Shown: positions 1-34,004 of the stretch, piece after piece
Layout: each line of letters begins with the position of its first letter
How positions within the stretch are numbered: position 1 is the first letter of the stretch
IMG/VR virus record: IMGVR_UViG_3300017724_000029
DNA length: 34,004 nucleotides
Source of the DNA: a virus
Strand: one strand, 5' to 3'
The notes under the pieces: generated by a model
Told to the model about the DNA's origin: nothing
The model's database searches: none
The model's input: the letters and a program-made list of their open reading frames with translations, nothing else
Translations under genes and position numbers: made by a program

Positions 1-122
1 GCTCAAGTGTTGCAATAGTCCATGTAGTCATTAGTTAGTCTCCAATTGTGCAACTCTGGCACGTAGTGATTGAATTTCTTTTACAAGCATAGGTACTAGC
101 TTTGAGTAGTCTACGCCCATCA
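1..122. repeat. Terminal direct repeat, copy A (identical to 33883..34004)
   Basis: I compared the two ends base by base. All 122 nt (gctcaagtgttgcaatagtccatg...gtctacgcccatca) match. The repeat contains the tail-fibre stop codon (31..33) and the start of the 105-aa gene (ATG at 29..31). Confidence 0.97.
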
Positions 123-3100
123 TTTCTTCTTCGGTTGCGCCTTCAGACACAGCCTCTGGTGCAACGCTCTGTAGCTCCTGAGCAACCATGCCGTACTTCT
201 GGTGTGAACCGTCAACCTTCCAGTCAAACGAACGTACTTGGATAGCGTCAATGTCGTCAGAAGCAGAAGGTGCGTCTACGATGTTTTCTTTAAGGCGTTG
301 GTCTGAAGAGGTGTTGTAGGCTGTTGCAGAGCCGTCTGTAGATATAGAGCCAACTTCACCGTTACCGTTAAAAAATAATTTGTGTTTTCTACCTGAGGTA
401 GATGTTGCACTAGAATATGTCTGATAATCAGATATGCCAGTGCCTTGAACCGATGCACTTGGCAATTCAGTACAGCTAACCAGCAAGTTGCCAGAGGCAT
501 CTATGCGTGCGGCTTCGGCAGAAACATTGCCTTCAGGATAAAACGCAATGAAGTTAGAACTAGCGGCTATAGTAGGGTTGCCGCCACCATAAGTACCTCC
601 CCAACTTATATTGCCTCCATCACCTAACTCAACACTGCCTGACAGGTAAAGGTCTTTAAAGCCATTGTTTGAATTACCTAAAGAAACTTTACCGTTAACT
701 TCGGTGCCAGACTCATTAGTTGGAGTTATGTGACGTAATGTATCTCCACCTGCTCCAGCTCCTGTTAAGCCTGCGCCTTGTCCAGAACGAGGGTCTAAAA
801 TTATGGTAGAAACAACGCCAGCACGAGATTGAATACTACCGACTTGGGTAGTGGCACCTTTCCTAAATATTAAGATGTCGCCATCAGAGTCTCTTCGGTC
901 AAAAATGCCAGACATTTGGTGAGAAGAAACTGCGTGGACATAACCTCCATTATGTAATGCAACTGATGTTGCGTCTCCTGATGAAGTGCCTGAGACGATT
1001 AAGTTGCCAGAAGTATCGATGCGCATGGCTTCTGACCAGCTGATAGCCGTTCCTGCCGTGCCTGATGCGGCTTGTTGGAATATCATCTCGTTAGCGTCAA
1101 AGAATAAACGAGACGTTCCAGCGGTGTATTTGTAGACTTCGCTGTTGTCTGTTTTAAACACGTAGTTTGTGCCAACCATTCCGTCAACACCACCAGCCGA
1201 ACGACCAACAAGGTTCATACCGCCTTGCTCTAAGTTTCTCCATGCACCTGAAGAATTTTGAGGCGTGACACCAATTCCAACATTCCCTGATGAGTCGATG
1301 CGCATGCGTTCTGTGTTGCCAATAAAATGACCAAACGAATTGTCTGAATGGTCAAACTTGATATAGCCTGCGTAGGAACCTCCTCCACTTGTTGCGTCAG
1401 CGAAGTTTAAGCCTCCATAATTAGAAGATCCTGTGTATATTGTGATGCCTTCATTGCCACTACCAGAGCCTACAACCAAATTACCAAGACCGCTGGATGA
1501 GTTTATTGTTGACGCAACGGTGTTGTTAATACCCACACTTCCGCTAGAATCGAGGCGCATGCGTTCTGTAACATCAGTACCGTTAGACGCACTAGTACCA
1601 AAGGTTAACGGCATACCATAAGAGCTAATCTGTGTGTTAGAAGTGCTATTAACAAGAAAATCAAGGCCGTTATACGGCCCGCTTCCTGTTGCAGAATTGT
1701 ATAGCTTTACAATATTTACAGCATTGTCTGAACCAATTAACGCAGGTCTTGAGGTTCCTACAACATGCAGTTTCTGTGCTGGGCTAGTGCCAATTCCAAC
1801 ATTCCCGTTTAAATCCAAAGTGAATTGAGGATTTGTTCTTGCGTTTATTCCGTTTGTTGCAATGTTAAGATTGCCTGTTGAAGAGCGATAGTCAAAAGTT
1901 GCTCCTCTTGCATCTCCTTCAGAAAGTGTAAGCTGTTCTTGTGAGCTTTTTACGGCTAATTTAACTACAGGCGAGCTAGTAGCAATACCAACATTACCAG
2001 AGCTGGCAAAAGTTACTTTAGGCGTAGTGTTAGCATTAACATAAAAGTTCAAATTGGGACTTGCGCCATTATTTGCACCTATATCCCAATAACTAGATGC
2101 CCCAGTGTTTTCGATAATTCTTAATGCTGAAGGTAAATTTGCAGATACAGTTCTTGAGTAGGCTGAGATTGTTGCTGTAGAGCTTGCCCCTGCGCCTATA
2201 GCGATAGTTTCATTAGAACTAGACCAACTGAACTTCGGAGTTGTCCCCGTATCTTCGTAGAAGCTGATGTCGTTGTTTGCTTCTATAACAGCGGCTTTAT
2301 TGTTTCCAGTATAAAACTCAATTTTTCCTGAACTTCCAGTGCCGCTATATGACTTAAGCCACATATTAGACGAATTGCCTACGCCTATAGTTCCTTCGTA
2401 TGAAGATCCATCATCGTAAAGTTTTAGTTTGTCGCCATTAGATGCAGTTGAAAACGCCCCTGGTTGTCCGTATGAGCCTGAGCCAGTTGCAGAAAAAAAC
2501 AACTCTCCGCTTGCACCATCAACAGTAAGCCCGTCCATCGTGGCTGTGCCACTAACGTCGATGCCTGTGGCGGTTGTGGCTAGTTTATTATTGCCTAAAT
2601 GTGAAAGTGTCACGCCGCCATCAGTAAGAATCTTGATGGCTTCATAATCACTATGTTCTGATTGGTCTACTGAATAAAAAGTAGCAATACCGTCAGCACC
2701 TGAATCACGTCCAGCCTCAATACGTAAACCACGGCCAGTAGTGTCGTAAGGAGTTGAGCCGAAGTATACATCTACTTGAGAATTGTTAGCATTTCCGGTG
2801 TTGTAAACGGTTAGCCCTTCCGCCGTAGCACCTGCGCTAGTAACTCGAACCGTCGTTACGCCATCAGAAACTATGCCGTCGCTGACCACTGTGCCAGTTA
2901 CGTCGATGCCTGTGGAGGTTGTGGCTAGTTTTTCAGAACCATCGTAGTAAAGCTTAAGCGCACCGTCAGTAGTAGCTAACAGTTTGTTTTCACTAAACGC
3001 CGCATTCATCAAAGCAATGTTGTTGGATGCCCCAATATATAAATCGCCAGTGCCTGCGTCAGTTATAAAGCTGTGGCTGCCTGAGTGGTATATTTGTAAG

Positions 3101-3345
3101 TCGCTACCCGCACCGAAAATAGCCTTGGAGTTATCAGGTAGTGTTAAGTTGCCGCTGGCCAAGCTAAGGGAAGTTAAGCCATCGACCGTACCTGAATTAA
3201 TATCAATGCCTGTGACTGCTGTAGTGCCGTCTAGCAGGTTGTCGATACTATCTAGGTTGGTGTTGAGTTTAGTTCCCCAAGTGTCTTCTGAGGCCCCTAC
3301 TTCTGGCTTAACCAGGCTGTACGTAGTCGTTGTAGTGTCAGCCAT
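31..3345 (-). CDS. Tail fibre protein with a C-terminal peptidase S74 intramolecular chaperone domain
   Basis: 1104-aa ORF. The N-terminus [30 protein letters not shown] is typical of phage fibre anchors. Six (M)R(I/L)D(S/T)SGN(V/L)GIG-like motifs are present. The last 92 aa ([10 protein letters not shown]...[16 protein letters not shown]...[20 protein letters not shown]) match the S74 auto-cleaving chaperone pattern. A GGGAGG Shine-Dalgarno lies 8 nt upstream of the ATG. Confidence 0.9.
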
Positions 3346-4284
3346 TTAAGCGGCCTCCCATGTCTCGTCGGTGATGGTTTGATCAGTCCAATTTGCGTCA
3401 CTAGCCGTTTTATCGGTCCATGTCGCGCCTATTAATGTTACGTCAGACCAGTTTGAGTCATTTCCTGCCTGGTCAGTCCAAGTCTCCGAATCGATAGGTT
3501 GATCAACCCAGAGTATTATCGCTGCGCCTGATATAGCCGAGCCGCTTGTTACTACACTGCTGCCCGCTACAGTAACTGCGCCTGCCGGTGATACTGTCGC
3601 CACCCCAGTGATTGACAGAGAGCCGCGCACGACGTTTACACCATTAGCGCTGATTATACCACTTGCAGCGATTGCAGACGCAGAATTCCTTGTCCTTGCG
3701 CCGGATACTGCCGTTGTGGCCAATCCGTTTATTGCAGATGCACCATTTAAGACGCGCGCCCCTGACGCTACAGTAGACGCAGAAGCCCCTACAGCGCTTG
3801 ATGCCTGACGTATAACGCCAGCACTACTAGACGTCGCAGAAGACGCTGAAATGGCTGTATCGCCTTCTCTAACCCTTTGAGCGGCTGGTGTGACCGTAGC
3901 AGAGGAAGATACCGCAGATGCGCCTAGCTTTATCTTCTGACCAGCAGATACCGTGCTAGATGATGCAGAAATATCAGACGATGACTCACGTACCCGTGTT
4001 GCAACGGGTGCCGTGGTAGCTGAAGCTGCAATGGTTGACCCAGTTGTACGTACGCGTGTCGCTACTGGGGTTATCGTGGCTGTGCCGGCAATGGTCGAAC
4101 CACTGGTACGAACACGTAAGCCTGCTGGAGAGGTCGCAGACGTCGCTGTGACGGTTAGATCGCCAAACCTAACGCGAACACAGCTAACGGCCACTGAGGA
4201 TGTTGCTGGACCTAAACTAGCGCCTTCCTCAAGGTCAGCCGTGGAATACGCGGCATAGCCGTATCTCCACTGACCGTAGTTCAT
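3346..4284 (-). CDS. Fibre-associated repeat protein (Ser/Ala/Thr-rich 20-aa repeats plus a Trp decapeptide ladder)
   Basis: 312-aa ORF coupled to both neighbours (TAATG upstream, TAA-ATG downstream). Eleven tandem 20-residue units are followed by six W-x9 units. It sits directly upstream of the tail fibre. Confidence 0.6.
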   Translation of the reverse strand: MNYGQWRYGYAAYSTADLEEGASLGPATSSVAVSCVRVRFGDLTVTATSATSPAGLRVRTSGSTIAGTATITPVATRVRTTGSTIAASATTAPVATRVRESSSDISASSSTVSAGQKIKLGASAVSSSATVTPAAQRVREGDTAISASSATSSSAGVIRQASSAVGASASTVASGARVLNGASAINGLATTAVSGARTRNSASAIAASGIISANGVNVVRGSLSITGVATVSPAGAVTVAGSSVVTSGSAISGAAIILWVDQPIDSETWTDQAGNDSNWSDVTLIGATWTDKTASDANWTDQTITDETWEAA

Positions 4285-4664
4285 TAGTCTAGCGTGATGT
4301 CTAAGTCACCAGCAGGAACGCGGAACACGTCGCCAGTCTCTACAGCCTTAGATGCTGAAAGCGTTCCATAGGCCATAAGGTTGCCGCTTGAAGCCGCATC
4401 AAAAACACCTACGTGAGTAATCGTACCCCAGTTGCTGCCTGCTGTCGGATACTCTACTGCCGCGCTATTAGTGGCTTCGTTTCCTGACACAGTAAATGCG
4501 ACAGACTGACGCGCATAGCTAGTGCCAGAACACTCTGTGCCGCCGCCGGTTTCGCCCGGTGCCGCTGTATACAACGCAAGATAGTGAGTGCCTGGAGCGC
4601 TGTAAGCATTGCCGCCAAAGACGTGGTCAAGGATTTCTGTTTCTAGGAAATTAGTAAAGCTCAT
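4284..4664 (-). CDS. Conserved tail-fibre-adjacent virion protein, function unknown
   Basis: 126-aa ORF with ATGA and TAATG coupling. The motifs FTNFLETEILDHVFGG...YARQSVAF...WGTITHVGVFDA...GDVFRVPAGDLDITLD resemble a widespread phage family seen beside fibre genes. This is recognition from memory only. Confidence 0.55.
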   Translation of the reverse strand: MSFTNFLETEILDHVFGGNAYSAPGTHYLALYTAAPGETGGGTECSGTSYARQSVAFTVSGNEATNSAAVEYPTAGSNWGTITHVGVFDAASSGNLMAYGTLSASKAVETGDVFRVPAGDLDITLD

Positions 4665-5284
4665 GCAAGCCCCCTGTTACGCATAACAAGGCCGCTACCT
4701 GAATGTGTTGCCTCGTCCGATGATTGATTAAGACGCTGTAATGATGCGCCGAAGAGTTGTGCCCATACAGCCGTTCGTTGGTCTTCCGATAGGTAAGGCG
4801 CGGAGTGAACTAACGAACCGTATAAGTAAGCATCTGGTGCCTCAGTCAGCAACCAGTTGGTTGTGGCAGAGTCAGATAACGCAGGTACACGCTGATAATA
4901 CAAAAGCTCAACGCCATAGCTCCCGTCAGGGCTAGGGAAGAACTCAAACTGATTCTCGGAGTGTCTGTAATATCGAGGGATGCCAGTGATATCCAAGTGA
5001 TTAGCGCGCTTGTCTACCATAGCCTGCGCACTAAGAAGATCGAGGGGACGTGTATTCGAGGTTGTAATATTGATACGAATAGTTTCCAGCCAGTCACCAG
5101 GCTTAGTCATAAACTGACTATCGATAGTTCCTGTGGCACGGTTCTCCATCTTATAGTGACGTAGATCGCGCGCAAACTGAGCCTCCGCTAAGGAGATAAA
5201 CGTCGGTATAACAGACGTCAGATCATCCCGGTTGAGGAAATCAGCAATAGAGCTTTTCAGCTCCGCATAGTTAGTCAGTGCCAT
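4661..5284 (-). CDS. Putative head-tail adaptor protein
   Basis: 207-aa ORF. The N-terminus MALTNYAELKSSIADFLNRDDL..IPTFISLAEAQFARDLR resembles proteins annotated as phage adaptors. It sits at the head of the tail gene run. Confidence 0.5.
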   Translation of the reverse strand: MALTNYAELKSSIADFLNRDDLTSVIPTFISLAEAQFARDLRHYKMENRATGTIDSQFMTKPGDWLETIRINITTSNTRPLDLLSAQAMVDKRANHLDITGIPRYYRHSENQFEFFPSPDGSYGVELLYYQRVPALSDSATTNWLLTEAPDAYLYGSLVHSAPYLSEDQRTAVWAQLFGASLQRLNQSSDEATHSGSGLVMRNRGLA

Positions 5285-5451
5285 TACTTACGCTTCCTGC
5301 CAGGCTTCTTGGCTGTCTTAGCGGCTTTCTTAAAGTCCTTTGCACTAGGCGCACCTTTCTCTCCAGCCTTGCGCATAGTCTCGCCGCTACCAGCTTTGAT
5401 GCGCTTACGCTTGGCTTGAATGTTGGCGTATAGTCCTCGTTTACTTGGCAT
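5284..5451 (-). CDS. 55-aa polybasic protein (absent from the ORF track)
   Basis: I translated this by hand: MPSKRGLYANIQAKRKRIKAGSGETMRKAGEKGAPSAKDFKKAAKTAKKPGRKRK. It has 20 K/R and 3 D/E. Its stop overlaps the adaptor start (TAATG), and its ATG lies 1 nt after the upstream TGA. It is a more plausible product than the out-of-frame 61-aa track ORF 5271..5456. Confidence 0.6.
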   Translation of the reverse strand: MPSKRGLYANIQAKRKRIKAGSGETMRKAGEKGAPSAKDFKKAAKTAKKPGRKRK

Positions 5452-5452
5452 A

Positions 5453-5503
5453 TCACTTCCCTCGCTTCTTACCTTTCTTTTTCTTGCCGTAACCGTAGGC
5501 CAT
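5453..5503 (-). CDS. Possible 16-aa polybasic micro-ORF (MAYGYGKKKKGKKRGK)
   Basis: Its ATG overlaps the stop of the 84-aa gene (TAATG), and its TGA lies 1 nt before the next ATG. It may be a coupling ORF only, and it is too short to be sure. Confidence 0.25.
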   Translation of the reverse strand: MAYGYGKKKKGKKRGK

Positions 5504-5757
5504 TACTTGCTCCTTGATTTAGTTCCAGAACACTTCCAGCGCTTACGAGATAAGCGTAAAGGTGAGTTAGGATTGGCAGCCGCTTTCGGGTGTTTCTTCA
5601 TCTGACCAGCGGATCGCGCACAATAGGCGTCTCCCTTGCTAGTTCCTGGCCGTACTCGCGACTTACCATCCTTGGCTTTACCGGCCTGCCCATACGATAC
5701 TTTCTTGCCGGAAGCCGTAACCTTTACCTTTGCCTTACCTTTACGTGGTGTCGCCAT
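5503..5757 (-). CDS. 84-aa polybasic protein
   Basis: The ORF has 25 K/R against 2 D/E. It contains the motif SKGDAYCARSAG...NSPLRLSRKRWKC. Confidence 0.65.
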   Translation of the reverse strand: MATPRKGKAKVKVTASGKKVSYGQAGKAKDGKSRVRPGTSKGDAYCARSAGQMKKHPKAAANPNSPLRLSRKRWKCSGTKSRSK

Positions 5758-5769
5758 ATTATACCTTGC

Positions 5770-7674
5770 TTATAGCAGGAACTCACTTGCAGCCGCTGGA
5801 TTGTAGATTCCACGCTTTGCTTGAGTGCTGAATTTTAACAATCCTTCAATCATATCCTCGACGACTCCGGTATATGCTGGGCTGTAACCACCTAACAGTC
5901 CTTCACGCGCTTCCGGGTCTTTTGACCGCTTGATTGGCAGTAAGTCGCTGTAGTTATACGCTTCACTATCTTTCTGTGGGAGCTGTGCAAGCAAGCCTTC
6001 TGCCTCTTGCCCTGCCGCTACGGCTGCCGCTGTAACCATTGGGTTGGCATTTACATTAACACCGCGAGCCTCTAGACCGCGAAGTATGTCTTCCGTAATG
6101 CGGCCTGTGTACGGCTTCATTGTAAGCGCGCGTATTTCTCGATCTGTAGGCCGTATGGGATCAACAACCGGTTTTTGTGCTTTCCCTAACAAAGCGTCCG
6201 GCACTAACTCAAAGATGCTAACTTCTTGATCTGTACGACCAAGCCCCTGACCCGGAACTCCGTAAGGATATGACGGGTGACCGCTTTTAGTAATTACGTC
6301 GGCGTCTTTGTAAATTTCGCCAATGTTTTGTATGCGTGCATCTAATGCATTTGCTTGACCGGGTTCAGTTACCGCAAGCCTTGCCTGACCAATGCTAAGA
6401 CCGCCTTTGTTGCGGAAGTTAACGTCGATCATGTTCATAAGCTCTTTACGTAGTGCGTCAGGTGCGTTCCTAAACGCTTCGACTGATCTCGGGTCGTCTA
6501 CCCCTTTCCAGCCTTTTATCTTTAAGCCGGAGTTTTTTCGTACCCCGTCTTTTACAGTGCCTTTACTAACGAATTCTGTAACTGCCTTATTAAGCTCTTT
6601 TTTCGTTTCTTTCGCCATGTTGGACGCGGCATAACTGAGCATTGTCTCGCCGGTCATTGTGGCAAAATCGCCGCCAGTAGGCGCCATGCGGAAAGGCATA
6701 TAAAGTGGGTTTTCTCCGGTTTCTCGAGCCGCCTTCATTATTTGCGTTACAACGCCAGGAGCTGACGCCCACGTCATACCTGGATTTTCAAACATAAATC
6801 CTTGACCGCCTTGCAAGTTGATAGGGCGATTTAAGGCTACGTCGTCAATGGCGCTAAGTATCCCGCCTGCCTGAGTACGGTCTGACATTGTGGTTACAAA
6901 AGGGCGTCCTTCAAGGTCAGATAGTGCGATTCTAGGAACGTCCTGAGTACCACGCTCTTCTATAGTAAATGTGGTATCTCGAAGTTTCTCTTGCTCTTTG
7001 GCCCGAGGATCAAATCTAGGGTCAAACTCACGACCGAACGTCTTTATGACGCCGGCCTCTGCCTCTTCTGGCGACATAGCCGCAGCAGCTAAAAGCCCAG
7101 CGCCGGCAACAGGTATAGCCCGGTCACCAAGTATATTAGACCCTTTGTACTCAGGGTCGAATGCGGCAAATAGTGAGCGGACATTACGAGGATCAAACGT
7201 GACCACTTCAGGCGCTAAAGAGCCTCGCTCCCCTGCTTTACTGCCTGCATACCCCATACCCTCAAGCGTTTCATTTAGGATGCGCTGGCCTTCTCTGCCG
7301 CTAATCTCAGGCCGCAAATCAAATGCGTCGGCACGCTTAATATAATCTCCACGCAACAATAAAGGCATGACATTGCCGCCTTCGGCGTAGGGGCTTGGAT
7401 ATCCTGCAAATACAGACGCCTTTGATGGGCTAGGCGTAGTGTAAACGCCCGGCCCCATCTTTCCTTTTGCGCTGGGTCTGAACTGCGTAATGTCTGCTTC
7501 TGTTCCGTGATATTGCACGTCACTAGGGTCGAAGCCCATAGCCTCAGCACGCTGCATGCGAGAGGCTGAATCCATAGGAAGTTGACCGGCAACAATGCGT
7601 TCAGCAGTTTCTTCTGGAAATCCAGCAGTGATTAATTCATCAAGAATGCCGCGTAAGCGAGAGCCGATTGCCAT
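5770..7674 (-). CDS. Large protein with N-terminal ADP-ribosyltransferase-like (H-Y-E type) motifs, possibly a packaged polyvalent-type effector
   Basis: 634-aa ORF with a GGAGG Shine-Dalgarno. It carries YHGT (aa 55-58), GPGVYTT (aa 74-80) and APEVVTFDPRNVRS (aa 154-167) in the order and spacing expected for an ART core. I do not recognise the remaining roughly 450 aa. Confidence 0.45.
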   Translation of the reverse strand: MAIGSRLRGILDELITAGFPEETAERIVAGQLPMDSASRMQRAEAMGFDPSDVQYHGTEADITQFRPSAKGKMGPGVYTTPSPSKASVFAGYPSPYAEGGNVMPLLLRGDYIKRADAFDLRPEISGREGQRILNETLEGMGYAGSKAGERGSLAPEVVTFDPRNVRSLFAAFDPEYKGSNILGDRAIPVAGAGLLAAAAMSPEEAEAGVIKTFGREFDPRFDPRAKEQEKLRDTTFTIEERGTQDVPRIALSDLEGRPFVTTMSDRTQAGGILSAIDDVALNRPINLQGGQGFMFENPGMTWASAPGVVTQIMKAARETGENPLYMPFRMAPTGGDFATMTGETMLSYAASNMAKETKKELNKAVTEFVSKGTVKDGVRKNSGLKIKGWKGVDDPRSVEAFRNAPDALRKELMNMIDVNFRNKGGLSIGQARLAVTEPGQANALDARIQNIGEIYKDADVITKSGHPSYPYGVPGQGLGRTDQEVSIFELVPDALLGKAQKPVVDPIRPTDREIRALTMKPYTGRITEDILRGLEARGVNVNANPMVTAAAVAAGQEAEGLLAQLPQKDSEAYNYSDLLPIKRSKDPEAREGLLGGYSPAYTGVVEDMIEGLLKFSTQAKRGIYNPAAASEFLL

Positions 7675-7703
7675 AAAGCCTCCAGTATGGAAAGCCGATT
7701 ATA

Positions 7704-8990
7704 TCAGACAATACCCTGTAAGTTCCTGCGTATCGGATCGCCCCAGTCTGAGGTCTTACGGTAGCCCACGGCTAAGTATCGGAAGGCATCCGCACAGTGT
7801 GATGTCCAGTCGTGCAATGGCCGCTCGTTCCAGACCATCATCGACTCGTTGTATTGACGCCTGTACTGCCTAAGACAATCGATACCCTTCTCGCATTTGT
7901 CCTTATCGAAGTAGCATAGATCAAGCATCGATCTGGCCGCTTGAATGCCATCATCTACGTTGAGCTGCGGAGCAATCTGAACCGGGCGCACACCTAAGTT
8001 ATCCAGCACTTCTAATCGAGACCGGCCACTTCCTAGCTCTCTGACCCTCACATCGTGAGGCAGAACGTGCTGGTCATACACATAGCCCTTTTCTTGCAGT
8101 ATGCGTGCGTAATGATCTAGTCCGACGCCAGCGTTCTCATAGTAGTCAATAAGGCGAACCTCCGGCCCTACAAACTGAGCAAACCATATAGCAGTGCTAT
8201 CGCCTACCCCTAAGTCCCAAGCTGTCACAACGCCTACAGAGCGCTCATACGGCACCCGGTCGATACGGTTCTCATGTAAGGCATTCGCCATCTCTTGAGT
8301 GTAGTAAGCGCCCTCAGAGAAGATCCTGAAGTCGCCTTCCCAGATGTGGTCGTACACATCAGGACGTTTCTTAAGGTCATCCTGGCGCTCAGACTCTAAG
8401 ACGGATGGGAACCAAGGATTGTCACGCCAATTCATCTCGACGATCTTGCACTCATCGGGAGTATTCACCCTGAATCGCTTGTGAGCTGCGGAGTGTTTGT
8501 TCTCAGGGTTCCAAGTTACCCATATCTCAGACTCATCTTCTCGCACAGTCGGTATGAGCTTTTGCCATGCGGTCTCAGTAACAGTCTCTGCCTCGTCTAC
8601 CCAGCACAATAGAATGCGAGCCTTAGACTTGATGCTATCCAGGTTCCTACGCAGGCCGGCAAAGACGTAAGTGATGCGCCCATCCTTGCTGCGGATATAC
8701 CTTTCGCCGATCTCATAGTAGTCAGTAAGACACTTTACGGATCGTATCGCTGACTTAACCTCTTCCATCGAAGATTCATCGAGAGAGTTAAGATGTTCAC
8801 GAGCGCAGAGTATTTGCCCTTGCTTGCCAGCTACTCCCCAACGCATTCCCCATACAGCGGTCATCAATGCGAATGAGCGAGTCTTGGCAGAGCCACGTCC
8901 ACCATAAGAGCACCTGTACCTAGCTTCGCCGGTGAATAGATCGGCTAGCTTAGGCGGTAGTTCAATCGAGACCTTTTGCGACAAGTTCAA
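7704..8990 (-). CDS. terL: Terminase large subunit
   Basis: 428 aa. It has a Walker A motif (YGGRGSAKT), a Walker B motif (ILLCWVDEAE), a coupling motif (WNPEN) and nuclease motifs (WDLGVGDSTAIW and HDWTSHCADAFRY). Confidence 0.95.
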   Translation of the reverse strand: MNLSQKVSIELPPKLADLFTGEARYRCSYGGRGSAKTRSFALMTAVWGMRWGVAGKQGQILCAREHLNSLDESSMEEVKSAIRSVKCLTDYYEIGERYIRSKDGRITYVFAGLRRNLDSIKSKARILLCWVDEAETVTETAWQKLIPTVREDESEIWVTWNPENKHSAAHKRFRVNTPDECKIVEMNWRDNPWFPSVLESERQDDLKKRPDVYDHIWEGDFRIFSEGAYYTQEMANALHENRIDRVPYERSVGVVTAWDLGVGDSTAIWFAQFVGPEVRLIDYYENAGVGLDHYARILQEKGYVYDQHVLPHDVRVRELGSGRSRLEVLDNLGVRPVQIAPQLNVDDGIQAARSMLDLCYFDKDKCEKGIDCLRQYRRQYNESMMVWNERPLHDWTSHCADAFRYLAVGYRKTSDWGDPIRRNLQGIV

Positions 8991-9264
8991 TCACCATTGG
9001 TGGAGTCATGGAGCCATCGCTACTCGTTAGATCAGCGTCTATGGCCTTTAGATCAGGCAGTACCTTGTTAAACAGGCGGAAGTTATCGCGTTGCATCGCC
9101 TCATACTTCTTGAGCTGGTTGTGGAAGTTATCACTACCTACGTCTAGCTCGCCTATTTTGGTAATGTTATCAGTAATTTGTGCCAACAGACGTCCGGCTT
9201 CGATCTTGTCTCTTGTACCCTTCTTAACGTCTGCGGCAATTTTCTGTTGCCTGGTCTGTGCCAC
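8962..9264 (-). CDS. Putative terminase small subunit
   Basis: 100-aa helical ORF with a GTG start and a GAGGA Shine-Dalgarno. Its 3' end overlaps terL by 29 nt. The call rests on position and size only. Confidence 0.4.
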   Translation of the reverse strand: MAQTRQQKIAADVKKGTRDKIEAGRLLAQITDNITKIGELDVGSDNFHNQLKKYEAMQRDNFRLFNKVLPDLKAIDADLTSSDGSMTPPMVIELVAKGLD

Positions 9265-9267
9265 TTG

Positions 9268-9474
9268 TCATTCCTCGTCTGGGTGCGGTATTGAGTCGGC
9301 CCAGTACAGCCCCATGCTGCGTCCTGCCCGTATCTCCCCGTCCAAAATGTCCTCAACTGTTAGTGGCCATGATTCTACAGACATGTCGTCAAAAGCAACG
9401 AGAACAGTGCGCTCTTCACCCGGCATATTACCGACCTCGATTGCGTGCCACTTTATGTTCACCACTTGGAGCAT
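9268..9474 (-). CDS. Hypothetical protein
   Basis: 68-aa ORF with a GGGGG Shine-Dalgarno upstream. It packs tightly against the next gene. Confidence 0.55.
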   Translation of the reverse strand: MLQVVNIKWHAIEVGNMPGEERTVLVAFDDMSVESWPLTVEDILDGEIRAGRSMGLYWADSIPHPDEE

Positions 9475-9513
9475 TTAATTACCCCCAACAGTTGAGTACC
9501 TAATTATTTTACT

Positions 9514-9702
9514 CTAATCCTCTGTTTTCTCAACATATTGTGGATTAGGGGTAAAAATAGACACACCATATAGTTCGTACTGGCGTAAATACCTGCGCAT
9601 TGTGTCGTAATGAACACCGAAAGCTTCGGACAAAGACCAGACATCTACACCCTTATCATAAAGGTCTTTAGCCTCTTCCATTTCTTGTTTAGAGAGCTTC
9701 AC
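9514..9702 (-). CDS. Small helix-turn-helix protein
   Basis: 62 aa. The segment WSLSEAFGVHYDTMRRYLRQY looks like a Hin/transposase-type HTH. Confidence 0.5.
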   Translation of the reverse strand: MKLSKQEMEEAKDLYDKGVDVWSLSEAFGVHYDTMRRYLRQYELYGVSIFTPNPQYVEKTED

Positions 9703-9871
9703 ACGTTACCCCTAGCTCTTTGTAGTCAGGCCACTTGCCATCACAGACCATCTCTTTGTAGAACAGCTCTTCCGCAAGCTCGTCTTCGTAGTCACCGTTA
9801 CCCACTATTCCGAGGGCGATCAAAAATATCACTAGCGCGATCAATGCCGCCTTCTTCTGCGATAAGTCCAT
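9689..9871 (-). CDS. Small single-pass membrane protein
   Basis: 60 aa with a hydrophobic helix (AALIALVIFLIALGIVG) followed by an acidic tail. A GGGAG Shine-Dalgarno lies 7 nt upstream. It overlaps the upstream gene by 74 nt in another frame. Confidence 0.5.
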   Translation of the reverse strand: MDLSQKKAALIALVIFLIALGIVGNGDYEDELAEELFYKEMVCDGKWPDYKELGVTCEAL

Positions 9872-10016
9872 GCCAATACTCCCTTAGCTTCTTGTTGTTT
9901 TTTAGCTTCTCGAACGCTTTACGCTCAATAACTTTAATGGTTTGACGACTAACACCTAGCGCCTCAGCAACTTCTGTGTAAGTCATGTGATGGTGTGGAT
10001 TTGCTGGCTTTGCCAT
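9798..10016 (-). CDS. Sigma-70 region 4 / LuxR-type HTH mini-protein
   Basis: 72 aa counted from the ATG at 10016; the track begins at an upstream TTG. MTYTEVAEALGVSRQTIKVIERKAFEKLK matches the region-4 HTH pattern. It is TAATG-coupled to the upstream micro-gene. Confidence 0.6.
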   Translation of the reverse strand: MAKPANPHHHMTYTEVAEALGVSRQTIKVIERKAFEKLKNNKKLREYWHGLIAEEGGIDRASDIFDRPRNSG

Positions 10017-10162
10017 TAATCTTCCCAAACCTCCATTGAGCCTTCGTTCATGTCACACAAGGTCAGGTCACCTGCCTTGTCAGCCTCTTCGTATGTCTCA
10101 TACTCAGGCTCAGACGTGTAAGCCTCGCCACCGTCACGACCAATGATTGTGTATCCCCACAT
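10016..10162 (-). CDS. 48-aa acidic protein (absent from the ORF track)
   Basis: Hand translation gives MWGYTIIGRDGGEAYTSEPEYETYEEADKAGDLTLCDMNEGSMEVWED. An AAGGGAG Shine-Dalgarno lies about 7 nt upstream. It is the first ORF after the 10.2-kb intergenic region. Confidence 0.5.
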   Translation of the reverse strand: MWGYTIIGRDGGEAYTSEPEYETYEEADKAGDLTLCDMNEGSMEVWED

Positions 10163-10211
10163 AATCTTCTCCCTTGGTTAGTGGCTGTGTCTCCAGCCGA
10201 TGTAGTTAAGT

Positions 10212-10248
10212 TAACAAGGGGTGTTATGTCGCACAAGGGGTTGCGACA
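10212..10248. promoter_or_regulatory. Inverted-repeat cluster in the 150-bp gap upstream of the late-junction genes
   Basis: Two elements are visible. One is the palindrome TAACAAGGGGTGTTA (10212..10226). The other is the perfect 7-bp inverted repeat TGTCGCA-N8-TGCGACA (10227..10248). ACAAGGGG occurs twice, and a T7G6 run follows at 10259..10271. Confidence 0.4.
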
Positions 10249-10313
10249 AATGTGACGCTTTTTTTGGGGGGCAGAAGGCTAGGGTGTATACCACCCGAGT
10301 TTGGCTCGCTTAA

Positions 10314-10508
10314 CTACCGAGTTGGGTAATGTTTTGCCATTTCAAGCGCACGCGCATTTTCTAGCTTGTTAACAGCGCATAGATCAAGGTACTCAGACTC
10401 AGTTAGACCTTTTAACCTCCCGACCAAAATACAAACTGTGTCGAGATTCTCTATGTGCTTATAGCCATTGCGAGTACAGAACATGGCACGCTTCACTTTC
10501 GTACACAT
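10314..10508 (-). CDS. Hypothetical protein
   Basis: 64 aa counted from the ATG at 10508, which has a GGAGGTGA Shine-Dalgarno 2 nt upstream (GGAGG core 5 nt upstream). The track start at 10520 has no Shine-Dalgarno. Confidence 0.55.
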   Translation of the reverse strand: MCTKVKRAMFCTRNGYKHIENLDTVCILVGRLKGLTESEYLDLCAVNKLENARALEMAKHYPTR

Positions 10509-10556
10509 AATCACCTCCATATAGGCAGGATCATTATATCACATATAGTGTTATTG

Positions 10557-10973
10557 CTACACGCCAGACAGGCGCTGCTCTTGTTCTTTGATGCGCTGCT
10601 TAAAGTCAGTAATTAGGTCTTCTAGGTCTATTCGGTTGTATTTCATTACCTGGCGTTTAGTCTCTGACAGCTCTCTTACCAACTCCATGCCATAAGTGTC
10701 GATCATAAACAGCGTGTACTGCTCGTGGCATCCTGACATAAAGCGGTTGCAGCCTTTGCACTGAGGATGGATGTTTTCCTCTGTTAGCAGGTGGGCTGAG
10801 TTGCGGCTGATCCAGTGACCACCGTCCATCTCTTTGTAATGGCCCATTTTTCCGCAAGTAACACACTCACAAAATCCGTTTTCATCTGCATACTTCATGC
10901 GTACCAGTTTTTGCAGCAAGGTAGCCGCTTCTTGTTTAAGCTTCGCTACTGTTTTGGGTTTCCGCTTGGCCAA
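10557..10973 (-). CDS. ninG: NinG/Rap-family recombination endonuclease
   Basis: 138 aa with a basic N-terminus, then CECVTCGK...GGHWISR...HPQCKGCN, which is the characteristic NinG Cys/His pattern. It uses a TTG start with an AAGGAAG Shine-Dalgarno. Confidence 0.8.
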   Translation of the reverse strand: MAKRKPKTVAKLKQEAATLLQKLVRMKYADENGFCECVTCGKMGHYKEMDGGHWISRNSAHLLTEENIHPQCKGCNRFMSGCHEQYTLFMIDTYGMELVRELSETKRQVMKYNRIDLEDLITDFKQRIKEQEQRLSGV

Positions 10974-11127
10974 TGGTGAACTTCCTTTCTCTTAAGATTG
11001 CTTTCTCGAAGTTACCACACTTACAAAGCCATCCACGAAGATAGCCAGGTTTTTTCAAAGTGAATAACGGCTCCATGCGCTCGTTGCATTTAGTGCATCG
11101 CCATTGCGGTATGCGTGATATAGTCAT
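10936..11127 (-). CDS. Possible zinc-ribbon protein
   Basis: 63 aa counted from an internal ATG. It has two Cys pairs, CTKC...CKC. The Shine-Dalgarno is weak, and it overlaps both neighbours by 38 nt. Confidence 0.35.
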   Translation of the reverse strand: MTISRIPQWRCTKCNERMEPLFTLKKPGYLRGWLCKCGNFEKAILRERKFTIGQAETQNSSEA

Positions 11128-11347
11128 CGATTGAATCCATGTCCTCACAAAGGGCCGAAAACCATATCTCGCCGAACTGATCGATATCCATGTCAATGGT
11201 AACCGGGTCAATGAATGGCGCTGAGTACACGTCCGTGTAGTCTGGGTTATCCCTGTTTGTTATGGCTCCGCCTATGTTTTTTATTAGTAATACGACCGAT
11301 CCCCCTCTTGCCAATGGCACATTGATTAGATCGATCATAGGCTGCAC
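11090..11347 (-). CDS. Hypothetical protein
   Basis: 85-aa ORF in the co-directional array. I see no recognisable motif. Confidence 0.5.
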   Translation of the reverse strand: MQPMIDLINVPLARGGSVVLLIKNIGGAITNRDNPDYTDVYSAPFIDPVTIDMDIDQFGEIWFSALCEDMDSIDDYITHTAMAMH

Positions 11348-11381
11348 CCTTTAAGTTTTATTTACAGCTCATTATACGTTT

Positions 11382-12542
11382 TTACTCCAAAGAATCGATG
11401 CCCACTTTGAATCGGCTGTGCTCTCCATAGTTTTTATCCAAGATAACGCAAGACATCGATCGAGCGGAGCCGTAGCCAGATGCTGAGTGGAAAGAATCGG
11501 GCGGACAGAGAACCCCAAAACTCTCCAGATGCAATCCGCCCAGCTCTGTTACTGTGCGGTGGTGGATATGACCGTGGTACAAATATCGATGCTTAGTACG
11601 TCCCCATTCCTCTGCATAGTCGCGAGTTACAGCCTCGTAAAGTGCCTGGGTCTTTACCCTGTCCCCGTGGTGCATAACAACAAGAGTCTTTCCCCACTCG
11701 AAATGTATCCATTTGCTGAAGTTGTCAAAGACCTTTACACGCGGTTCATTGTGGAAGTACAAGCGCATCATCTCATTCAGCCAGAGACTTGCATCAGGAT
11801 CATGGTTTCCACGGACGTTGATAAGCCATACCTCTGGGTGCGTTTCCAACATACGAGTGATTAAAACTTTAAATAGATTACCGACAACGCGAATGACCCG
11901 GCCCAATCTTCCGTCGACGTCAACGGGGGTGCCTTTTCCCGTCTTATTATCTGCGGTGTTTGCATGCAAAAAATCTCCGAGATTGATTAGCGCGCCAACT
12001 TGCGATTCATTAGATGCTGACACTAGCTTATCAACGGCCTTGATCAATACGTCTTGAGCAATGTTTGTATCCCAGTCATCGCCACCCGTCTCAGGGGACC
12101 AGCAGAGCGCGTTAAGATGGTGATCTCCAATTAAGTAGGCTGATAGCCTATCTTCGTTCTTTGTTGCTTCTGGAGCCTTTACGGGCTTGTGAAGGCCATC
12201 TATATCTTCAAGGAATCCAGCCTTGAATGCCTCAAGCGCGGCCTCAAGCATTGCCTCTCTGTCAGCGACAGACTTGACCCACTGGCCTGTAGGTTTCCCG
12301 TCGGAATCATAGTATGTTGAGACACCACGGATCTTGAAGACATCTGGGACCGTATGAACCATGTCGTGCTCTGGGGAATGACCTTGGATAGCGGCTTTGC
12401 GCTTTATATTTTTTATAGTGTCACGCGCGACCCACTTACTGACTCCAAGCTTGTCGCCGATTTTTTGATAGCCTAGCCCATCCTCATGCAGAGTAATTAC
12501 TTCGTGTTGACGTTTAGTTGTACAGTAATCAAGTAGGCTCAT
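11382..12542 (-). CDS. HTH (LuxR/sigma-r4 type) fused to a calcineurin-like metallophosphoesterase
   Basis: 386 aa. The N-terminus TKRQHEVITLHEDGLGYQKIGDKLGVSKWVARDTIKNIKRKA is an HTH. The C-terminal part carries the phosphoesterase motifs IGDHH, NLGDFLH, RGNHD, HHGD and GHIHH in canonical order. Confidence 0.8.
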   Translation of the reverse strand: MSLLDYCTTKRQHEVITLHEDGLGYQKIGDKLGVSKWVARDTIKNIKRKAAIQGHSPEHDMVHTVPDVFKIRGVSTYYDSDGKPTGQWVKSVADREAMLEAALEAFKAGFLEDIDGLHKPVKAPEATKNEDRLSAYLIGDHHLNALCWSPETGGDDWDTNIAQDVLIKAVDKLVSASNESQVGALINLGDFLHANTADNKTGKGTPVDVDGRLGRVIRVVGNLFKVLITRMLETHPEVWLINVRGNHDPDASLWLNEMMRLYFHNEPRVKVFDNFSKWIHFEWGKTLVVMHHGDRVKTQALYEAVTRDYAEEWGRTKHRYLYHGHIHHRTVTELGGLHLESFGVLCPPDSFHSASGYGSARSMSCVILDKNYGEHSRFKVGIDSLE

Positions 12543-12560
12543 GATTCCCCCCAGAATCTA

Positions 12561-12947
12561 TTACCCCCGACCAAATCTCACATCGATATCGTGAGTTTCA
12601 GCTAGGTGTTTGGCAATGACTCGAAACACGTCGTCTACATCGCGCATCTTTAGTTGCGTTACAGACTTCTTATCGAACAAAGCCTTTTGTACAGGACGCC
12701 ACATAATCTCCTTTACGAGCTTTCCTGTCGGTTCTATAGGCAAGGTTACAATGTGTTGCATATCATTCCCAGAAGCCGCTAGAGCGCGTGCTATGTCATC
12801 GCAATAAGCGTGTATAGCTTTCATCTGCTGTGAAGTTAGTTTTGGCTCTAGGATTTCGTACACCTTGCCAGAATTTTGATGTTTCATGATGTACTCGCAA
12901 AACTGCTGCGCCTGGTACTTGTTGTTAACAATCCATCGCTCGCTCAT
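12561..12947 (-). CDS. NinB/Orf-like recombination mediator
   Basis: 128 aa. LTSQQMKAIHAYCDDIARAL and SVTQLKMRDVDDVFRVIAKHLAETHDIDV align by eye with lambda NinB segments RSLDQNRKLWACLGDVSRQV and STSRMRVGEFAELLELIQAFG. Confidence 0.55.
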   Translation of the reverse strand: MSERWIVNNKYQAQQFCEYIMKHQNSGKVYEILEPKLTSQQMKAIHAYCDDIARALAASGNDMQHIVTLPIEPTGKLVKEIMWRPVQKALFDKKSVTQLKMRDVDDVFRVIAKHLAETHDIDVRFGRG

Positions 12948-12964
12948 TTAGGCACTCCCTCTAA

Positions 12965-13056
12965 CAAAGGTAAAAGCGAACAAAGGGATCAAAGCGGACA
13001 AACCGCATAGGTACGGGGTTTGCACGGTTTGCACGGTTTGTACGGTTTGTTGTTTG
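12965..13056. repeat. Dyad-symmetric pentamer array (candidate iterons, origin or multi-site operator)
   Basis: The left arm has five CAAAG/CAAAC/AAAAG units starting at 12965, 12972, 12981, 12990 and 12999. The right arm has five GTTTG units starting at 13018, 13027, 13036, 13045 and 13052. Every mirrored pair centres on 13010.5. The right arm includes the tandem repeat GGTTTGCAC GGTTTGCAC GGTTTGTAC. Confidence 0.75.
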
Positions 13057-13069
13057 TATAGGGGAGTGC

Positions 13070-13447
13070 TCAAGCTGTCACCCTCTCGCCATCAAACGTG
13101 ACGTACTGACCGTACTTTTCCAAGCAATGCGACCTGTAACTTTCTGACTTCATAAAATCGTGAGTGCAATCGTCTACGGTGCTCCAAGACTTCATACCGA
13201 TTTTACCATTATTTGTAGTCATTTTCTCTGCAAATGGCGACACGCCTCGTTCTTGCTGCGACGCCCTAGATATCCAGCCTGCCGCAAATCGCTTTCCATC
13301 CTTCTTTCTCTTCTTCGGATTAGCGTCACACCAAGCAGCCATTGCGCTTAATTCAGCAAACACGTCTACCTTTGGAAACGCATTCTGCCAATAAATGATC
13401 TGGGCATCATCAGGCTCGTAGTAAGTGCCATCAATCAAAATTATCAT
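13070..13447 (-). CDS. Hypothetical protein with a weak replisome-organiser-like motif
   Basis: 125 aa. YWQNAFPKVDVFAELSAMAAWCDANPKKRKKDGKRFAAGWISRA faintly recalls the C-terminal motifs of phage replication organisers. The gene lies directly upstream of the pentamer array. Confidence 0.35.
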   Translation of the reverse strand: MIILIDGTYYEPDDAQIIYWQNAFPKVDVFAELSAMAAWCDANPKKRKKDGKRFAAGWISRASQQERGVSPFAEKMTTNNGKIGMKSWSTVDDCTHDFMKSESYRSHCLEKYGQYVTFDGERVTA

Positions 13448-13658
13448 ATTCTACCCTCACAAACTCTAAAGTAGTTTCGTATGGCCTACCCATATCCTGC
13501 ATGGCCTCGCTATAGAGAGAAGTTAACTCATAAATCCAGTCCTTTAAGACATCGGCTCTCCATAAAGGGTAAATTTCATCCCACTCATGCTTTAGCTTTA
13601 TGTCGCCTTCTCCGGTTCCCCAGTTTGAGCGTAATCTCACATTTTCATCTAATTTCAT
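13431..13658 (-). CDS. Hypothetical protein
   Basis: 75 aa counted from the ATG at 13658, with a GGGAAG Shine-Dalgarno 8 nt upstream. It is the first gene after the 350-bp gap. Confidence 0.55.
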   Translation of the reverse strand: MKLDENVRLRSNWGTGEGDIKLKHEWDEIYPLWRADVLKDWIYELTSLYSEAMQDMGRPYETTLEFVRVEYDNFD

Positions 13659-13857
13659 AATCCACACTTCCCTTTTAATGCCGGAGCAAGCTCCAGCAAA
13701 TTAGTTAATTAGTAATGACGAGCTTTGATTACCGTATCGAATCTTGACATCTATTCCCTTTACCAGCTCTCGGCACAGGGAGGCGCATTATAGAGAGGGT
13801 CAACTCTGTCTCCGAGGTTCTTATGTTCCTCGGCCTAACGCCCGGTAATCTCTGACT

Positions 13858-13941
13858 AAAAAAGGAGGCATGAGTAGTCTTGGGGTGTCTAGGGGTGTCC
13901 AAGGACGTCCCGTCGTGTATACTACCCATGTCTTTTTTCTT
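13858..13941. promoter_or_regulatory. Long A-tract/hairpin/T-tract element that resembles a bidirectional terminator
   Basis: CATGAGTAGT (13869..13878) pairs with ACTACCCATG (13921..13930). The flanks AAAAAAGGAGG and TCTTTTTTCTT also pair. The loop holds an inner hairpin CTTGG...CCAAG, two GGGGTGTC repeats 10 bp apart (13882 and 13892) and the palindrome GGACGTCC (13903..13910). Confidence 0.4.
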
Positions 13942-13994
13942 GGTCGAGATAAGACTATCACTTAAATCCACCACGGTTCAAGTGACTCCCTTTG

Positions 13995-14023
13995 GCCCCT
14001 CAATCGAGGGGCTTTTTACTTTT
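13995..14023 (+). terminator. Canonical intrinsic-terminator shape, but oriented on the plus strand
   Basis: GCCCCTC-AATC-GAGGGGC (13995..14012) is followed by TTTTTACTTTT. On the coding (minus) strand the hairpin is followed by CAAAGGG, which is not a U-tract. No plus-strand gene or promoter is evident. Confidence 0.4.
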
Positions 14024-14225
14024 AGATAGACCACTCTGCAATCGTTACTGCGTCACCGTACCTGTTCATTACGGTTTTCAGCTCAGATCGAATCTTGTGG
14101 CCGTCTGCACGCAACTCACAGATACGAGCCGGGGTCTCTATAATCCCAAGCTCATCCCATGCATTCAATCGCGTTAGCTTCTTGCCACTATTAAGGTACG
14201 ACAACAATCTCTTCTTCTGGCTCAT
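14022..14225 (-). CDS. Winged-helix/HTH DNA-binding protein
   Basis: 67 aa counted from the ATG at 14225, with a GGGAGGA Shine-Dalgarno and an ATGA overlap with the upstream gene. LTRLNAWDELGIIETPARICELRADGHKI fits a small phage HTH family. Confidence 0.55.
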   Translation of the reverse strand: MSQKKRLLSYLNSGKKLTRLNAWDELGIIETPARICELRADGHKIRSELKTVMNRYGDAVTIAEWSI

Positions 14226-14440
14226 AGTTTTTCCTCCCAAGATAAAAACTCTTCTAAGTCCATGCCAAAATATTCGGCTATTTCGACTATACGACCCAGC
14301 CTCATGTCCTCAGACTTTTTCCATCGGTGAATGGTCATTGGTGTGACGCCCATCTTTTCAGCCATTACTTGACCTGCTGGATCGCCACACGATTTAAGCA
14401 AATCAGTGAGCTGATCGCCTACCTTAAAATGGGATGTCAT
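14222..14440 (-). CDS. XRE/Cro-type HTH transcriptional regulator
   Basis: 72 aa. QVMAEKMGVTPMTIHRWKKSEDMRLGRIVEIAEYFGMDLEEFL is a classic HTH_3 pattern. Confidence 0.75.
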   Translation of the reverse strand: MTSHFKVGDQLTDLLKSCGDPAGQVMAEKMGVTPMTIHRWKKSEDMRLGRIVEIAEYFGMDLEEFLSWEEKL

Positions 14441-14708
14441 CTTCTGGAAATCCTTGTGGTTGCGGCTCGGGTTGAGGTGCTAAGGCTTGTTTTGCTTGTT
14501 GAACTCCTTTCGCGGCTGCCTCGGCCCTACTCCATCCGCTAATCTTCATGTACTTATCACCGCTCTTGCCGGTGTTAATCCATACATTAAGACCATCCTC
14601 AGTGCCATCTGCGTGTTTATAACTGCCCTTATAATCGGGATCAGTCTCAGCGGCCTTCTCTTTGTTTTTAAACAGTGCGCCCTCGCGCGGTTTATTTTCA
14701 TACGGCAT
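14424..14708 (-). CDS. Small SSB-like protein carrying the SSB C-terminal tip DDIPF
   Basis: 94 aa. It ends ...PQPEPQPQGFPEDDIPF, a Pro/Gln linker followed by an acidic tip identical to the bacterial SSB tail. The N-terminus is GALFKNKEKAAETDPDYKGS...W...GDKYMKISG. It sits directly downstream of the annealing protein gene. Confidence 0.6.
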   Translation of the reverse strand: MPYENKPREGALFKNKEKAAETDPDYKGSYKHADGTEDGLNVWINTGKSGDKYMKISGWSRAEAAAKGVQQAKQALAPQPEPQPQGFPEDDIPF

Positions 14709-14712
14709 TGCC

Positions 14713-15450
14713 TTACTCCTTATTTGCTTTTGCGTTAATCATTACTTGCTTGTACTGCGACTTTACTTCGCTTGAAAGACGATCTTTTACGCACGCCCTT
14801 TCATAGTCCTCTAGCTCACCTTGCAACTGCTCGATAAACACCACGTCGCCATTGTGAACGGCCTCCGTTAGCTTCTCAGCGTAGTCGTCAAAGTTAGCGT
14901 GCATCTGCGTTACTAAATCACGAGTAAGCTGATGCGTTGCCGTCTTCTTGCCTTTCGGAGATCCCTCCTTAACGGCATTCATCTCTTCTTCACTAAGCTG
15001 GCTATACCACACCGCGCAGTTGTGTTTGTTCTCTTCATGCTGGCGTAAGAACTCCTCATACATAGCTGTATGATCAATCTCTTCAGCCGGTGGAAGATCC
15101 TCACCGCGATAAACGTACAAACCCAATCCGTGCATACTGATAGCCTTTGCAAAACAGCGTTGCATTGATGTGTTTAGTTGAAACACGTTTGGAATTTGAA
15201 TCGGCTTATTCTTATGGTCCAAGACCGGCAAATGAGCCTTATGAGACACGCCGCCGACAGTGACAGTGCAGAACACCATAACCTCACCGTTTGGCGTTGT
15301 GATCCAATCATGGTGCTCGTACGTCGCGTCAGGGCAATGCTCACACAACTTCTGCCAAGCAGACGCCCAGCTAATGTAAGACAGGTTTCCTTTCTTCTCG
15401 ATAAACTCGCCGCAGTCTACTTGCGACAAGAATTTGAAGGTGTTTTCCAT
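14713..15450 (-). CDS. Rad52-superfamily single-strand annealing protein (Sak3/DUF1071 type)
   Basis: 245 aa. The hallmarks are KKGNLSYISWASAWQKL..PDATYE, LPVLDHKNKPI, NTSMQRCFAKAISMHGLGLYVYRGEDLP. Confidence 0.85.
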   Translation of the reverse strand: MENTFKFLSQVDCGEFIEKKGNLSYISWASAWQKLCEHCPDATYEHHDWITTPNGEVMVFCTVTVGGVSHKAHLPVLDHKNKPIQIPNVFQLNTSMQRCFAKAISMHGLGLYVYRGEDLPPAEEIDHTAMYEEFLRQHEENKHNCAVWYSQLSEEEMNAVKEGSPKGKKTATHQLTRDLVTQMHANFDDYAEKLTEAVHNGDVVFIEQLQGELEDYERACVKDRLSSEVKSQYKQVMINAKANKE

Positions 15451-15452
15451 AA

Positions 15453-15707
15453 TTAAGCTCCCTTTGCCATTTCTTCGTAGGTCACGTCTTCGTAACCCTG
15501 TTGTGGAGCCGCACTCAATGCGTACTCCTGTCGTGCCAGCTCATCACCTGCCGCATAGCCTTGCGAGTAGGCGTCACTCATGCGTGGCTTTAGCTCCATG
15601 TAACGACCGTAATAACCACACTCAAAACCATGCCGGTACTCCCTAGCCAACACTAAAGATATTTCTTTCCACCCTTTGGACATAACTGCTTCGTAATTAT
15701 CCGACAT
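15453..15707 (-). CDS. Hypothetical protein
   Basis: 84-aa ORF packed tightly within the early operon. Confidence 0.55.
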   Translation of the reverse strand: MSDNYEAVMSKGWKEISLVLAREYRHGFECGYYGRYMELKPRMSDAYSQGYAAGDELARQEYALSAAPQQGYEDVTYEEMAKGA

Positions 15708-15709
15708 CT

Positions 15710-16042
15710 TTAGCCTCCGTAAGCGCGTGCATTAACGATGATGTCAAACTGACGCTCAAGGTTTTGCTCAACAATCGGGCGGGCGTAATACCATAGCGCC
15801 TCACGCATATTGTCGATGAACGGGTCAGAAGCGCGCTCTGGCGCAAAGAGGTTTACGATGAACTCTTCTGGGTTATTAGCACGTAACATTGCCTCAGAAA
15901 GTATTTCACCGGTTTGATTTTCTATCTCAAGAATTAAGTAGCCGCGATCTTCAGGGCTAAACTCTTCGATTCGATCTAGGTCACCATCTATTTGGTCATA
16001 GAGGTCAACTGCGTCATACATTACATCCACTGTTCTTAGCAT
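15710..16042 (-). CDS. Highly acidic early protein, function unknown
   Basis: 110 aa counted from the ATG at 16042, with an AAGGGAG Shine-Dalgarno 7 nt upstream. It has 24 D/E against 9 R and no Lys. It is the first gene after the candidate early promoter. Confidence 0.55.
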   Translation of the reverse strand: MLRTVDVMYDAVDLYDQIDGDLDRIEEFSPEDRGYLILEIENQTGEILSEAMLRANNPEEFIVNLFAPERASDPFIDNMREALWYYARPIVEQNLERQFDIIVNARAYGG

Positions 16043-16053
16043 TGTAAGTCTCC

Positions 16054-16075
16054 CTTGTGTGCGACATTGCACAAG
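16054..16075 (-). promoter_or_regulatory. Leader inverted repeat that abuts the ribosome-binding site of the first early gene
   Basis: On the plus strand CTTGTG (16054..16059) and CACAAG (16070..16075) flank TGCGACATTG. An alternative register pairs TGTGC with GCACA. The stem overlaps the AAGGGAG Shine-Dalgarno (16050..16056). It shares TGCGACA with the 10.2-kb element. Confidence 0.4.
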
Positions 16076-16079
16076 AGAA

Positions 16080-16117
16080 ACAATAACAGCCTATGTTATA
16101 TATAACAACCCTTGTTA
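16080..16117 (-). promoter_or_regulatory. Candidate sigma-70-type early promoter overlapped by a palindromic operator
   Basis: On the minus strand a TTGTTA -35 (16103..16108) and a TATTGT -10 (16080..16085) are separated by exactly 17 nt. The palindrome TAACAACCCTTGTTA (16103..16117) covers the -35. The surrounding sequence is AT-rich and includes GTTATATATAAC. The region lies between the endolysin stop and the first early gene. Confidence 0.3.
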
Positions 16118-16132
16118 TTAGTTATATGGGTT

Positions 16133-16486
16133 TCAGCTACTATACGTCCATAAGACGGGAGTGGTTGTTCTATCGTCGACGTGTATAAACGTCCGTGCGA
16201 CACCGATAGAAAAGCCCATCTTCAAGGCTTCATGAACAATGTTCATTCTTTCAACGCCATTCGATACAGCTATGTCGGCAGCGCGGCCCTGGCAGTGCAT
16301 TCCCGTGCCTGGGGCGGCCTTAACGACCTCGCTGGGGTGGCTTGCATCTCTGTAGCCAGAGGTAATTTTAAACGGGAACCCGCATTTTTCTCGTAGCTCA
16401 TCTAGCTTATGCAAAAACGCCTGATCCATCTGATTGGAGTTAGTGTGGCTGCAGTTAAATTCTTCGAGTCTGAAGTGCTTGAACAT
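16133..16486 (-). CDS. Endolysin, peptidase M15A (zinc D-Ala-D-Ala carboxypeptidase-like) family
   Basis: 117 aa. FRLEEFNC...FLHKLDELREKCGFPFKITSGYRD...H..GRAADI...FIHVDDR is the M15 H-x(n)-D...H-x-D pattern. Confidence 0.85.
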   Translation of the reverse strand: MFKHFRLEEFNCSHTNSNQMDQAFLHKLDELREKCGFPFKITSGYRDASHPSEVVKAAPGTGMHCQGRAADIAVSNGVERMNIVHEALKMGFSIGVARTFIHVDDRTTTPVLWTYSS

Positions 16487-16863
16487 TATTTTTTCCGTAG
16501 GTTCATCAATTTGTCAGCTCCGCGTATGCCAAACGAAGCGCTAACAGCTAAGAATAACAAGTATTGATACCACTCAGGCAGGGTATCGAGTGCGGCGAAT
16601 GCCATATCTACACGCTCAATCACGGCAACATCATTCATGGCTATGGCGTAGCCAATCATAAAAATAGGTGCGGCTAGGCAAAGGGTCCAGAATTCGTCTT
16701 TCCAGCTATTACCACTGGCATCGGCCATCTTGTTTTCCCAAGAGGCGTCGTTTTGAATGACCTGTAGTTTTCGTTCATGTGTAGCTTTCTTTTCTTCAGC
16801 CTTGCGCTTGAAGTGGTCGCCGACAAGTCCAGTAAGTGGTCCTATAAGGGCTTGTAGTATCAA
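16486..16863 (-). CDS. Putative holin (3-TM, GTA-holin-like)
   Basis: 125 aa. It is TAATG-coupled to the endolysin. It has an N-terminal amphipathic segment, and hydrophobic helices FWTLCLAAPIFMIGYAIA and YQYLLFLAVSASFGI. The start is a TTG. Confidence 0.55.
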   Translation of the reverse strand: MILQALIGPLTGLVGDHFKRKAEEKKATHERKLQVIQNDASWENKMADASGNSWKDEFWTLCLAAPIFMIGYAIAMNDVAVIERVDMAFAALDTLPEWYQYLLFLAVSASFGIRGADKLMNLRKK

Positions 16864-17090
16864 CGCATAAACCCTAACAAAGTAATAAGAACGCCGATGG
16901 CCGTAAGAACGAAAGTGCCGCCGTACATTAACAAATTTTCAATGCGCTTAAACCCAGACTCAGCTTTGTTTTCTAGCTTGTCAAAGCGATCATGGTGATC
17001 ATCAAGCGTCTTTTGAATATTTGTATATCTCACTAAGCACTCTTTTTCGTGTGCCTCTAGCTTGATTAATGCTTCGCTTCCAACGTCCAT
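16860..17090 (-). CDS. Tail-anchored coiled-coil membrane protein
   Basis: 76 aa counted from the ATG at 17090. It is helical and charged, then has a C-terminal TM segment GGTFVLTAIGVLITLLGF. It sits next to the holin. Confidence 0.5.
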   Translation of the reverse strand: MDVGSEALIKLEAHEKECLVRYTNIQKTLDDHHDRFDKLENKAESGFKRIENLLMYGGTFVLTAIGVLITLLGFMR

Positions 17091-17094
17091 AGCC

Positions 17095-17625
17095 TCACCT
17101 ACTGAATGGCAACGAATCGAGAGCCTGCCACAAGTTCTCGATCTCCGTATCAACGCGCTTTAAAACGCGCTCTGTTTTATCTAATGACTGGACCCGGTTG
17201 TTTACCGTAAGTACAGCCTCTGCATTTGACTTCTCTACAGCGGCTATCCGATCACGCAAATCTAACAGATCTTGCTGTGCCTTCATTATAGCCTCTAAAT
17301 TAGTTCCTAGCTCGGCCAACTTGCCTTGTAACTCTGAGATATTGTTATCAGATAGCTGTTGTTCCATGTTCGATATGGCTACTTGATAGCCCTGCAAGCG
17401 CTCAGATTGCGAATCACGCAAGTCTTCAAAGCGACCCTGTACAACGGCAGTCTCAGACGTAGCCTTCGTTACGGAGCCTTCTAGAGCGTCAAGACGGCCA
17501 AAGAATTCTGCGCTTGCGTAAATTCCGCCAGCAATCGTTGACGCCGCTGTAAGCAAAATAGCGATCCAGACGCCTTTGATCTGCGTCCCGTTGCCTAAAT
17601 TTAACTCTAAGTCTTCAAGGGCCAT
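17095..17625 (-). CDS. N-terminally anchored coiled-coil protein (i-spanin-like topology)
   Basis: 176 aa counted from the ATG at 17625. A TM segment VWIAILLTAASTIAGGIYA is followed by about 130 aa of heptad-like sequence. No lipoprotein partner was found. Confidence 0.45.
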   Translation of the reverse strand: MALEDLELNLGNGTQIKGVWIAILLTAASTIAGGIYASAEFFGRLDALEGSVTKATSETAVVQGRFEDLRDSQSERLQGYQVAISNMEQQLSDNNISELQGKLAELGTNLEAIMKAQQDLLDLRDRIAAVEKSNAEAVLTVNNRVQSLDKTERVLKRVDTEIENLWQALDSLPFSR

Positions 17626-18472
17626 AAACACCTAACTCCGACAAACAAACCTCTTGGTCTTGAGCAAACCAACAACCACCTTGGGGGCTTGTATAGTAGA
17701 AAACTGATTCTGCACCTACGGACATAATCTCAGCGTCTTGCATAAAGTAAGAATTTACATCAAGCATTACGCTCATGCTGTACGACTCAAAATCCACACT
17801 GACGATTCCAGTTGCGTTATTAAAAAACGCGTCACCGGCATCACTATAACTCGCCGTATATTCTGCTGCGGCACTATTGGCTTCAGCAATTAGGTTTTCA
17901 TCGCTTGCGACTGCAAAGAAACTAGCGGCTTGTTGTGCAATTGATGCAACGTCATCCATTGATTGGTTGTATGACTCAACCTCCTCATCGGTTAAGACTA
18001 CGGATTCTTGGTTGTCATTAATGTAGTTCTGAACTTCGAGCGCGCCAGAGTCGTCTGGGCTATCTTGGTTTTGCTCTGCAAGGTTTGACAGCGTTGCAAC
18101 CTCGATTAGTGCGGTGGCGGCTTCTACGTAGTTGTCTACGGCGTCGTTTAACTGGTCCATTTGGTCAGAGGCTTGCTGCTCAAAAAAATCTTGTGCGCCC
18201 ATGTTGGTAAACGATCCAGCTTGCATGGCTTGAATAGCTGAATTGTAAGCAAGTTGTTTTTGTGAGGTTATGTAAGCGTCTTTGTTGGCAAGAATGTCGT
18301 TGCCAGGAATCCCTCCATTAGGAGCTGAATCCATCATTCCGCCTACCGCAATAATTCCGTTTGCAAAAGTTTGACGTAACGCAGTGCTTGCATCGACGAG
18401 TGAACTTAGCTCATTCGATTTCGCTTGCGCGGAAGCGATCAGACAGATTGCCAGTATCCACTTCTTCGACAT
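17615..18472 (-). CDS. Secreted, very acidic protein
   Basis: 285 aa counted from the ATG at 18472, with a GGGGAGGAGG Shine-Dalgarno. The Sec signal is MSKKWILAICLIASAQA|KS. The mature part is rich in D/E/A/S/N. Confidence 0.6.
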   Translation of the reverse strand: MSKKWILAICLIASAQAKSNELSSLVDASTALRQTFANGIIAVGGMMDSAPNGGIPGNDILANKDAYITSQKQLAYNSAIQAMQAGSFTNMGAQDFFEQQASDQMDQLNDAVDNYVEAATALIEVATLSNLAEQNQDSPDDSGALEVQNYINDNQESVVLTDEEVESYNQSMDDVASIAQQAASFFAVASDENLIAEANSAAAEYTASYSDAGDAFFNNATGIVSVDFESYSMSVMLDVNSYFMQDAEIMSVGAESVFYYTSPQGGCWFAQDQEVCLSELGVYGP

Positions 18473-19049
18473 CAACCTCCTCCCCTACGCCCAAAATGGC
18501 ATCGTAATATGCCTTGTTTTCTGCATACATCGGAATATGTAGCTCTGGATTTTCTTTAAGCTTTAAATAACTCCGGCGTCCAACCACAATTTTACCACGT
18601 TCTACTAGTGGACATGGACTACCCGATACCATCATGGCCTTATAAACATCCGGGTCTTGGCACATCAAACTTACGGCGCTGATCTTTAGTCCTAATTGGC
18701 TTAAAACTAAAGCGTTTGCCCTTCGGTTACAGAAAGGGTCCTGCTGATAAGTGCCGCGCGACAATCCAAAGCTAAACCCTTGGACGCCATTGGACGTGCT
18801 TTTTAAGCATGATTGAACGCCAGTGCTTATAAGGCTGGGAGCTACGGCAGTGCTGGTCGGCATCGATCTAGGGGCATTACCGTTGTAGGTCGTAGTTGAA
18901 TTGTTATTATTTGAGTTCTGCTGTGACAGATCACCTTCCAGGTTGTTGTCAGGCGACTCTGGAAGATTGTCTGGACCGTCTTGATCAATGCGTATTTCTT
19001 GCGCGCTTACAGGTAATGCCAACAGCAATAACAATAAAGCGCGGTGCAT
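18411..19049 (-). CDS. Secreted Cys-containing protein
   Basis: 212 aa. The Sec signal is MHRALLLLLLALPVSA|QE. An N/S/T-rich linker follows, then a domain with four Cys. It overlaps the next gene by 62 nt. Confidence 0.6.
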   Translation of the reverse strand: MHRALLLLLLALPVSAQEIRIDQDGPDNLPESPDNNLEGDLSQQNSNNNNSTTTYNGNAPRSMPTSTAVAPSLISTGVQSCLKSTSNGVQGFSFGLSRGTYQQDPFCNRRANALVLSQLGLKISAVSLMCQDPDVYKAMMVSGSPCPLVERGKIVVGRRSYLKLKENPELHIPMYAENKAYYDAILGVGEEVDVEEVDTGNLSDRFRASEIE

Positions 19050-19336
19050 TAGATCGTTCCTTCAACAATCCGCAACTTTTTAAAATCAGGGTCGTTCAGT
19101 TTGCGCATAATTAACTTACGCCGACCGTCTATATCGTTCCACGCAACCTTTTCTTCTTTCATCCATTGCGCCAGTAAGTGCATAGGAATCGATCCAACAC
19201 ACCACGACTCGGGCAACTTGCCGGCACCCATAGAGCGGAGCATCTGCGTGCGCTCAAGATATGGCGTGTTATCGAACTGCTTTTCGACTGTAAACGTGCC
19301 GTCGTTATTGTTGTGAAACTTCTCTTTAGTCTTCAC
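19049..19336 (-). CDS. Hypothetical protein
   Basis: 95-aa ORF that is TAATG-coupled to the downstream gene. Confidence 0.55.
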   Translation of the reverse strand: MKTKEKFHNNNDGTFTVEKQFDNTPYLERTQMLRSMGAGKLPESWCVGSIPMHLLAQWMKEEKVAWNDIDGRRKLIMRKLNDPDFKKLRIVEGTI

Positions 19337-19505
19337 TATTCTCTACCTTCTTCTTGCGCGGTGCGCGCTTTGGTTTTGGTGGTGCCGGCACAAATTCTAA
19401 ATTTGTTCCATGTGGAACAGCTTGGCTATCTGTTAGATCAACCATGTCGCCCCGGACGTGCCTCTTGCCGTCAATGAACAAAGTGCCAATTACTACTTTA
19501 TACAT
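19326..19505 (-). CDS. Hypothetical protein with a basic C-terminal tail
   Basis: 59 aa counted from the ATG at 19505, with a GGAGG Shine-Dalgarno 5 nt upstream. The track start at 19544 would lie inside the terminator hairpin. Confidence 0.55.
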   Translation of the reverse strand: MYKVVIGTLFIDGKRHVRGDMVDLTDSQAVPHGTNLEFVPAPPKPKRAPRKKKVENSED

Positions 19506-19514
19506 AGTACCTCC

Positions 19515-19538
19515 AAAAAAAAGGGGGCCGAAGCCCCC
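19515..19538 (-). terminator. Rho-independent terminator downstream of the major capsid gene
   Basis: The minus strand reads GGGGGC-TTCG-GCCCCC followed by TTTTTTTT. It begins 10 nt after the capsid TAA. Confidence 0.85.
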
Positions 19539-19548
19539 AACCACTCAT

Positions 19549-20505
19549 TTACGAAGTAGTGTTGTCAGCAATGATACCTGATGCCTTCTCGTTCTTACAA
19601 ACAAGAGTAAGCTCAGTTGTCACCTGACGTGTAGTCGCATCTCCAGTCTTAGCGAGAGCGATGTTCTTAGTTGGACGCAATACGCCAACACACCACATAT
19701 CAGACTGCATAACGAACACATCACGCGAACGGTTCTCACGCGAAGGAACAAACTCTACTGTACCCCAAGGAGTAACGTAGACATCCATGTGCTTGATAAC
19801 GCGCTCGTCTTCTGCCTTAACGGTAGAACGCTGGTTGTTGTTACCAGCAAAGCCGAGGGCTACGTTCATCTGGAAAGCTGACAAGTAGCAAGTGTCAGGA
19901 TTTCCGCCCTGCTCCCAGATAGACTGCATGACATCGTCAAACTTAGCCTGTGAGAAAGCAGTTGGAGTGCCGTCATCTGTACGTGCGTCAGATCCGTCAC
20001 CAGTTGGGTCAGCACCAGAGTTGCCTGATTGTGAGTTCACGTTAGTGATCATCCACGCAGGAGCGCCAGCAAGCTCACGAGCTGTAGTGCTGTTACCAGC
20101 CGCTCGTGCGTTGTTGTCGAAAAGCGCCTTCTCAATGTCAAGCTTCTGCTCTTTCGCAGTCTTGAGCATTTGGTAAGCGATTTCAGCTGCACGACCTGCC
20201 TTCTTCAGACCTTCGTCTGTGTCAGGAATTACTACCGCGTTCTTAAAGATTTGCGTGTAGTTGCCGAGACGTGAAGTCGCAGTACGCGCAGAAGCAGTAG
20301 TTGCATCGCCTTCAATGTGAGCGTTAGCTGCTGAAGAACGAAGTGCATCTGTTTGCCACTCGTGCAAAGTGTTAGCTGCCTTTACTTTCGCGCAAGCAGT
20401 GTAAAAAGGAGTCTCTTCTGGTGATACGTCATAGATGACGTCAGAAAGATCTTCCCGGATGCCGACAGCATCATAGCTGTCAAAAGTGTTGGATGGCTGT
20501 GCCAT
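19549..20505 (-). CDS. Major capsid protein (SU10-MCP/DUF5309-like)
   Basis: 318 aa. SYDAVGIREDLSDVIYDVSPEETPFYT...LHEWQTDAL is the signature N-terminal region of this capsid family. A scaffold gene lies upstream and a strong terminator downstream. Confidence 0.9.
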   Translation of the reverse strand: MAQPSNTFDSYDAVGIREDLSDVIYDVSPEETPFYTACAKVKAANTLHEWQTDALRSSAANAHIEGDATTASARTATSRLGNYTQIFKNAVVIPDTDEGLKKAGRAAEIAYQMLKTAKEQKLDIEKALFDNNARAAGNSTTARELAGAPAWMITNVNSQSGNSGADPTGDGSDARTDDGTPTAFSQAKFDDVMQSIWEQGGNPDTCYLSAFQMNVALGFAGNNNQRSTVKAEDERVIKHMDVYVTPWGTVEFVPSRENRSRDVFVMQSDMWCVGVLRPTKNIALAKTGDATTRQVTTELTLVCKNEKASGIIADNTTS

Positions 20506-20516
20506 GATAAATACCT

Positions 20517-21464
20517 CTATTCAAGAATTAAGCTCATAGCATCATTGATGCTTCCTGAGCGTTTAAGTTTAGATCGAGCTTGCCTGCCTTGATTGCGATT
20601 AGAAGACGTCTTCTTTGATCCAGCTTTAACGACCTTTGATGGCTTTGGCTTGGCTTTTTGTACAGCCCTTTCCTTTCCATCTTTAATCTCTTGATACCGC
20701 ATGGCGTCTCGCAATACTCGGATTGCTCGGTGGTCCATGACAGATGAGATTTCTTCGGCTGAATAACCATATACCTCTGACCCCATGCGCAGCATAGTGT
20801 CTCGGACTGTGGTCGCCTTTTCTGGGTCGGCAAAATCAGGATCAACCTGACGTAGCGTTTCCATCTCGCGCTCTAAATAGGCTTGTTGTGCTTGCTGTTG
20901 AGCTTGTTGCTGGTAAGCAAACGTCTGTTTCATTTGCATCATATCGGTCTGATATTTCTGCATTTCTTTATCGTAACGAGCTTTGTCTTGCGTGTACCCA
21001 ATAGGGTCAGACTCAATCAAAGCCTCGTCCGGTGCCACTGGTGCTTTTGCAAAGCCGGGGTTTTGCATCTGTTGATACAAAGACAGTACGGCCTCACCAG
21101 CATTCGCCAGTGTCGCATTAGCGGTTTCAGCTTTCTTTCGCAGGTCAGCGACTTCCTGCATACCCTTCTGAATGTATTGTTGACCACTATAACCGCGCTG
21201 TAGCTCATCTAGCGTGACCTCGACTTCCGTTCCGTCTACCTTGACGGTGAAAATTTGAGGCTGCTCTTCTTCGGCTACTTCCGGCTCTTCTTCGTCAACG
21301 TCAGGATCGGGTTGCTCCTCAGTCTCCTCGTCTAAGTCCTCTTCAGGTTCCTCGACTTCTGCTACTTCGGGCGCTTCTTCCTGCTCTGGCTCCTCGTTTT
21401 GAACGAGAAGGTCTACTGCTGATTCGATGCTGCCATCGAACGTTACTTCATCAGTCGTTTCCAC
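20517..21464 (-). CDS. Scaffolding protein
   Basis: 315 aa. It has a poly-acidic N-terminus (EEPEQEEAPEVAEVEEPEEDLDEE...), a helical Q-rich body and a basic C-terminus. It lies between the portal and capsid genes. The start is GTG with an AAGGAGA Shine-Dalgarno. Confidence 0.7.
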   Translation of the reverse strand: METTDEVTFDGSIESAVDLLVQNEEPEQEEAPEVAEVEEPEEDLDEETEEQPDPDVDEEEPEVAEEEQPQIFTVKVDGTEVEVTLDELQRGYSGQQYIQKGMQEVADLRKKAETANATLANAGEAVLSLYQQMQNPGFAKAPVAPDEALIESDPIGYTQDKARYDKEMQKYQTDMMQMKQTFAYQQQAQQQAQQAYLEREMETLRQVDPDFADPEKATTVRDTMLRMGSEVYGYSAEEISSVMDHRAIRVLRDAMRYQEIKDGKERAVQKAKPKPSKVVKAGSKKTSSNRNQGRQARSKLKRSGSINDAMSLILE

Positions 21465-21703
21465 GGTACTGATCTCCTTTGTTGTTTATCGAAGATAGCT
21501 TCATCCGTAAGGATGACTGCCATGCGATCTTCAATCTTCGCTAATGCCCTTACAATTTGATGGGCGTCTTCCCGGTCTTCCGAAGAAGAGTGCGGGTTTA
21601 GGAAGACATTGGCTGTGTCTTCTCTAATTTCATCTAACAGCATATTGAACGATTCATCATTCTTGAGGCGCTTAACGTGCGCCGCACGATCTTTGATGTT
21701 CAA
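21443..21703 (-). CDS. Hypothetical protein between the portal and scaffold genes
   Basis: 86-aa ORF. The TTG start is uncertain. It overlaps the scaffold start by 22 nt. Confidence 0.45.
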   Translation of the reverse strand: MNIKDRAAHVKRLKNDESFNMLLDEIREDTANVFLNPHSSSEDREDAHQIVRALAKIEDRMAVILTDEAIFDKQQRRSVPWKRLMK

Positions 21704-21704
21704 A

Positions 21705-23807
21705 TCACATACCCATAGGATTTCTAGGTGCGTTTTGTAGCTGTTTAATTCGTTCTACATCTACGGCTGTGCCGTACTTACCGATAATTTCTGCCGCGCT
21801 AATCAATAGGTTTTGATCCAACTCATCGCGCTTCAAGTCGTCATTGGCCATAGCCTGCTGGGCATCCAGCATCATCTTCTGCTGGTCTAGCTGAGACTTG
21901 GCCATAACCTTCATTTGGTCTGACTGCATCTTAGCTTGCATCTTCATTTGCTCTGCCTGCAAATACGCCGCATTAGGATCGCCTTGTTGCTGCTGACCCT
22001 GCTGTTGCTGTTGCATCATCATCTGCTGTTCCATAGCTGGATTAAGAGGCATAAAGTAGCGCTCAGAGTTGCGGACGCCATTGATCGCCAGTATGTCAGA
22101 TAAAGTGTTTCTTATGTTTGACAGAGAAACCATGCCATTGCCAGGGCCGTACGATTGGAATATTTGGATTTGCATTTGTAACGCTTGGTTGAGTACAGCG
22201 ACCTTTTGGTCTTCTCTACCCGTGCCGAGACCCACGTTAATCGATACGTCCATGCCGGTATTCCATGAGCGGGGATCGACAGGCACATAGCTTTGGCCCT
22301 GTAACCGCATCATCTGCTCTTCATCGACGTTCTCTACCATGACCTTTAGCATAAGCCTAAACATCTGACGCATACCGCCTTCGGCAAGGTTTCGAGCCAT
22401 TACTTCAATCTGCGCCGCCTGAGCCTGCATAGTAGCCGCTACAGCAGTAGCCGTTGTGCTTTGCAGTGCATCAGGTGATAAGCCAGTAGAAGCTTTCGTG
22501 ACCCCAGTCTTATCTTCTACCTGCTGATCGAAATATTGTAAGGCAGAAAGGGTCTGACCTGCGACGAACGGGACAGCTTGTGGCTGAATAGCGCCTGACT
22601 GCTTAACGCGGATGATCCCGCCAATCTCATTGTTTAGTAGGTCATCGACGTTTACTGCTCCGTCTACAATCTCTACGCGAGGGTTGTTAGTCAGTGCGAC
22701 GTTGTCCAATACACCACGAAGCATAGCTGTAGCCGCGTCTTGGTCATTTAAAATAAGGTCAGCAACCGACCGGCCATAGAATGTATGCGGCTCAGGGTCT
22801 ACTTCAAATACAGCAAACGGGATTTGTCCGCATGGCTCATAGTCCAATAACTTGTACTGATTTCCACCTAATGTGACCTTGTGTAACTGCGCTACTCCAG
22901 TGCCGTTTACGTCAATCTTAATATATGCCTCTGTCACAGCCACTAGACGCATTGAGGGGTCTTGTACGTCCTCGTCAGAGTAATCCTCTTCGTACCCTCT
23001 ACGTTGGTACTCCTCAACCTCAGAGAACGTGTCAGAGTGTTGTAGGCCGCTTAGATCGTAGACTTCTTCGTAGTCATAACCCATAGCCACCAAATCGCCC
23101 ACACGCATTTCTGTACGATGAGCAACAACGTAATAATCATCGATAGAGCGTGAGTTACGATCAATGAAAAACTCTTCCGGAGGTACACTTTCAATGCACA
23201 TCTTGCCTTTTTCGACCGTGCGAGCAATCTTAAGGTCATGGCGCGGAGCTTCCATTTCCATGCCCATTTGGTCCATTTCCATGACCATTTGAGTTGTGTG
23301 CTCCAATACCTCAACGTCGTCTTCATTAACGAGTACAGAAAACTCCATGTCGTTAAGATCTTGGAAATCGTATATTTCTTGCTCTTGGTAAGTATCCCAG
23401 TAAACCTTGACGACACCGACCTTCTTAATGAGCGCATCGTGTATTGCATCGTTAAGCACCCTATAGCCGTTTAGCTCATTGAACTGATAGTGCATATACT
23501 TAGTGGCCTGCTCAGCCATCTGTACGTCTTCTTGGTTACGTGGCACAAACTCTACCGGCTTGTCAGTAGACAGAAATACACGCATCAAAGACGGCTTAAT
23601 AGCCCGTACGGTATCCCGTACCTTTGTAGAGACGACCTTAGACCGGCCATCTTCTTCACCGATATCGGTTTCACCATCAAAGTAACGCTGTGCCTTTATT
23701 CGGTCTTCAGCAATCTCAGATTCACAGAAATCAACGGCGTCTTGTATTGCCTCGCGTGCAATGCCCTCAATGTCCTGCTCTGTCATTGGTTTTAAATCCA
23801 TAGTCAT
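21705..23807 (-). CDS. Portal protein
   Basis: 700 aa. The N-terminal region AQRYFDGE...VVSTKVRDTVRAIKPSLMRVF is typical of portals. The C-terminus is a long Q/M-rich helical barrel-like tail. The gene is followed by scaffold and capsid. Confidence 0.85.
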   Translation of the reverse strand: MTMDLKPMTEQDIEGIAREAIQDAVDFCESEIAEDRIKAQRYFDGETDIGEEDGRSKVVSTKVRDTVRAIKPSLMRVFLSTDKPVEFVPRNQEDVQMAEQATKYMHYQFNELNGYRVLNDAIHDALIKKVGVVKVYWDTYQEQEIYDFQDLNDMEFSVLVNEDDVEVLEHTTQMVMEMDQMGMEMEAPRHDLKIARTVEKGKMCIESVPPEEFFIDRNSRSIDDYYVVAHRTEMRVGDLVAMGYDYEEVYDLSGLQHSDTFSEVEEYQRRGYEEDYSDEDVQDPSMRLVAVTEAYIKIDVNGTGVAQLHKVTLGGNQYKLLDYEPCGQIPFAVFEVDPEPHTFYGRSVADLILNDQDAATAMLRGVLDNVALTNNPRVEIVDGAVNVDDLLNNEIGGIIRVKQSGAIQPQAVPFVAGQTLSALQYFDQQVEDKTGVTKASTGLSPDALQSTTATAVAATMQAQAAQIEVMARNLAEGGMRQMFRLMLKVMVENVDEEQMMRLQGQSYVPVDPRSWNTGMDVSINVGLGTGREDQKVAVLNQALQMQIQIFQSYGPGNGMVSLSNIRNTLSDILAINGVRNSERYFMPLNPAMEQQMMMQQQQQGQQQQGDPNAAYLQAEQMKMQAKMQSDQMKVMAKSQLDQQKMMLDAQQAMANDDLKRDELDQNLLISAAEIIGKYGTAVDVERIKQLQNAPRNPMGM

Positions 23808-25387
23808 AAACCTTGCGCTCTTCCTGCTTGGAACAAGATGCTGCGTGTAAGAGGATCAGTAATCATATTCAAAAGGCCGGAAGGGATTTTTTGACCTGCC
23901 GCCCTCACCCCGCCTGCGATATCTTGCCCGACTCCTGCAACTTGACCTGCCCGATAAGCCGTCTCGCCAACTAATCTCGGAGAAGATCCGGCTGCCATTG
24001 TTGTTGCTACCGGCAAGTTACCAGATGCCGCCTGCTGTAGGGTAAGCGGTCCCATGCCAAATCTAGCAGCGCCCCTGGGCGCATACGGTGAAAGTGCTTG
24101 CCCAGCTAAACCAGCGCGGAATGGAACGCCACCAGAGGCTTGTAATTGATCTGCTAACCGTGTTCGTTGCCCATAGTTTGTTTGAACATTATCGCGCATA
24201 ACAGACTGCAATTTGCGTAACTGCGTATCCAAACTGGCCTTTGGATTAAGACTAAGCGTTCTTTCTATTTCGGTAATAAGTTCTGCGGCCTGACTATAAT
24301 CCTTCATCGCTTCTGAATAGACGGGAGCTTGCGCGCTAATTTCAGATCTAATTTGATCATAGATGCCTTGCACCGCCGCGCGAGCGTTGCGTTGCTCCAT
24401 TGGAATATTATCTATAATTGCGCCGACAGAACGCTTAAGTGCATCAACACCTTCTGCTGTGTGATAAAGGGCAGGGTCAAGTTGCGCCCATTCCATAATT
24501 TTGTCTTGAGCCTTTGCAATTGCTCTTGCTGCATTTTCGTCAGTAATTTGCCGACCAAATGTCGCGCGTTCCATCGCTTGTTCAGCAATGTCATATATAC
24601 GGCGCATCTGTATAGGCTCACGAGCCTTACCAACTTCCTGCATTTGTGCGCGATATCTTTGCATCATACGCTGACGCATCTGCGTTAATCCTTGCTTAGC
24701 GGCATCCACAACAACAAGAGGATCTCCCTGACCTCTCATCTGCGTTGTCAACATTTCGCCTCGCTCGCCACCCTCACGACCCGCCTCAAAGGCTTCTCGT
24801 ATTGGCGTTTCGCCAACTCCGGTCGTAACTCCTAAAGCAGATGCTGTGATTGGGCCAGCTTTACTGGCAACCTTTGCCGCTCCTTTCGCTGCTAATGCTG
24901 TCGGCTCTGTAACTGCCGCCGCTCGCGATAAGGTAGAGCCTACTCTACCCGGCACAGTCGCACCGCCGATACCGAATACTGTAGACACATCACCTAAAAA
25001 ACCGGCAGGGTCAGTCGCAAAAGTACGCTTTGCTTGCTCTACGCTTCCGTATCGATCAACGTACATCTGGCCAACTTGGCGTGCCAGCTCTCTACTTTCT
25101 GGGTCTTCACCAATAACTTGAACGACACTTTCTGGCAATGCCTCTTGCAGTGCTCCTGCACCTAAATCTAAAACTGTTTTTGCAGTATCTATTGGGCTGA
25201 GTGCTGCTCCGACAACATCAGAACCAAGCTGATACAAAGAGCTTGGCAAATTCATAAGCGCACTGCCGGCAACCTGCGCCGCAGTCATATTAGCTGGCTC
25301 TTCGCTTACGGCTACTTGAGGCTGAATTGTTGTATCGTCTGCTAGTAAGTTAGCGCTGAACTTTTTAATTATCTCCTCTTCTGTCAT
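23804..25387 (-). CDS. Presumed internal virion / ejection protein
   Basis: 527-aa Ala/Gly/Gln-rich ORF, ATGA-coupled to the portal gene. I recognise no enzymatic motif. Confidence 0.45.
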   Translation of the reverse strand: MTEEEIIKKFSANLLADDTTIQPQVAVSEEPANMTAAQVAGSALMNLPSSLYQLGSDVVGAALSPIDTAKTVLDLGAGALQEALPESVVQVIGEDPESRELARQVGQMYVDRYGSVEQAKRTFATDPAGFLGDVSTVFGIGGATVPGRVGSTLSRAAAVTEPTALAAKGAAKVASKAGPITASALGVTTGVGETPIREAFEAGREGGERGEMLTTQMRGQGDPLVVVDAAKQGLTQMRQRMMQRYRAQMQEVGKAREPIQMRRIYDIAEQAMERATFGRQITDENAARAIAKAQDKIMEWAQLDPALYHTAEGVDALKRSVGAIIDNIPMEQRNARAAVQGIYDQIRSEISAQAPVYSEAMKDYSQAAELITEIERTLSLNPKASLDTQLRKLQSVMRDNVQTNYGQRTRLADQLQASGGVPFRAGLAGQALSPYAPRGAARFGMGPLTLQQAASGNLPVATTMAAGSSPRLVGETAYRAGQVAGVGQDIAGGVRAAGQKIPSGLLNMITDPLTRSILFQAGRAQGL

Positions 25388-26772
25388 TACTTCTGCCCTC
25401 TGTTAAATTCATCTGCCATTTCATTGGCTGTTTCAACATTTTTAGCTGTGACAGATTTTCCAGATGGAAACACAACCGCATTACCGACGACAGTTGCCGA
25501 AATGCCTAATCGTCCTGCGCCTATACCAGAGGCCACACGTAACGCATTAATAACCGTTTCTCGATTCCTTCGTTTTTGCGCTATGACCACAGGAGAGTCA
25601 CCGGGAACTGGGAAATACTGCTTTTCAGCGCTATCAAACTCACTATCAGCAATTGCGGCACCAGATTCTCGTCTAAGGTTTGCGTTAATAAAGTCTCTCT
25701 TTGCCTGCTCATACCTTTTGTACTCTTCCGGCATTGCGTAACGCGCTAACCCAGTAGGATCTTTTTCTAGCATAGCATTACTAAAGCTTGTGCCCTGCTG
25801 CTCTAACAAGCCTTGGTCTGTTGGTTGTAATAAGATTCTGTGCGACTCTAATACGCGGCTATAAAATCCCGTCGCATTTGATTCTCCTTGAGTCAAAGGC
25901 TTACTAGCTGGGTCAGAAGCAGGATATCGGAGCCTCATAAATTCTTCAAAGCTACCTACGAAGCCTTCGTTTTCTTTGGCGTACTTATATTCTTTAATCA
26001 ATGAAGTGTCTGCCGGCTTATCGGGAGCACCCTCAATACCAATAACCTCGCCTGTAACTGCATTCAACTTGTACAAACGACCCTCTGGCAAGTTAGAGCC
26101 AAACATTTGATTAACTTCTTTGCCTGATTTAATGTCAAAATTTTCTATGCCAGACGCAAGTTGCGCAATTTCTTGTGGTGTTTTTTTAGGATAAGCGGCC
26201 TGTAAGGTGGCTATTTTTTGTTGCAGAGTTGTAGGTTGCCGAGTTTTGGCTTCATAGTGTTGCTGTAAAGCAAACTTTGCTAAATCAGGCTGCTGCTGAA
26301 TAAGATCAGCAAGACTTTCACTACCTTCTGCGCGCAGAAACGCCGCTGTTCGATTTGCTTGTTGTGCCTGTTGTCTGCCTGTTTGCACGCGCTCCGATCT
26401 TGCTTGCACTGACTTAACTAAATTAGAATCAGGCTGTAAGCGCATAGAGTTAAGGGCAGTTACAATCTGAGCGTTACGGACAGGGTCTTGCAGCGCATCC
26501 AAAGCACCTCGCCCTAACCGGCTTAACAATCCAGCTTGCTCTGGTTTGGCAGTAGTAGATCCGCCGCTCACAGATCTGGCCGGCTGCATGGCTTGTGCGC
26601 GAGCCGCCTCAAAGTTTTGCATTTGCTGTTGAGCTTGAGGCGTCATAGCTACCCTTGAGTTTGGTGCGCGACGTTGTTGTATCTGCTCCATCATTTGCAT
26701 CATTCTGCGCTCTTCATCATCACGCGCTGATGCTTTTGGTGGTACAGGCTGACCAGTCATCATCCCCGACAT
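25387..26772 (-). CDS. Presumed internal virion / ejection protein
   Basis: 461-aa ORF with a Q/M-rich N-terminus. It is TAATG-coupled. Confidence 0.45.
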   Translation of the reverse strand: MSGMMTGQPVPPKASARDDEERRMMQMMEQIQQRRAPNSRVAMTPQAQQQMQNFEAARAQAMQPARSVSGGSTTAKPEQAGLLSRLGRGALDALQDPVRNAQIVTALNSMRLQPDSNLVKSVQARSERVQTGRQQAQQANRTAAFLRAEGSESLADLIQQQPDLAKFALQQHYEAKTRQPTTLQQKIATLQAAYPKKTPQEIAQLASGIENFDIKSGKEVNQMFGSNLPEGRLYKLNAVTGEVIGIEGAPDKPADTSLIKEYKYAKENEGFVGSFEEFMRLRYPASDPASKPLTQGESNATGFYSRVLESHRILLQPTDQGLLEQQGTSFSNAMLEKDPTGLARYAMPEEYKRYEQAKRDFINANLRRESGAAIADSEFDSAEKQYFPVPGDSPVVIAQKRRNRETVINALRVASGIGAGRLGISATVVGNAVVFPSGKSVTAKNVETANEMADEFNRGQK

Positions 26773-26783
26773 AATTCTATCCT

Positions 26784-27104
26784 TTAAGCCATGCCTAAAT
26801 ATTTCATCATTTTAAAAATCATTTCTTTTTTATTTGCGCCGTCACCATTATCTGGTTGAGCGCCCATAATGCCTTGGCCGGAAACCATAGCAGGAATCTG
26901 CGGCTGTTGTAGTAAGCCTCCGCTAAACCCTAAAGCCTGTGGTTGTTGAACAGCAAACGGTTGAGCAATTTGTGCAGACGCAGCACCAACACTCTGAGCT
27001 TTTTGGCGAATTAATGCTTTTTTCTTTTCGTCTTCCATCAGCAAATCAAGCAAGCCTTTAAAAGCTTGTTTTTGTTGCGGAGCCTGTGAGTCTGTTGCAA
27101 CCAT
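26784..27104 (-). CDS. Small Q-rich virion-module protein
   Basis: 106-aa ORF inside the internal-protein block. Confidence 0.45.
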   Translation of the reverse strand: MVATDSQAPQQKQAFKGLLDLLMEDEKKKALIRQKAQSVGAASAQIAQPFAVQQPQALGFSGGLLQQPQIPAMVSGQGIMGAQPDNGDGANKKEMIFKMMKYLGMA

Positions 27105-27108
27105 ATCT

Positions 27109-28230
27109 TTATCCCATCAGTGACGCGCCAAGAGTCAGGTAATCGAACAACCCTGGCTGCTTAGATGTAGTGCTGGATTGCGGTGTTGGTGTTGCACCCA
27201 ATGCCTGAGCGTAGTAACCAAGCGCTTGTGCTGGATAGTTACGGAAGCCTTCAAACTGCTGACGTGCCGCATTCATGACTTGCTGTTGCAGTTGCTGCTG
27301 TAAAGCGCCCTGCTCCGCCATCTGCTGTTGTACTGTCTGACCCATACCGAAGCCTAAGTTAGCAAGCGATCCTAGCTGAGCCGCAGCGCCTAATCTCTGT
27401 TGTGATCCTGCCTGACGTGCCGCTTGGTTAGCAAGCTGTGCCTGCATACTTTGACCAAGACCAAACTCTTGAGCGCGTTGACCCATGCCGGCTTGAGCTT
27501 GTGCGGCTTGTAGAGCCTGACCAAAGCCTTGCTGTCTTAGCGCAGCAGATGTGCTTGCTCCTTGCTCTAATGCCTGACGCCCTAGCTCTGCTTGTTGAAT
27601 AGCTTCTCGAGAACCACCAAAAGCACGAGCGCCTTGAAACTGCGCCGCCAGTTGATTGGCCTGCATTTGGCGTTGACGCTCAATATCTCCCATTGCGCCT
27701 TGAACCACTTGCTGCTCATAGGGATTCTGGAATGCCTGTATTTGACTTGCAATGTCAGGAGCGCGGTATCCCATGCCCCTAACCTGCGACGGCATAAACC
27801 CTAGCTCTCGTTGTGCGCCACCCATTGCTTGGCCGATGCCGGTAGAGGCTTGCTGAAAAATGTCACCTTGTGGGGCGGCAGCAGGGGCCATAGGCTGGGG
27901 AGCAATTGGCTGTGGTATTTGGTTGGGCAAAGGCTTGACTGGCTGTATTGGAACGCCTGTAGGTGCCTTTATTTTTGTGGTGCCGGGTGCGCCTACATTC
28001 ATTGGTCCTCCGGCAGGATTAAACCCTCCGGTAGCCCCTGCAAATCCACCGCCTTGCATTGGTGGTTGTGTTGGTGCGGCTCCAGTTCCAAAAAGACCAA
28101 ATCCACTGTGCAGGCCTTGGTTTTGTGGTGCCAACGAAAAACTGAAGCCTCCGCGCCCTGAAGGGGAGTTTGGCGAAACATTGCCCTGTTGCATGGGCAT
28201 CGTTGCTGGTCCTGTTCCTGCTCCTGCCAT
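27109..28230 (-). CDS. Gly/Gln/Ala-rich presumed internal virion protein with an FG/GLFG-type N-terminal region
   Basis: 373 aa. The N-terminal 120 aa are low complexity (GGFSFS, SGFGLFGTG, GGGFAGATGGFNPAGGP, then a Pro/Gln stretch). The C-terminal part, NPYEQQVV...ARAFGGSREAIQQAELGRQ..., looks like a conserved domain. Confidence 0.5.
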   Translation of the reverse strand: MAGAGTGPATMPMQQGNVSPNSPSGRGGFSFSLAPQNQGLHSGFGLFGTGAAPTQPPMQGGGFAGATGGFNPAGGPMNVGAPGTTKIKAPTGVPIQPVKPLPNQIPQPIAPQPMAPAAAPQGDIFQQASTGIGQAMGGAQRELGFMPSQVRGMGYRAPDIASQIQAFQNPYEQQVVQGAMGDIERQRQMQANQLAAQFQGARAFGGSREAIQQAELGRQALEQGASTSAALRQQGFGQALQAAQAQAGMGQRAQEFGLGQSMQAQLANQAARQAGSQQRLGAAAQLGSLANLGFGMGQTVQQQMAEQGALQQQLQQQVMNAARQQFEGFRNYPAQALGYYAQALGATPTPQSSTTSKQPGLFDYLTLGASLMG

Positions 28231-28240
28231 GTTATTTACC

Positions 28241-30667
28241 TCAACCTTTTATCTTGATTGGACCGCGTACAGCGCCCACGTTAATTGGACCGCCAGCAGG
28301 GTCAAAACCACCTGTTACCTGCGGGTTGTATGATGTCTGCAATCCTACTAATTGGTTTTGTAGAGCTGCTATCTGGCCTGCCAGCCCTGACGGGTCAAAC
28401 TGAGGCACTTGACCTATGGCTGATTGATTAGCCGCTATTTGTTGTTGGAGTCCTGTAGGATCGAACCCTGGCGCCTGCTGAAGCGCGGTAATTTGCGACT
28501 GCAAGCCAGAAGGGTCAAACCCTGGCGTTTGTTGCAATGAGCTTATTTGTGATTGTAAGCCCGATGGATCAAACGGCTGAAGGCCAGAAAACTGTTGTTG
28601 CAATCCGCTTATCTGGTTTTGCAGTCCAGACGAATCGAACCCTGGCGTAGACTCTAATGCTCCGAGCCGGCCTAAAATGCCTGATGCGTCAAAGCCAGGC
28701 TGTTGTTGCAAAGAGGATATCTGTGACTGCAAGCCCGATGGGTCGAAGCCGGGTTGTTGTTGCAATGCAGAAATTTGGTTTTGCAATCCAGTTGGATCAA
28801 AGCCAGGACGTGTCTGTAAAGAACCTATTTGCTCTTGCAAACCACCTATCTGTCCCATGAGGCCACTAGGATCAAACGGAGTCATTCCTTCAAATTGGTT
28901 TTGTAGGCCCGAAATTTGCTGTTGCAAACCACTAGGATCAAACTGTTGCATACCGCCAATCTGGCCTTCTAAGCCGGATAAGCGAGACTGTAAGGCGCTT
29001 GGATCAAACGTATCTCTGCCACTTAAATCTCTTAGTTGAGCTTGGATATCACTTGGATCAAAAGGCTGAAATTGGCTGAACTGACCTTCAAGCCCGGCGA
29101 TTCTTTGCTGGATACCCGATGGATCAAATGCACTGCGTCCTTGCAAATCTTGTATTTGAGCTTGCAGATTTGAAGGATCAAACTGCGTCATTCCACCTAT
29201 TTGGCCTTGCAAGCCGGCAATTTGGTTTTGCAAAGATGAAGGATCAAATCCTTCTACATTACGCAAATCAGATATCTGGTTTTGCAGGTTAGTAGGATCA
29301 AACGGTGAGAAGCTTTCTACTCTGCCCCTTATATCTCCAAGCTGCTCGTAAATAGCAGTTGGGTCGAACTGATCTTGACCGCGAAGCTCGGACAACTGGT
29401 TTTGTATGTCACTTGGATCAAAGGGAGTCATGCCCCCTAGCCGTCCTTCGATACCTGCAATTTGCTGTTGAATTGATGATGGATCAAATCTTTCTATCCC
29501 TGTGAATTGGTTTTGTAATCCACCAAACTGATCCCGCAAACCTTCCAGTTGCCCCGCTAGGCCGCTGGGGTCAAATGGCGTCATGCTTCCCAATCGACCT
29601 TCAATGCCAGAAATTTGGTTTTGTAATGCGGATGGGTCAAACCTTTCGATGTTACCAAACTGGTCTTGCAAGCCGCCAAACTGATTCTGCAAACCCGCAA
29701 TTTGTCCCGCTAGACCACTTGGATCAAATTGTTGAATGCCACCGACCTGCCCCTCAAGTCCAGCAAGTCGAGCGGTCAAGTCAGTAGGATCAAATGCTTC
29801 GCGTCCACGCAATTCAGAAAGCTGGTTTTGCAAGTCACTTGGGTCGAATGGTTGGAATTGACTAAATTGACCTTCTAAACCAGCGAGCCTTTGCTGCATA
29901 CCGGACGGATCAAACTGCTCTCGCCCTTGTAGAGCTGTTAATTGGTTCTGTAAGTCAGAGGGGTCAAATTGTTGGAATCCCGATATTTGAGATTCTAAGT
30001 CTTGGAATCTATCGTCGTACTGTGGGTTGTAGATGTTTCCCTGATCAATGAATCCTCGGTTCTCTTCTATTGATCGTTGCATTTCCGCCATCTGAGCCGC
30101 AATGCTAGTTGGGTCGCTTGGATCTCCACCCATCGAGAACTGGTCTCGGCGGATATCGTACATAGGATCAGTAAAATCAAGCGATGGCACATCAAATAAA
30201 GGAGTTTCCGTACCGAACGCCACGTTTTCATCTGTGCCAGGCATATAGCCGGCATCCTGTCCCGGCACTGGCATGAAGTAGCCATCAAAATTTGGAACCA
30301 TCGTTGGCAAGGAAGTGTATTGACTAAATTGCGCGGGGCTTTTTGTTTGCAGGTCTTTTAGTTGTTGCTCGAATAGCTCACCAGAGCCATACCCTTGCAT
30401 GCCGCGATATAAAACATCTGGTGTTGGTATAGATGCTGTGGCGTCAAACCCCGGCCCTGCTAAACCGAAAGCTTGCCCAGCAGTTCCAGCACTTTGCATC
30501 GCTTGTGTTTGCAAAGGAGAAAAAGCCGCAACCTCTGGCCCATAATAGGGAAGGTATCCCATGCGAGCCGTGGCTTGAGCACGCCCCAAATTCTGTCTTG
30601 CAGCGTCTTCAATAAACCTAGGTATTTCTACCTGTGTAGTCTGACTGCCGCCTTTTCCACCTGACAT
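28241..30667 (-). CDS. FDPS-repeat protein (presumed internal/ejection protein or length-determining fibre)
   Basis: 808 aa. It has a 233-aa head, then 26 consecutive FDP(S/T)-initiated units (aa 234-787), and ends FDPAGGPINVGAVRGPIKIKG. Confidence 0.55.
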   Translation of the reverse strand: MSGGKGGSQTTQVEIPRFIEDAARQNLGRAQATARMGYLPYYGPEVAAFSPLQTQAMQSAGTAGQAFGLAGPGFDATASIPTPDVLYRGMQGYGSGELFEQQLKDLQTKSPAQFSQYTSLPTMVPNFDGYFMPVPGQDAGYMPGTDENVAFGTETPLFDVPSLDFTDPMYDIRRDQFSMGGDPSDPTSIAAQMAEMQRSIEENRGFIDQGNIYNPQYDDRFQDLESQISGFQQFDPSDLQNQLTALQGREQFDPSGMQQRLAGLEGQFSQFQPFDPSDLQNQLSELRGREAFDPTDLTARLAGLEGQVGGIQQFDPSGLAGQIAGLQNQFGGLQDQFGNIERFDPSALQNQISGIEGRLGSMTPFDPSGLAGQLEGLRDQFGGLQNQFTGIERFDPSSIQQQIAGIEGRLGGMTPFDPSDIQNQLSELRGQDQFDPTAIYEQLGDIRGRVESFSPFDPTNLQNQISDLRNVEGFDPSSLQNQIAGLQGQIGGMTQFDPSNLQAQIQDLQGRSAFDPSGIQQRIAGLEGQFSQFQPFDPSDIQAQLRDLSGRDTFDPSALQSRLSGLEGQIGGMQQFDPSGLQQQISGLQNQFEGMTPFDPSGLMGQIGGLQEQIGSLQTRPGFDPTGLQNQISALQQQPGFDPSGLQSQISSLQQQPGFDASGILGRLGALESTPGFDSSGLQNQISGLQQQFSGLQPFDPSGLQSQISSLQQTPGFDPSGLQSQITALQQAPGFDPTGLQQQIAANQSAIGQVPQFDPSGLAGQIAALQNQLVGLQTSYNPQVTGGFDPAGGPINVGAVRGPIKIKG

Positions 30668-30668
30668 A

Positions 30669-31037
30669 TCAAAGTTCCTTTGCTAATACTGTGTGCGCTA
30701 CTTCGTAGCCCTTATCCTTCAGCACCTTAGCCCAGCCTTTGCGTCCTGCGATGGTCATTGCAGTGCAACCGTTCATTCGTGCAAACTCAGCCGCAGAACT
30801 ATCCATCTCTACGATCTGCTCTAACTCTCCACCAGCAAGAAATATGTGCAATACCTTCTTGCCTGGGTACTTAATGATCTCCGTTACCGCGCACCCTTTT
30901 GGCGCTGGCCAGAACTGCATACGGCCTTCAGCTATGGCTTCAACGACGTCAGTAATAGTATGGGTGCCGCCCGATCTTTCTAATGCTGCTTGTAACCAAG
31001 GCTCACAGCGCACCAATTCTTCTACTATAGTCGCCAA
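30669..31037 (-). CDS. Conserved hypothetical protein
   Basis: 122-aa ORF. The C-terminal ...FARMNGCTAMTIAGRKGWAKVLKDKGY resembles a recurring phage family of unknown role. Confidence 0.5.
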   Translation of the reverse strand: MATIVEELVRCEPWLQAALERSGGTHTITDVVEAIAEGRMQFWPAPKGCAVTEIIKYPGKKVLHIFLAGGELEQIVEMDSSAAEFARMNGCTAMTIAGRKGWAKVLKDKGYEVAHTVLAKEL

Positions 31038-31042
31038 TTATA

Positions 31043-31702
31043 TCACCTATGCACTCTAATAATCGTTATCGTTGTTGCAGGGCAGGCCGGCTCATCTGAT
31101 ATCCCATTAGCAGCAAATGCTTTTAGTGACCCATTAATGCTGTCACACGCGGTAGCGACTTCTAAATAGTCGTTTGCAGTGGCGTGAATAATGACAGCTC
31201 GGCTTACGACCGTTGTTTCAGCATTTCCATGCAATGCGGCCCGCAATGTACTTCCAGTCATGTTCGTGCCGTTTTTCTTCGGCCAAAATACAAACTCTAC
31301 TGTGCTCGCTGAAGAACTAAATATTTGAGCCGAAAAGCTAACTAAGTAATACCCGGTCTCACTGAAAGTGATCCGCGTGCCATTGATTGGCAGCCCTTCG
31401 TTGTTAGAGTCTGCCGTGTAACTAAGTAAGTACGTGGTGTTGGCTGCTGTGTAAGCGTAATCAGACGTAATAACAAAATCGCCATGCCCATCGGCTAAAA
31501 CAATTTGCTTGAACTCGCCGCCACTTGATACTACGGGGTAGCCTGTAGAATCCCATAGAATGATTCCGTCATCTTTTGCGCTGTCCCCAGTTTCAAAGAA
31601 TGCAAGATGTGACCTTACTCGGCGTAGATAATCATTAAGGCGTTCGCCCCAAGGCTTCCACTCAGGGCCGCCAGGCGGCGGAGGGAATGCCCCTATGCTC
31701 AC
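31043..31702 (-). CDS. Possible receptor-binding protein with a C1q/TNF-like jelly-roll C-terminus
   Basis: 219 aa. GYYLVSFSAQIFSSS...VEFVFWPKKNGTNM...NDYLEV follows the strand pattern typical of C1q-like domains. This is inference from pattern only. Confidence 0.35.
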   Translation of the reverse strand: MSIGAFPPPPGGPEWKPWGERLNDYLRRVRSHLAFFETGDSAKDDGIILWDSTGYPVVSSGGEFKQIVLADGHGDFVITSDYAYTAANTTYLLSYTADSNNEGLPINGTRITFSETGYYLVSFSAQIFSSSASTVEFVFWPKKNGTNMTGSTLRAALHGNAETTVVSRAVIIHATANDYLEVATACDSINGSLKAFAANGISDEPACPATTITIIRVHR

Positions 31703-33174
31703 CGTCTTCCCCCAGTTTTAACATCCAGCCTCATGTTCCCTACGCGGAAGTCAGTTAGATCAGAGCCTGTAAGCCTCATACGAAGCTGTCTACCGGTAAA
31801 TCTTACGCTAGTAGGGCTTGCCATAGTAAATGGCCCGTGTGAGCTTTCTGTGGCGTTAGGATAAAACCTTGTCTTAAAAGTAGCCGTAACTTGGCCCTGT
31901 GTTTTTTCATCAGGGATAAGCTCAGTAACTCGTACCACGTTCTCGCCTTCACCTACGAATATCGGACCACTCTCTACAAAGATGTCATCACCGTCATGCG
32001 ATAAAGACACTTCGTGATCAAAGATATTTGCACTTGGATCGAACCACATTGGGTATCGGAACACACCTCGGTCAACTGCTGCTGTACGAGCTAAGTTACC
32101 AATCATCCAATAATTTTGCTGGTAGTTGTAAGAGACGTAGCGGTTGTTTTCTTGCGAGTCCCGAGACGGGTAAAACCACCACACCTCTCCGTATTGCGAG
32201 TTATGAACTGCGCATACCTTTGATGCTTGCGAGTTGTTAATATCATCAAACACGTAATCAGCAACGTCACAAGGAAGCTCTTGCACCGATGAACCGTTAT
32301 AAAGAAAGAACGACTTTTGTCCCATCCAAAACGCGCCCTCATCGACTGCTACGGCAGACTGCCGAGAAATGCCGCCACAGGCAGTCCCAGCACGCTCAAA
32401 ACCGTAGACCACGGGCGGCCCTGAGTAGGATGCTACGTGAGCATCAGTCGTTGTAATAATTAACGCACGCCCCCGAATACGAACGCCCTGCATGATCTTG
32501 CCAGACGTTTGTAGCTCCAAGTCACCGGCTTCGTTAGTGGCGGCAGGTGTCCATGTGTCAATATCTTCTCGATCGGACCATTGGACCTTACGTGGGTTGC
32601 CACCAGCACCAAGGCAGAATACAAACCTTTCCTCAGTCACCATGATAGATGTATTACCAGTTGGCGCGTTTGACACCACAGCGCCATCAGTAGCGTTATT
32701 TAACTGCCACTGGTAAAGCTTGCCGTCATCACTAGAACACGCAACTAAGTATTCACCCCAGTTATCAAGCGACCAAGTCGTACATTCTTGAGGAATGCCA
32801 GCTATACGAGCTGTACCAAAGTATTCTTGGCCATAGAAGTTGCCGCCATAACCTAAGTTTTCGATTGCGTTTACATTACCGCTAGTTAACCCGGCAGGCG
32901 TAATGTCAATAATCGTGTTGGAATCTATAGACGTGAACAAGCCATCCGCCGTGCCAAAAGCATAATGGATGTTCCCAGAGTTATCCAGCCACGTAACAGC
33001 GCCACGTGGTGGTTGTGCTGCCGCCGTGGCTTTCCTAGTGTCCCAACCGCCAATCGGTCGTAGAGAGTTGTTTCGCCATCTAATTAGGCTCGCATCTCTC
33101 CATCGACCGGCAGACTCTAAGTCTGTTCCGTTCCTTACAACCCCTGGCGGGATATCTAGCGTTATGAGAGGCAT
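31699..33174 (-). CDS. Tail structural protein candidate (beta-rich, nozzle or tubular type)
   Basis: 491-aa ORF rich in W/G/T/S and coupled to both neighbours. The call rests on position within the tail module only. Confidence 0.35.
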   Translation of the reverse strand: MPLITLDIPPGVVRNGTDLESAGRWRDASLIRWRNNSLRPIGGWDTRKATAAAQPPRGAVTWLDNSGNIHYAFGTADGLFTSIDSNTIIDITPAGLTSGNVNAIENLGYGGNFYGQEYFGTARIAGIPQECTTWSLDNWGEYLVACSSDDGKLYQWQLNNATDGAVVSNAPTGNTSIMVTEERFVFCLGAGGNPRKVQWSDREDIDTWTPAATNEAGDLELQTSGKIMQGVRIRGRALIITTTDAHVASYSGPPVVYGFERAGTACGGISRQSAVAVDEGAFWMGQKSFFLYNGSSVQELPCDVADYVFDDINNSQASKVCAVHNSQYGEVWWFYPSRDSQENNRYVSYNYQQNYWMIGNLARTAAVDRGVFRYPMWFDPSANIFDHEVSLSHDGDDIFVESGPIFVGEGENVVRVTELIPDEKTQGQVTATFKTRFYPNATESSHGPFTMASPTSVRFTGRQLRMRLTGSDLTDFRVGNMRLDVKTGGRR

Positions 33175-33422
33175 TAATCCTCCTGATCAGGAACCTCATC
33201 GTAGTCGGCATCTGTGACTGCTTCTTGCTGAAGTGCTTCATCTAGCAATTCAATAAAACGCTCACGGCCTACTGCGAGTTGATCGACATTAAATCTAGCG
33301 CTTGATAACTTGCGGTCTAGATCATTCACATGGTTTAAAAGCACGCGTTGCTGATCATTAAAATCTTCAACGTAATACTCTTTTTCGTTCACGGTGATTA
33401 GGGTCTTTTCATTTTTTCCCAT
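33174..33422 (-). CDS. Hypothetical acidic helical protein
   Basis: 82-aa ORF that is TAATG-coupled to the downstream gene. Confidence 0.55.
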   Translation of the reverse strand: MGKNEKTLITVNEKEYYVEDFNDQQRVLLNHVNDLDRKLSSARFNVDQLAVGRERFIELLDEALQQEAVTDADYDEVPDQED

Positions 33423-33435
33423 CGTCGCTACTCCT

Positions 33436-33596
33436 TAGTTTTTAGCTTTACCTATATTAAGCGCCAAGATCTCCAAGAACTTGTACGCCTTCCCAATCCA
33501 CACATCATCTTTCGGTGTGGGCGTCATGGCGGCAATTAATGAACATACCGCAATAACTGATGTTGCGATGTTCGCAACGTCCATAAGCATACCCAT
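33436..33596 (-). pseudogene. Small membrane-protein gene apparently split by a 1-nt frame change
   Basis: Frame A, TAATG-coupled at 33596, reads MGMLMDVANIATSVIAVCS then a stop. Frame B reads (MF)LIAAMTPTPKDDVWIGKAYKFLEILALNIGKAKN and stops at 33436. Restoring one base near 33540 would give a 53-aa protein with one complete TM helix. Confidence 0.35.
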
Positions 33597-33913
33597 TACC
33601 AAGGCATTCCAGAGCCAGTAACAGGATTCTTATCCGCTGCGATCTTAGCTGTCAGCGCCGCTTCAGTAGCGTCTTGATTTACTGACTCGTGTACCCATGC
33701 TAGTACGGCTGCCTCTGTTAGGCTGTCATAGGCTACAAAGCCGTCAGCGTCTGCGTCAGGCGTAAAGCCTACAGTGCCGTATGAGGATGCAGAGTAAGTA
33801 ACAGCGTCGTCGCCAGTACCTACGGTTTCAGATGCGTTAGCTCGCCAGTGTGCGACGGTTACACCGCCGTCTGCCAAATTTCGCTCAAGTGTTGCAATAG
33901 TCCATGTAGTCAT
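33596..33913 (-). CDS. Conserved hypothetical protein that follows the tail fibre across the circular junction
   Basis: 105-aa ORF. Its ATG overlaps the tail-fibre stop (TAATG), as seen in repeat copy A at 29..33. The pattern TWTIATLER...DGGVTVAHW...LTEAAVLAWV...GSGMPW recalls a family common in marine phages. Confidence 0.6.
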   Translation of the reverse strand: MTTWTIATLERNLADGGVTVAHWRANASETVGTGDDAVTYSASSYGTVGFTPDADADGFVAYDSLTEAAVLAWVHESVNQDATEAALTAKIAADKNPVTGSGMPW

Positions 33914-34004
33914 TAGTTAGTCTCCAATTGTGCAACTCTGGCACGTAGTGATTGAATTTCTTTTACAAGCATAGGTACTAGCTTTGAGTAGTCTACGCCC
34001 ATCA
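33883..34004. repeat. Terminal direct repeat, copy B. It also carries a truncated duplicate of the tail-fibre 3' end (33913..34004, minus strand).
   Basis: Exact copy of 1..122 that runs to the last base of the window. This implies a 33,882-bp unit genome. Confidence 0.97.

Follow-up and report, generated by a model that had tools for sequence, protein, structure and literature searches.

The stretch of DNA analysed here (34,004 nucleotides, referred to below as the window) derives from an uncultured marine podophage with an SU10-like structural module. On its minus strand, at positions 5770..7674, the ORF list and the translation give an open reading frame of 634 amino acids plus a stop codon, starting with ATG. 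The gene is real, as the preliminary description of this locus had assumed: a Shine-Dalgarno sequence GGAGG, read from the sequence, is located at 7679..7683 (minus strand), 4 nt 5' of the ATG at 7674. Furthermore, the identical protein is also called on other public contigs, and a search with it returned 896 homologues.

The large terminase gene (TerL; 7704..8990, minus strand; phrog_3717 with 1e-63, phrog_2 and PF04466) is situated directly upstream, its stop codon being at 7704-7706. Directly downstream lie two genes for polybasic proteins, both on the minus strand and kept in relatives: one of 84 aa (5503..5757, 25 K+R) and one of 55 aa (5284..5451, phrog_16028, 20 K+R). Of the three polybasic micro-genes that had been proposed, the third is not supported: the candidate at 5271-5456 shares its stretch with the 55-aa gene, in a different frame, and is not called on matching contigs. 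An SU10-type head-to-tail adaptor (4661..5284, minus strand; PF24175, 7e-36) closes what can be called, on the basis of synteny, the TerL-X-adaptor slot, and a tail fibre gene (31-3345) follows further downstream. The gene thus occurs between the terminase and the tail genes, and the true portal is found 14.0 kb away (21705-23807, PF23899), both in agreement with the preliminary description. The order TerS-TerL-X-basic84-basic55-adaptor-Gp80 is kept across about 40 related contigs. Two ideas about the small basic proteins were considered. The 84-aa protein is not a cognate immunity protein, since it is conserved regardless of the allele of the enzyme domain described below, being 98-100% identical where that allele differs. 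The view of the 55-aa protein as a linked virion partner is weakened: cultured marine podophages carry its motif widely and at differing positions.

The 634-aa protein is made up of a leader, an ART-PolyVal domain, a hydrophobic linker, an undescribed core domain and a C-terminal tail. The leader (residues 1-47; 7534..7674, minus strand) was delimited by homologue alignment and contains AlphaFold helices at residues 2-16, 21-28 and 36-45. It has a conserved motif, GYPxEVAERIxxGxLPMDxxSRMxRAxxMGF, and its last helix ('ERAxAMGFD') is common to stand-alone ART proteins. The linker (residues 176-215; 7030..7149, minus strand) is rich in Ala and Gly and reads AIPVAGAGLLAAAAM, then PEEAEAG. Disorder is predicted for it (pLDDT below 50 at residues 181-210), and its hydrophobicity is kept while its sequence is variable. 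A transmembrane helix was considered for it but did not convince: the hydrophobic stretch counts only about 15 residues and the 19-residue Kyte-Doolittle window averages about 1.0. The tail (residues 535-634; 5773..6072, minus strand) has a pLDDT of 42-62, is partly helical and ends in GxYNPxAAxEFLL.

The domain at residues 48-175 (7150..7533, minus strand) is a known type of phage ADP-ribosyltransferase (ART) domain, with a published pattern, as assigned by PF18760, Foldseek and a profile alignment with tankyrase-2. The motifs that had led to the suggestion of an H-Y-E class ART are placed exactly as described: YHGT at 55-58, GPGVYTT at 74-80 (16 residues after T58) and APEVVTFDPRNVRS at 154-167. 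A C-terminal signature, h-h-h-F-D-P-x-x-V-R-S-x2-A-A-F-D-P, is shared with distant homologues. Pfam returns exactly the ART family of polyvalent proteins that had been named, ART-PolyVal (PF18760), as the sole match of the protein. Its score amounts to 25.3 bits for the whole protein (E 3e-5) and 28.0 bits for residues 1-210, against a gathering cut-off of 31.2, and the alignment covers only the N-terminal half of the profile. Among aligned relatives, 36 of 47 match this family at E<=1e-3, with a best value of 1.2e-13; one related protein reaches 54 bits, above the cut-off, and matches are precomputed for homologues 94% and 86% identical to the 634-aa protein. Tandem copies exist as well, the relatives P0053 and P0072 having two each.

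The structural comparison leads to the same assignment. An AlphaFold model of residues 1-210 (pLDDT 73.9; core strands 83-92) shows its strands in the order typical of the ART core, and Foldseek, the fold check that had been proposed, places it on the H-Y-E ART fold. Nearly all its PDB matches are ART folds (probability 0.97-1.0), with tankyrase-2 (E 8e-4, probability 1.0), PARP2, ExoA, AcrIF11 and RES toxin at the top. The TM-scores of 0.33-0.38 are normalised to a 210-residue query, of which about 125 residues constitute the domain. With a profile of 19 diverse domains, 13 of 15 PDB matches are to tankyrase-2, aligned His-to-His and Tyr-to-Tyr, with E values of about 0.7 that are individually non-significant; a PDB sequence search with residues 1-210 gave nothing significant. 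It could be argued that the motifs are a chance resemblance and that the N-terminal region is no ART at all, in view of the Pfam score under the curated cut-off, the E values of the sequence-only matches and the TM-scores. This is highly improbable, as four independent lines (Pfam, Foldseek, profile alignment and His/Tyr conservation) converge and relatives score above the Pfam cut-off. Moreover, the H...Y motif pair occurs once among the six-frame segments of the whole window; when the protein was shuffled 20,000 times with its composition preserved, the pair arose in 1 shuffle, a chance of about 5e-5.

Of the predicted active-site residues, the histidine and the aromatic position are the most constant. 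H56 (codon 7507..7509, minus strand) closes strand 1 (YHGT) and is predicted to bind NAD; this position is His in 96 of 105 aligned homologues (about 92%), followed by Gly at 57 in 103 of 105. Y78 (7441..7443, minus strand) lies in strand 2 (GPGVYTT) and is the Tyr predicted to stack against nicotinamide; each of the 107 homologues aligned has an aromatic residue here (Y 68, F 33, W 5). A second aromatic residue, F89, comes about 11 positions later and is Tyr in most relatives. In the profile alignment, H56, Y78 and F89 correspond to H1031, Y1060 and Y1071 of tankyrase-2. The catalytic acid is less constant. In H-Y-E ARTs, the canonical spot of the catalytic Glu is the first residue of strand 5, which here is E156 (7207..7209, minus strand; predicted strand 156-159 in the AlphaFold model). 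At this position there are E 45, D 12, T 23 (22 with D at 155), V 15 and N 8, so that 57 of 109 aligned relatives have E or D; an acid occurs at 155 or 156 in about 79 of 109, and E, D or Q at 156 in 12 of 19 diverse domains. Across the family, the His and an aromatic residue at 78 are conserved, and E156 is not. Just after strand 5, D161 (in FDP; 7192..7194, minus strand) offers an alternative: it is Asp in 102 of 109 homologues (about 94%) and Asn in stand-alone versions. The ART-PolyVal triad has been described as H-Y-D (Iyer et al. 2017, PMC5512222), and D161 is an equally good catalytic candidate, possibly the 'D' of that triad. In some ART alleles the His is lost (YKGG, YTGTT, YSGTT, YNGGN), so that not all members of the family can be canonical enzymes.

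Between conserved flanks, the ART segment forms a hypervariable cassette. Among 107 close homologues there are 28 ART alleles (at 70% identity), and identity ranges from 15% to 98% in the ART, compared with 76-95% in the core. The N-termini of several relatives were at one stage taken for non-ART effectors; Pfam makes most of them divergent ART-PolyVal alleles, and the idea was therefore changed to that of an allelic ART cassette. By GC composition, no clear foreign island is seen at the cassette. The tail is also exchanged as a module and independently of the ART allele; of its two types, one is about 75-100% and the other about 32% identical to the tail of the 634-aa protein. This rapid swapping of the enzyme module is new. 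The cassette probably recombines between its conserved flanks, as would be expected of a part engaged in a host arms race.

The core domain (residues 216-534; 6073..7029, minus strand; AlphaFold pLDDT about 85-97) is a new, well-conserved domain of about 320 residues. Its motifs comprise FDPRFDPR, SDRTxAGG, LQGGQGFMFENPG, WAS, RMAPTGGDF, TGET and WKGVDDP, and further GGLSIGxARLAV, IQNIG, SGHPSYP and MKPYxG. The C-terminal 450 residues had been left unrecognised in the preliminary description, and no library that was tried matches them; they turned out to be the more novel part. The core has no match in Pfam, PHROG, NCBIfam or PDB; PHROGs and NCBIfam searched with the whole 634-aa protein gave no match either, and a PDB sequence search with the C-terminal profile yielded nothing significant. 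The Foldseek matches of the core to YTH and AspT in the PDB (best E 0.5) were dismissed as noise, and its structural matches in BFVD are uncharacterised phage proteins. The domain is present in 972 cluster representatives, nearly all from uncultured phages, with a conserved block at query positions 17-335. A tblastn search of 50,697 GenBank phages gave a single match at only E=0.1, a search of 72,556 plasmids none, and of two GTDB genome scans (185,579 species genomes) the first found none and the second 2 MAG contigs. Judged from these searches, the core appears to be phage-restricted. It is located N-terminally, in the middle or C-terminally in proteins of 300-1950 aa, and its fusion partners include ART-PolyVal (11 of 49), LPD23, DUF3990, SLT, SAM lyase, PcfJ and a metallopeptidase. 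OANV2 (Octadecabacter Antarctic DB virus 2), the nearest cultured relative with a portal 46.5% identical, does not have the core, which is therefore no universal component of the virion; the notion of an essential structural protein is thereby weakened.

What does the core contribute? Probably it represents a second enzymatic or effector activity. Alternatively, the ART-like domain could be dead or a mere binding module, with the core performing the real job as a cell-wall-degrading virion component or a channel-forming ejection protein. Such a muralytic or ejection role comes into consideration because the large structural ORFs of the phage showed no SLT or lysozyme domain, and hence no other muralytic domain of the virion came to light. 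The variability of position 156 and the alleles devoid of the His are in line with it, as are the conservation of the core, which at 53% exceeds the 40% of portal or MCP at these loci, the rarity of the ART among short core-family members (1 of 65 has one) and the name 'peptidoglycan hydrolase-like' given by JGI to one relative. However, the ART allele of the 634-aa protein is the commonest one (25 of 107), and it keeps the H and G-x-G-x-Y-x-T, together with both acids and the second aromatic residue. Moreover, the core bears no detectable similarity to any muralytic PDB fold, and it is the ART, not the core, that OANV2 retains in the same slot. This alternative is considered unlikely.

The reading that seems somewhat more probable than its opposite is that the 634-aa protein is a small polyvalent effector, consisting of an ART and the core, that is packaged and injected. 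Polyvalent proteins are recognised by a late or virion gene context, here the TerL-adaptor position in about 40 contigs, and by at least two domains of disparate activity, which the ART and a second folded domain may represent here. The earlier idea of a packaged and injected protein fits both the synteny and the fusion partners. According to this working model, the protein would be made late, together with the terminase and the neck proteins, and most probably packed in the capsid, to be released with the DNA and to become active at the first moments of infection, like T4 Alt. NAD+ would be held by H56 and Y78, with E156 (or D161) activating the transfer of its ADP-ribose onto a host macromolecule. 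The flexible hydrophobic linker would join the ART to the core, after which the short exchangeable tail follows.

It is also conceivable that an active ART is made late and stays unpackaged, acting in the already infected cell on phage DNA, proteins or host factors. DarT-like DNA ARTs and T4 ModA/ModB act from within the cell in this manner. The packaging of the 634-aa protein is presumed from its context, which leaves room for such a role, and five other unassigned ORFs beside the portal (808, 373, 106, 461 and 527 aa) could supply the ejection proteins of the phage, as in SU10. In more distant phages, the core gene adjoins TerL or lies between the portal and MCP genes at most loci; at one distant locus, however, its nearest identified neighbour is a primase/helicase gene, about 3 kb upstream. 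On the other hand, the TerL-adaptor position is steadily kept, a late cytoplasmic enzyme would be short of time to act, and the core is fused elsewhere to an SLT lytic transglycosylase and to SAM lyase, activities useful at entry. The packaged pre-ejectosome of cyanophage A4 contains an ART-like domain too. On balance, a late unpackaged enzyme is rather unlikely, and the packaged and injected effector is preferred.

Taking the core as the starting point, a broader reading can tentatively be put forward, possible though somewhat less probable than not: the core may be an undescribed, phage-restricted effector or carrier domain of a large family of injected polyvalent proteins of uncultured aquatic podophages, onto which modules are shuffled. 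It would then be a counterpart to the MuF-based families, with ART, SAM-lyase, muralytic and protease modules being swapped under host pressure. If so, the 634-aa protein would be a minimal, tractable case in which to determine the activity and target of an ART-PolyVal. To our knowledge, there is no ART-PolyVal enzyme with a known substrate, and neither activity nor target has been shown experimentally. Their action is given only as a prediction in Iyer et al. 2017 (PMC5512222) and 2022, where head-packaged ARTs are predicted beside terminase and portal genes. Genome-based predictions of head-packaged ARTs other than T4 Alt date back to 2017. The 634-aa protein offers a compact case, with two domains, from a group of marine phages that is very abundant, and its enzyme module, being under visible diversifying exchange, points to a contact with host defences. 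The core is among the better-conserved genes of these phages and yet absent from every family and structure library tried; its function, once found, would annotate about a thousand protein clusters.

Within the ART superfamily, the domain of the 634-aa protein resembles PARP/tankyrase, diphtheria toxin and ExoA (H-Y-E) in its fold and in the register HG[ST] ... GxGxY[FT]x ... Y/F. It differs from them by an identity of about 10-16% and by its minimal size of about 125 aa, the regulatory and helical subdomains of PARP being absent. The closest family is ART-PolyVal, or 'N4-ART', the prototype of which is found in the virion RNA polymerase polyprotein of Roseovarius Plymouth podovirus 1 (Iyer et al. 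2017, PMC5512222). The strand-1 His, the strand-2 Tyr, the setting within a multidomain phage protein encoded with the late genes and the possibility of tandem copies are common to both. In contrast, the score is just under the cut-off, E156 and D161 stand at the start and end of strand 5 as compared with H-Y-D, and the partner is an undescribed domain instead of MuF, MPTase or RNAP.

With T4 Alt, the working model would share the late synthesis of an ART, its packing in the head and its injection with the DNA to modify host proteins. Alt belongs, however, to the R-S-E (Alt/VIP2) clade, the triad of which was not found here, the motifs being H-Y-E/D and the sole Pfam match ART-PolyVal; furthermore, packaging and targets have been demonstrated for Alt and are presumed here. 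The MuF-effector fusions (SPP1 gp7, Mu F; C-terminal toxins) likewise combine a conserved module with variable effectors in the head-morphogenesis region. Unlike MuF proteins, the core is not universal in its lineage, and no sign of MuF itself was seen, neither as a Pfam match at E<=1 outside the ART nor as a MuF-annotated protein among the BFVD matches of the core.

Two individual phage proteins are also comparable. OANV2 gp6 occupies the same slot (TerL ... 55-aa basic protein, gp6, adaptor) and has the same ART module with FDPxNIRSxFAxFDP and a hydrophobic tail (HMM 8.9e-26), but its ART is C-terminal, its partner is ParB-like (DGRHR motif) and not the core, and it is annotated as 'hypothetical protein'; virion proteomics was not found in the OANV2 paper. 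The second is gp27 of cyanophage A4 (A-4L), which is located in the outer layer of the packaged pre-ejectosome (PDB 9k3a chain B) and is a podophage protein experimentally shown to be inside the capsid (PMC12002296). With its 1717 aa, it has a mostly different architecture without a core homologue, and by sequence its likeness to the ART is weak (9.8 bits; hhalign probability 41%). An ART domain was not described by the A4 authors, the term being absent from their paper (PMC12002296). Nevertheless, residues ~1420-1605 of gp27 carry YHGT, GSGTYFS, AAS and DTTLVINPDAVSVI in the same order as the 634-aa protein, with a Foldseek E of 1.7e-3. A4 gp27 thus seems to contain the same ART-like module, a physical precedent for packaging, and this likeness provides a cultured system in which packaging and activity can be tested.

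The N-terminal domain of the 634-aa protein has the ADP-ribosyltransferase (ART) fold of the polyvalent-protein family. Its gene is a 634-codon ORF with an ATG start (5770-7674, minus strand; ORF list and translation), with a GGAGG box 4 nt 5' of the start codon, and the stop codon of the large terminase gene directly upstream (7704-8990, minus strand) lies 30 nt before the ATG. Translation places YHGT at residues 55-58, GPGVYTT at 74-80 and APEVVTFDPRNVRS at 154-167, just where the preliminary description had read three ART-like motifs. The only Pfam family matched is ART-PolyVal (PF18760; E 3e-5), with 25.3 bits for the whole protein and 28.0 bits for residues 1-210 alone, both below the curated cut-off of 31.2 bits and both spanning profile positions 9-59 only. 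Of 47 aligned relatives, 36 are matched by this family, with a best E-value of 1.2e-13.

AlphaFold, given the 47-sequence alignment, models residues 1-210 at a mean pLDDT of 73.9 (83-92 within the core of the domain), as three N-terminal helices and then strands 48-58, 76-80, 101-108, 144-147, 156-159 and 165-167. Nearly all PDB matches of this model in Foldseek are ART folds: PARP domains of tankyrase-2 come first (E 8e-4, probability 1.0), and PARP2, exotoxin A, the anti-CRISPR ART AcrIF11 (6kyf) and a RES toxin are also found. The TM-scores of 0.33-0.38 are normalised to the 210-residue query, of which the domain makes up about 125 residues. A profile of 19 diverse ART domains gives 15 weak matches to PDB sequences, 13 of them to tankyrase-2, and aligns YHGT with FHGS (H1031), GxGvYtT with GAGIYFA (Y1060), and the Tyr/Phe at position 89 with Y1071. 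Furthermore, the pair of His and Tyr motifs is unique to this protein among the six-frame segments of the window, and occurs in 1 of 20,000 shuffles of it. A resemblance by chance is very unlikely against such converging evidence, and the ART reading proposed from the motifs holds on the family match, the fold and the tankyrase-2 alignment together. The module also exists on its own in metagenome proteins of 190-250 aa (P0126-P0133), with the same 'ERAxAMGFD' helix, FxPxNIRSxxAAFDP signature and hydrophobic C-terminal tail, and is therefore an independent unit.

The weak point of the ART case is the catalytic acid. The motif residues had been expected to be conserved, and this is true of H56 (His in 96 of 105 listed homologues), of the neighbouring G57 (Gly in 103 of the 105) and of the aromatic residue at position 78 (always Y, F or W among 107 aligned homologues), but not of E156. 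The latter opens the predicted fifth strand, the place of the Glu in PARPs and in toxins of the diphtheria type; only 57 of 109 relatives have E or D at position 156, while 22 more have the acid one position earlier (D155-T156) and the remainder have V, N, I or M. For ART-PolyVal, an active site of His, Tyr and a strand-5 Asp has been described (Iyer et al. 2017, PMC5512222). D161, in the signature h-h-h-F-D-P-x-x-V-R-S just after strand 5, is Asp in 102 of the 109; the stand-alone ARTs mostly have Asn instead, and Gln or Thr at position 156. Judged from alignment and model, both E156 and D161 are candidates for the acid of the NAD site.

The C-terminal 450 residues, which the preliminary description did not recognise, begin with an Ala/Gly-rich hydrophobic linker (residues 176-215, predicted disordered) and continue into a confident fold (residues 216-534, pLDDT mostly 85-97), hereafter the core, and a low-confidence tail of two exchangeable types (535-634). 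The core has no match in Pfam even at E<=1, in PHROGs and NCBIfam, or in the PDB by sequence, and no recognisable one in the PDB by structure (best E 0.5). Its 17 structural matches in BFVD are nearly all uncharacterised proteins of uncultured tailed phages, including large ones labelled 'structural protein', 'PcfJ-like' and 'NAT_SF'. An exhaustive HMMER search yields 972 cluster representatives, in which the block is 40-60% identical and stands in an N-terminal, middle or C-terminal position in proteins of 300-1950 residues. Dozens of Gly, Asp, Arg, Glu, His and Trp positions are invariant, and the core is more conserved than portal and capsid genes of the same loci (53% versus 40%). In 49 of the larger proteins, the fusion partners counted by Pfam are ART-PolyVal (11), LPD23 (4), DUF6321 and DUF3990 (2 each), and an SLT transglycosylase, an S-adenosylmethionine (SAM) lyase, PcfJ and a metallopeptidase (1 each); only 1 of 65 shorter core proteins has an ART. 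The core is in practice confined to uncultured phages: it is not found in GenBank phages or plasmids, and in 185,579 species genomes only on two short MAG contigs of 14-16 kb, from Limnohabitans sp. (L090) and Caulobacter sp. (L091). Both may derive from phages and have been binned with host genomes, and could point to the hosts of freshwater members.

Between conserved flanks, the ART behaves as a cassette. Where the core has 75% identity or more to that of the window, the ART segment (residues 48-159) is ~96-98%, ~36-53% or ~15-27% identical, independently of leader (1-47), junction (160-183, usually 88-100%), core and tail. One relative (P0018) has 94% identity in the leader, 36% in the ART, 100% in the junction, 92% in the core and 99% in the tail. 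At 70% identity, 107 segments form 28 clusters; some relatives have two or three tandem copies and others an ART after the core. Such a mosaic would be expected of a module in contact with variable targets or sensors of the host. Some alleles have lost the His (YKGG, YTGTT, YSGTT, YNGGN), so part of the family cannot be a canonical enzyme. Conceivably the ART is dead and the protein works through its core, perhaps with a muralytic role in the virion, as no such function is found elsewhere in the structural genes of this phage. The allele in the window is the commonest (25 of 107) and keeps every candidate catalytic residue; we regard a dead ART as unlikely.

The window is that of an uncultured podophage, with Octadecabacter Antarctic DB virus 2 (OANV2) as nearest cultured relative (portal identity 46.5%). 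The gene and all neighbours listed here share one strand. Downstream are two polybasic genes, of 84 aa (5503-5757) and 55 aa (5284-5451; phrog_16028), then the SU10-type adaptor (4661-5284; PF24175), a nearby Gp80-family gene (PF23140, within 4284-5284) and the tail fibre (31-3345, family match), all on the minus strand. A third polybasic micro-gene had been claimed; it overlaps the 55-aa gene in another frame, and no gene is called there on identical public contigs. The portal (PF23899; 21705-23807, minus strand), followed by scaffold and SU10-type capsid protein (PF17236), is indeed far from the gene of the 634-aa protein, 14 kb off, and replication and recombination genes separate the portal and capsid genes from the terminase. 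The structural module (19549-23807 and 4284-5284) is SU10/Kuravirus-like, in a marine phage of ~34 kb with a lambdoid look to its remaining genes (Sak annealase, NinG, exonuclease). Directly upstream of the portal, a run of five ORFs (808, 373, 106, 461 and 527 aa; 23804-30667, minus strand) without informative family match equals in number the ejection proteins reported for SU10 and may have that role. Between the Gp80-like and fibre genes, a 312-aa Ser/Ala/Thr-rich protein (3346-4284, minus strand) has repeated 'ATRVR...SSSAT' units and no family match.

The 84-aa protein (25 K+R, 2 D+E) is 64-100% conserved in all close relatives. Its gene does not co-vary with the ART allele, and it was therefore rejected as a cognate immunity protein. 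It contains the only nucleotide match of window positions 1-25000 to GenBank phages, 134 nt (5510-5643) with 77% identity to Roseobacter phage CRP-212. As for the 55-aa protein, its residues 1-36 recur with 70-82% identity, at varied genome positions, among 79 cultured podophages from the sea (T7-like cyanophages, pelagiphages and roseophages), and are far more conserved than the structural genes of these phages.

About 40 contigs, from IMG/VR and elsewhere, keep the order TerS, TerL, 634-aa protein, 84-aa protein, 55-aa protein, adaptor, Gp80. Phages more distantly related have the core gene just upstream of TerL or between portal and capsid genes (for example, a 412-aa core-only protein in contig L066); in one locus a primase/helicase gene, about 3 kb upstream, is its nearest identified neighbour, and in another it lies upstream of a tail fibre. 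The likeliest reading of the 634-aa protein is a small polyvalent effector, as Iyer et al. use the term. Synthesised late, along with the proteins of packaging and neck, it would be packed in the head and leave it with the DNA, whereupon the ART would ADP-ribosylate a host macromolecule after the T4 Alt model of a packaged ART (Iyer et al. 2017, PMC5512222; 2022); the core would add a second, probably enzymatic, activity. We infer packaging from synteny, the entry-type partners (SLT, SAM lyase) and the precedent of gp27 in Anabaena phage A-4L (A4). A late enzyme that stays in the cytoplasm is a rather doubtful alternative to a packaged effector.

That phage proteins beside the terminase would carry an ART of this kind was predicted by Iyer et al. 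2017 (PMC5512222) and 2022; the main idea of the preliminary description is therefore correct but not new. New are the core, a large, abundant, phage-restricted and undescribed partner domain, and the cassette-like ART diversification. A third novelty is the possible presence of an ART module in a packaged ejection protein of solved structure. The ART model matches chain B of the A4 pre-ejectosome (9k3a; Foldseek E 1.7e-3), which is gp27 (L089 20116-25269). Around residues 1420-1605, this packaged protein has YHGT, GSGTYFS, AAS and DTTLVINPDAVSVI in the same order as the 634-aa protein; the sequence match is weak (9.8 bits; hhalign 41%), and the structure paper (PMC12002296) does not mention an ART. 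An ART-PolyVal-like module seems to be present in gp27. In OANV2, the slot of the 634-aa protein is taken by gp6, between a 55-aa basic protein and the adaptor. Gp6 (L001 2752-4233), listed as 'hypothetical protein', has the typical make-up of a polyvalent protein and belongs to a phage that can be cultured. It has the same ART module (ART HMM 8.9e-26), but at the C-terminus, before a hydrophobic tail, and with a ParB-like N-terminal half (EDGRHRAIAARELG) instead of the core. The slot therefore conserves the presence of a polyvalent protein with this ART, and not of the core.

Follow-up and report, generated by a model that had tools for sequence, protein, structure and literature searches.

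The repeat array between a gene for a 125-aa protein and a NinB-like gene in the stretch of viral DNA analysed here (34,004 nucleotides, hereafter the window) belongs to an inserted element that is probably, though far from certainly, an orphan origin of replication of the iteron type, which would fire only with a cognate initiator from another element. The array itself is real and non-random, and, judged from filled and empty copies of the same gene junction, it is an insertion that is not fixed in the phage. What is new here is an origin class that can be recognised by sequence behind helicase genes of the AAA_25 family, together with an orphan copy of such an origin inserted in a phage; the pri-rep-ori layout itself is known from SaPI.

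The window holds a complete genome of 33,882 bp (33.9 kb), its first 122 nt being identical to its last 122 nt. Genes were identified for a Sak annealing protein, an SSB-like protein, two HTH proteins, a metallophosphatase-type exonuclease, and NinG, in addition to lysis, head, portal, terminase, and tail-fibre genes. The PHROG and Pfam scans covered the early-region genes and most ORFs of at least 100 aa (the six coding-strand ORFs left out, 100-126 aa long, are too short for a polymerase, helicase, or primase). Within this scope no helicase, primase, or polymerase was found, in agreement with the initial annotation, and there was no candidate for a transposase. The helicases described below, used as tblastn queries, matched neither the window nor any related locus.

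Both neighbouring genes and the other genes around the array lie on the minus strand (Table 1). The intergenic gap covers positions 12948-13069 (122 bp), of which the array takes up 92 bp and not the whole, as had been proposed; the rest is largely an 8-bp terminal inverted repeat (12952-12959 / 13062-13069). On recheck, the pentamer coordinates, the spacings, and the common centre of the five mirror pairs (13010.5) given in the initial annotation were all correct. This was also the case for the near-perfect tandem of the right arm (GGTTTGCAC twice, GGTTTGTAC, GGTTTGTTG), for which TRF gives a period of 9, 3.7 copies, and 95% matches. GTTTG starts at 13018, 13027, 13036, 13045, and 13052 in this arm and is exact at all five sites. 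The description of the array as five plus five GTTTG/CAAAC pentamers fails at four of the five sites of the left arm, where CAAAC is present at 12999 only, CAAAG at 12965, 12981, and 12990, and AAAAG at 12972. The mirror symmetry is one of positions and of the AAA/TTT core, not of the whole pentamer.

Table 1. Coordinates of the inserted element, its parts, and its flanking genes in the window.
Feature	Position	Strand	Remarks
Inserted element proper	12947..13067	.	121 bp; boundaries +/- ~2 bp
Upstream duplication copy, TGAGC	13068..13072	-	filled and empty sites compared in three lineages
Downstream duplication copy, TGAGC	12942..12946	-	makes the present NinB-like ATG with the last base of the element (A, 12947)
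Upstream gene	13070..13447	-	125 aa
Downstream gene	12561..12947	-	128 aa; distant NinB/Orf-family protein
Right iteron set	13017..13056	+	GGTTTGCAC, GGTTTGCAC, GGTTTGTAC, GGTTTGTTG, then GTTTG; spacings 9, 9, 9, 7
Left iteron set	12963..13004	+	opposed orientation, degenerate: AACAAAGG, TAAAAGCG, AACAAAGGG, ATCAAAGCG, GACAAACC
Array centre	13005..13016	+	12 bp, GCATAGGTACGG, flanked by the innermost CAAACC and GGTTTG
Terminal inverted repeat, left copy	12952..12959	+	GCACTCCC; pairs with 13062-13069; base stem of both predicted hairpins
Terminal inverted repeat, right copy	13062..13069	+	GGGAGTGC
Shine-Dalgarno, GAGGGAG	12955..12961	-	from the element; 7 nt before the NinB-like ATG; 3' half of the base stem
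Bridging ORF	12948..13073	-	41 codons; from the old overlapped TTG through the element to a TAA abutting the new ATG
Element ends for comparison with transposases			ACTCCCCC (window-type) or CGGTCTGACAAA

Five copies of GTTTG occur in 39 bp of the array, against a maximum of three in 300 shuffles; the 15-mer GGTTTGCACGGTTTG has seven near-matches where 0.8 are expected, and the predicted hairpin has a z-score of -5.4 to -6.1 on either strand. No second copy of the element was found in the window. The repeat units are 9 bp long and form two opposed sets, and 17-22-bp direct repeats of the lambda or plasmid type are absent. The centre, GCATAGGTACGG, is the best-conserved part of the element family: it is identical or nearly identical in all copies at the same site and in loci L224, L227, and L358, with variants in L356, L359, L360, and L366. 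Across relatives, the arms have the unit consensuses GTGCAAACC and GCTTTGTTC, neither of which is the complement of the other, and the information content across lineages is 1.3-2.0 bits in the unit core CAAACC (gene strand) versus 0.3-1.2 bits in the spacer. With differing, non-complementary arm cores that are conserved far above the spacer, the arms resemble protein-binding repeats and not a hairpin under selection for pairing, as far as their sequences can be read in this way.

The insertion was recognised from the comparison of junctions. Scans of viral contigs yielded 34 loci with the 128-aa protein as query and 59 loci with the 125-aa protein, and five of the latter 59 carry the insert. 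After searches for the element itself, 12 distinct filled junctions (the window and 11 others) were set against 27 distinct empty ones. At the empty junctions, the stop of the 125-aa gene overlaps the start of the NinB-like gene with zero gap; these sites read ..GACAGCTTGAGCGAGCG / ..GCTTGAGCGAGCG, or ..GCATGAGCGAGCG in other lineages, and some of their flanking proteins are 96-99% identical to those of the window. Filled sites read ..[A/T]TGAG[C/T/G] - element - A - TGAGCGAGCG, and thus five bases (TGAGC) are duplicated. The upstream TGAGC contains the stop of the 125-aa gene (13070-13072) and, together with position 13073, the vestigial TTG start of the NinB-like gene; in general, this copy retains the old start codon, a TTG or ATG that overlaps the stop. 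As the terminal inverted repeat runs into the duplication, there is an uncertainty of about 2 bp in where the element begins and ends. In more distant relatives, where other genes follow the 125-aa gene, an ATGA overlap is found as well, which makes the overlap the ancestral state. A remnant of a module swap was considered and rejected, since the 125-aa gene still ends in an overlapped start codon and 5 bp are duplicated. The duplication, a transposase-like signature that counts against the reading as an origin, was observed at the single site where empty counterparts were compared, and it points to insertion by a transposition-like event or at a staggered break.

Each of the NinB-like lineages A, B, and C has both filled and empty members. 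The element copies of the three lineages are 74-81% identical to each other (i.e., they differ by 19-26%), with an identity of only 60-64% over the first 300 nt of the downstream gene, which indicates that the insert is old and that losses of it, or replacements through recombination with an empty allele, have been numerous. One such loss may be seen in L194, an empty member of lineage C that reads GAGCGAGTAGTCCGATGAGC and retains the last bases of the element, GTCCGATGAGC; the lineage C element terminates in ..GGGGGAGTGGTCCGATGAGC, and L194 fits a deletion between GAGT microhomologies, i.e., a deletion footprint. An old insertion that has been kept for so long may do something for the phage, to judge from these comparisons. 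Element lengths in the family range from 121 to 139 bp, and no enzyme is encoded. With respect to the flanking genes, the 125-aa protein has no sequence match in Pfam, PHROG, NCBIfam, or PDB, even using a 13-sequence profile. The name NinB-like is weakly supported for the window protein itself, which matches PF05772 (NinB) at E = 0.014 and is below the Pfam cut-off; six of its eight homologues do match this family, the best at 2e-6.

The insertion seems to be tolerated via a bridging ORF and an element-borne ribosome-binding site, which together would keep the downstream gene translated. This ORF is open in all 12 copies (41-47 codons). In lineages A and B it ends with TAA directly before the ATG; in lineage C it is in another frame, owing to a 1-nt deletion, and ends with a TGA overlapping the ATG (ATGA), so that the relay is conserved but the peptide is not. 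The short ORF of the old start codon would carry ribosomes through the element to a stop that abuts the new ATG, and the element would supply its own ribosome-binding site for the NinB-like gene. The 5' half of the base stem, CUCCCC, begins 3 nt past the upstream stop codon and is predicted to pair with the Shine-Dalgarno sequence. A ribosome terminating or translating upstream would melt the base stem that holds the ribosome-binding site, and translational coupling would be kept in this way.

Relatives of the element in other contexts connect it with helicase genes. A centre-based metagenome scan revealed two further copies (L224 and L227), in both of which the element is antisense to the genes of its locus, and an architecture-only scan revealed a third subfamily located between lysis genes and the first early gene (L356 and L357), with a perfect terminal inverted repeat of 12 bp in elements of the L356 type and no helicase gene near the L356 and L357 copies, a point against the reading as an origin. 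The L227 copy adjoins the ORF of a 366-aa AAA_25 (PF13481) ATPase. In six of six loci with such helicases (L227, L358, L359, L360, L366, and L367; helicases 62-99% identical), a homologous element lies at the stop codon or within a few bases of it, and the helicase gene of L360 is followed by an L356-type element. A profile made from four helicase-adjacent elements gave one match in the window per strand, that on the + strand at 12972-13055 with E = 1.4e-12.

Altogether, two opposed sets of repeats in 9-bp phasing were found behind each of 11 AAA_25 helicase genes (33-99% identical). Behind the more distant helicases, which are 28-51% identical (L361, L362, L363/364, L368/369, L371, and L353, the last found independently by the architecture scan), the arrays have unrelated units, for example, AAAACTTAA; TAAAAGTAC and CCAAACTCC opposite GGACTTTTT; GTAAAACAG opposite CGTTTCCCC; and GCGGAAACC in both orientations. 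These arrays follow the same plan of two opposed, 9-bp-spaced sets around a centre, with centres of 70-100 bp and poorly complementary arms. A lag of 9 gave the best autocorrelation for the window and for each of the 11 helicase-adjacent regions that were tested, and unit counts among the relatives range from 5 to 12. A primase-like gene was found upstream of the helicase gene in several loci (phrog_2249 in L358, L360, and L362; PriCT_2 in L368), and some neighbours are satellite-like, i.e., an integrase and a small-terminase-like gene in L361 and AlpA in L363. The AlphaFold model of the helicase (pLDDT 82, pTM 0.75) has a RecA-fold core (Foldseek matches to RecA, KaiC, and Twinkle at ~1e-9), and its residues 297-364 form a C-terminal helix-strand-helix-helix-strand-strand module of winged-helix topology, which is judged by topology only because the RecA core dominated the fold search with the whole protein. 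Among the helicase genes found, none is followed by exactly window-type units (GTGCAAACC) and ends (ACTCCCCC), which would mark the donor, and this too speaks against the reading as an origin; no protein is common to the helicase elements and the window phage; the origin element alone is shared.

The closest known counterpart of this arrangement is the replication module of SaPI. The SaPI Rep protein is a self-loading helicase and an initiator, whose C-terminal winged-helix domain recognises penta- or hexanucleotide iterons; the rep ORF is followed directly by 6-12 iterons, which an AT-rich centre divides into two equal sets of opposite orientation, two hexamers are thought to load, one per side, and the primase gene is located upstream in the pri-rep-ori module (PMC9371898). 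The helicase-adjacent arrays resemble the pri-rep-ori modules of SaPI and PICI in the position, number, size, and orientation of the repeats and in the upstream primase gene. They differ in that the helicase is a RecA-fold AAA_25 protein without a sequence match to SaPI Rep, in their strict 9-bp phasing, and in that the whole element is predicted to be able to fold as a long hairpin; in the window-type element and those close to it, the centre has a length of 12 bp and is not AT-rich. By their position, their co-divergence with the helicase, and this analogy, the helicase-adjacent arrays appear to be origins and would work like a pri-rep-ori origin, without being filed as members of the SaPI family. 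The window element agrees with the SaPI layout in its 5 + 5 short units with the cores GTTTG or (C/A)AAA(G/C), and in two sets opposed around a centre, with a degenerate A-core set on the left and a T-core set on the right. An AT-rich melting centre is lacking: the centre has 58% G+C over only 12 bp, which counts against an origin, and the A/T tracts sit in the arms instead. Placement behind an initiator-helicase ORF with a primase gene upstream is also lacking in the window, where the element occurs alone, without pri or rep; such a placement is found in the homologues (L227, L358-L360, L366, and L367) and in the analogues (L353, L361-L363, L368, and L371).

It is proposed that the ancestral element was an origin directly past the stop of a RecA-fold AAA_25 helicase gene, itself behind a primase-like gene, as are its relatives in other marine phages and satellite-like elements. 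The helicase would double as the initiator, by analogy with the SaPI Rep proteins; the short repeats would be recognised by its winged-helix-like domain at the C-terminus, and the opposed orientation of the two repeat sets would allow one helicase ring to load on each side of the centre. A 121-bp copy would then have been inserted into the ATGA/TTGA stop-start overlap of the 125-aa and NinB-like genes, with duplication of 5 bp. The phage carries no matching helicase or primase, and the copy is therefore dispensable to it; for it to fire, the cognate initiator would have to come from a satellite, prophage, or co-infecting phage in the same cell. The copy would be an origin by descent without an initiator, and it may be either used or merely carried.

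The 5-bp duplication is not explained by the reading as an origin, and for this reason a selfish, non-autonomous palindromic transposable element (MITE-like), without a role in replication and found beside helicase genes only where hairpins are tolerated or targeted, stays the main rival, even if a rather improbable one. The size of 121-139 bp, the terminal inverted repeats (8 bp and perfect in the window, GCACTCCC / GGGAGTGC), and the lack of an encoded enzyme are what such an element would have, as are the target-like duplication, the presence/absence polymorphism, the deletion footprint, and the occurrence in either orientation across at least four genomic contexts; phage genomes are known to contain MITEs, if only rarely (PMC11602168). 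Against this, MITEs are expected in many copies per genome or in the host, and there is one copy per genome here and no transposase. The centre pattern had no match in 185,579 species-representative bacterial and archaeal genomes, and the first 120 architecture-pattern matches listed from species-representative genomes included no family member (they were terminators and unrelated hairpins, with a best nhmmer E-value of 0.002 among those listed). By blastn, the element had no match in cultured phages and plasmids, and there is no evidence for a host repeat family. Furthermore, the centre and not the ends is most conserved, the ends vary between subfamilies, and the retention of the 9-bp architecture with unrelated units beside helicases that are 28-51% identical fits co-evolving binding sites and not repeated insertions. 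Slightly less probable again is an intercistronic RNA hairpin that sets the expression of the downstream recombination genes by hiding the ribosome-binding site, by RNase processing, or by stabilising the mRNA, as REP, ERIC, and Correia elements do in operons. It is favoured by the location, in most contexts, within a run of co-directional genes, past one stop codon and ahead of the following ribosome-binding site, by the strength of the predicted hairpin (-42 to -56 kcal/mol, z about -6), and by the pairing of CUCCCC in the base stem with the Shine-Dalgarno sequence; the window-type base stem is CCCCU...AGGG versus CCCCC...GGGGG elsewhere, a U-G wobble and a C-A break in RNAalifold that are not compensatory. 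A selected RNA structure was nevertheless rejected, with covariation nearly nil (one of 27 pairs compensatory in RNAalifold and an unfavourable covariation term, versus 10 of 38 covarying pairs in a conserved non-coding RNA candidate 600 nt upstream) and with sense and antisense strands that fold about equally well, without a consistent bias. The arms also vary independently by whole 9-bp units while they keep non-complementary cores, the distant helicase-adjacent arrays have wide centres and arms that pair poorly, and both orientations relative to transcription are found.

The initial annotation had proposed an iteron-type origin or a multi-site operator for an oligomeric DNA-binding protein. 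As to the kind of element, the first proposal held, given the homologues behind AAA_25 helicase genes; that it is the phage's own replication origin, or a multi-site operator for one of its helix-turn-helix proteins, is very improbable. The iteron-like architecture speaks for such a role, as does a phage without replication enzymes that must recruit others, and two HTH/wHTH genes are located ~1 kb upstream of the array. Absence of the array from otherwise syntenic relatives had been named beforehand among the grounds for giving up both proposals, and absence is what was found: it is missing in relatives with the same gene order and 96-99% identical flanking proteins and is carried by only five of the 59 loci in the protein-anchored scan. 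The array thus cannot be an origin or operator that the phage requires; its genome has no matching helicase or primase either, and the operator proposal is without support. The HTH genes and a different, universally conserved non-coding stretch of 215 nt are present irrespective of the array. The 9-bp phasing, which according to the initial annotation would wrap bound protein around the helix, is itself kept throughout the class of arrays. Least probable of all is that the element is a tiny gene for a peptide of 41-47 aa that combines a polar (TVQ)n repeat with a hydrophobic tail. Its ORF is open in all copies and the motif QTPYLCGL is encoded in three subfamilies, but in lineage C the element is read in a different frame and yields a peptide unrelated to the others, and the five codons TAC CTA TGC GGT TTG show no synonymous change across subfamilies that differ by ~25%, which places the conservation at the nucleotide level. 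In addition, A-rich and T-rich arms yield polar and hydrophobic codons by composition alone, and in L224 and L227 the element is antisense to the genes.

Partial likenesses to other known systems help to place the putative orphan origin. The replicon of the IncQ plasmid RSF1010 consists of the RepA helicase, the RepB' primase, the RepC initiator, and oriV with ssiA/ssiB. As is generally known of this plasmid, an AAA_25-family hexameric helicase is combined with a dedicated primase, as in the helicase-adjacent loci, and the origin has palindromic priming signals on both strands, a role that the conserved hairpin apex could play here; unlike the opposed 9-bp sets, its iterons are direct repeats of ~20 bp that are read by the separate RepC. 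ERIC/IRU, Correia, and REP/BIME sequences are likewise palindromic inserts of ~100-150 bp between cistrons, with variable presence among close relatives, and are co-transcribed and able to form RNA hairpins; they occur in tens to hundreds of copies per genome and have conserved ends, whereas the present element is found once per genome, is conserved at its centre, and has relatives that are tied to helicase genes. P1 incA and F incB/incC are orphan plasmid iteron arrays that titrate or handcuff the initiator. They, too, are separated from the initiator gene, do not themselves function as origins, and act on Rep in trans; however, they share a replicon with the Rep gene, and the window genome has no Rep.

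In the PLE of Vibrio cholerae, a satellite iteron origin is read by the satellite initiator RepA, and this origin is a target in the conflict with phage ICP1 (PMC7145576, PMC8263062). There, the phage attacks the satellite origin by means of a nuclease (PMC7145576, PMC8263062), unlike the situation in the window; in the literature searched, no description was found of a phage bearing a copy of such a satellite origin. It is conceivable, although speculative, that a helicase-less, virulent-type phage carries the copy of a satellite or rival-phage origin as a weapon or tool, which, with both in one cell, would recruit the self-loading helicase and the primase of the other element for replication of the phage genome or would titrate its initiator and so starve that element, the patchy presence among near-identical phages being the trace of an arms race over origins.

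If the reading as an orphan origin is true, opposed 9-bp-phased repeat sets behind AAA_25 helicase and primase genes define a class of origins recognisable by sequence alone, which would span helicases that are only about 30% identical and would include uncultured marine phages and satellite-like elements. This would give annotators a handle on origins and experimenters a defined pair of initiator and site. It would also mean that an origin can travel alone, cut from its initiator, and lodge in a gene junction of a phage that lacks replication enzymes, so that a striking iteron array can be an origin by descent and yet not the origin of the genome that carries it. Orphan phage origins could then be a hidden layer of the interactions between phages and satellites, or among phages, through theft or titration of initiators, and the polymorphic insert would provide natural isogenic pairs of phages with and without it.

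Several other candidates were considered for the gap. A consensus scan for a promoter or terminator gave nothing in the gap, and Rfam 15 gave nothing in the window at the gathering score, only a chance match to mir-375 (E = 0.4). An integron attC site requires RYYYAAC at one end and GTTRRRY at the other of an imperfect palindrome; the ends of the element (+ strand, CTCTAAC; gene strand, GTTAGAG) both fail at the R and Y positions, and there is neither an integrase nor a cassette. A loose pattern, CAAACC-N3 x3, was dropped after matching mostly coding repeats in viral contigs. Lastly, with regard to cultured relatives, no match to the 4 kb surrounding the site was found by megablast among 50,697 phage records, and the best identity obtained for the exonuclease by tblastn was 39%.

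The window carries an exact terminal repeat of 122 nt (1-122 = 33883-34004), and since its first and last 122 nt are identical, the genome is complete and closes into a circle of 33,882 bp. Within this genome, a non-coding stretch of ~215 nt was found to be conserved in all of the ~80 related loci, with identities of 81-99%, and it is kept even at loci where the neighbouring proteins are only ~53% identical. Folding of 11 diverse copies with RNAalifold gave a consensus energy of -47.6 kcal/mol, with compensatory double changes in 10 of the 38 pairs, and the predicted fold comprises a multi-stem core of ~125 nt plus a separate hairpin. No Rfam match was obtained for the stretch. It is a candidate for a new structured RNA or leader; as an essential cis element it is more plausible than the repeat array (i.e., the insert of opposed, 9-bp-phased repeats). 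A terminator-like hairpin, AAAAAGCCCCTCGATTGAGGGGC, lies directly after the stop codon of the winged-helix gene and is also kept in L061.

Coordinates of the features discussed (window unless a contig is named)
Feature	Coordinates	Strand	Context
Non-coding stretch, ~215 nt	13657-13874	minus	upstream of 78-aa gene
634-aa protein gene	5770-7674	minus	adjoins terminase gene
Terminator-like hairpin	13995-14022		
22-bp tandem unit	14708-14751		Sak/SSB-like gene junction
54-bp repeat unit	28679-28807		inside 808-aa structural gene
L361	integrase 131-997; AAA_25 2293-3396; TerS-like 3634-3906		
L363	AlpA 1149-1376; AAA_25 1520-2701		
Arrays of identical 9-mers or 9-bp units	L156:10124-10200; L158:7442-7489; L263:7021-7110; L338:5071-5148		

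Regarding the array itself, L194 (3001-3420; junction at ~3360-3390), a relative otherwise "empty", i.e., lacking the element, still has GTCCGA, the final six bases of the lineage C element, in front of the ATG, and its upstream protein ends in ..GERVVR in place of ..GERVTA. This remnant is a natural deletion footprint.

Small elements joining an integrase or AlpA, a helicase-initiator, an iteron array, and a small-terminase-like gene are represented by L361 and L363, which look like uncharacterised phage satellites. In another phage group, L356 (409-810) and L357 carry an origin-like element of the type that follows the AAA_25 helicase gene in contig L360; it has a 12-bp perfect terminal inverted repeat, CGGTCTGACAAA, and is located in the 400 nt of non-coding DNA that separate the lysis genes from the first early gene. 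No helicase gene was found on the contig parts examined, and the element may be a second orphan or an origin placed at a distance.

The 9-bp-unit building plan may be more widespread, as arrays of an identical 9-mer, GTGCAAACC, are present in unrelated phage contigs (in L156 the unit occurs nine times, with a short inverted copy in addition, and in L158 it occurs three times, upstream of a gene for a small terminase), and two bacterial contigs contain hairpins with 9-bp tandem units in both arms, CAAACCAAG and CAAACCCCG. Other repeats in the window are two tandem copies of the 22-bp unit TTGCCTTAATCATTACTTGCTT and 2.4 copies of a 54-bp unit that forms an in-frame coding repeat.

A motif of ~40 nt (..GGCTGGATACACAGCC..GGGAGAAACACCATG) occurs just upstream of a start codon in the window (10167-10201), L356 (772-814), and L061 (12162-12215). 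The copies are 88-94% identical, in regions of several phage groups that are otherwise unrelated to one another, and may act as a conserved leader or as a hairpin for ribosome binding. Lastly, the 634-aa protein showed a match, below the cut-off, to PF18760, the ADP-ribosyltransferase domain of polyvalent proteins (E = 3e-5).

What the first reader, a model, noticed from the sequence alone, without database searches (positions are those of the whole stretch)
28306..30020. An 808-aa virion-module protein is built from 26 FDP(S/T) units in an 18/22-residue alternation
I counted residues directly. Positions 234-787 are 26 back-to-back units, each beginning FDPS or FDPT (two variants begin FDAS and FDSS). 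Each start is followed by x(L/I)QxQ(I/L)xxLxG. The unit lengths are 18,22,18,22,29,22,29,22,18,22,18,22,18,22,18,22,22,25,18,18,18,22,18,18,22,31, which sum to 554. The first 16 units therefore form a 40-residue (or 51-residue) super-repeat, which decays into 18-mers. On the plus strand this shows as GG(A/G)TC(A/G)AA recurring every 54-66 nt. The genome has no tape-measure gene, and this protein sits among Q/G-rich presumed internal proteins. A regular helical repeat of fixed length could act as a ruler or as an extensible trans-envelope conduit during ejection. I do not recognise the repeat as a named family.
Basis: partly seen in the sequence, partly recalled or inferred. Interest (0 to 1): 0.75.

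Follow-up and report, generated by a model that had tools for sequence, protein, structure and literature searches.

The report
Variable helix-repeat array on phage ejection protein
An 808-residue protein of a small marine short-tailed phage is the front half of a split DNA-ejection protein, extended by 26 copies of an undescribed short helix-forming repeat whose copy number ranges from about 15 to 39 in close relatives, so part of the DNA-delivery machinery may be adjustable in length.

Summary
ORF 28241..30667 (-) encodes 808 aa.

The array is real. The longest exact DNA repeat in the gene is 16 nt, conserved residues use mixed codons, and the identical protein sits on an independent assembly.

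AlphaFold2 gives one short helix per unit and no confident tertiary fold. No Pfam, NCBIfam, PHROG or PDB family describes the repeat. It is rare: 69 clusters at E<=1e-10 among 1.84 billion.

Residues 1-~120 match the N-terminus of the phrog_4287 'DNA ejection protein' family. This family includes phiM5 gp27, found in virions by mass spectrometry, and matches part of LUZ24 gp53 (annotated as a phage particle protein). The rest of that protein is encoded by the next gene (373 aa). Gene order places the pair where T7 gp14 and P22 gp7 lie.

Relatives with 84-95% identical flanking DNA carry about 15-39 units, differing by whole-unit insertions and deletions. More distant orthologues carry none.

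Best reading: a packaged, ejected protein with a length-variable stalk of capped helices. A fixed 'ruler' is not supported. Function is inferred, not shown.

The parts
28241..30667 (-). CDS of the 808-aa protein (w808), stop codon included
   Evidence: ORF listing. The identical product is found on an independent Logan contig.
30293..30667 (-). Conserved N-terminal domain (N-domain), aa 1-125. It corresponds to the N-terminal part of the phrog_4287 'DNA ejection protein' family.
   Evidence: PHROG match of aa 3-106 to profile positions 5-114, E 5.8e-4. Match to Octadecabacter phage DB2 gp17, 1e-22. A profile HMM of the N-domain hits phiM5 gp27 aa 6-69, 1.3e-13. 592 relatives in IMG/VR. AlphaFold2 pLDDT 73-84.
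29969..30292 (-). Linker, aa 126-233. Mostly low-confidence or disordered, with two predicted helices (186-207 and 215-229) leading into the array.
   Evidence: AlphaFold2 pLDDT 28-37 for aa 121-180.
28877..29968 (-). FDPS array, proximal part: units 1-17 (aa 234-597). Units 1-16 alternate 18 (or 29) with 22, giving a 40- or 51-residue super-repeat; unit 17 is a second consecutive 22-mer. Charged residues are present.
28307..28876 (-). FDPS array, distal part: units 18-26 (aa 598-787). Mostly uncharged, Q-rich 18-mers ending in PG, plus 22-, 25- and 31-mers.
   Evidence: pLDDT is 64-78 here. PHROG 'fibritin neck whisker' local match at aa 646-782.
28244..28306 (-). C-terminal tail, aa 788-808 (FDPAGGPINVGAVRGPIKIKG). 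The stretch from the start of the last unit to the C-terminus is 52 residues in the window and in relatives L011-L014.
   Evidence: tail of 52 aa from the last unit start in WIN and L011-L014.
27109..28230 (-). 373-aa protein (w373): the second half (D2) of the split ejection protein. It has a G/P/Q-rich disordered N-terminus followed by long helices. It has its own GAGG ribosome-binding site 10 nt after the w808 stop.
   Evidence: DB2 gp18, 7e-27. phiM5 gp27 aa 130-355, 2e-10. D2 profile HMM to phiM5 gp27 aa 133-364, 1.7e-29. AlphaFold2. No frameshift fusion is possible. D2 lies in the ORF after the N-domain gene in 69 of 69 loci where it was found.
30669..31037 (-). 122-aa protein (w122), homologous to the IVP-A-position proteins that are annotated acetyltransferase-like in relatives.
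   Evidence: DB2 gp16 'acetyltransferase', 5e-32. phiM5 gp26, 1.6e-19. LUZ24 gp54, 8e-7. No acetyltransferase Pfam match for w122 itself.
31043..31702 (-). 219-aa protein (w219) at the position of LUZ24 gp55. Function unassigned; possibly the tail needle.
   Evidence: Synteny only, plus a weak BclA_C match, E 0.0034, below the Pfam cut-off.
31699..33174 (-). 491-aa virion structural protein (w491), probably the tail hub (tubular tail B).
   Evidence: phrog_3287, 3.7e-85. phiM5 gp25, in the virion proteome, 1.4e-85. LUZ24 gp56, 1e-13.
26784..27104 (-). 106-aa Q-rich protein (w106) at the position of LUZ24 gp52 and Pa223 gp55.
   Evidence: Synteny only.
25387..26772 (-). 461-aa presumed internal virion protein (w461). 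Partial match to DB2 gp19, which carries a cell-wall hydrolase domain.
   Evidence: tblastn, 2e-7. Annotation of DB2 gp19.
23804..25387 (-). 527-aa internal virion protein (w527).
   Evidence: phiM5 gp31 'internal virion protein', detected in the particle proteome, 34% identity, 1.7e-55.
21705..23807 (-). Portal protein.
   Evidence: PF23899 SU10_portal, 6e-201.

Best explanation
The 808-aa protein (w808) is a virion-internal ejection protein. It is the N-terminal half of a gene that in phiM5 (gp27) is a single protein. That protein has an N-terminal domain (N-domain), a long-helix domain (D2) and an S74 chaperone domain. In this marine lineage the gene is split: the N-domain protein is followed by a separate D2 protein (w373, 373 aa). 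The pair sits after the tail hub and an IVP-A-like gene, where T7 gp14 and P22 gp7 lie.

A 554-residue array has been added to the N-domain. It consists of 26 short helices that each fold independently:
- F-D-P-S-x-L reads as a hydrophobic staple plus an N-terminal helix cap.
- L6, I10, L13 (and F17, F20 in longer units) form a heptad-type stripe.
- Gly15 often caps the C-terminal end of the helix.

Unit lengths are restricted to 18, 22, 25 and 29, which equal 7+11, 11+11, 7+7+11 and 7+11+11. This keeps the hydrophobic stripe in phase at 3.63 residues per turn along the whole array.

Inferred mechanism: several copies are packaged in the head. Because the array has no long-range fold, it can be threaded through the narrow tail channel helix by helix. 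Outside, it re-associates side by side, with itself or with D2, into an elongated, unsupercoiled, segmented helical stalk. That stalk would extend or tether the first-ejected part of the DNA conduit. Its length is set by a copy number that changes easily through in-register gain and loss of units.

Shown: the repeat anatomy, predicted helicity, homology and synteny of the N-domain and D2, the split, copy-number variation, and purifying selection on the motif.
Inferred: presence in the virion, ejection, oligomerisation, and any role in spanning the envelope.
For: Anatomy.

Helices: AlphaFold2 gives one helix of 11-19 residues per unit, starting at about unit position 3, with loops of 6-8 residues.

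Phase coherence:
- The dominant hydrophobic period is 3.635 residues.
- Unit phases stay within about 40 degrees over units 1-17.
- Changing linker lengths by 1-2 residues abolishes the signal (0 of 200 trials reach the observed value).
- The same holds in arrays L011-L020 and P0001.
- Unit lengths in 12 orthologous arrays: 18 x109, 22 x150, 25 x8, 29 x12, 20 x3.

Selection on the protein motif: mixed codons, including both TCN and AGY for Ser4.

Identity:
- phrog_4287 'DNA ejection protein' matches the w808 N-domain (5.8e-4), phiM5 gp27 over its full length (6.5e-91), DB2 gp18 (7.4e-20) and LUZ24 gp53 (2e-10).
- Profile HMMs of the N-domain and of D2 hit phiM5 gp27 at 1.3e-13 and 1.7e-29.
- phiM5 gp25, gp27, gp28, gp29 and gp31 are annotated 'detected in phage particle proteome'.
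- LUZ24 gp53 is annotated 'phage particle protein'.
- Pa223 gp56 was found in virions by mass spectrometry but is invisible in the cryo-EM map. It was proposed to be the gp14-like outer-membrane channel (bioRxiv 10.1101/2025.06.11.659172). I equate it with LUZ24 gp53 from gene order only.

Synteny: hub, then IVP-A-like, then this pair, then a hydrolase-type internal protein, then a large internal protein. This matches the general podovirus order tubular tail B, IVP-A, IVP-B, IVP-C, IVP-D (PMC4819975).

Fusion evidence: 51 proteins carry an FDPS array and D2 in one chain, and 14 carry the N-domain plus an FDPS array.

Copy number: 15-39 units in relatives with 84-95% identical flanks. Shared units are mostly 100% identical, yet 13 units differ between the window and L011, in 5 blocks.
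Against: - There is no direct evidence that this protein is in virions or is ejected.
- The link to T7 gp14 and P22 gp7 rests on gene order and on one preprint's bioinformatic assignment. No sequence or fold match to any solved ejection protein was obtained: Foldseek against the PDB gave nothing for either model, and phmmer and hmmsearch against PDB sequences gave nothing.
- The AlphaFold2 models have low confidence (pTM 0.24 for both), and the oligomeric state could not be modelled.
- Many D2 orthologues end in a Peptidase_S74 intramolecular chaperone domain, which is typical of external trimeric fibres.
- Predicted loops of 6-8 residues between helices mean that phase coherence in the sequence need not become phase coherence in three dimensions.
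- FDPS arrays in other protein architectures are not phase-coherent.
- The array is absent from most orthologues and is replaced there by unrelated extensions, so it is not needed for the core function.
Confidence: 0.5

Rival explanations
1. It is an external fibre, a whisker or tail-fibre-like trimeric segmented coiled coil as in T4 fibritin, anchored by the N-terminal domain.
For: - phrog_1056 'fibritin neck whisker' matches aa 646-782, E 5.8e-14.
- Orthologues of the partner D2 protein often end in the S74 intramolecular chaperone domain of trimeric fibres.
- Depositors annotate phiM5 gp27 and DB2 gp18 as tailspike or chaperone.
- Each unit has a heptad-type stripe.
Against: - The gene sits in the internal-virion-protein block, not with the fibre gene (1104 aa, 31..3345).
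- In Pa223 all external tail parts were modelled. The protein at the position of LUZ24 gp53 (Pa223 gp56) was detected by mass spectrometry but not seen in the map.
- There is no foldon or receptor-binding domain, only a 21-residue C-terminal tail.
- The match to solved fibritin is not significant (1aa0, E 0.76).
- The PHROG match is the kind that coiled-coil composition produces.
Confidence: 0.12
2. The array is a tolerated low-complexity filler. It is an easily expanding spacer with no length-dependent function, one of many interchangeable C-terminal extensions of the N-domain protein.
For: - Copy number varies from 15 to 39 among close relatives, and the array is absent from orthologues with 63% identity or less.
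- Other orthologues carry G/S-rich tails, Ala/Lys-rich tails, other repeats or nothing.
- The predicted structure has low confidence.
Against: - The motif is strongly conserved at protein level despite saturated synonymous change.
- Unit lengths are confined to four values that preserve helical phase: 279 of 288 intervals.
- Jittering linker lengths destroys the periodicity.
- The same unit recurs in at least three other protein architectures.
Confidence: 0.2
3. It is a monomeric alpha-solenoid: each 18+22 pair forms a helical hairpin of 40 residues, similar in length to a HEAT repeat, and the hairpins stack into a superhelix.
For: A 40-residue super-repeat of two helices in units 1-16, with one helix per unit in the model.
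Against: - AlphaFold2 gives no confident packing (pTM 0.24, loops with pLDDT below 50).
- There are no Foldseek matches to any solenoid in the PDB.
- Each helix has only 3-5 hydrophobic residues, too few for a solenoid core.
- The distal half is made of single 18-mers, not pairs.
Confidence: 0.05
4. It is a membrane-active belt of proline-punctuated amphipathic helices, comparable to the 11/22-residue repeats of apolipoproteins, that perturbs the outer membrane during entry.
For: Proline at every unit start, 22-residue units, and a periodicity of 3.63 residues kept in phase. The comparison with apolipoprotein A-I is from my own knowledge.
Against: - The hydrophobic face is narrow (positions 6, 10, 13, plus 17 and 20 in longer units).
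- There is no lysine at all and little arginine to sit at the membrane interface.
- Gln (18%) and Gly (14%) dominate.
Confidence: 0.08
5. The array length is an assembly artefact, a collapsed or expanded tandem repeat.
For: Tandem repeats can mislead short-read assemblers.
Against: - The longest exact repeat is 16 nt here and at most 35 nt in relatives.
- Tandem Repeats Finder detects only 2.4 copies at 73% match.
- An identical protein lies on an independent Logan contig.
Confidence: 0.01

Closest known systems
phrog_4287 'DNA ejection protein' family: Sinorhizobium phage phiM5 gp27 (full-length match) and Octadecabacter phage DB2 gp17+gp18; Pseudomonas phage LUZ24 gp53 matches part of the profile. 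Pa223 gp56 is equated with LUZ24 gp53 by gene order only.
   Same: - Homologous N-terminal domain, and a homologous D2 domain in the next gene.
- Same place in the gene order: after the hub and the IVP-A-like gene, before the hydrolase-bearing internal protein.
- phiM5 gp27 is annotated as detected in the phage particle proteome and LUZ24 gp53 as a phage particle protein. Pa223 gp56, at the same gene position, was found in virions by mass spectrometry.
   Different: - Here the gene is split.
- The N-terminal half carries a 554-residue repeat array that none of these characterised phages has.
- The S74 domain present in phiM5 gp27 and DB2 gp18 is missing from w373.
T7 gp14 and P22 gp7 (IVP-B, the outer-membrane pore of the DNA ejectosome)
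   Same: - Gene position directly after the IVP-A-like gene.
- Helical, and followed by larger helical internal proteins, one lineage of which carries a cell-wall hydrolase (PMC4819975; PMC8954989).
   Different: - No sequence or fold similarity was demonstrated here.
- gp14-like proteins are the most size-constant ejection proteins, at 181-240 aa (PMC8954989). The N-domain proteins of this lineage range from 116 to 1066 aa.
T4 fibritin (gp wac), a segmented trimeric coiled coil
   Same: Short coiled-coil segments interrupted by loops. There is a local PHROG profile match.
   Different: - No foldon.
- Different genomic context.
- The segments here are only 1.5-2.5 heptads long, and each starts with a proline-containing cap.
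- The match to the solved fibritin fragment is not significant.
E. coli TolA domain II (intragenic tandem repeats of a periplasm-spanning helix)
   Same: A helical, envelope-related protein whose in-frame repeat copy number varies between strains (PMC3477136, listed).
   Different: Unrelated sequence, and a cellular protein rather than a viral one. This is an analogy only.
Tape-measure proteins of long-tailed phages
   Same: A helical, repeat-prone virion protein whose length could set a physical distance.
   Different: - This is a podovirus with no tail tube to measure.
- There is no sequence relation.
- Copy number is not fixed within the lineage.

Membership tests
phrog_4287 'DNA ejection protein' (phiM5 gp27 type; LUZ24 gp53 partial match) | Homologous N-terminal domain of about 110 residues | tested here: met
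   PHROG match of aa 3-106 to profile positions 5-114, E 5.8e-4. N-domain profile HMM to phiM5 gp27 aa 6-69, 1.3e-13. DB2 gp17, 1e-22.
phrog_4287 'DNA ejection protein' (phiM5 gp27 type; LUZ24 gp53 partial match) | Long-helix D2 domain in the same polypeptide | tested here: not met
   D2 is encoded by the next ORF (w373). That ORF has its own ribosome-binding site, and a stop codon lies in its frame 6 codons upstream. The split state was found in 69 of 69 related loci with a D2 hit. w808 is therefore a fragment-plus-array derivative, not a full member.
phrog_4287 'DNA ejection protein' (phiM5 gp27 type; LUZ24 gp53 partial match) | Gene position between the hub plus IVP-A-like gene and the hydrolase-type and large internal virion proteins | tested here: met
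phrog_4287 'DNA ejection protein' (phiM5 gp27 type; LUZ24 gp53 partial match) | Physically present in virions | not testable with these tools
   Recorded only for relatives: phiM5 gp27 ('detected in phage particle proteome') and LUZ24 gp53 ('phage particle protein'), and for Pa223 gp56 at the same gene position, found by mass spectrometry.
T7 gp14 / P22 gp7 (IVP-B outer-membrane pore) | Detectable sequence or fold similarity to a solved or curated IVP-B | tested here: inconclusive
   No Pfam or PDB sequence hit. Foldseek against the PDB gave nothing for either model, but both models have low confidence.
T7 gp14 / P22 gp7 (IVP-B outer-membrane pore) | Gene immediately downstream of IVP-A and upstream of IVP-C and IVP-D | tested here: met
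   w122 is homologous to DB2 gp16 'acetyltransferase', phiM5 gp26 and LUZ24 gp54. The general order is taken from PMC4819975.
T7 gp14 / P22 gp7 (IVP-B outer-membrane pore) | Membrane-spanning helices and pore formation | not tested
   No transmembrane prediction was run. The array itself has no hydrophobic segment long enough to span a membrane.
T4 fibritin-type whisker | C-terminal foldon and significant similarity to fibritin | tested here: not met
   phmmer against 1aa0 gave E 0.76. The PHROG match is local and restricted to the repeats. The C-terminus is a 21-residue Gly/Pro/Lys tail.
Alpha-solenoid repeats (HEAT, TPR, ARM) | Helical hairpins packed into a confident stacked fold, or a family profile match | tested here: not met
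   pTM 0.24 with disordered loops. No Pfam repeat family match. No Foldseek match.
Tape-measure protein | Encoded in a long-tail module, with length proportional to tail length | tested here: not met
   The genome has podovirus organisation, with an SU10-type portal, adaptor-like proteins and a fibre, and no tail tube or sheath genes.

The most novel reading that the evidence does not exclude
The FDPS array is a length-tunable, self-zipping helical stalk on the first-ejected protein of these marine podoviruses. Gain and loss of 18- and 22-residue units (7+11 and 11+11, which keep the hydrophobic seam straight) would adjust how far the ejectosome reaches across cell envelopes of different thickness. 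On this reading, the 15-39 unit polymorphism among near-identical phages is host adaptation, not drift.
Probability: 0.15. Interest if true: 0.75.

Novelty: new variant of a known kind. Interest (0 to 1): 0.55.

Why it matters
Ejection proteins of short-tailed phages are poorly understood. The gp14-position protein is thought to be the most constant in size. Here its counterpart is split, and the N-terminal half carries a previously undescribed repeat with three notable properties:
- It is strongly selected at protein level.
- Its unit lengths are confined to values that preserve helical phase.
- Its copy number differs more than two-fold between phages that are otherwise nearly identical.

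If the array is part of the trans-envelope conduit, this gives a natural series of length variants with which to test how podoviruses bridge the periplasm. More generally, the N-terminal domain appears to be a handle that carries interchangeable C-terminal extensions into the virion: repeat arrays, histone-like basic tails, or a Cys-rich domain.

Tried and rejected
- **Pfam hits of w808** (Phage_scaffold, HemX, Wbp11, Baculo_PEP_C and others). None has a domain-level stretch. They are summed weak matches to Q/L-rich helices, so I rejected them as family assignments.
- **NCBIfam**: nothing relevant.
- **Foldseek on the 808-aa model.** Against the PDB there were no hits with E<1. Against BFVD only two uncharacterised N-domain orthologues appeared.
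- **Foldseek on the w373 model** against the PDB: zero hits.
- **PDB sequence searches** with w808, the N-domain profile and phiM5 gp27: nothing significant.
- **Megablast of 14 kb** against cultured phages: no match.
- **tblastn against cultured phages** is blunted by the low-complexity filter. It found only DB2, phiM5 and a Vibrio phage coiled-coil protein.
- **DNA-level tandem-repeat detection** sees only 2.4 copies.
- **In-register alignment of a 160-residue array segment** from database homologues, intended for a second structure prediction. Too few homologues share the 18/22 pattern, so I used the second prediction on w373 instead.
- **Programmed frameshift fusing w808 to w373**: rejected.
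- **Pfam scan for an acetyltransferase fold in w122**: negative. That assignment rests on homologues' annotations.
- **Literature search for the motif strings**: nothing relevant.
- **The phiM5 structure paper** (PubMed id 28842338) is not in the library.
Full report
**1.

ORF 28241..30667 on the minus strand encodes 808 residues. A script found 26 consecutive units beginning FD[PAS][ST] between residues 234 and 787, which is window 28307..29968. A 27th, degenerate FDPA start lies at residue 788.

Conservation across the 26 units:
- F1, D2, S/T4, L/I/M6, Q/R9 and I/L10 are present in 26 of 26 units.
- P3 is present in 24, L/I13 in 25 and Q7 in 19.
- G15 is present in only 13.

The plus-strand signature GGRTCRAA occurs 25 times in 28299-29968. 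The whole window has 34 matches against 3.5 expected. The array region contains 18% Gln, 14% Gly and no Lys.

**2. The array is not an artefact**

- Tandem Repeats Finder sees only 2.4 copies at 73% match.
- The longest exact repeat within the gene is 16 nt.
- Unit cores are on average 55% identical in DNA and 55% identical in protein.
- Identical residues share a codon in only 41% of comparisons, and Ser4 uses both TCN and AGY codons.

These are old, diverged units held together by selection on the protein. They are not recent duplications that an assembler could miscount. The identical 808-residue product, with the same neighbours, is on an independent Logan contig from run SRR10522336. The window also has a 122-nt terminal overlap, so it is a complete genome of about 33.9 kb.

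**3. Structure of the unit**

Reading the motif against established helix-capping rules (my own knowledge):
- F-D-P-S-x-L is a hydrophobic staple (F before the cap, L at N4) around an Asp N-cap, with Pro at N1.
- Gly15 is a typical C-terminal cap.
- L6, I10, L13 (and F17, F20 in the longer units) are spaced 4,3,4,3, as heptad d,a,d,a,d positions.

AlphaFold2, with a 38-sequence alignment, predicts one helix of 11-19 residues per unit, starting at about unit position 3, with loops of 6-8 residues. Confidence is low (mean pLDDT 58, pTM 0.24) and there is no tertiary packing. Foldseek finds no solved relative. Among predicted viral structures it finds only two uncharacterised orthologues of the N-terminal domain.

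**4. A constraint on unit length**

The strongest hydrophobic periodicity over all 554 residues is 3.635 residues. Unit phases stay within about 40 degrees across units 1-17. Changing each linker by one or two residues destroys the signal: 0 of 200 trials reach the observed power.

In twelve orthologous arrays the intervals are 18 (109 times), 22 (150), 25 (8), 29 (12) and 20 (3), plus a few double units. The four allowed lengths are 7+11, 11+11, 7+7+11 and 7+11+11. These are whole numbers of turns at 40/11 residues per turn.

The same coherence is present in every array attached to the N-terminal domain (L011-L020 and P0001). It is absent from FDPS arrays in other architectures, which also use 20- and 24-residue units. 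I read this as a hint that the helices line up along one straight seam. The predicted loops make that an inference only.

**5. What the protein is**

Family assignment:
- Residues 3-106 match the N-terminal 110 positions of phrog_4287 'DNA ejection protein' (E 5.8e-4).
- phiM5 gp27 matches that profile end to end (6.5e-91).
- DB2 gp18 matches the remainder (7.4e-20).
- LUZ24 gp53 matches part of it (2e-10).

A profile of the N-terminal domain (N-domain) hits phiM5 gp27 residues 6-69 (1.3e-13). A profile of the neighbouring 373-residue protein (w373, 27109..28230) hits residues 133-364 of the same protein (1.7e-29). phiM5 gp27 therefore equals the N-domain plus the long-helix domain of w373 (D2) plus an S74 chaperone domain.

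In the window the gene is split. w808 stops 10 nt before the w373 start codon, which has its own GAGG site. A stop codon lies in the w373 frame six codons upstream, so a frameshift fusion is excluded. In IMG/VR, D2 lies in the ORF after the N-domain gene in all 69 loci where it was found.

Correspondence of gene order. Window ORFs are named w plus their length in residues; coordinates are in the parts list. Sources.

| Window | LUZ24 | phiM5 | DB2 | Role or note |
|---|---|---|---|---|
| w491 | gp56 | gp25 | gp13 | tail hub |
| w219 | gp55 | - | - | unassigned |
| w122 | gp54 | gp26 | gp16 | IVP-A-like |
| w808 + w373 | gp53 | gp27 | gp17 + gp18 | split ejection protein |
| w106 | gp52 | - | - | small Q-rich protein |
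| w461 | - | - | gp19 | DB2 gp19 carries a cell-wall hydrolase domain |
| w527 | - | gp31 | - | internal virion protein |
| portal | - | - | - | follows w527 |

phiM5 gp25, gp27, gp28, gp29 and gp31 are annotated as detected in the particle proteome.

In Pa223, a relative of LUZ24, gp56 was found in virions by mass spectrometry but is invisible in the map. The authors proposed it as the gp14-like outer-membrane channel (bioRxiv 10.1101/2025.06.11.659172). I equate it with LUZ24 gp53 from gene order only.

The general podovirus order is tubular tail B, IVP-A (acetyltransferase-like), IVP-B, IVP-C, IVP-D (PMC4819975; phiGT1 annotation). This puts w808 and w373 at the IVP-B position. No direct sequence or fold similarity to T7 gp14 or P22 gp7 was obtained. 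The w373 model has long helices at 170-201, 209-253 and 261-327, a pTM of 0.24 and no Foldseek hit.

**6. Distribution of the repeat**

A search of 1.84 billion representative proteins with the array found 239 hits at E<=1e-3, 69 at E<=1e-10 and 13 at E<=1e-30. Among 259 retrieved proteins, those with at least four units fall into three groups:
- 73 carry an array only.
- 51 carry an array N-terminal to a D2 domain in one chain.
- 14 carry the N-domain followed by an array.

About half of all arrays are therefore covalently joined to one or the other half of this ejection protein. Other carriers sit in virion modules too. P0002 lies between the lysis genes and the scaffold and capsid genes. 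P0066 has an N-terminal glycine-zipper-like hydrophobic stretch and neighbours a 2131-residue LPD38 protein. The motif strings appear in no relevant paper in the searched library.

**7. Copy number is hypervariable**

| N-domain identity to the window | Loci | Protein length | Units |
|---|---|---|---|
| 95-98% | L011-L015 (5 loci) | 650-1066 aa | 39, 34, 25, 30, 15 |
| 65-70% | L016-L021 (6 loci) | 539-879 aa | 14-32 |
| 63% or less | 69 loci | 116-635 aa | none |

The window has 26 units. L021 is cut off by the contig end, so its 14 units are a lower bound.

Flanking DNA of the first group is 84-95% identical to the window, and L013 is collinear over 12.3 kb. A unit-level alignment shows that shared units are mostly 100% identical between the window and L011, yet L011 has 13 extra units in five blocks. 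None of these arrays has an internal exact repeat longer than 35 nt.

The array therefore changes by in-register gain and loss of whole units faster than by substitution. That argues against a fixed ruler. It is compatible with an adjustable spacer or with a tolerated filler.

**8. Interpretation**

I commit to the following. w808 is a packaged, ejected protein. Its N-domain is the part that belongs to the ejection machinery and partners with w373. The array is a chain of independently capped helices. Having no long-range fold, it could pass the tail channel and then re-associate into an elongated, segmented, unsupercoiled helical stalk of variable length.

- **Shown:** the anatomy, the selection on the motif, the length constraint, the homology, the split and the copy-number variation.
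- **Inferred:** virion location, ejection, oligomerisation and any envelope-spanning role.

Rivals, in order of my confidence:
1. A tolerated filler.
2. An external fibritin-like fibre, supported by the PHROG match and by S74 domains on D2 orthologues, but contradicted by gene position and by the Pa223 data.
3. A membrane-active amphipathic belt.
4. A monomeric solenoid.
5. An assembly artefact, which is excluded.

**9. Verdict**

The finding is real and the repeat is undescribed. The protein class, a podovirus ejection or internal virion protein, is known, so this is a new variant of a known kind. Interest is moderate to good. It offers a natural length series in a component usually regarded as size-constant, but no function is demonstrated.

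Noticed in passing
window 1-122 and 33883-34004: The first 122 nt are identical to the last 122 nt, and IMG/VR contig L014 bridges the end to the start. The window is a complete circular or terminally redundant podovirus genome of about 33.9 kb.
   Followed up: partly
window 27109-28230 (-) and homologues P0268-P0288: The partner protein family (D2) is itself repeat-prone. Relatives carry 1-7 tandem copies of a 22-residue unit 'EFGxGQxxQAQLANQAARQRFG', 'GYAGDV' repeats of about 11-14 residues, and hypervariable G/P/M-rich N-termini. Many end in a Peptidase_S74 chaperone domain. The window's copy ends exactly where that domain would begin (...LFDYLTLGASLMG).
   Followed up: partly
IMG/VR loci L022-L090 (N-domain orthologues): The C-terminal extension after the conserved N-terminal domain is interchangeable. 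Variants seen: nothing (116-160 aa in total); G/S-rich tails; Ala/Lys-rich tails resembling histone H1 (L030, L034, L037, L048); a Cys-containing domain 'CVVATHAVSSGAFTPSMKREAVVWCMN..KWWGEAIRRGYRHLG' (L054, L084, P0090, P0103); or 'PDLSGYATTxDLxxAIxGLP' repeats of about 21 residues (P0041, P0050, P0099, L058). This suggests the N-terminal domain is a handle that carries variable cargo into the virion.
   Followed up: partly
window 5770-7674 (-): A 634-aa ORF directly downstream of the large terminase subunit has no PHROG match. It holds five isolated FDP motifs (GGRTCRAA hits at 7007-7533) but no array. Its function is unknown.
   Followed up: partly
L005 3915-8596 and L006 2235-6916: Related phage contigs carry CsgF- and CsgG-like (curli secretion), FecR-like and CHASE2-guanylate cyclase genes between the portal and the lysis genes. 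These are unusual accessory genes for a podovirus of about 36 kb.
   Followed up: no
window 31043-31702 (-): The 219-aa protein between the hub and the IVP-A-like gene has a weak BclA_C (C1q/TNF-like trimer) match, E 0.0034, below the Pfam cut-off. It sits at the position of LUZ24 gp55 and may be the tail needle.
   Followed up: no
window 28677-29039 (+): A 120-aa Cys/Pro/Lys-rich ORF on the opposite strand lies inside the array. It is the mirror image of the repeat and is almost certainly not a gene.
   Followed up: no
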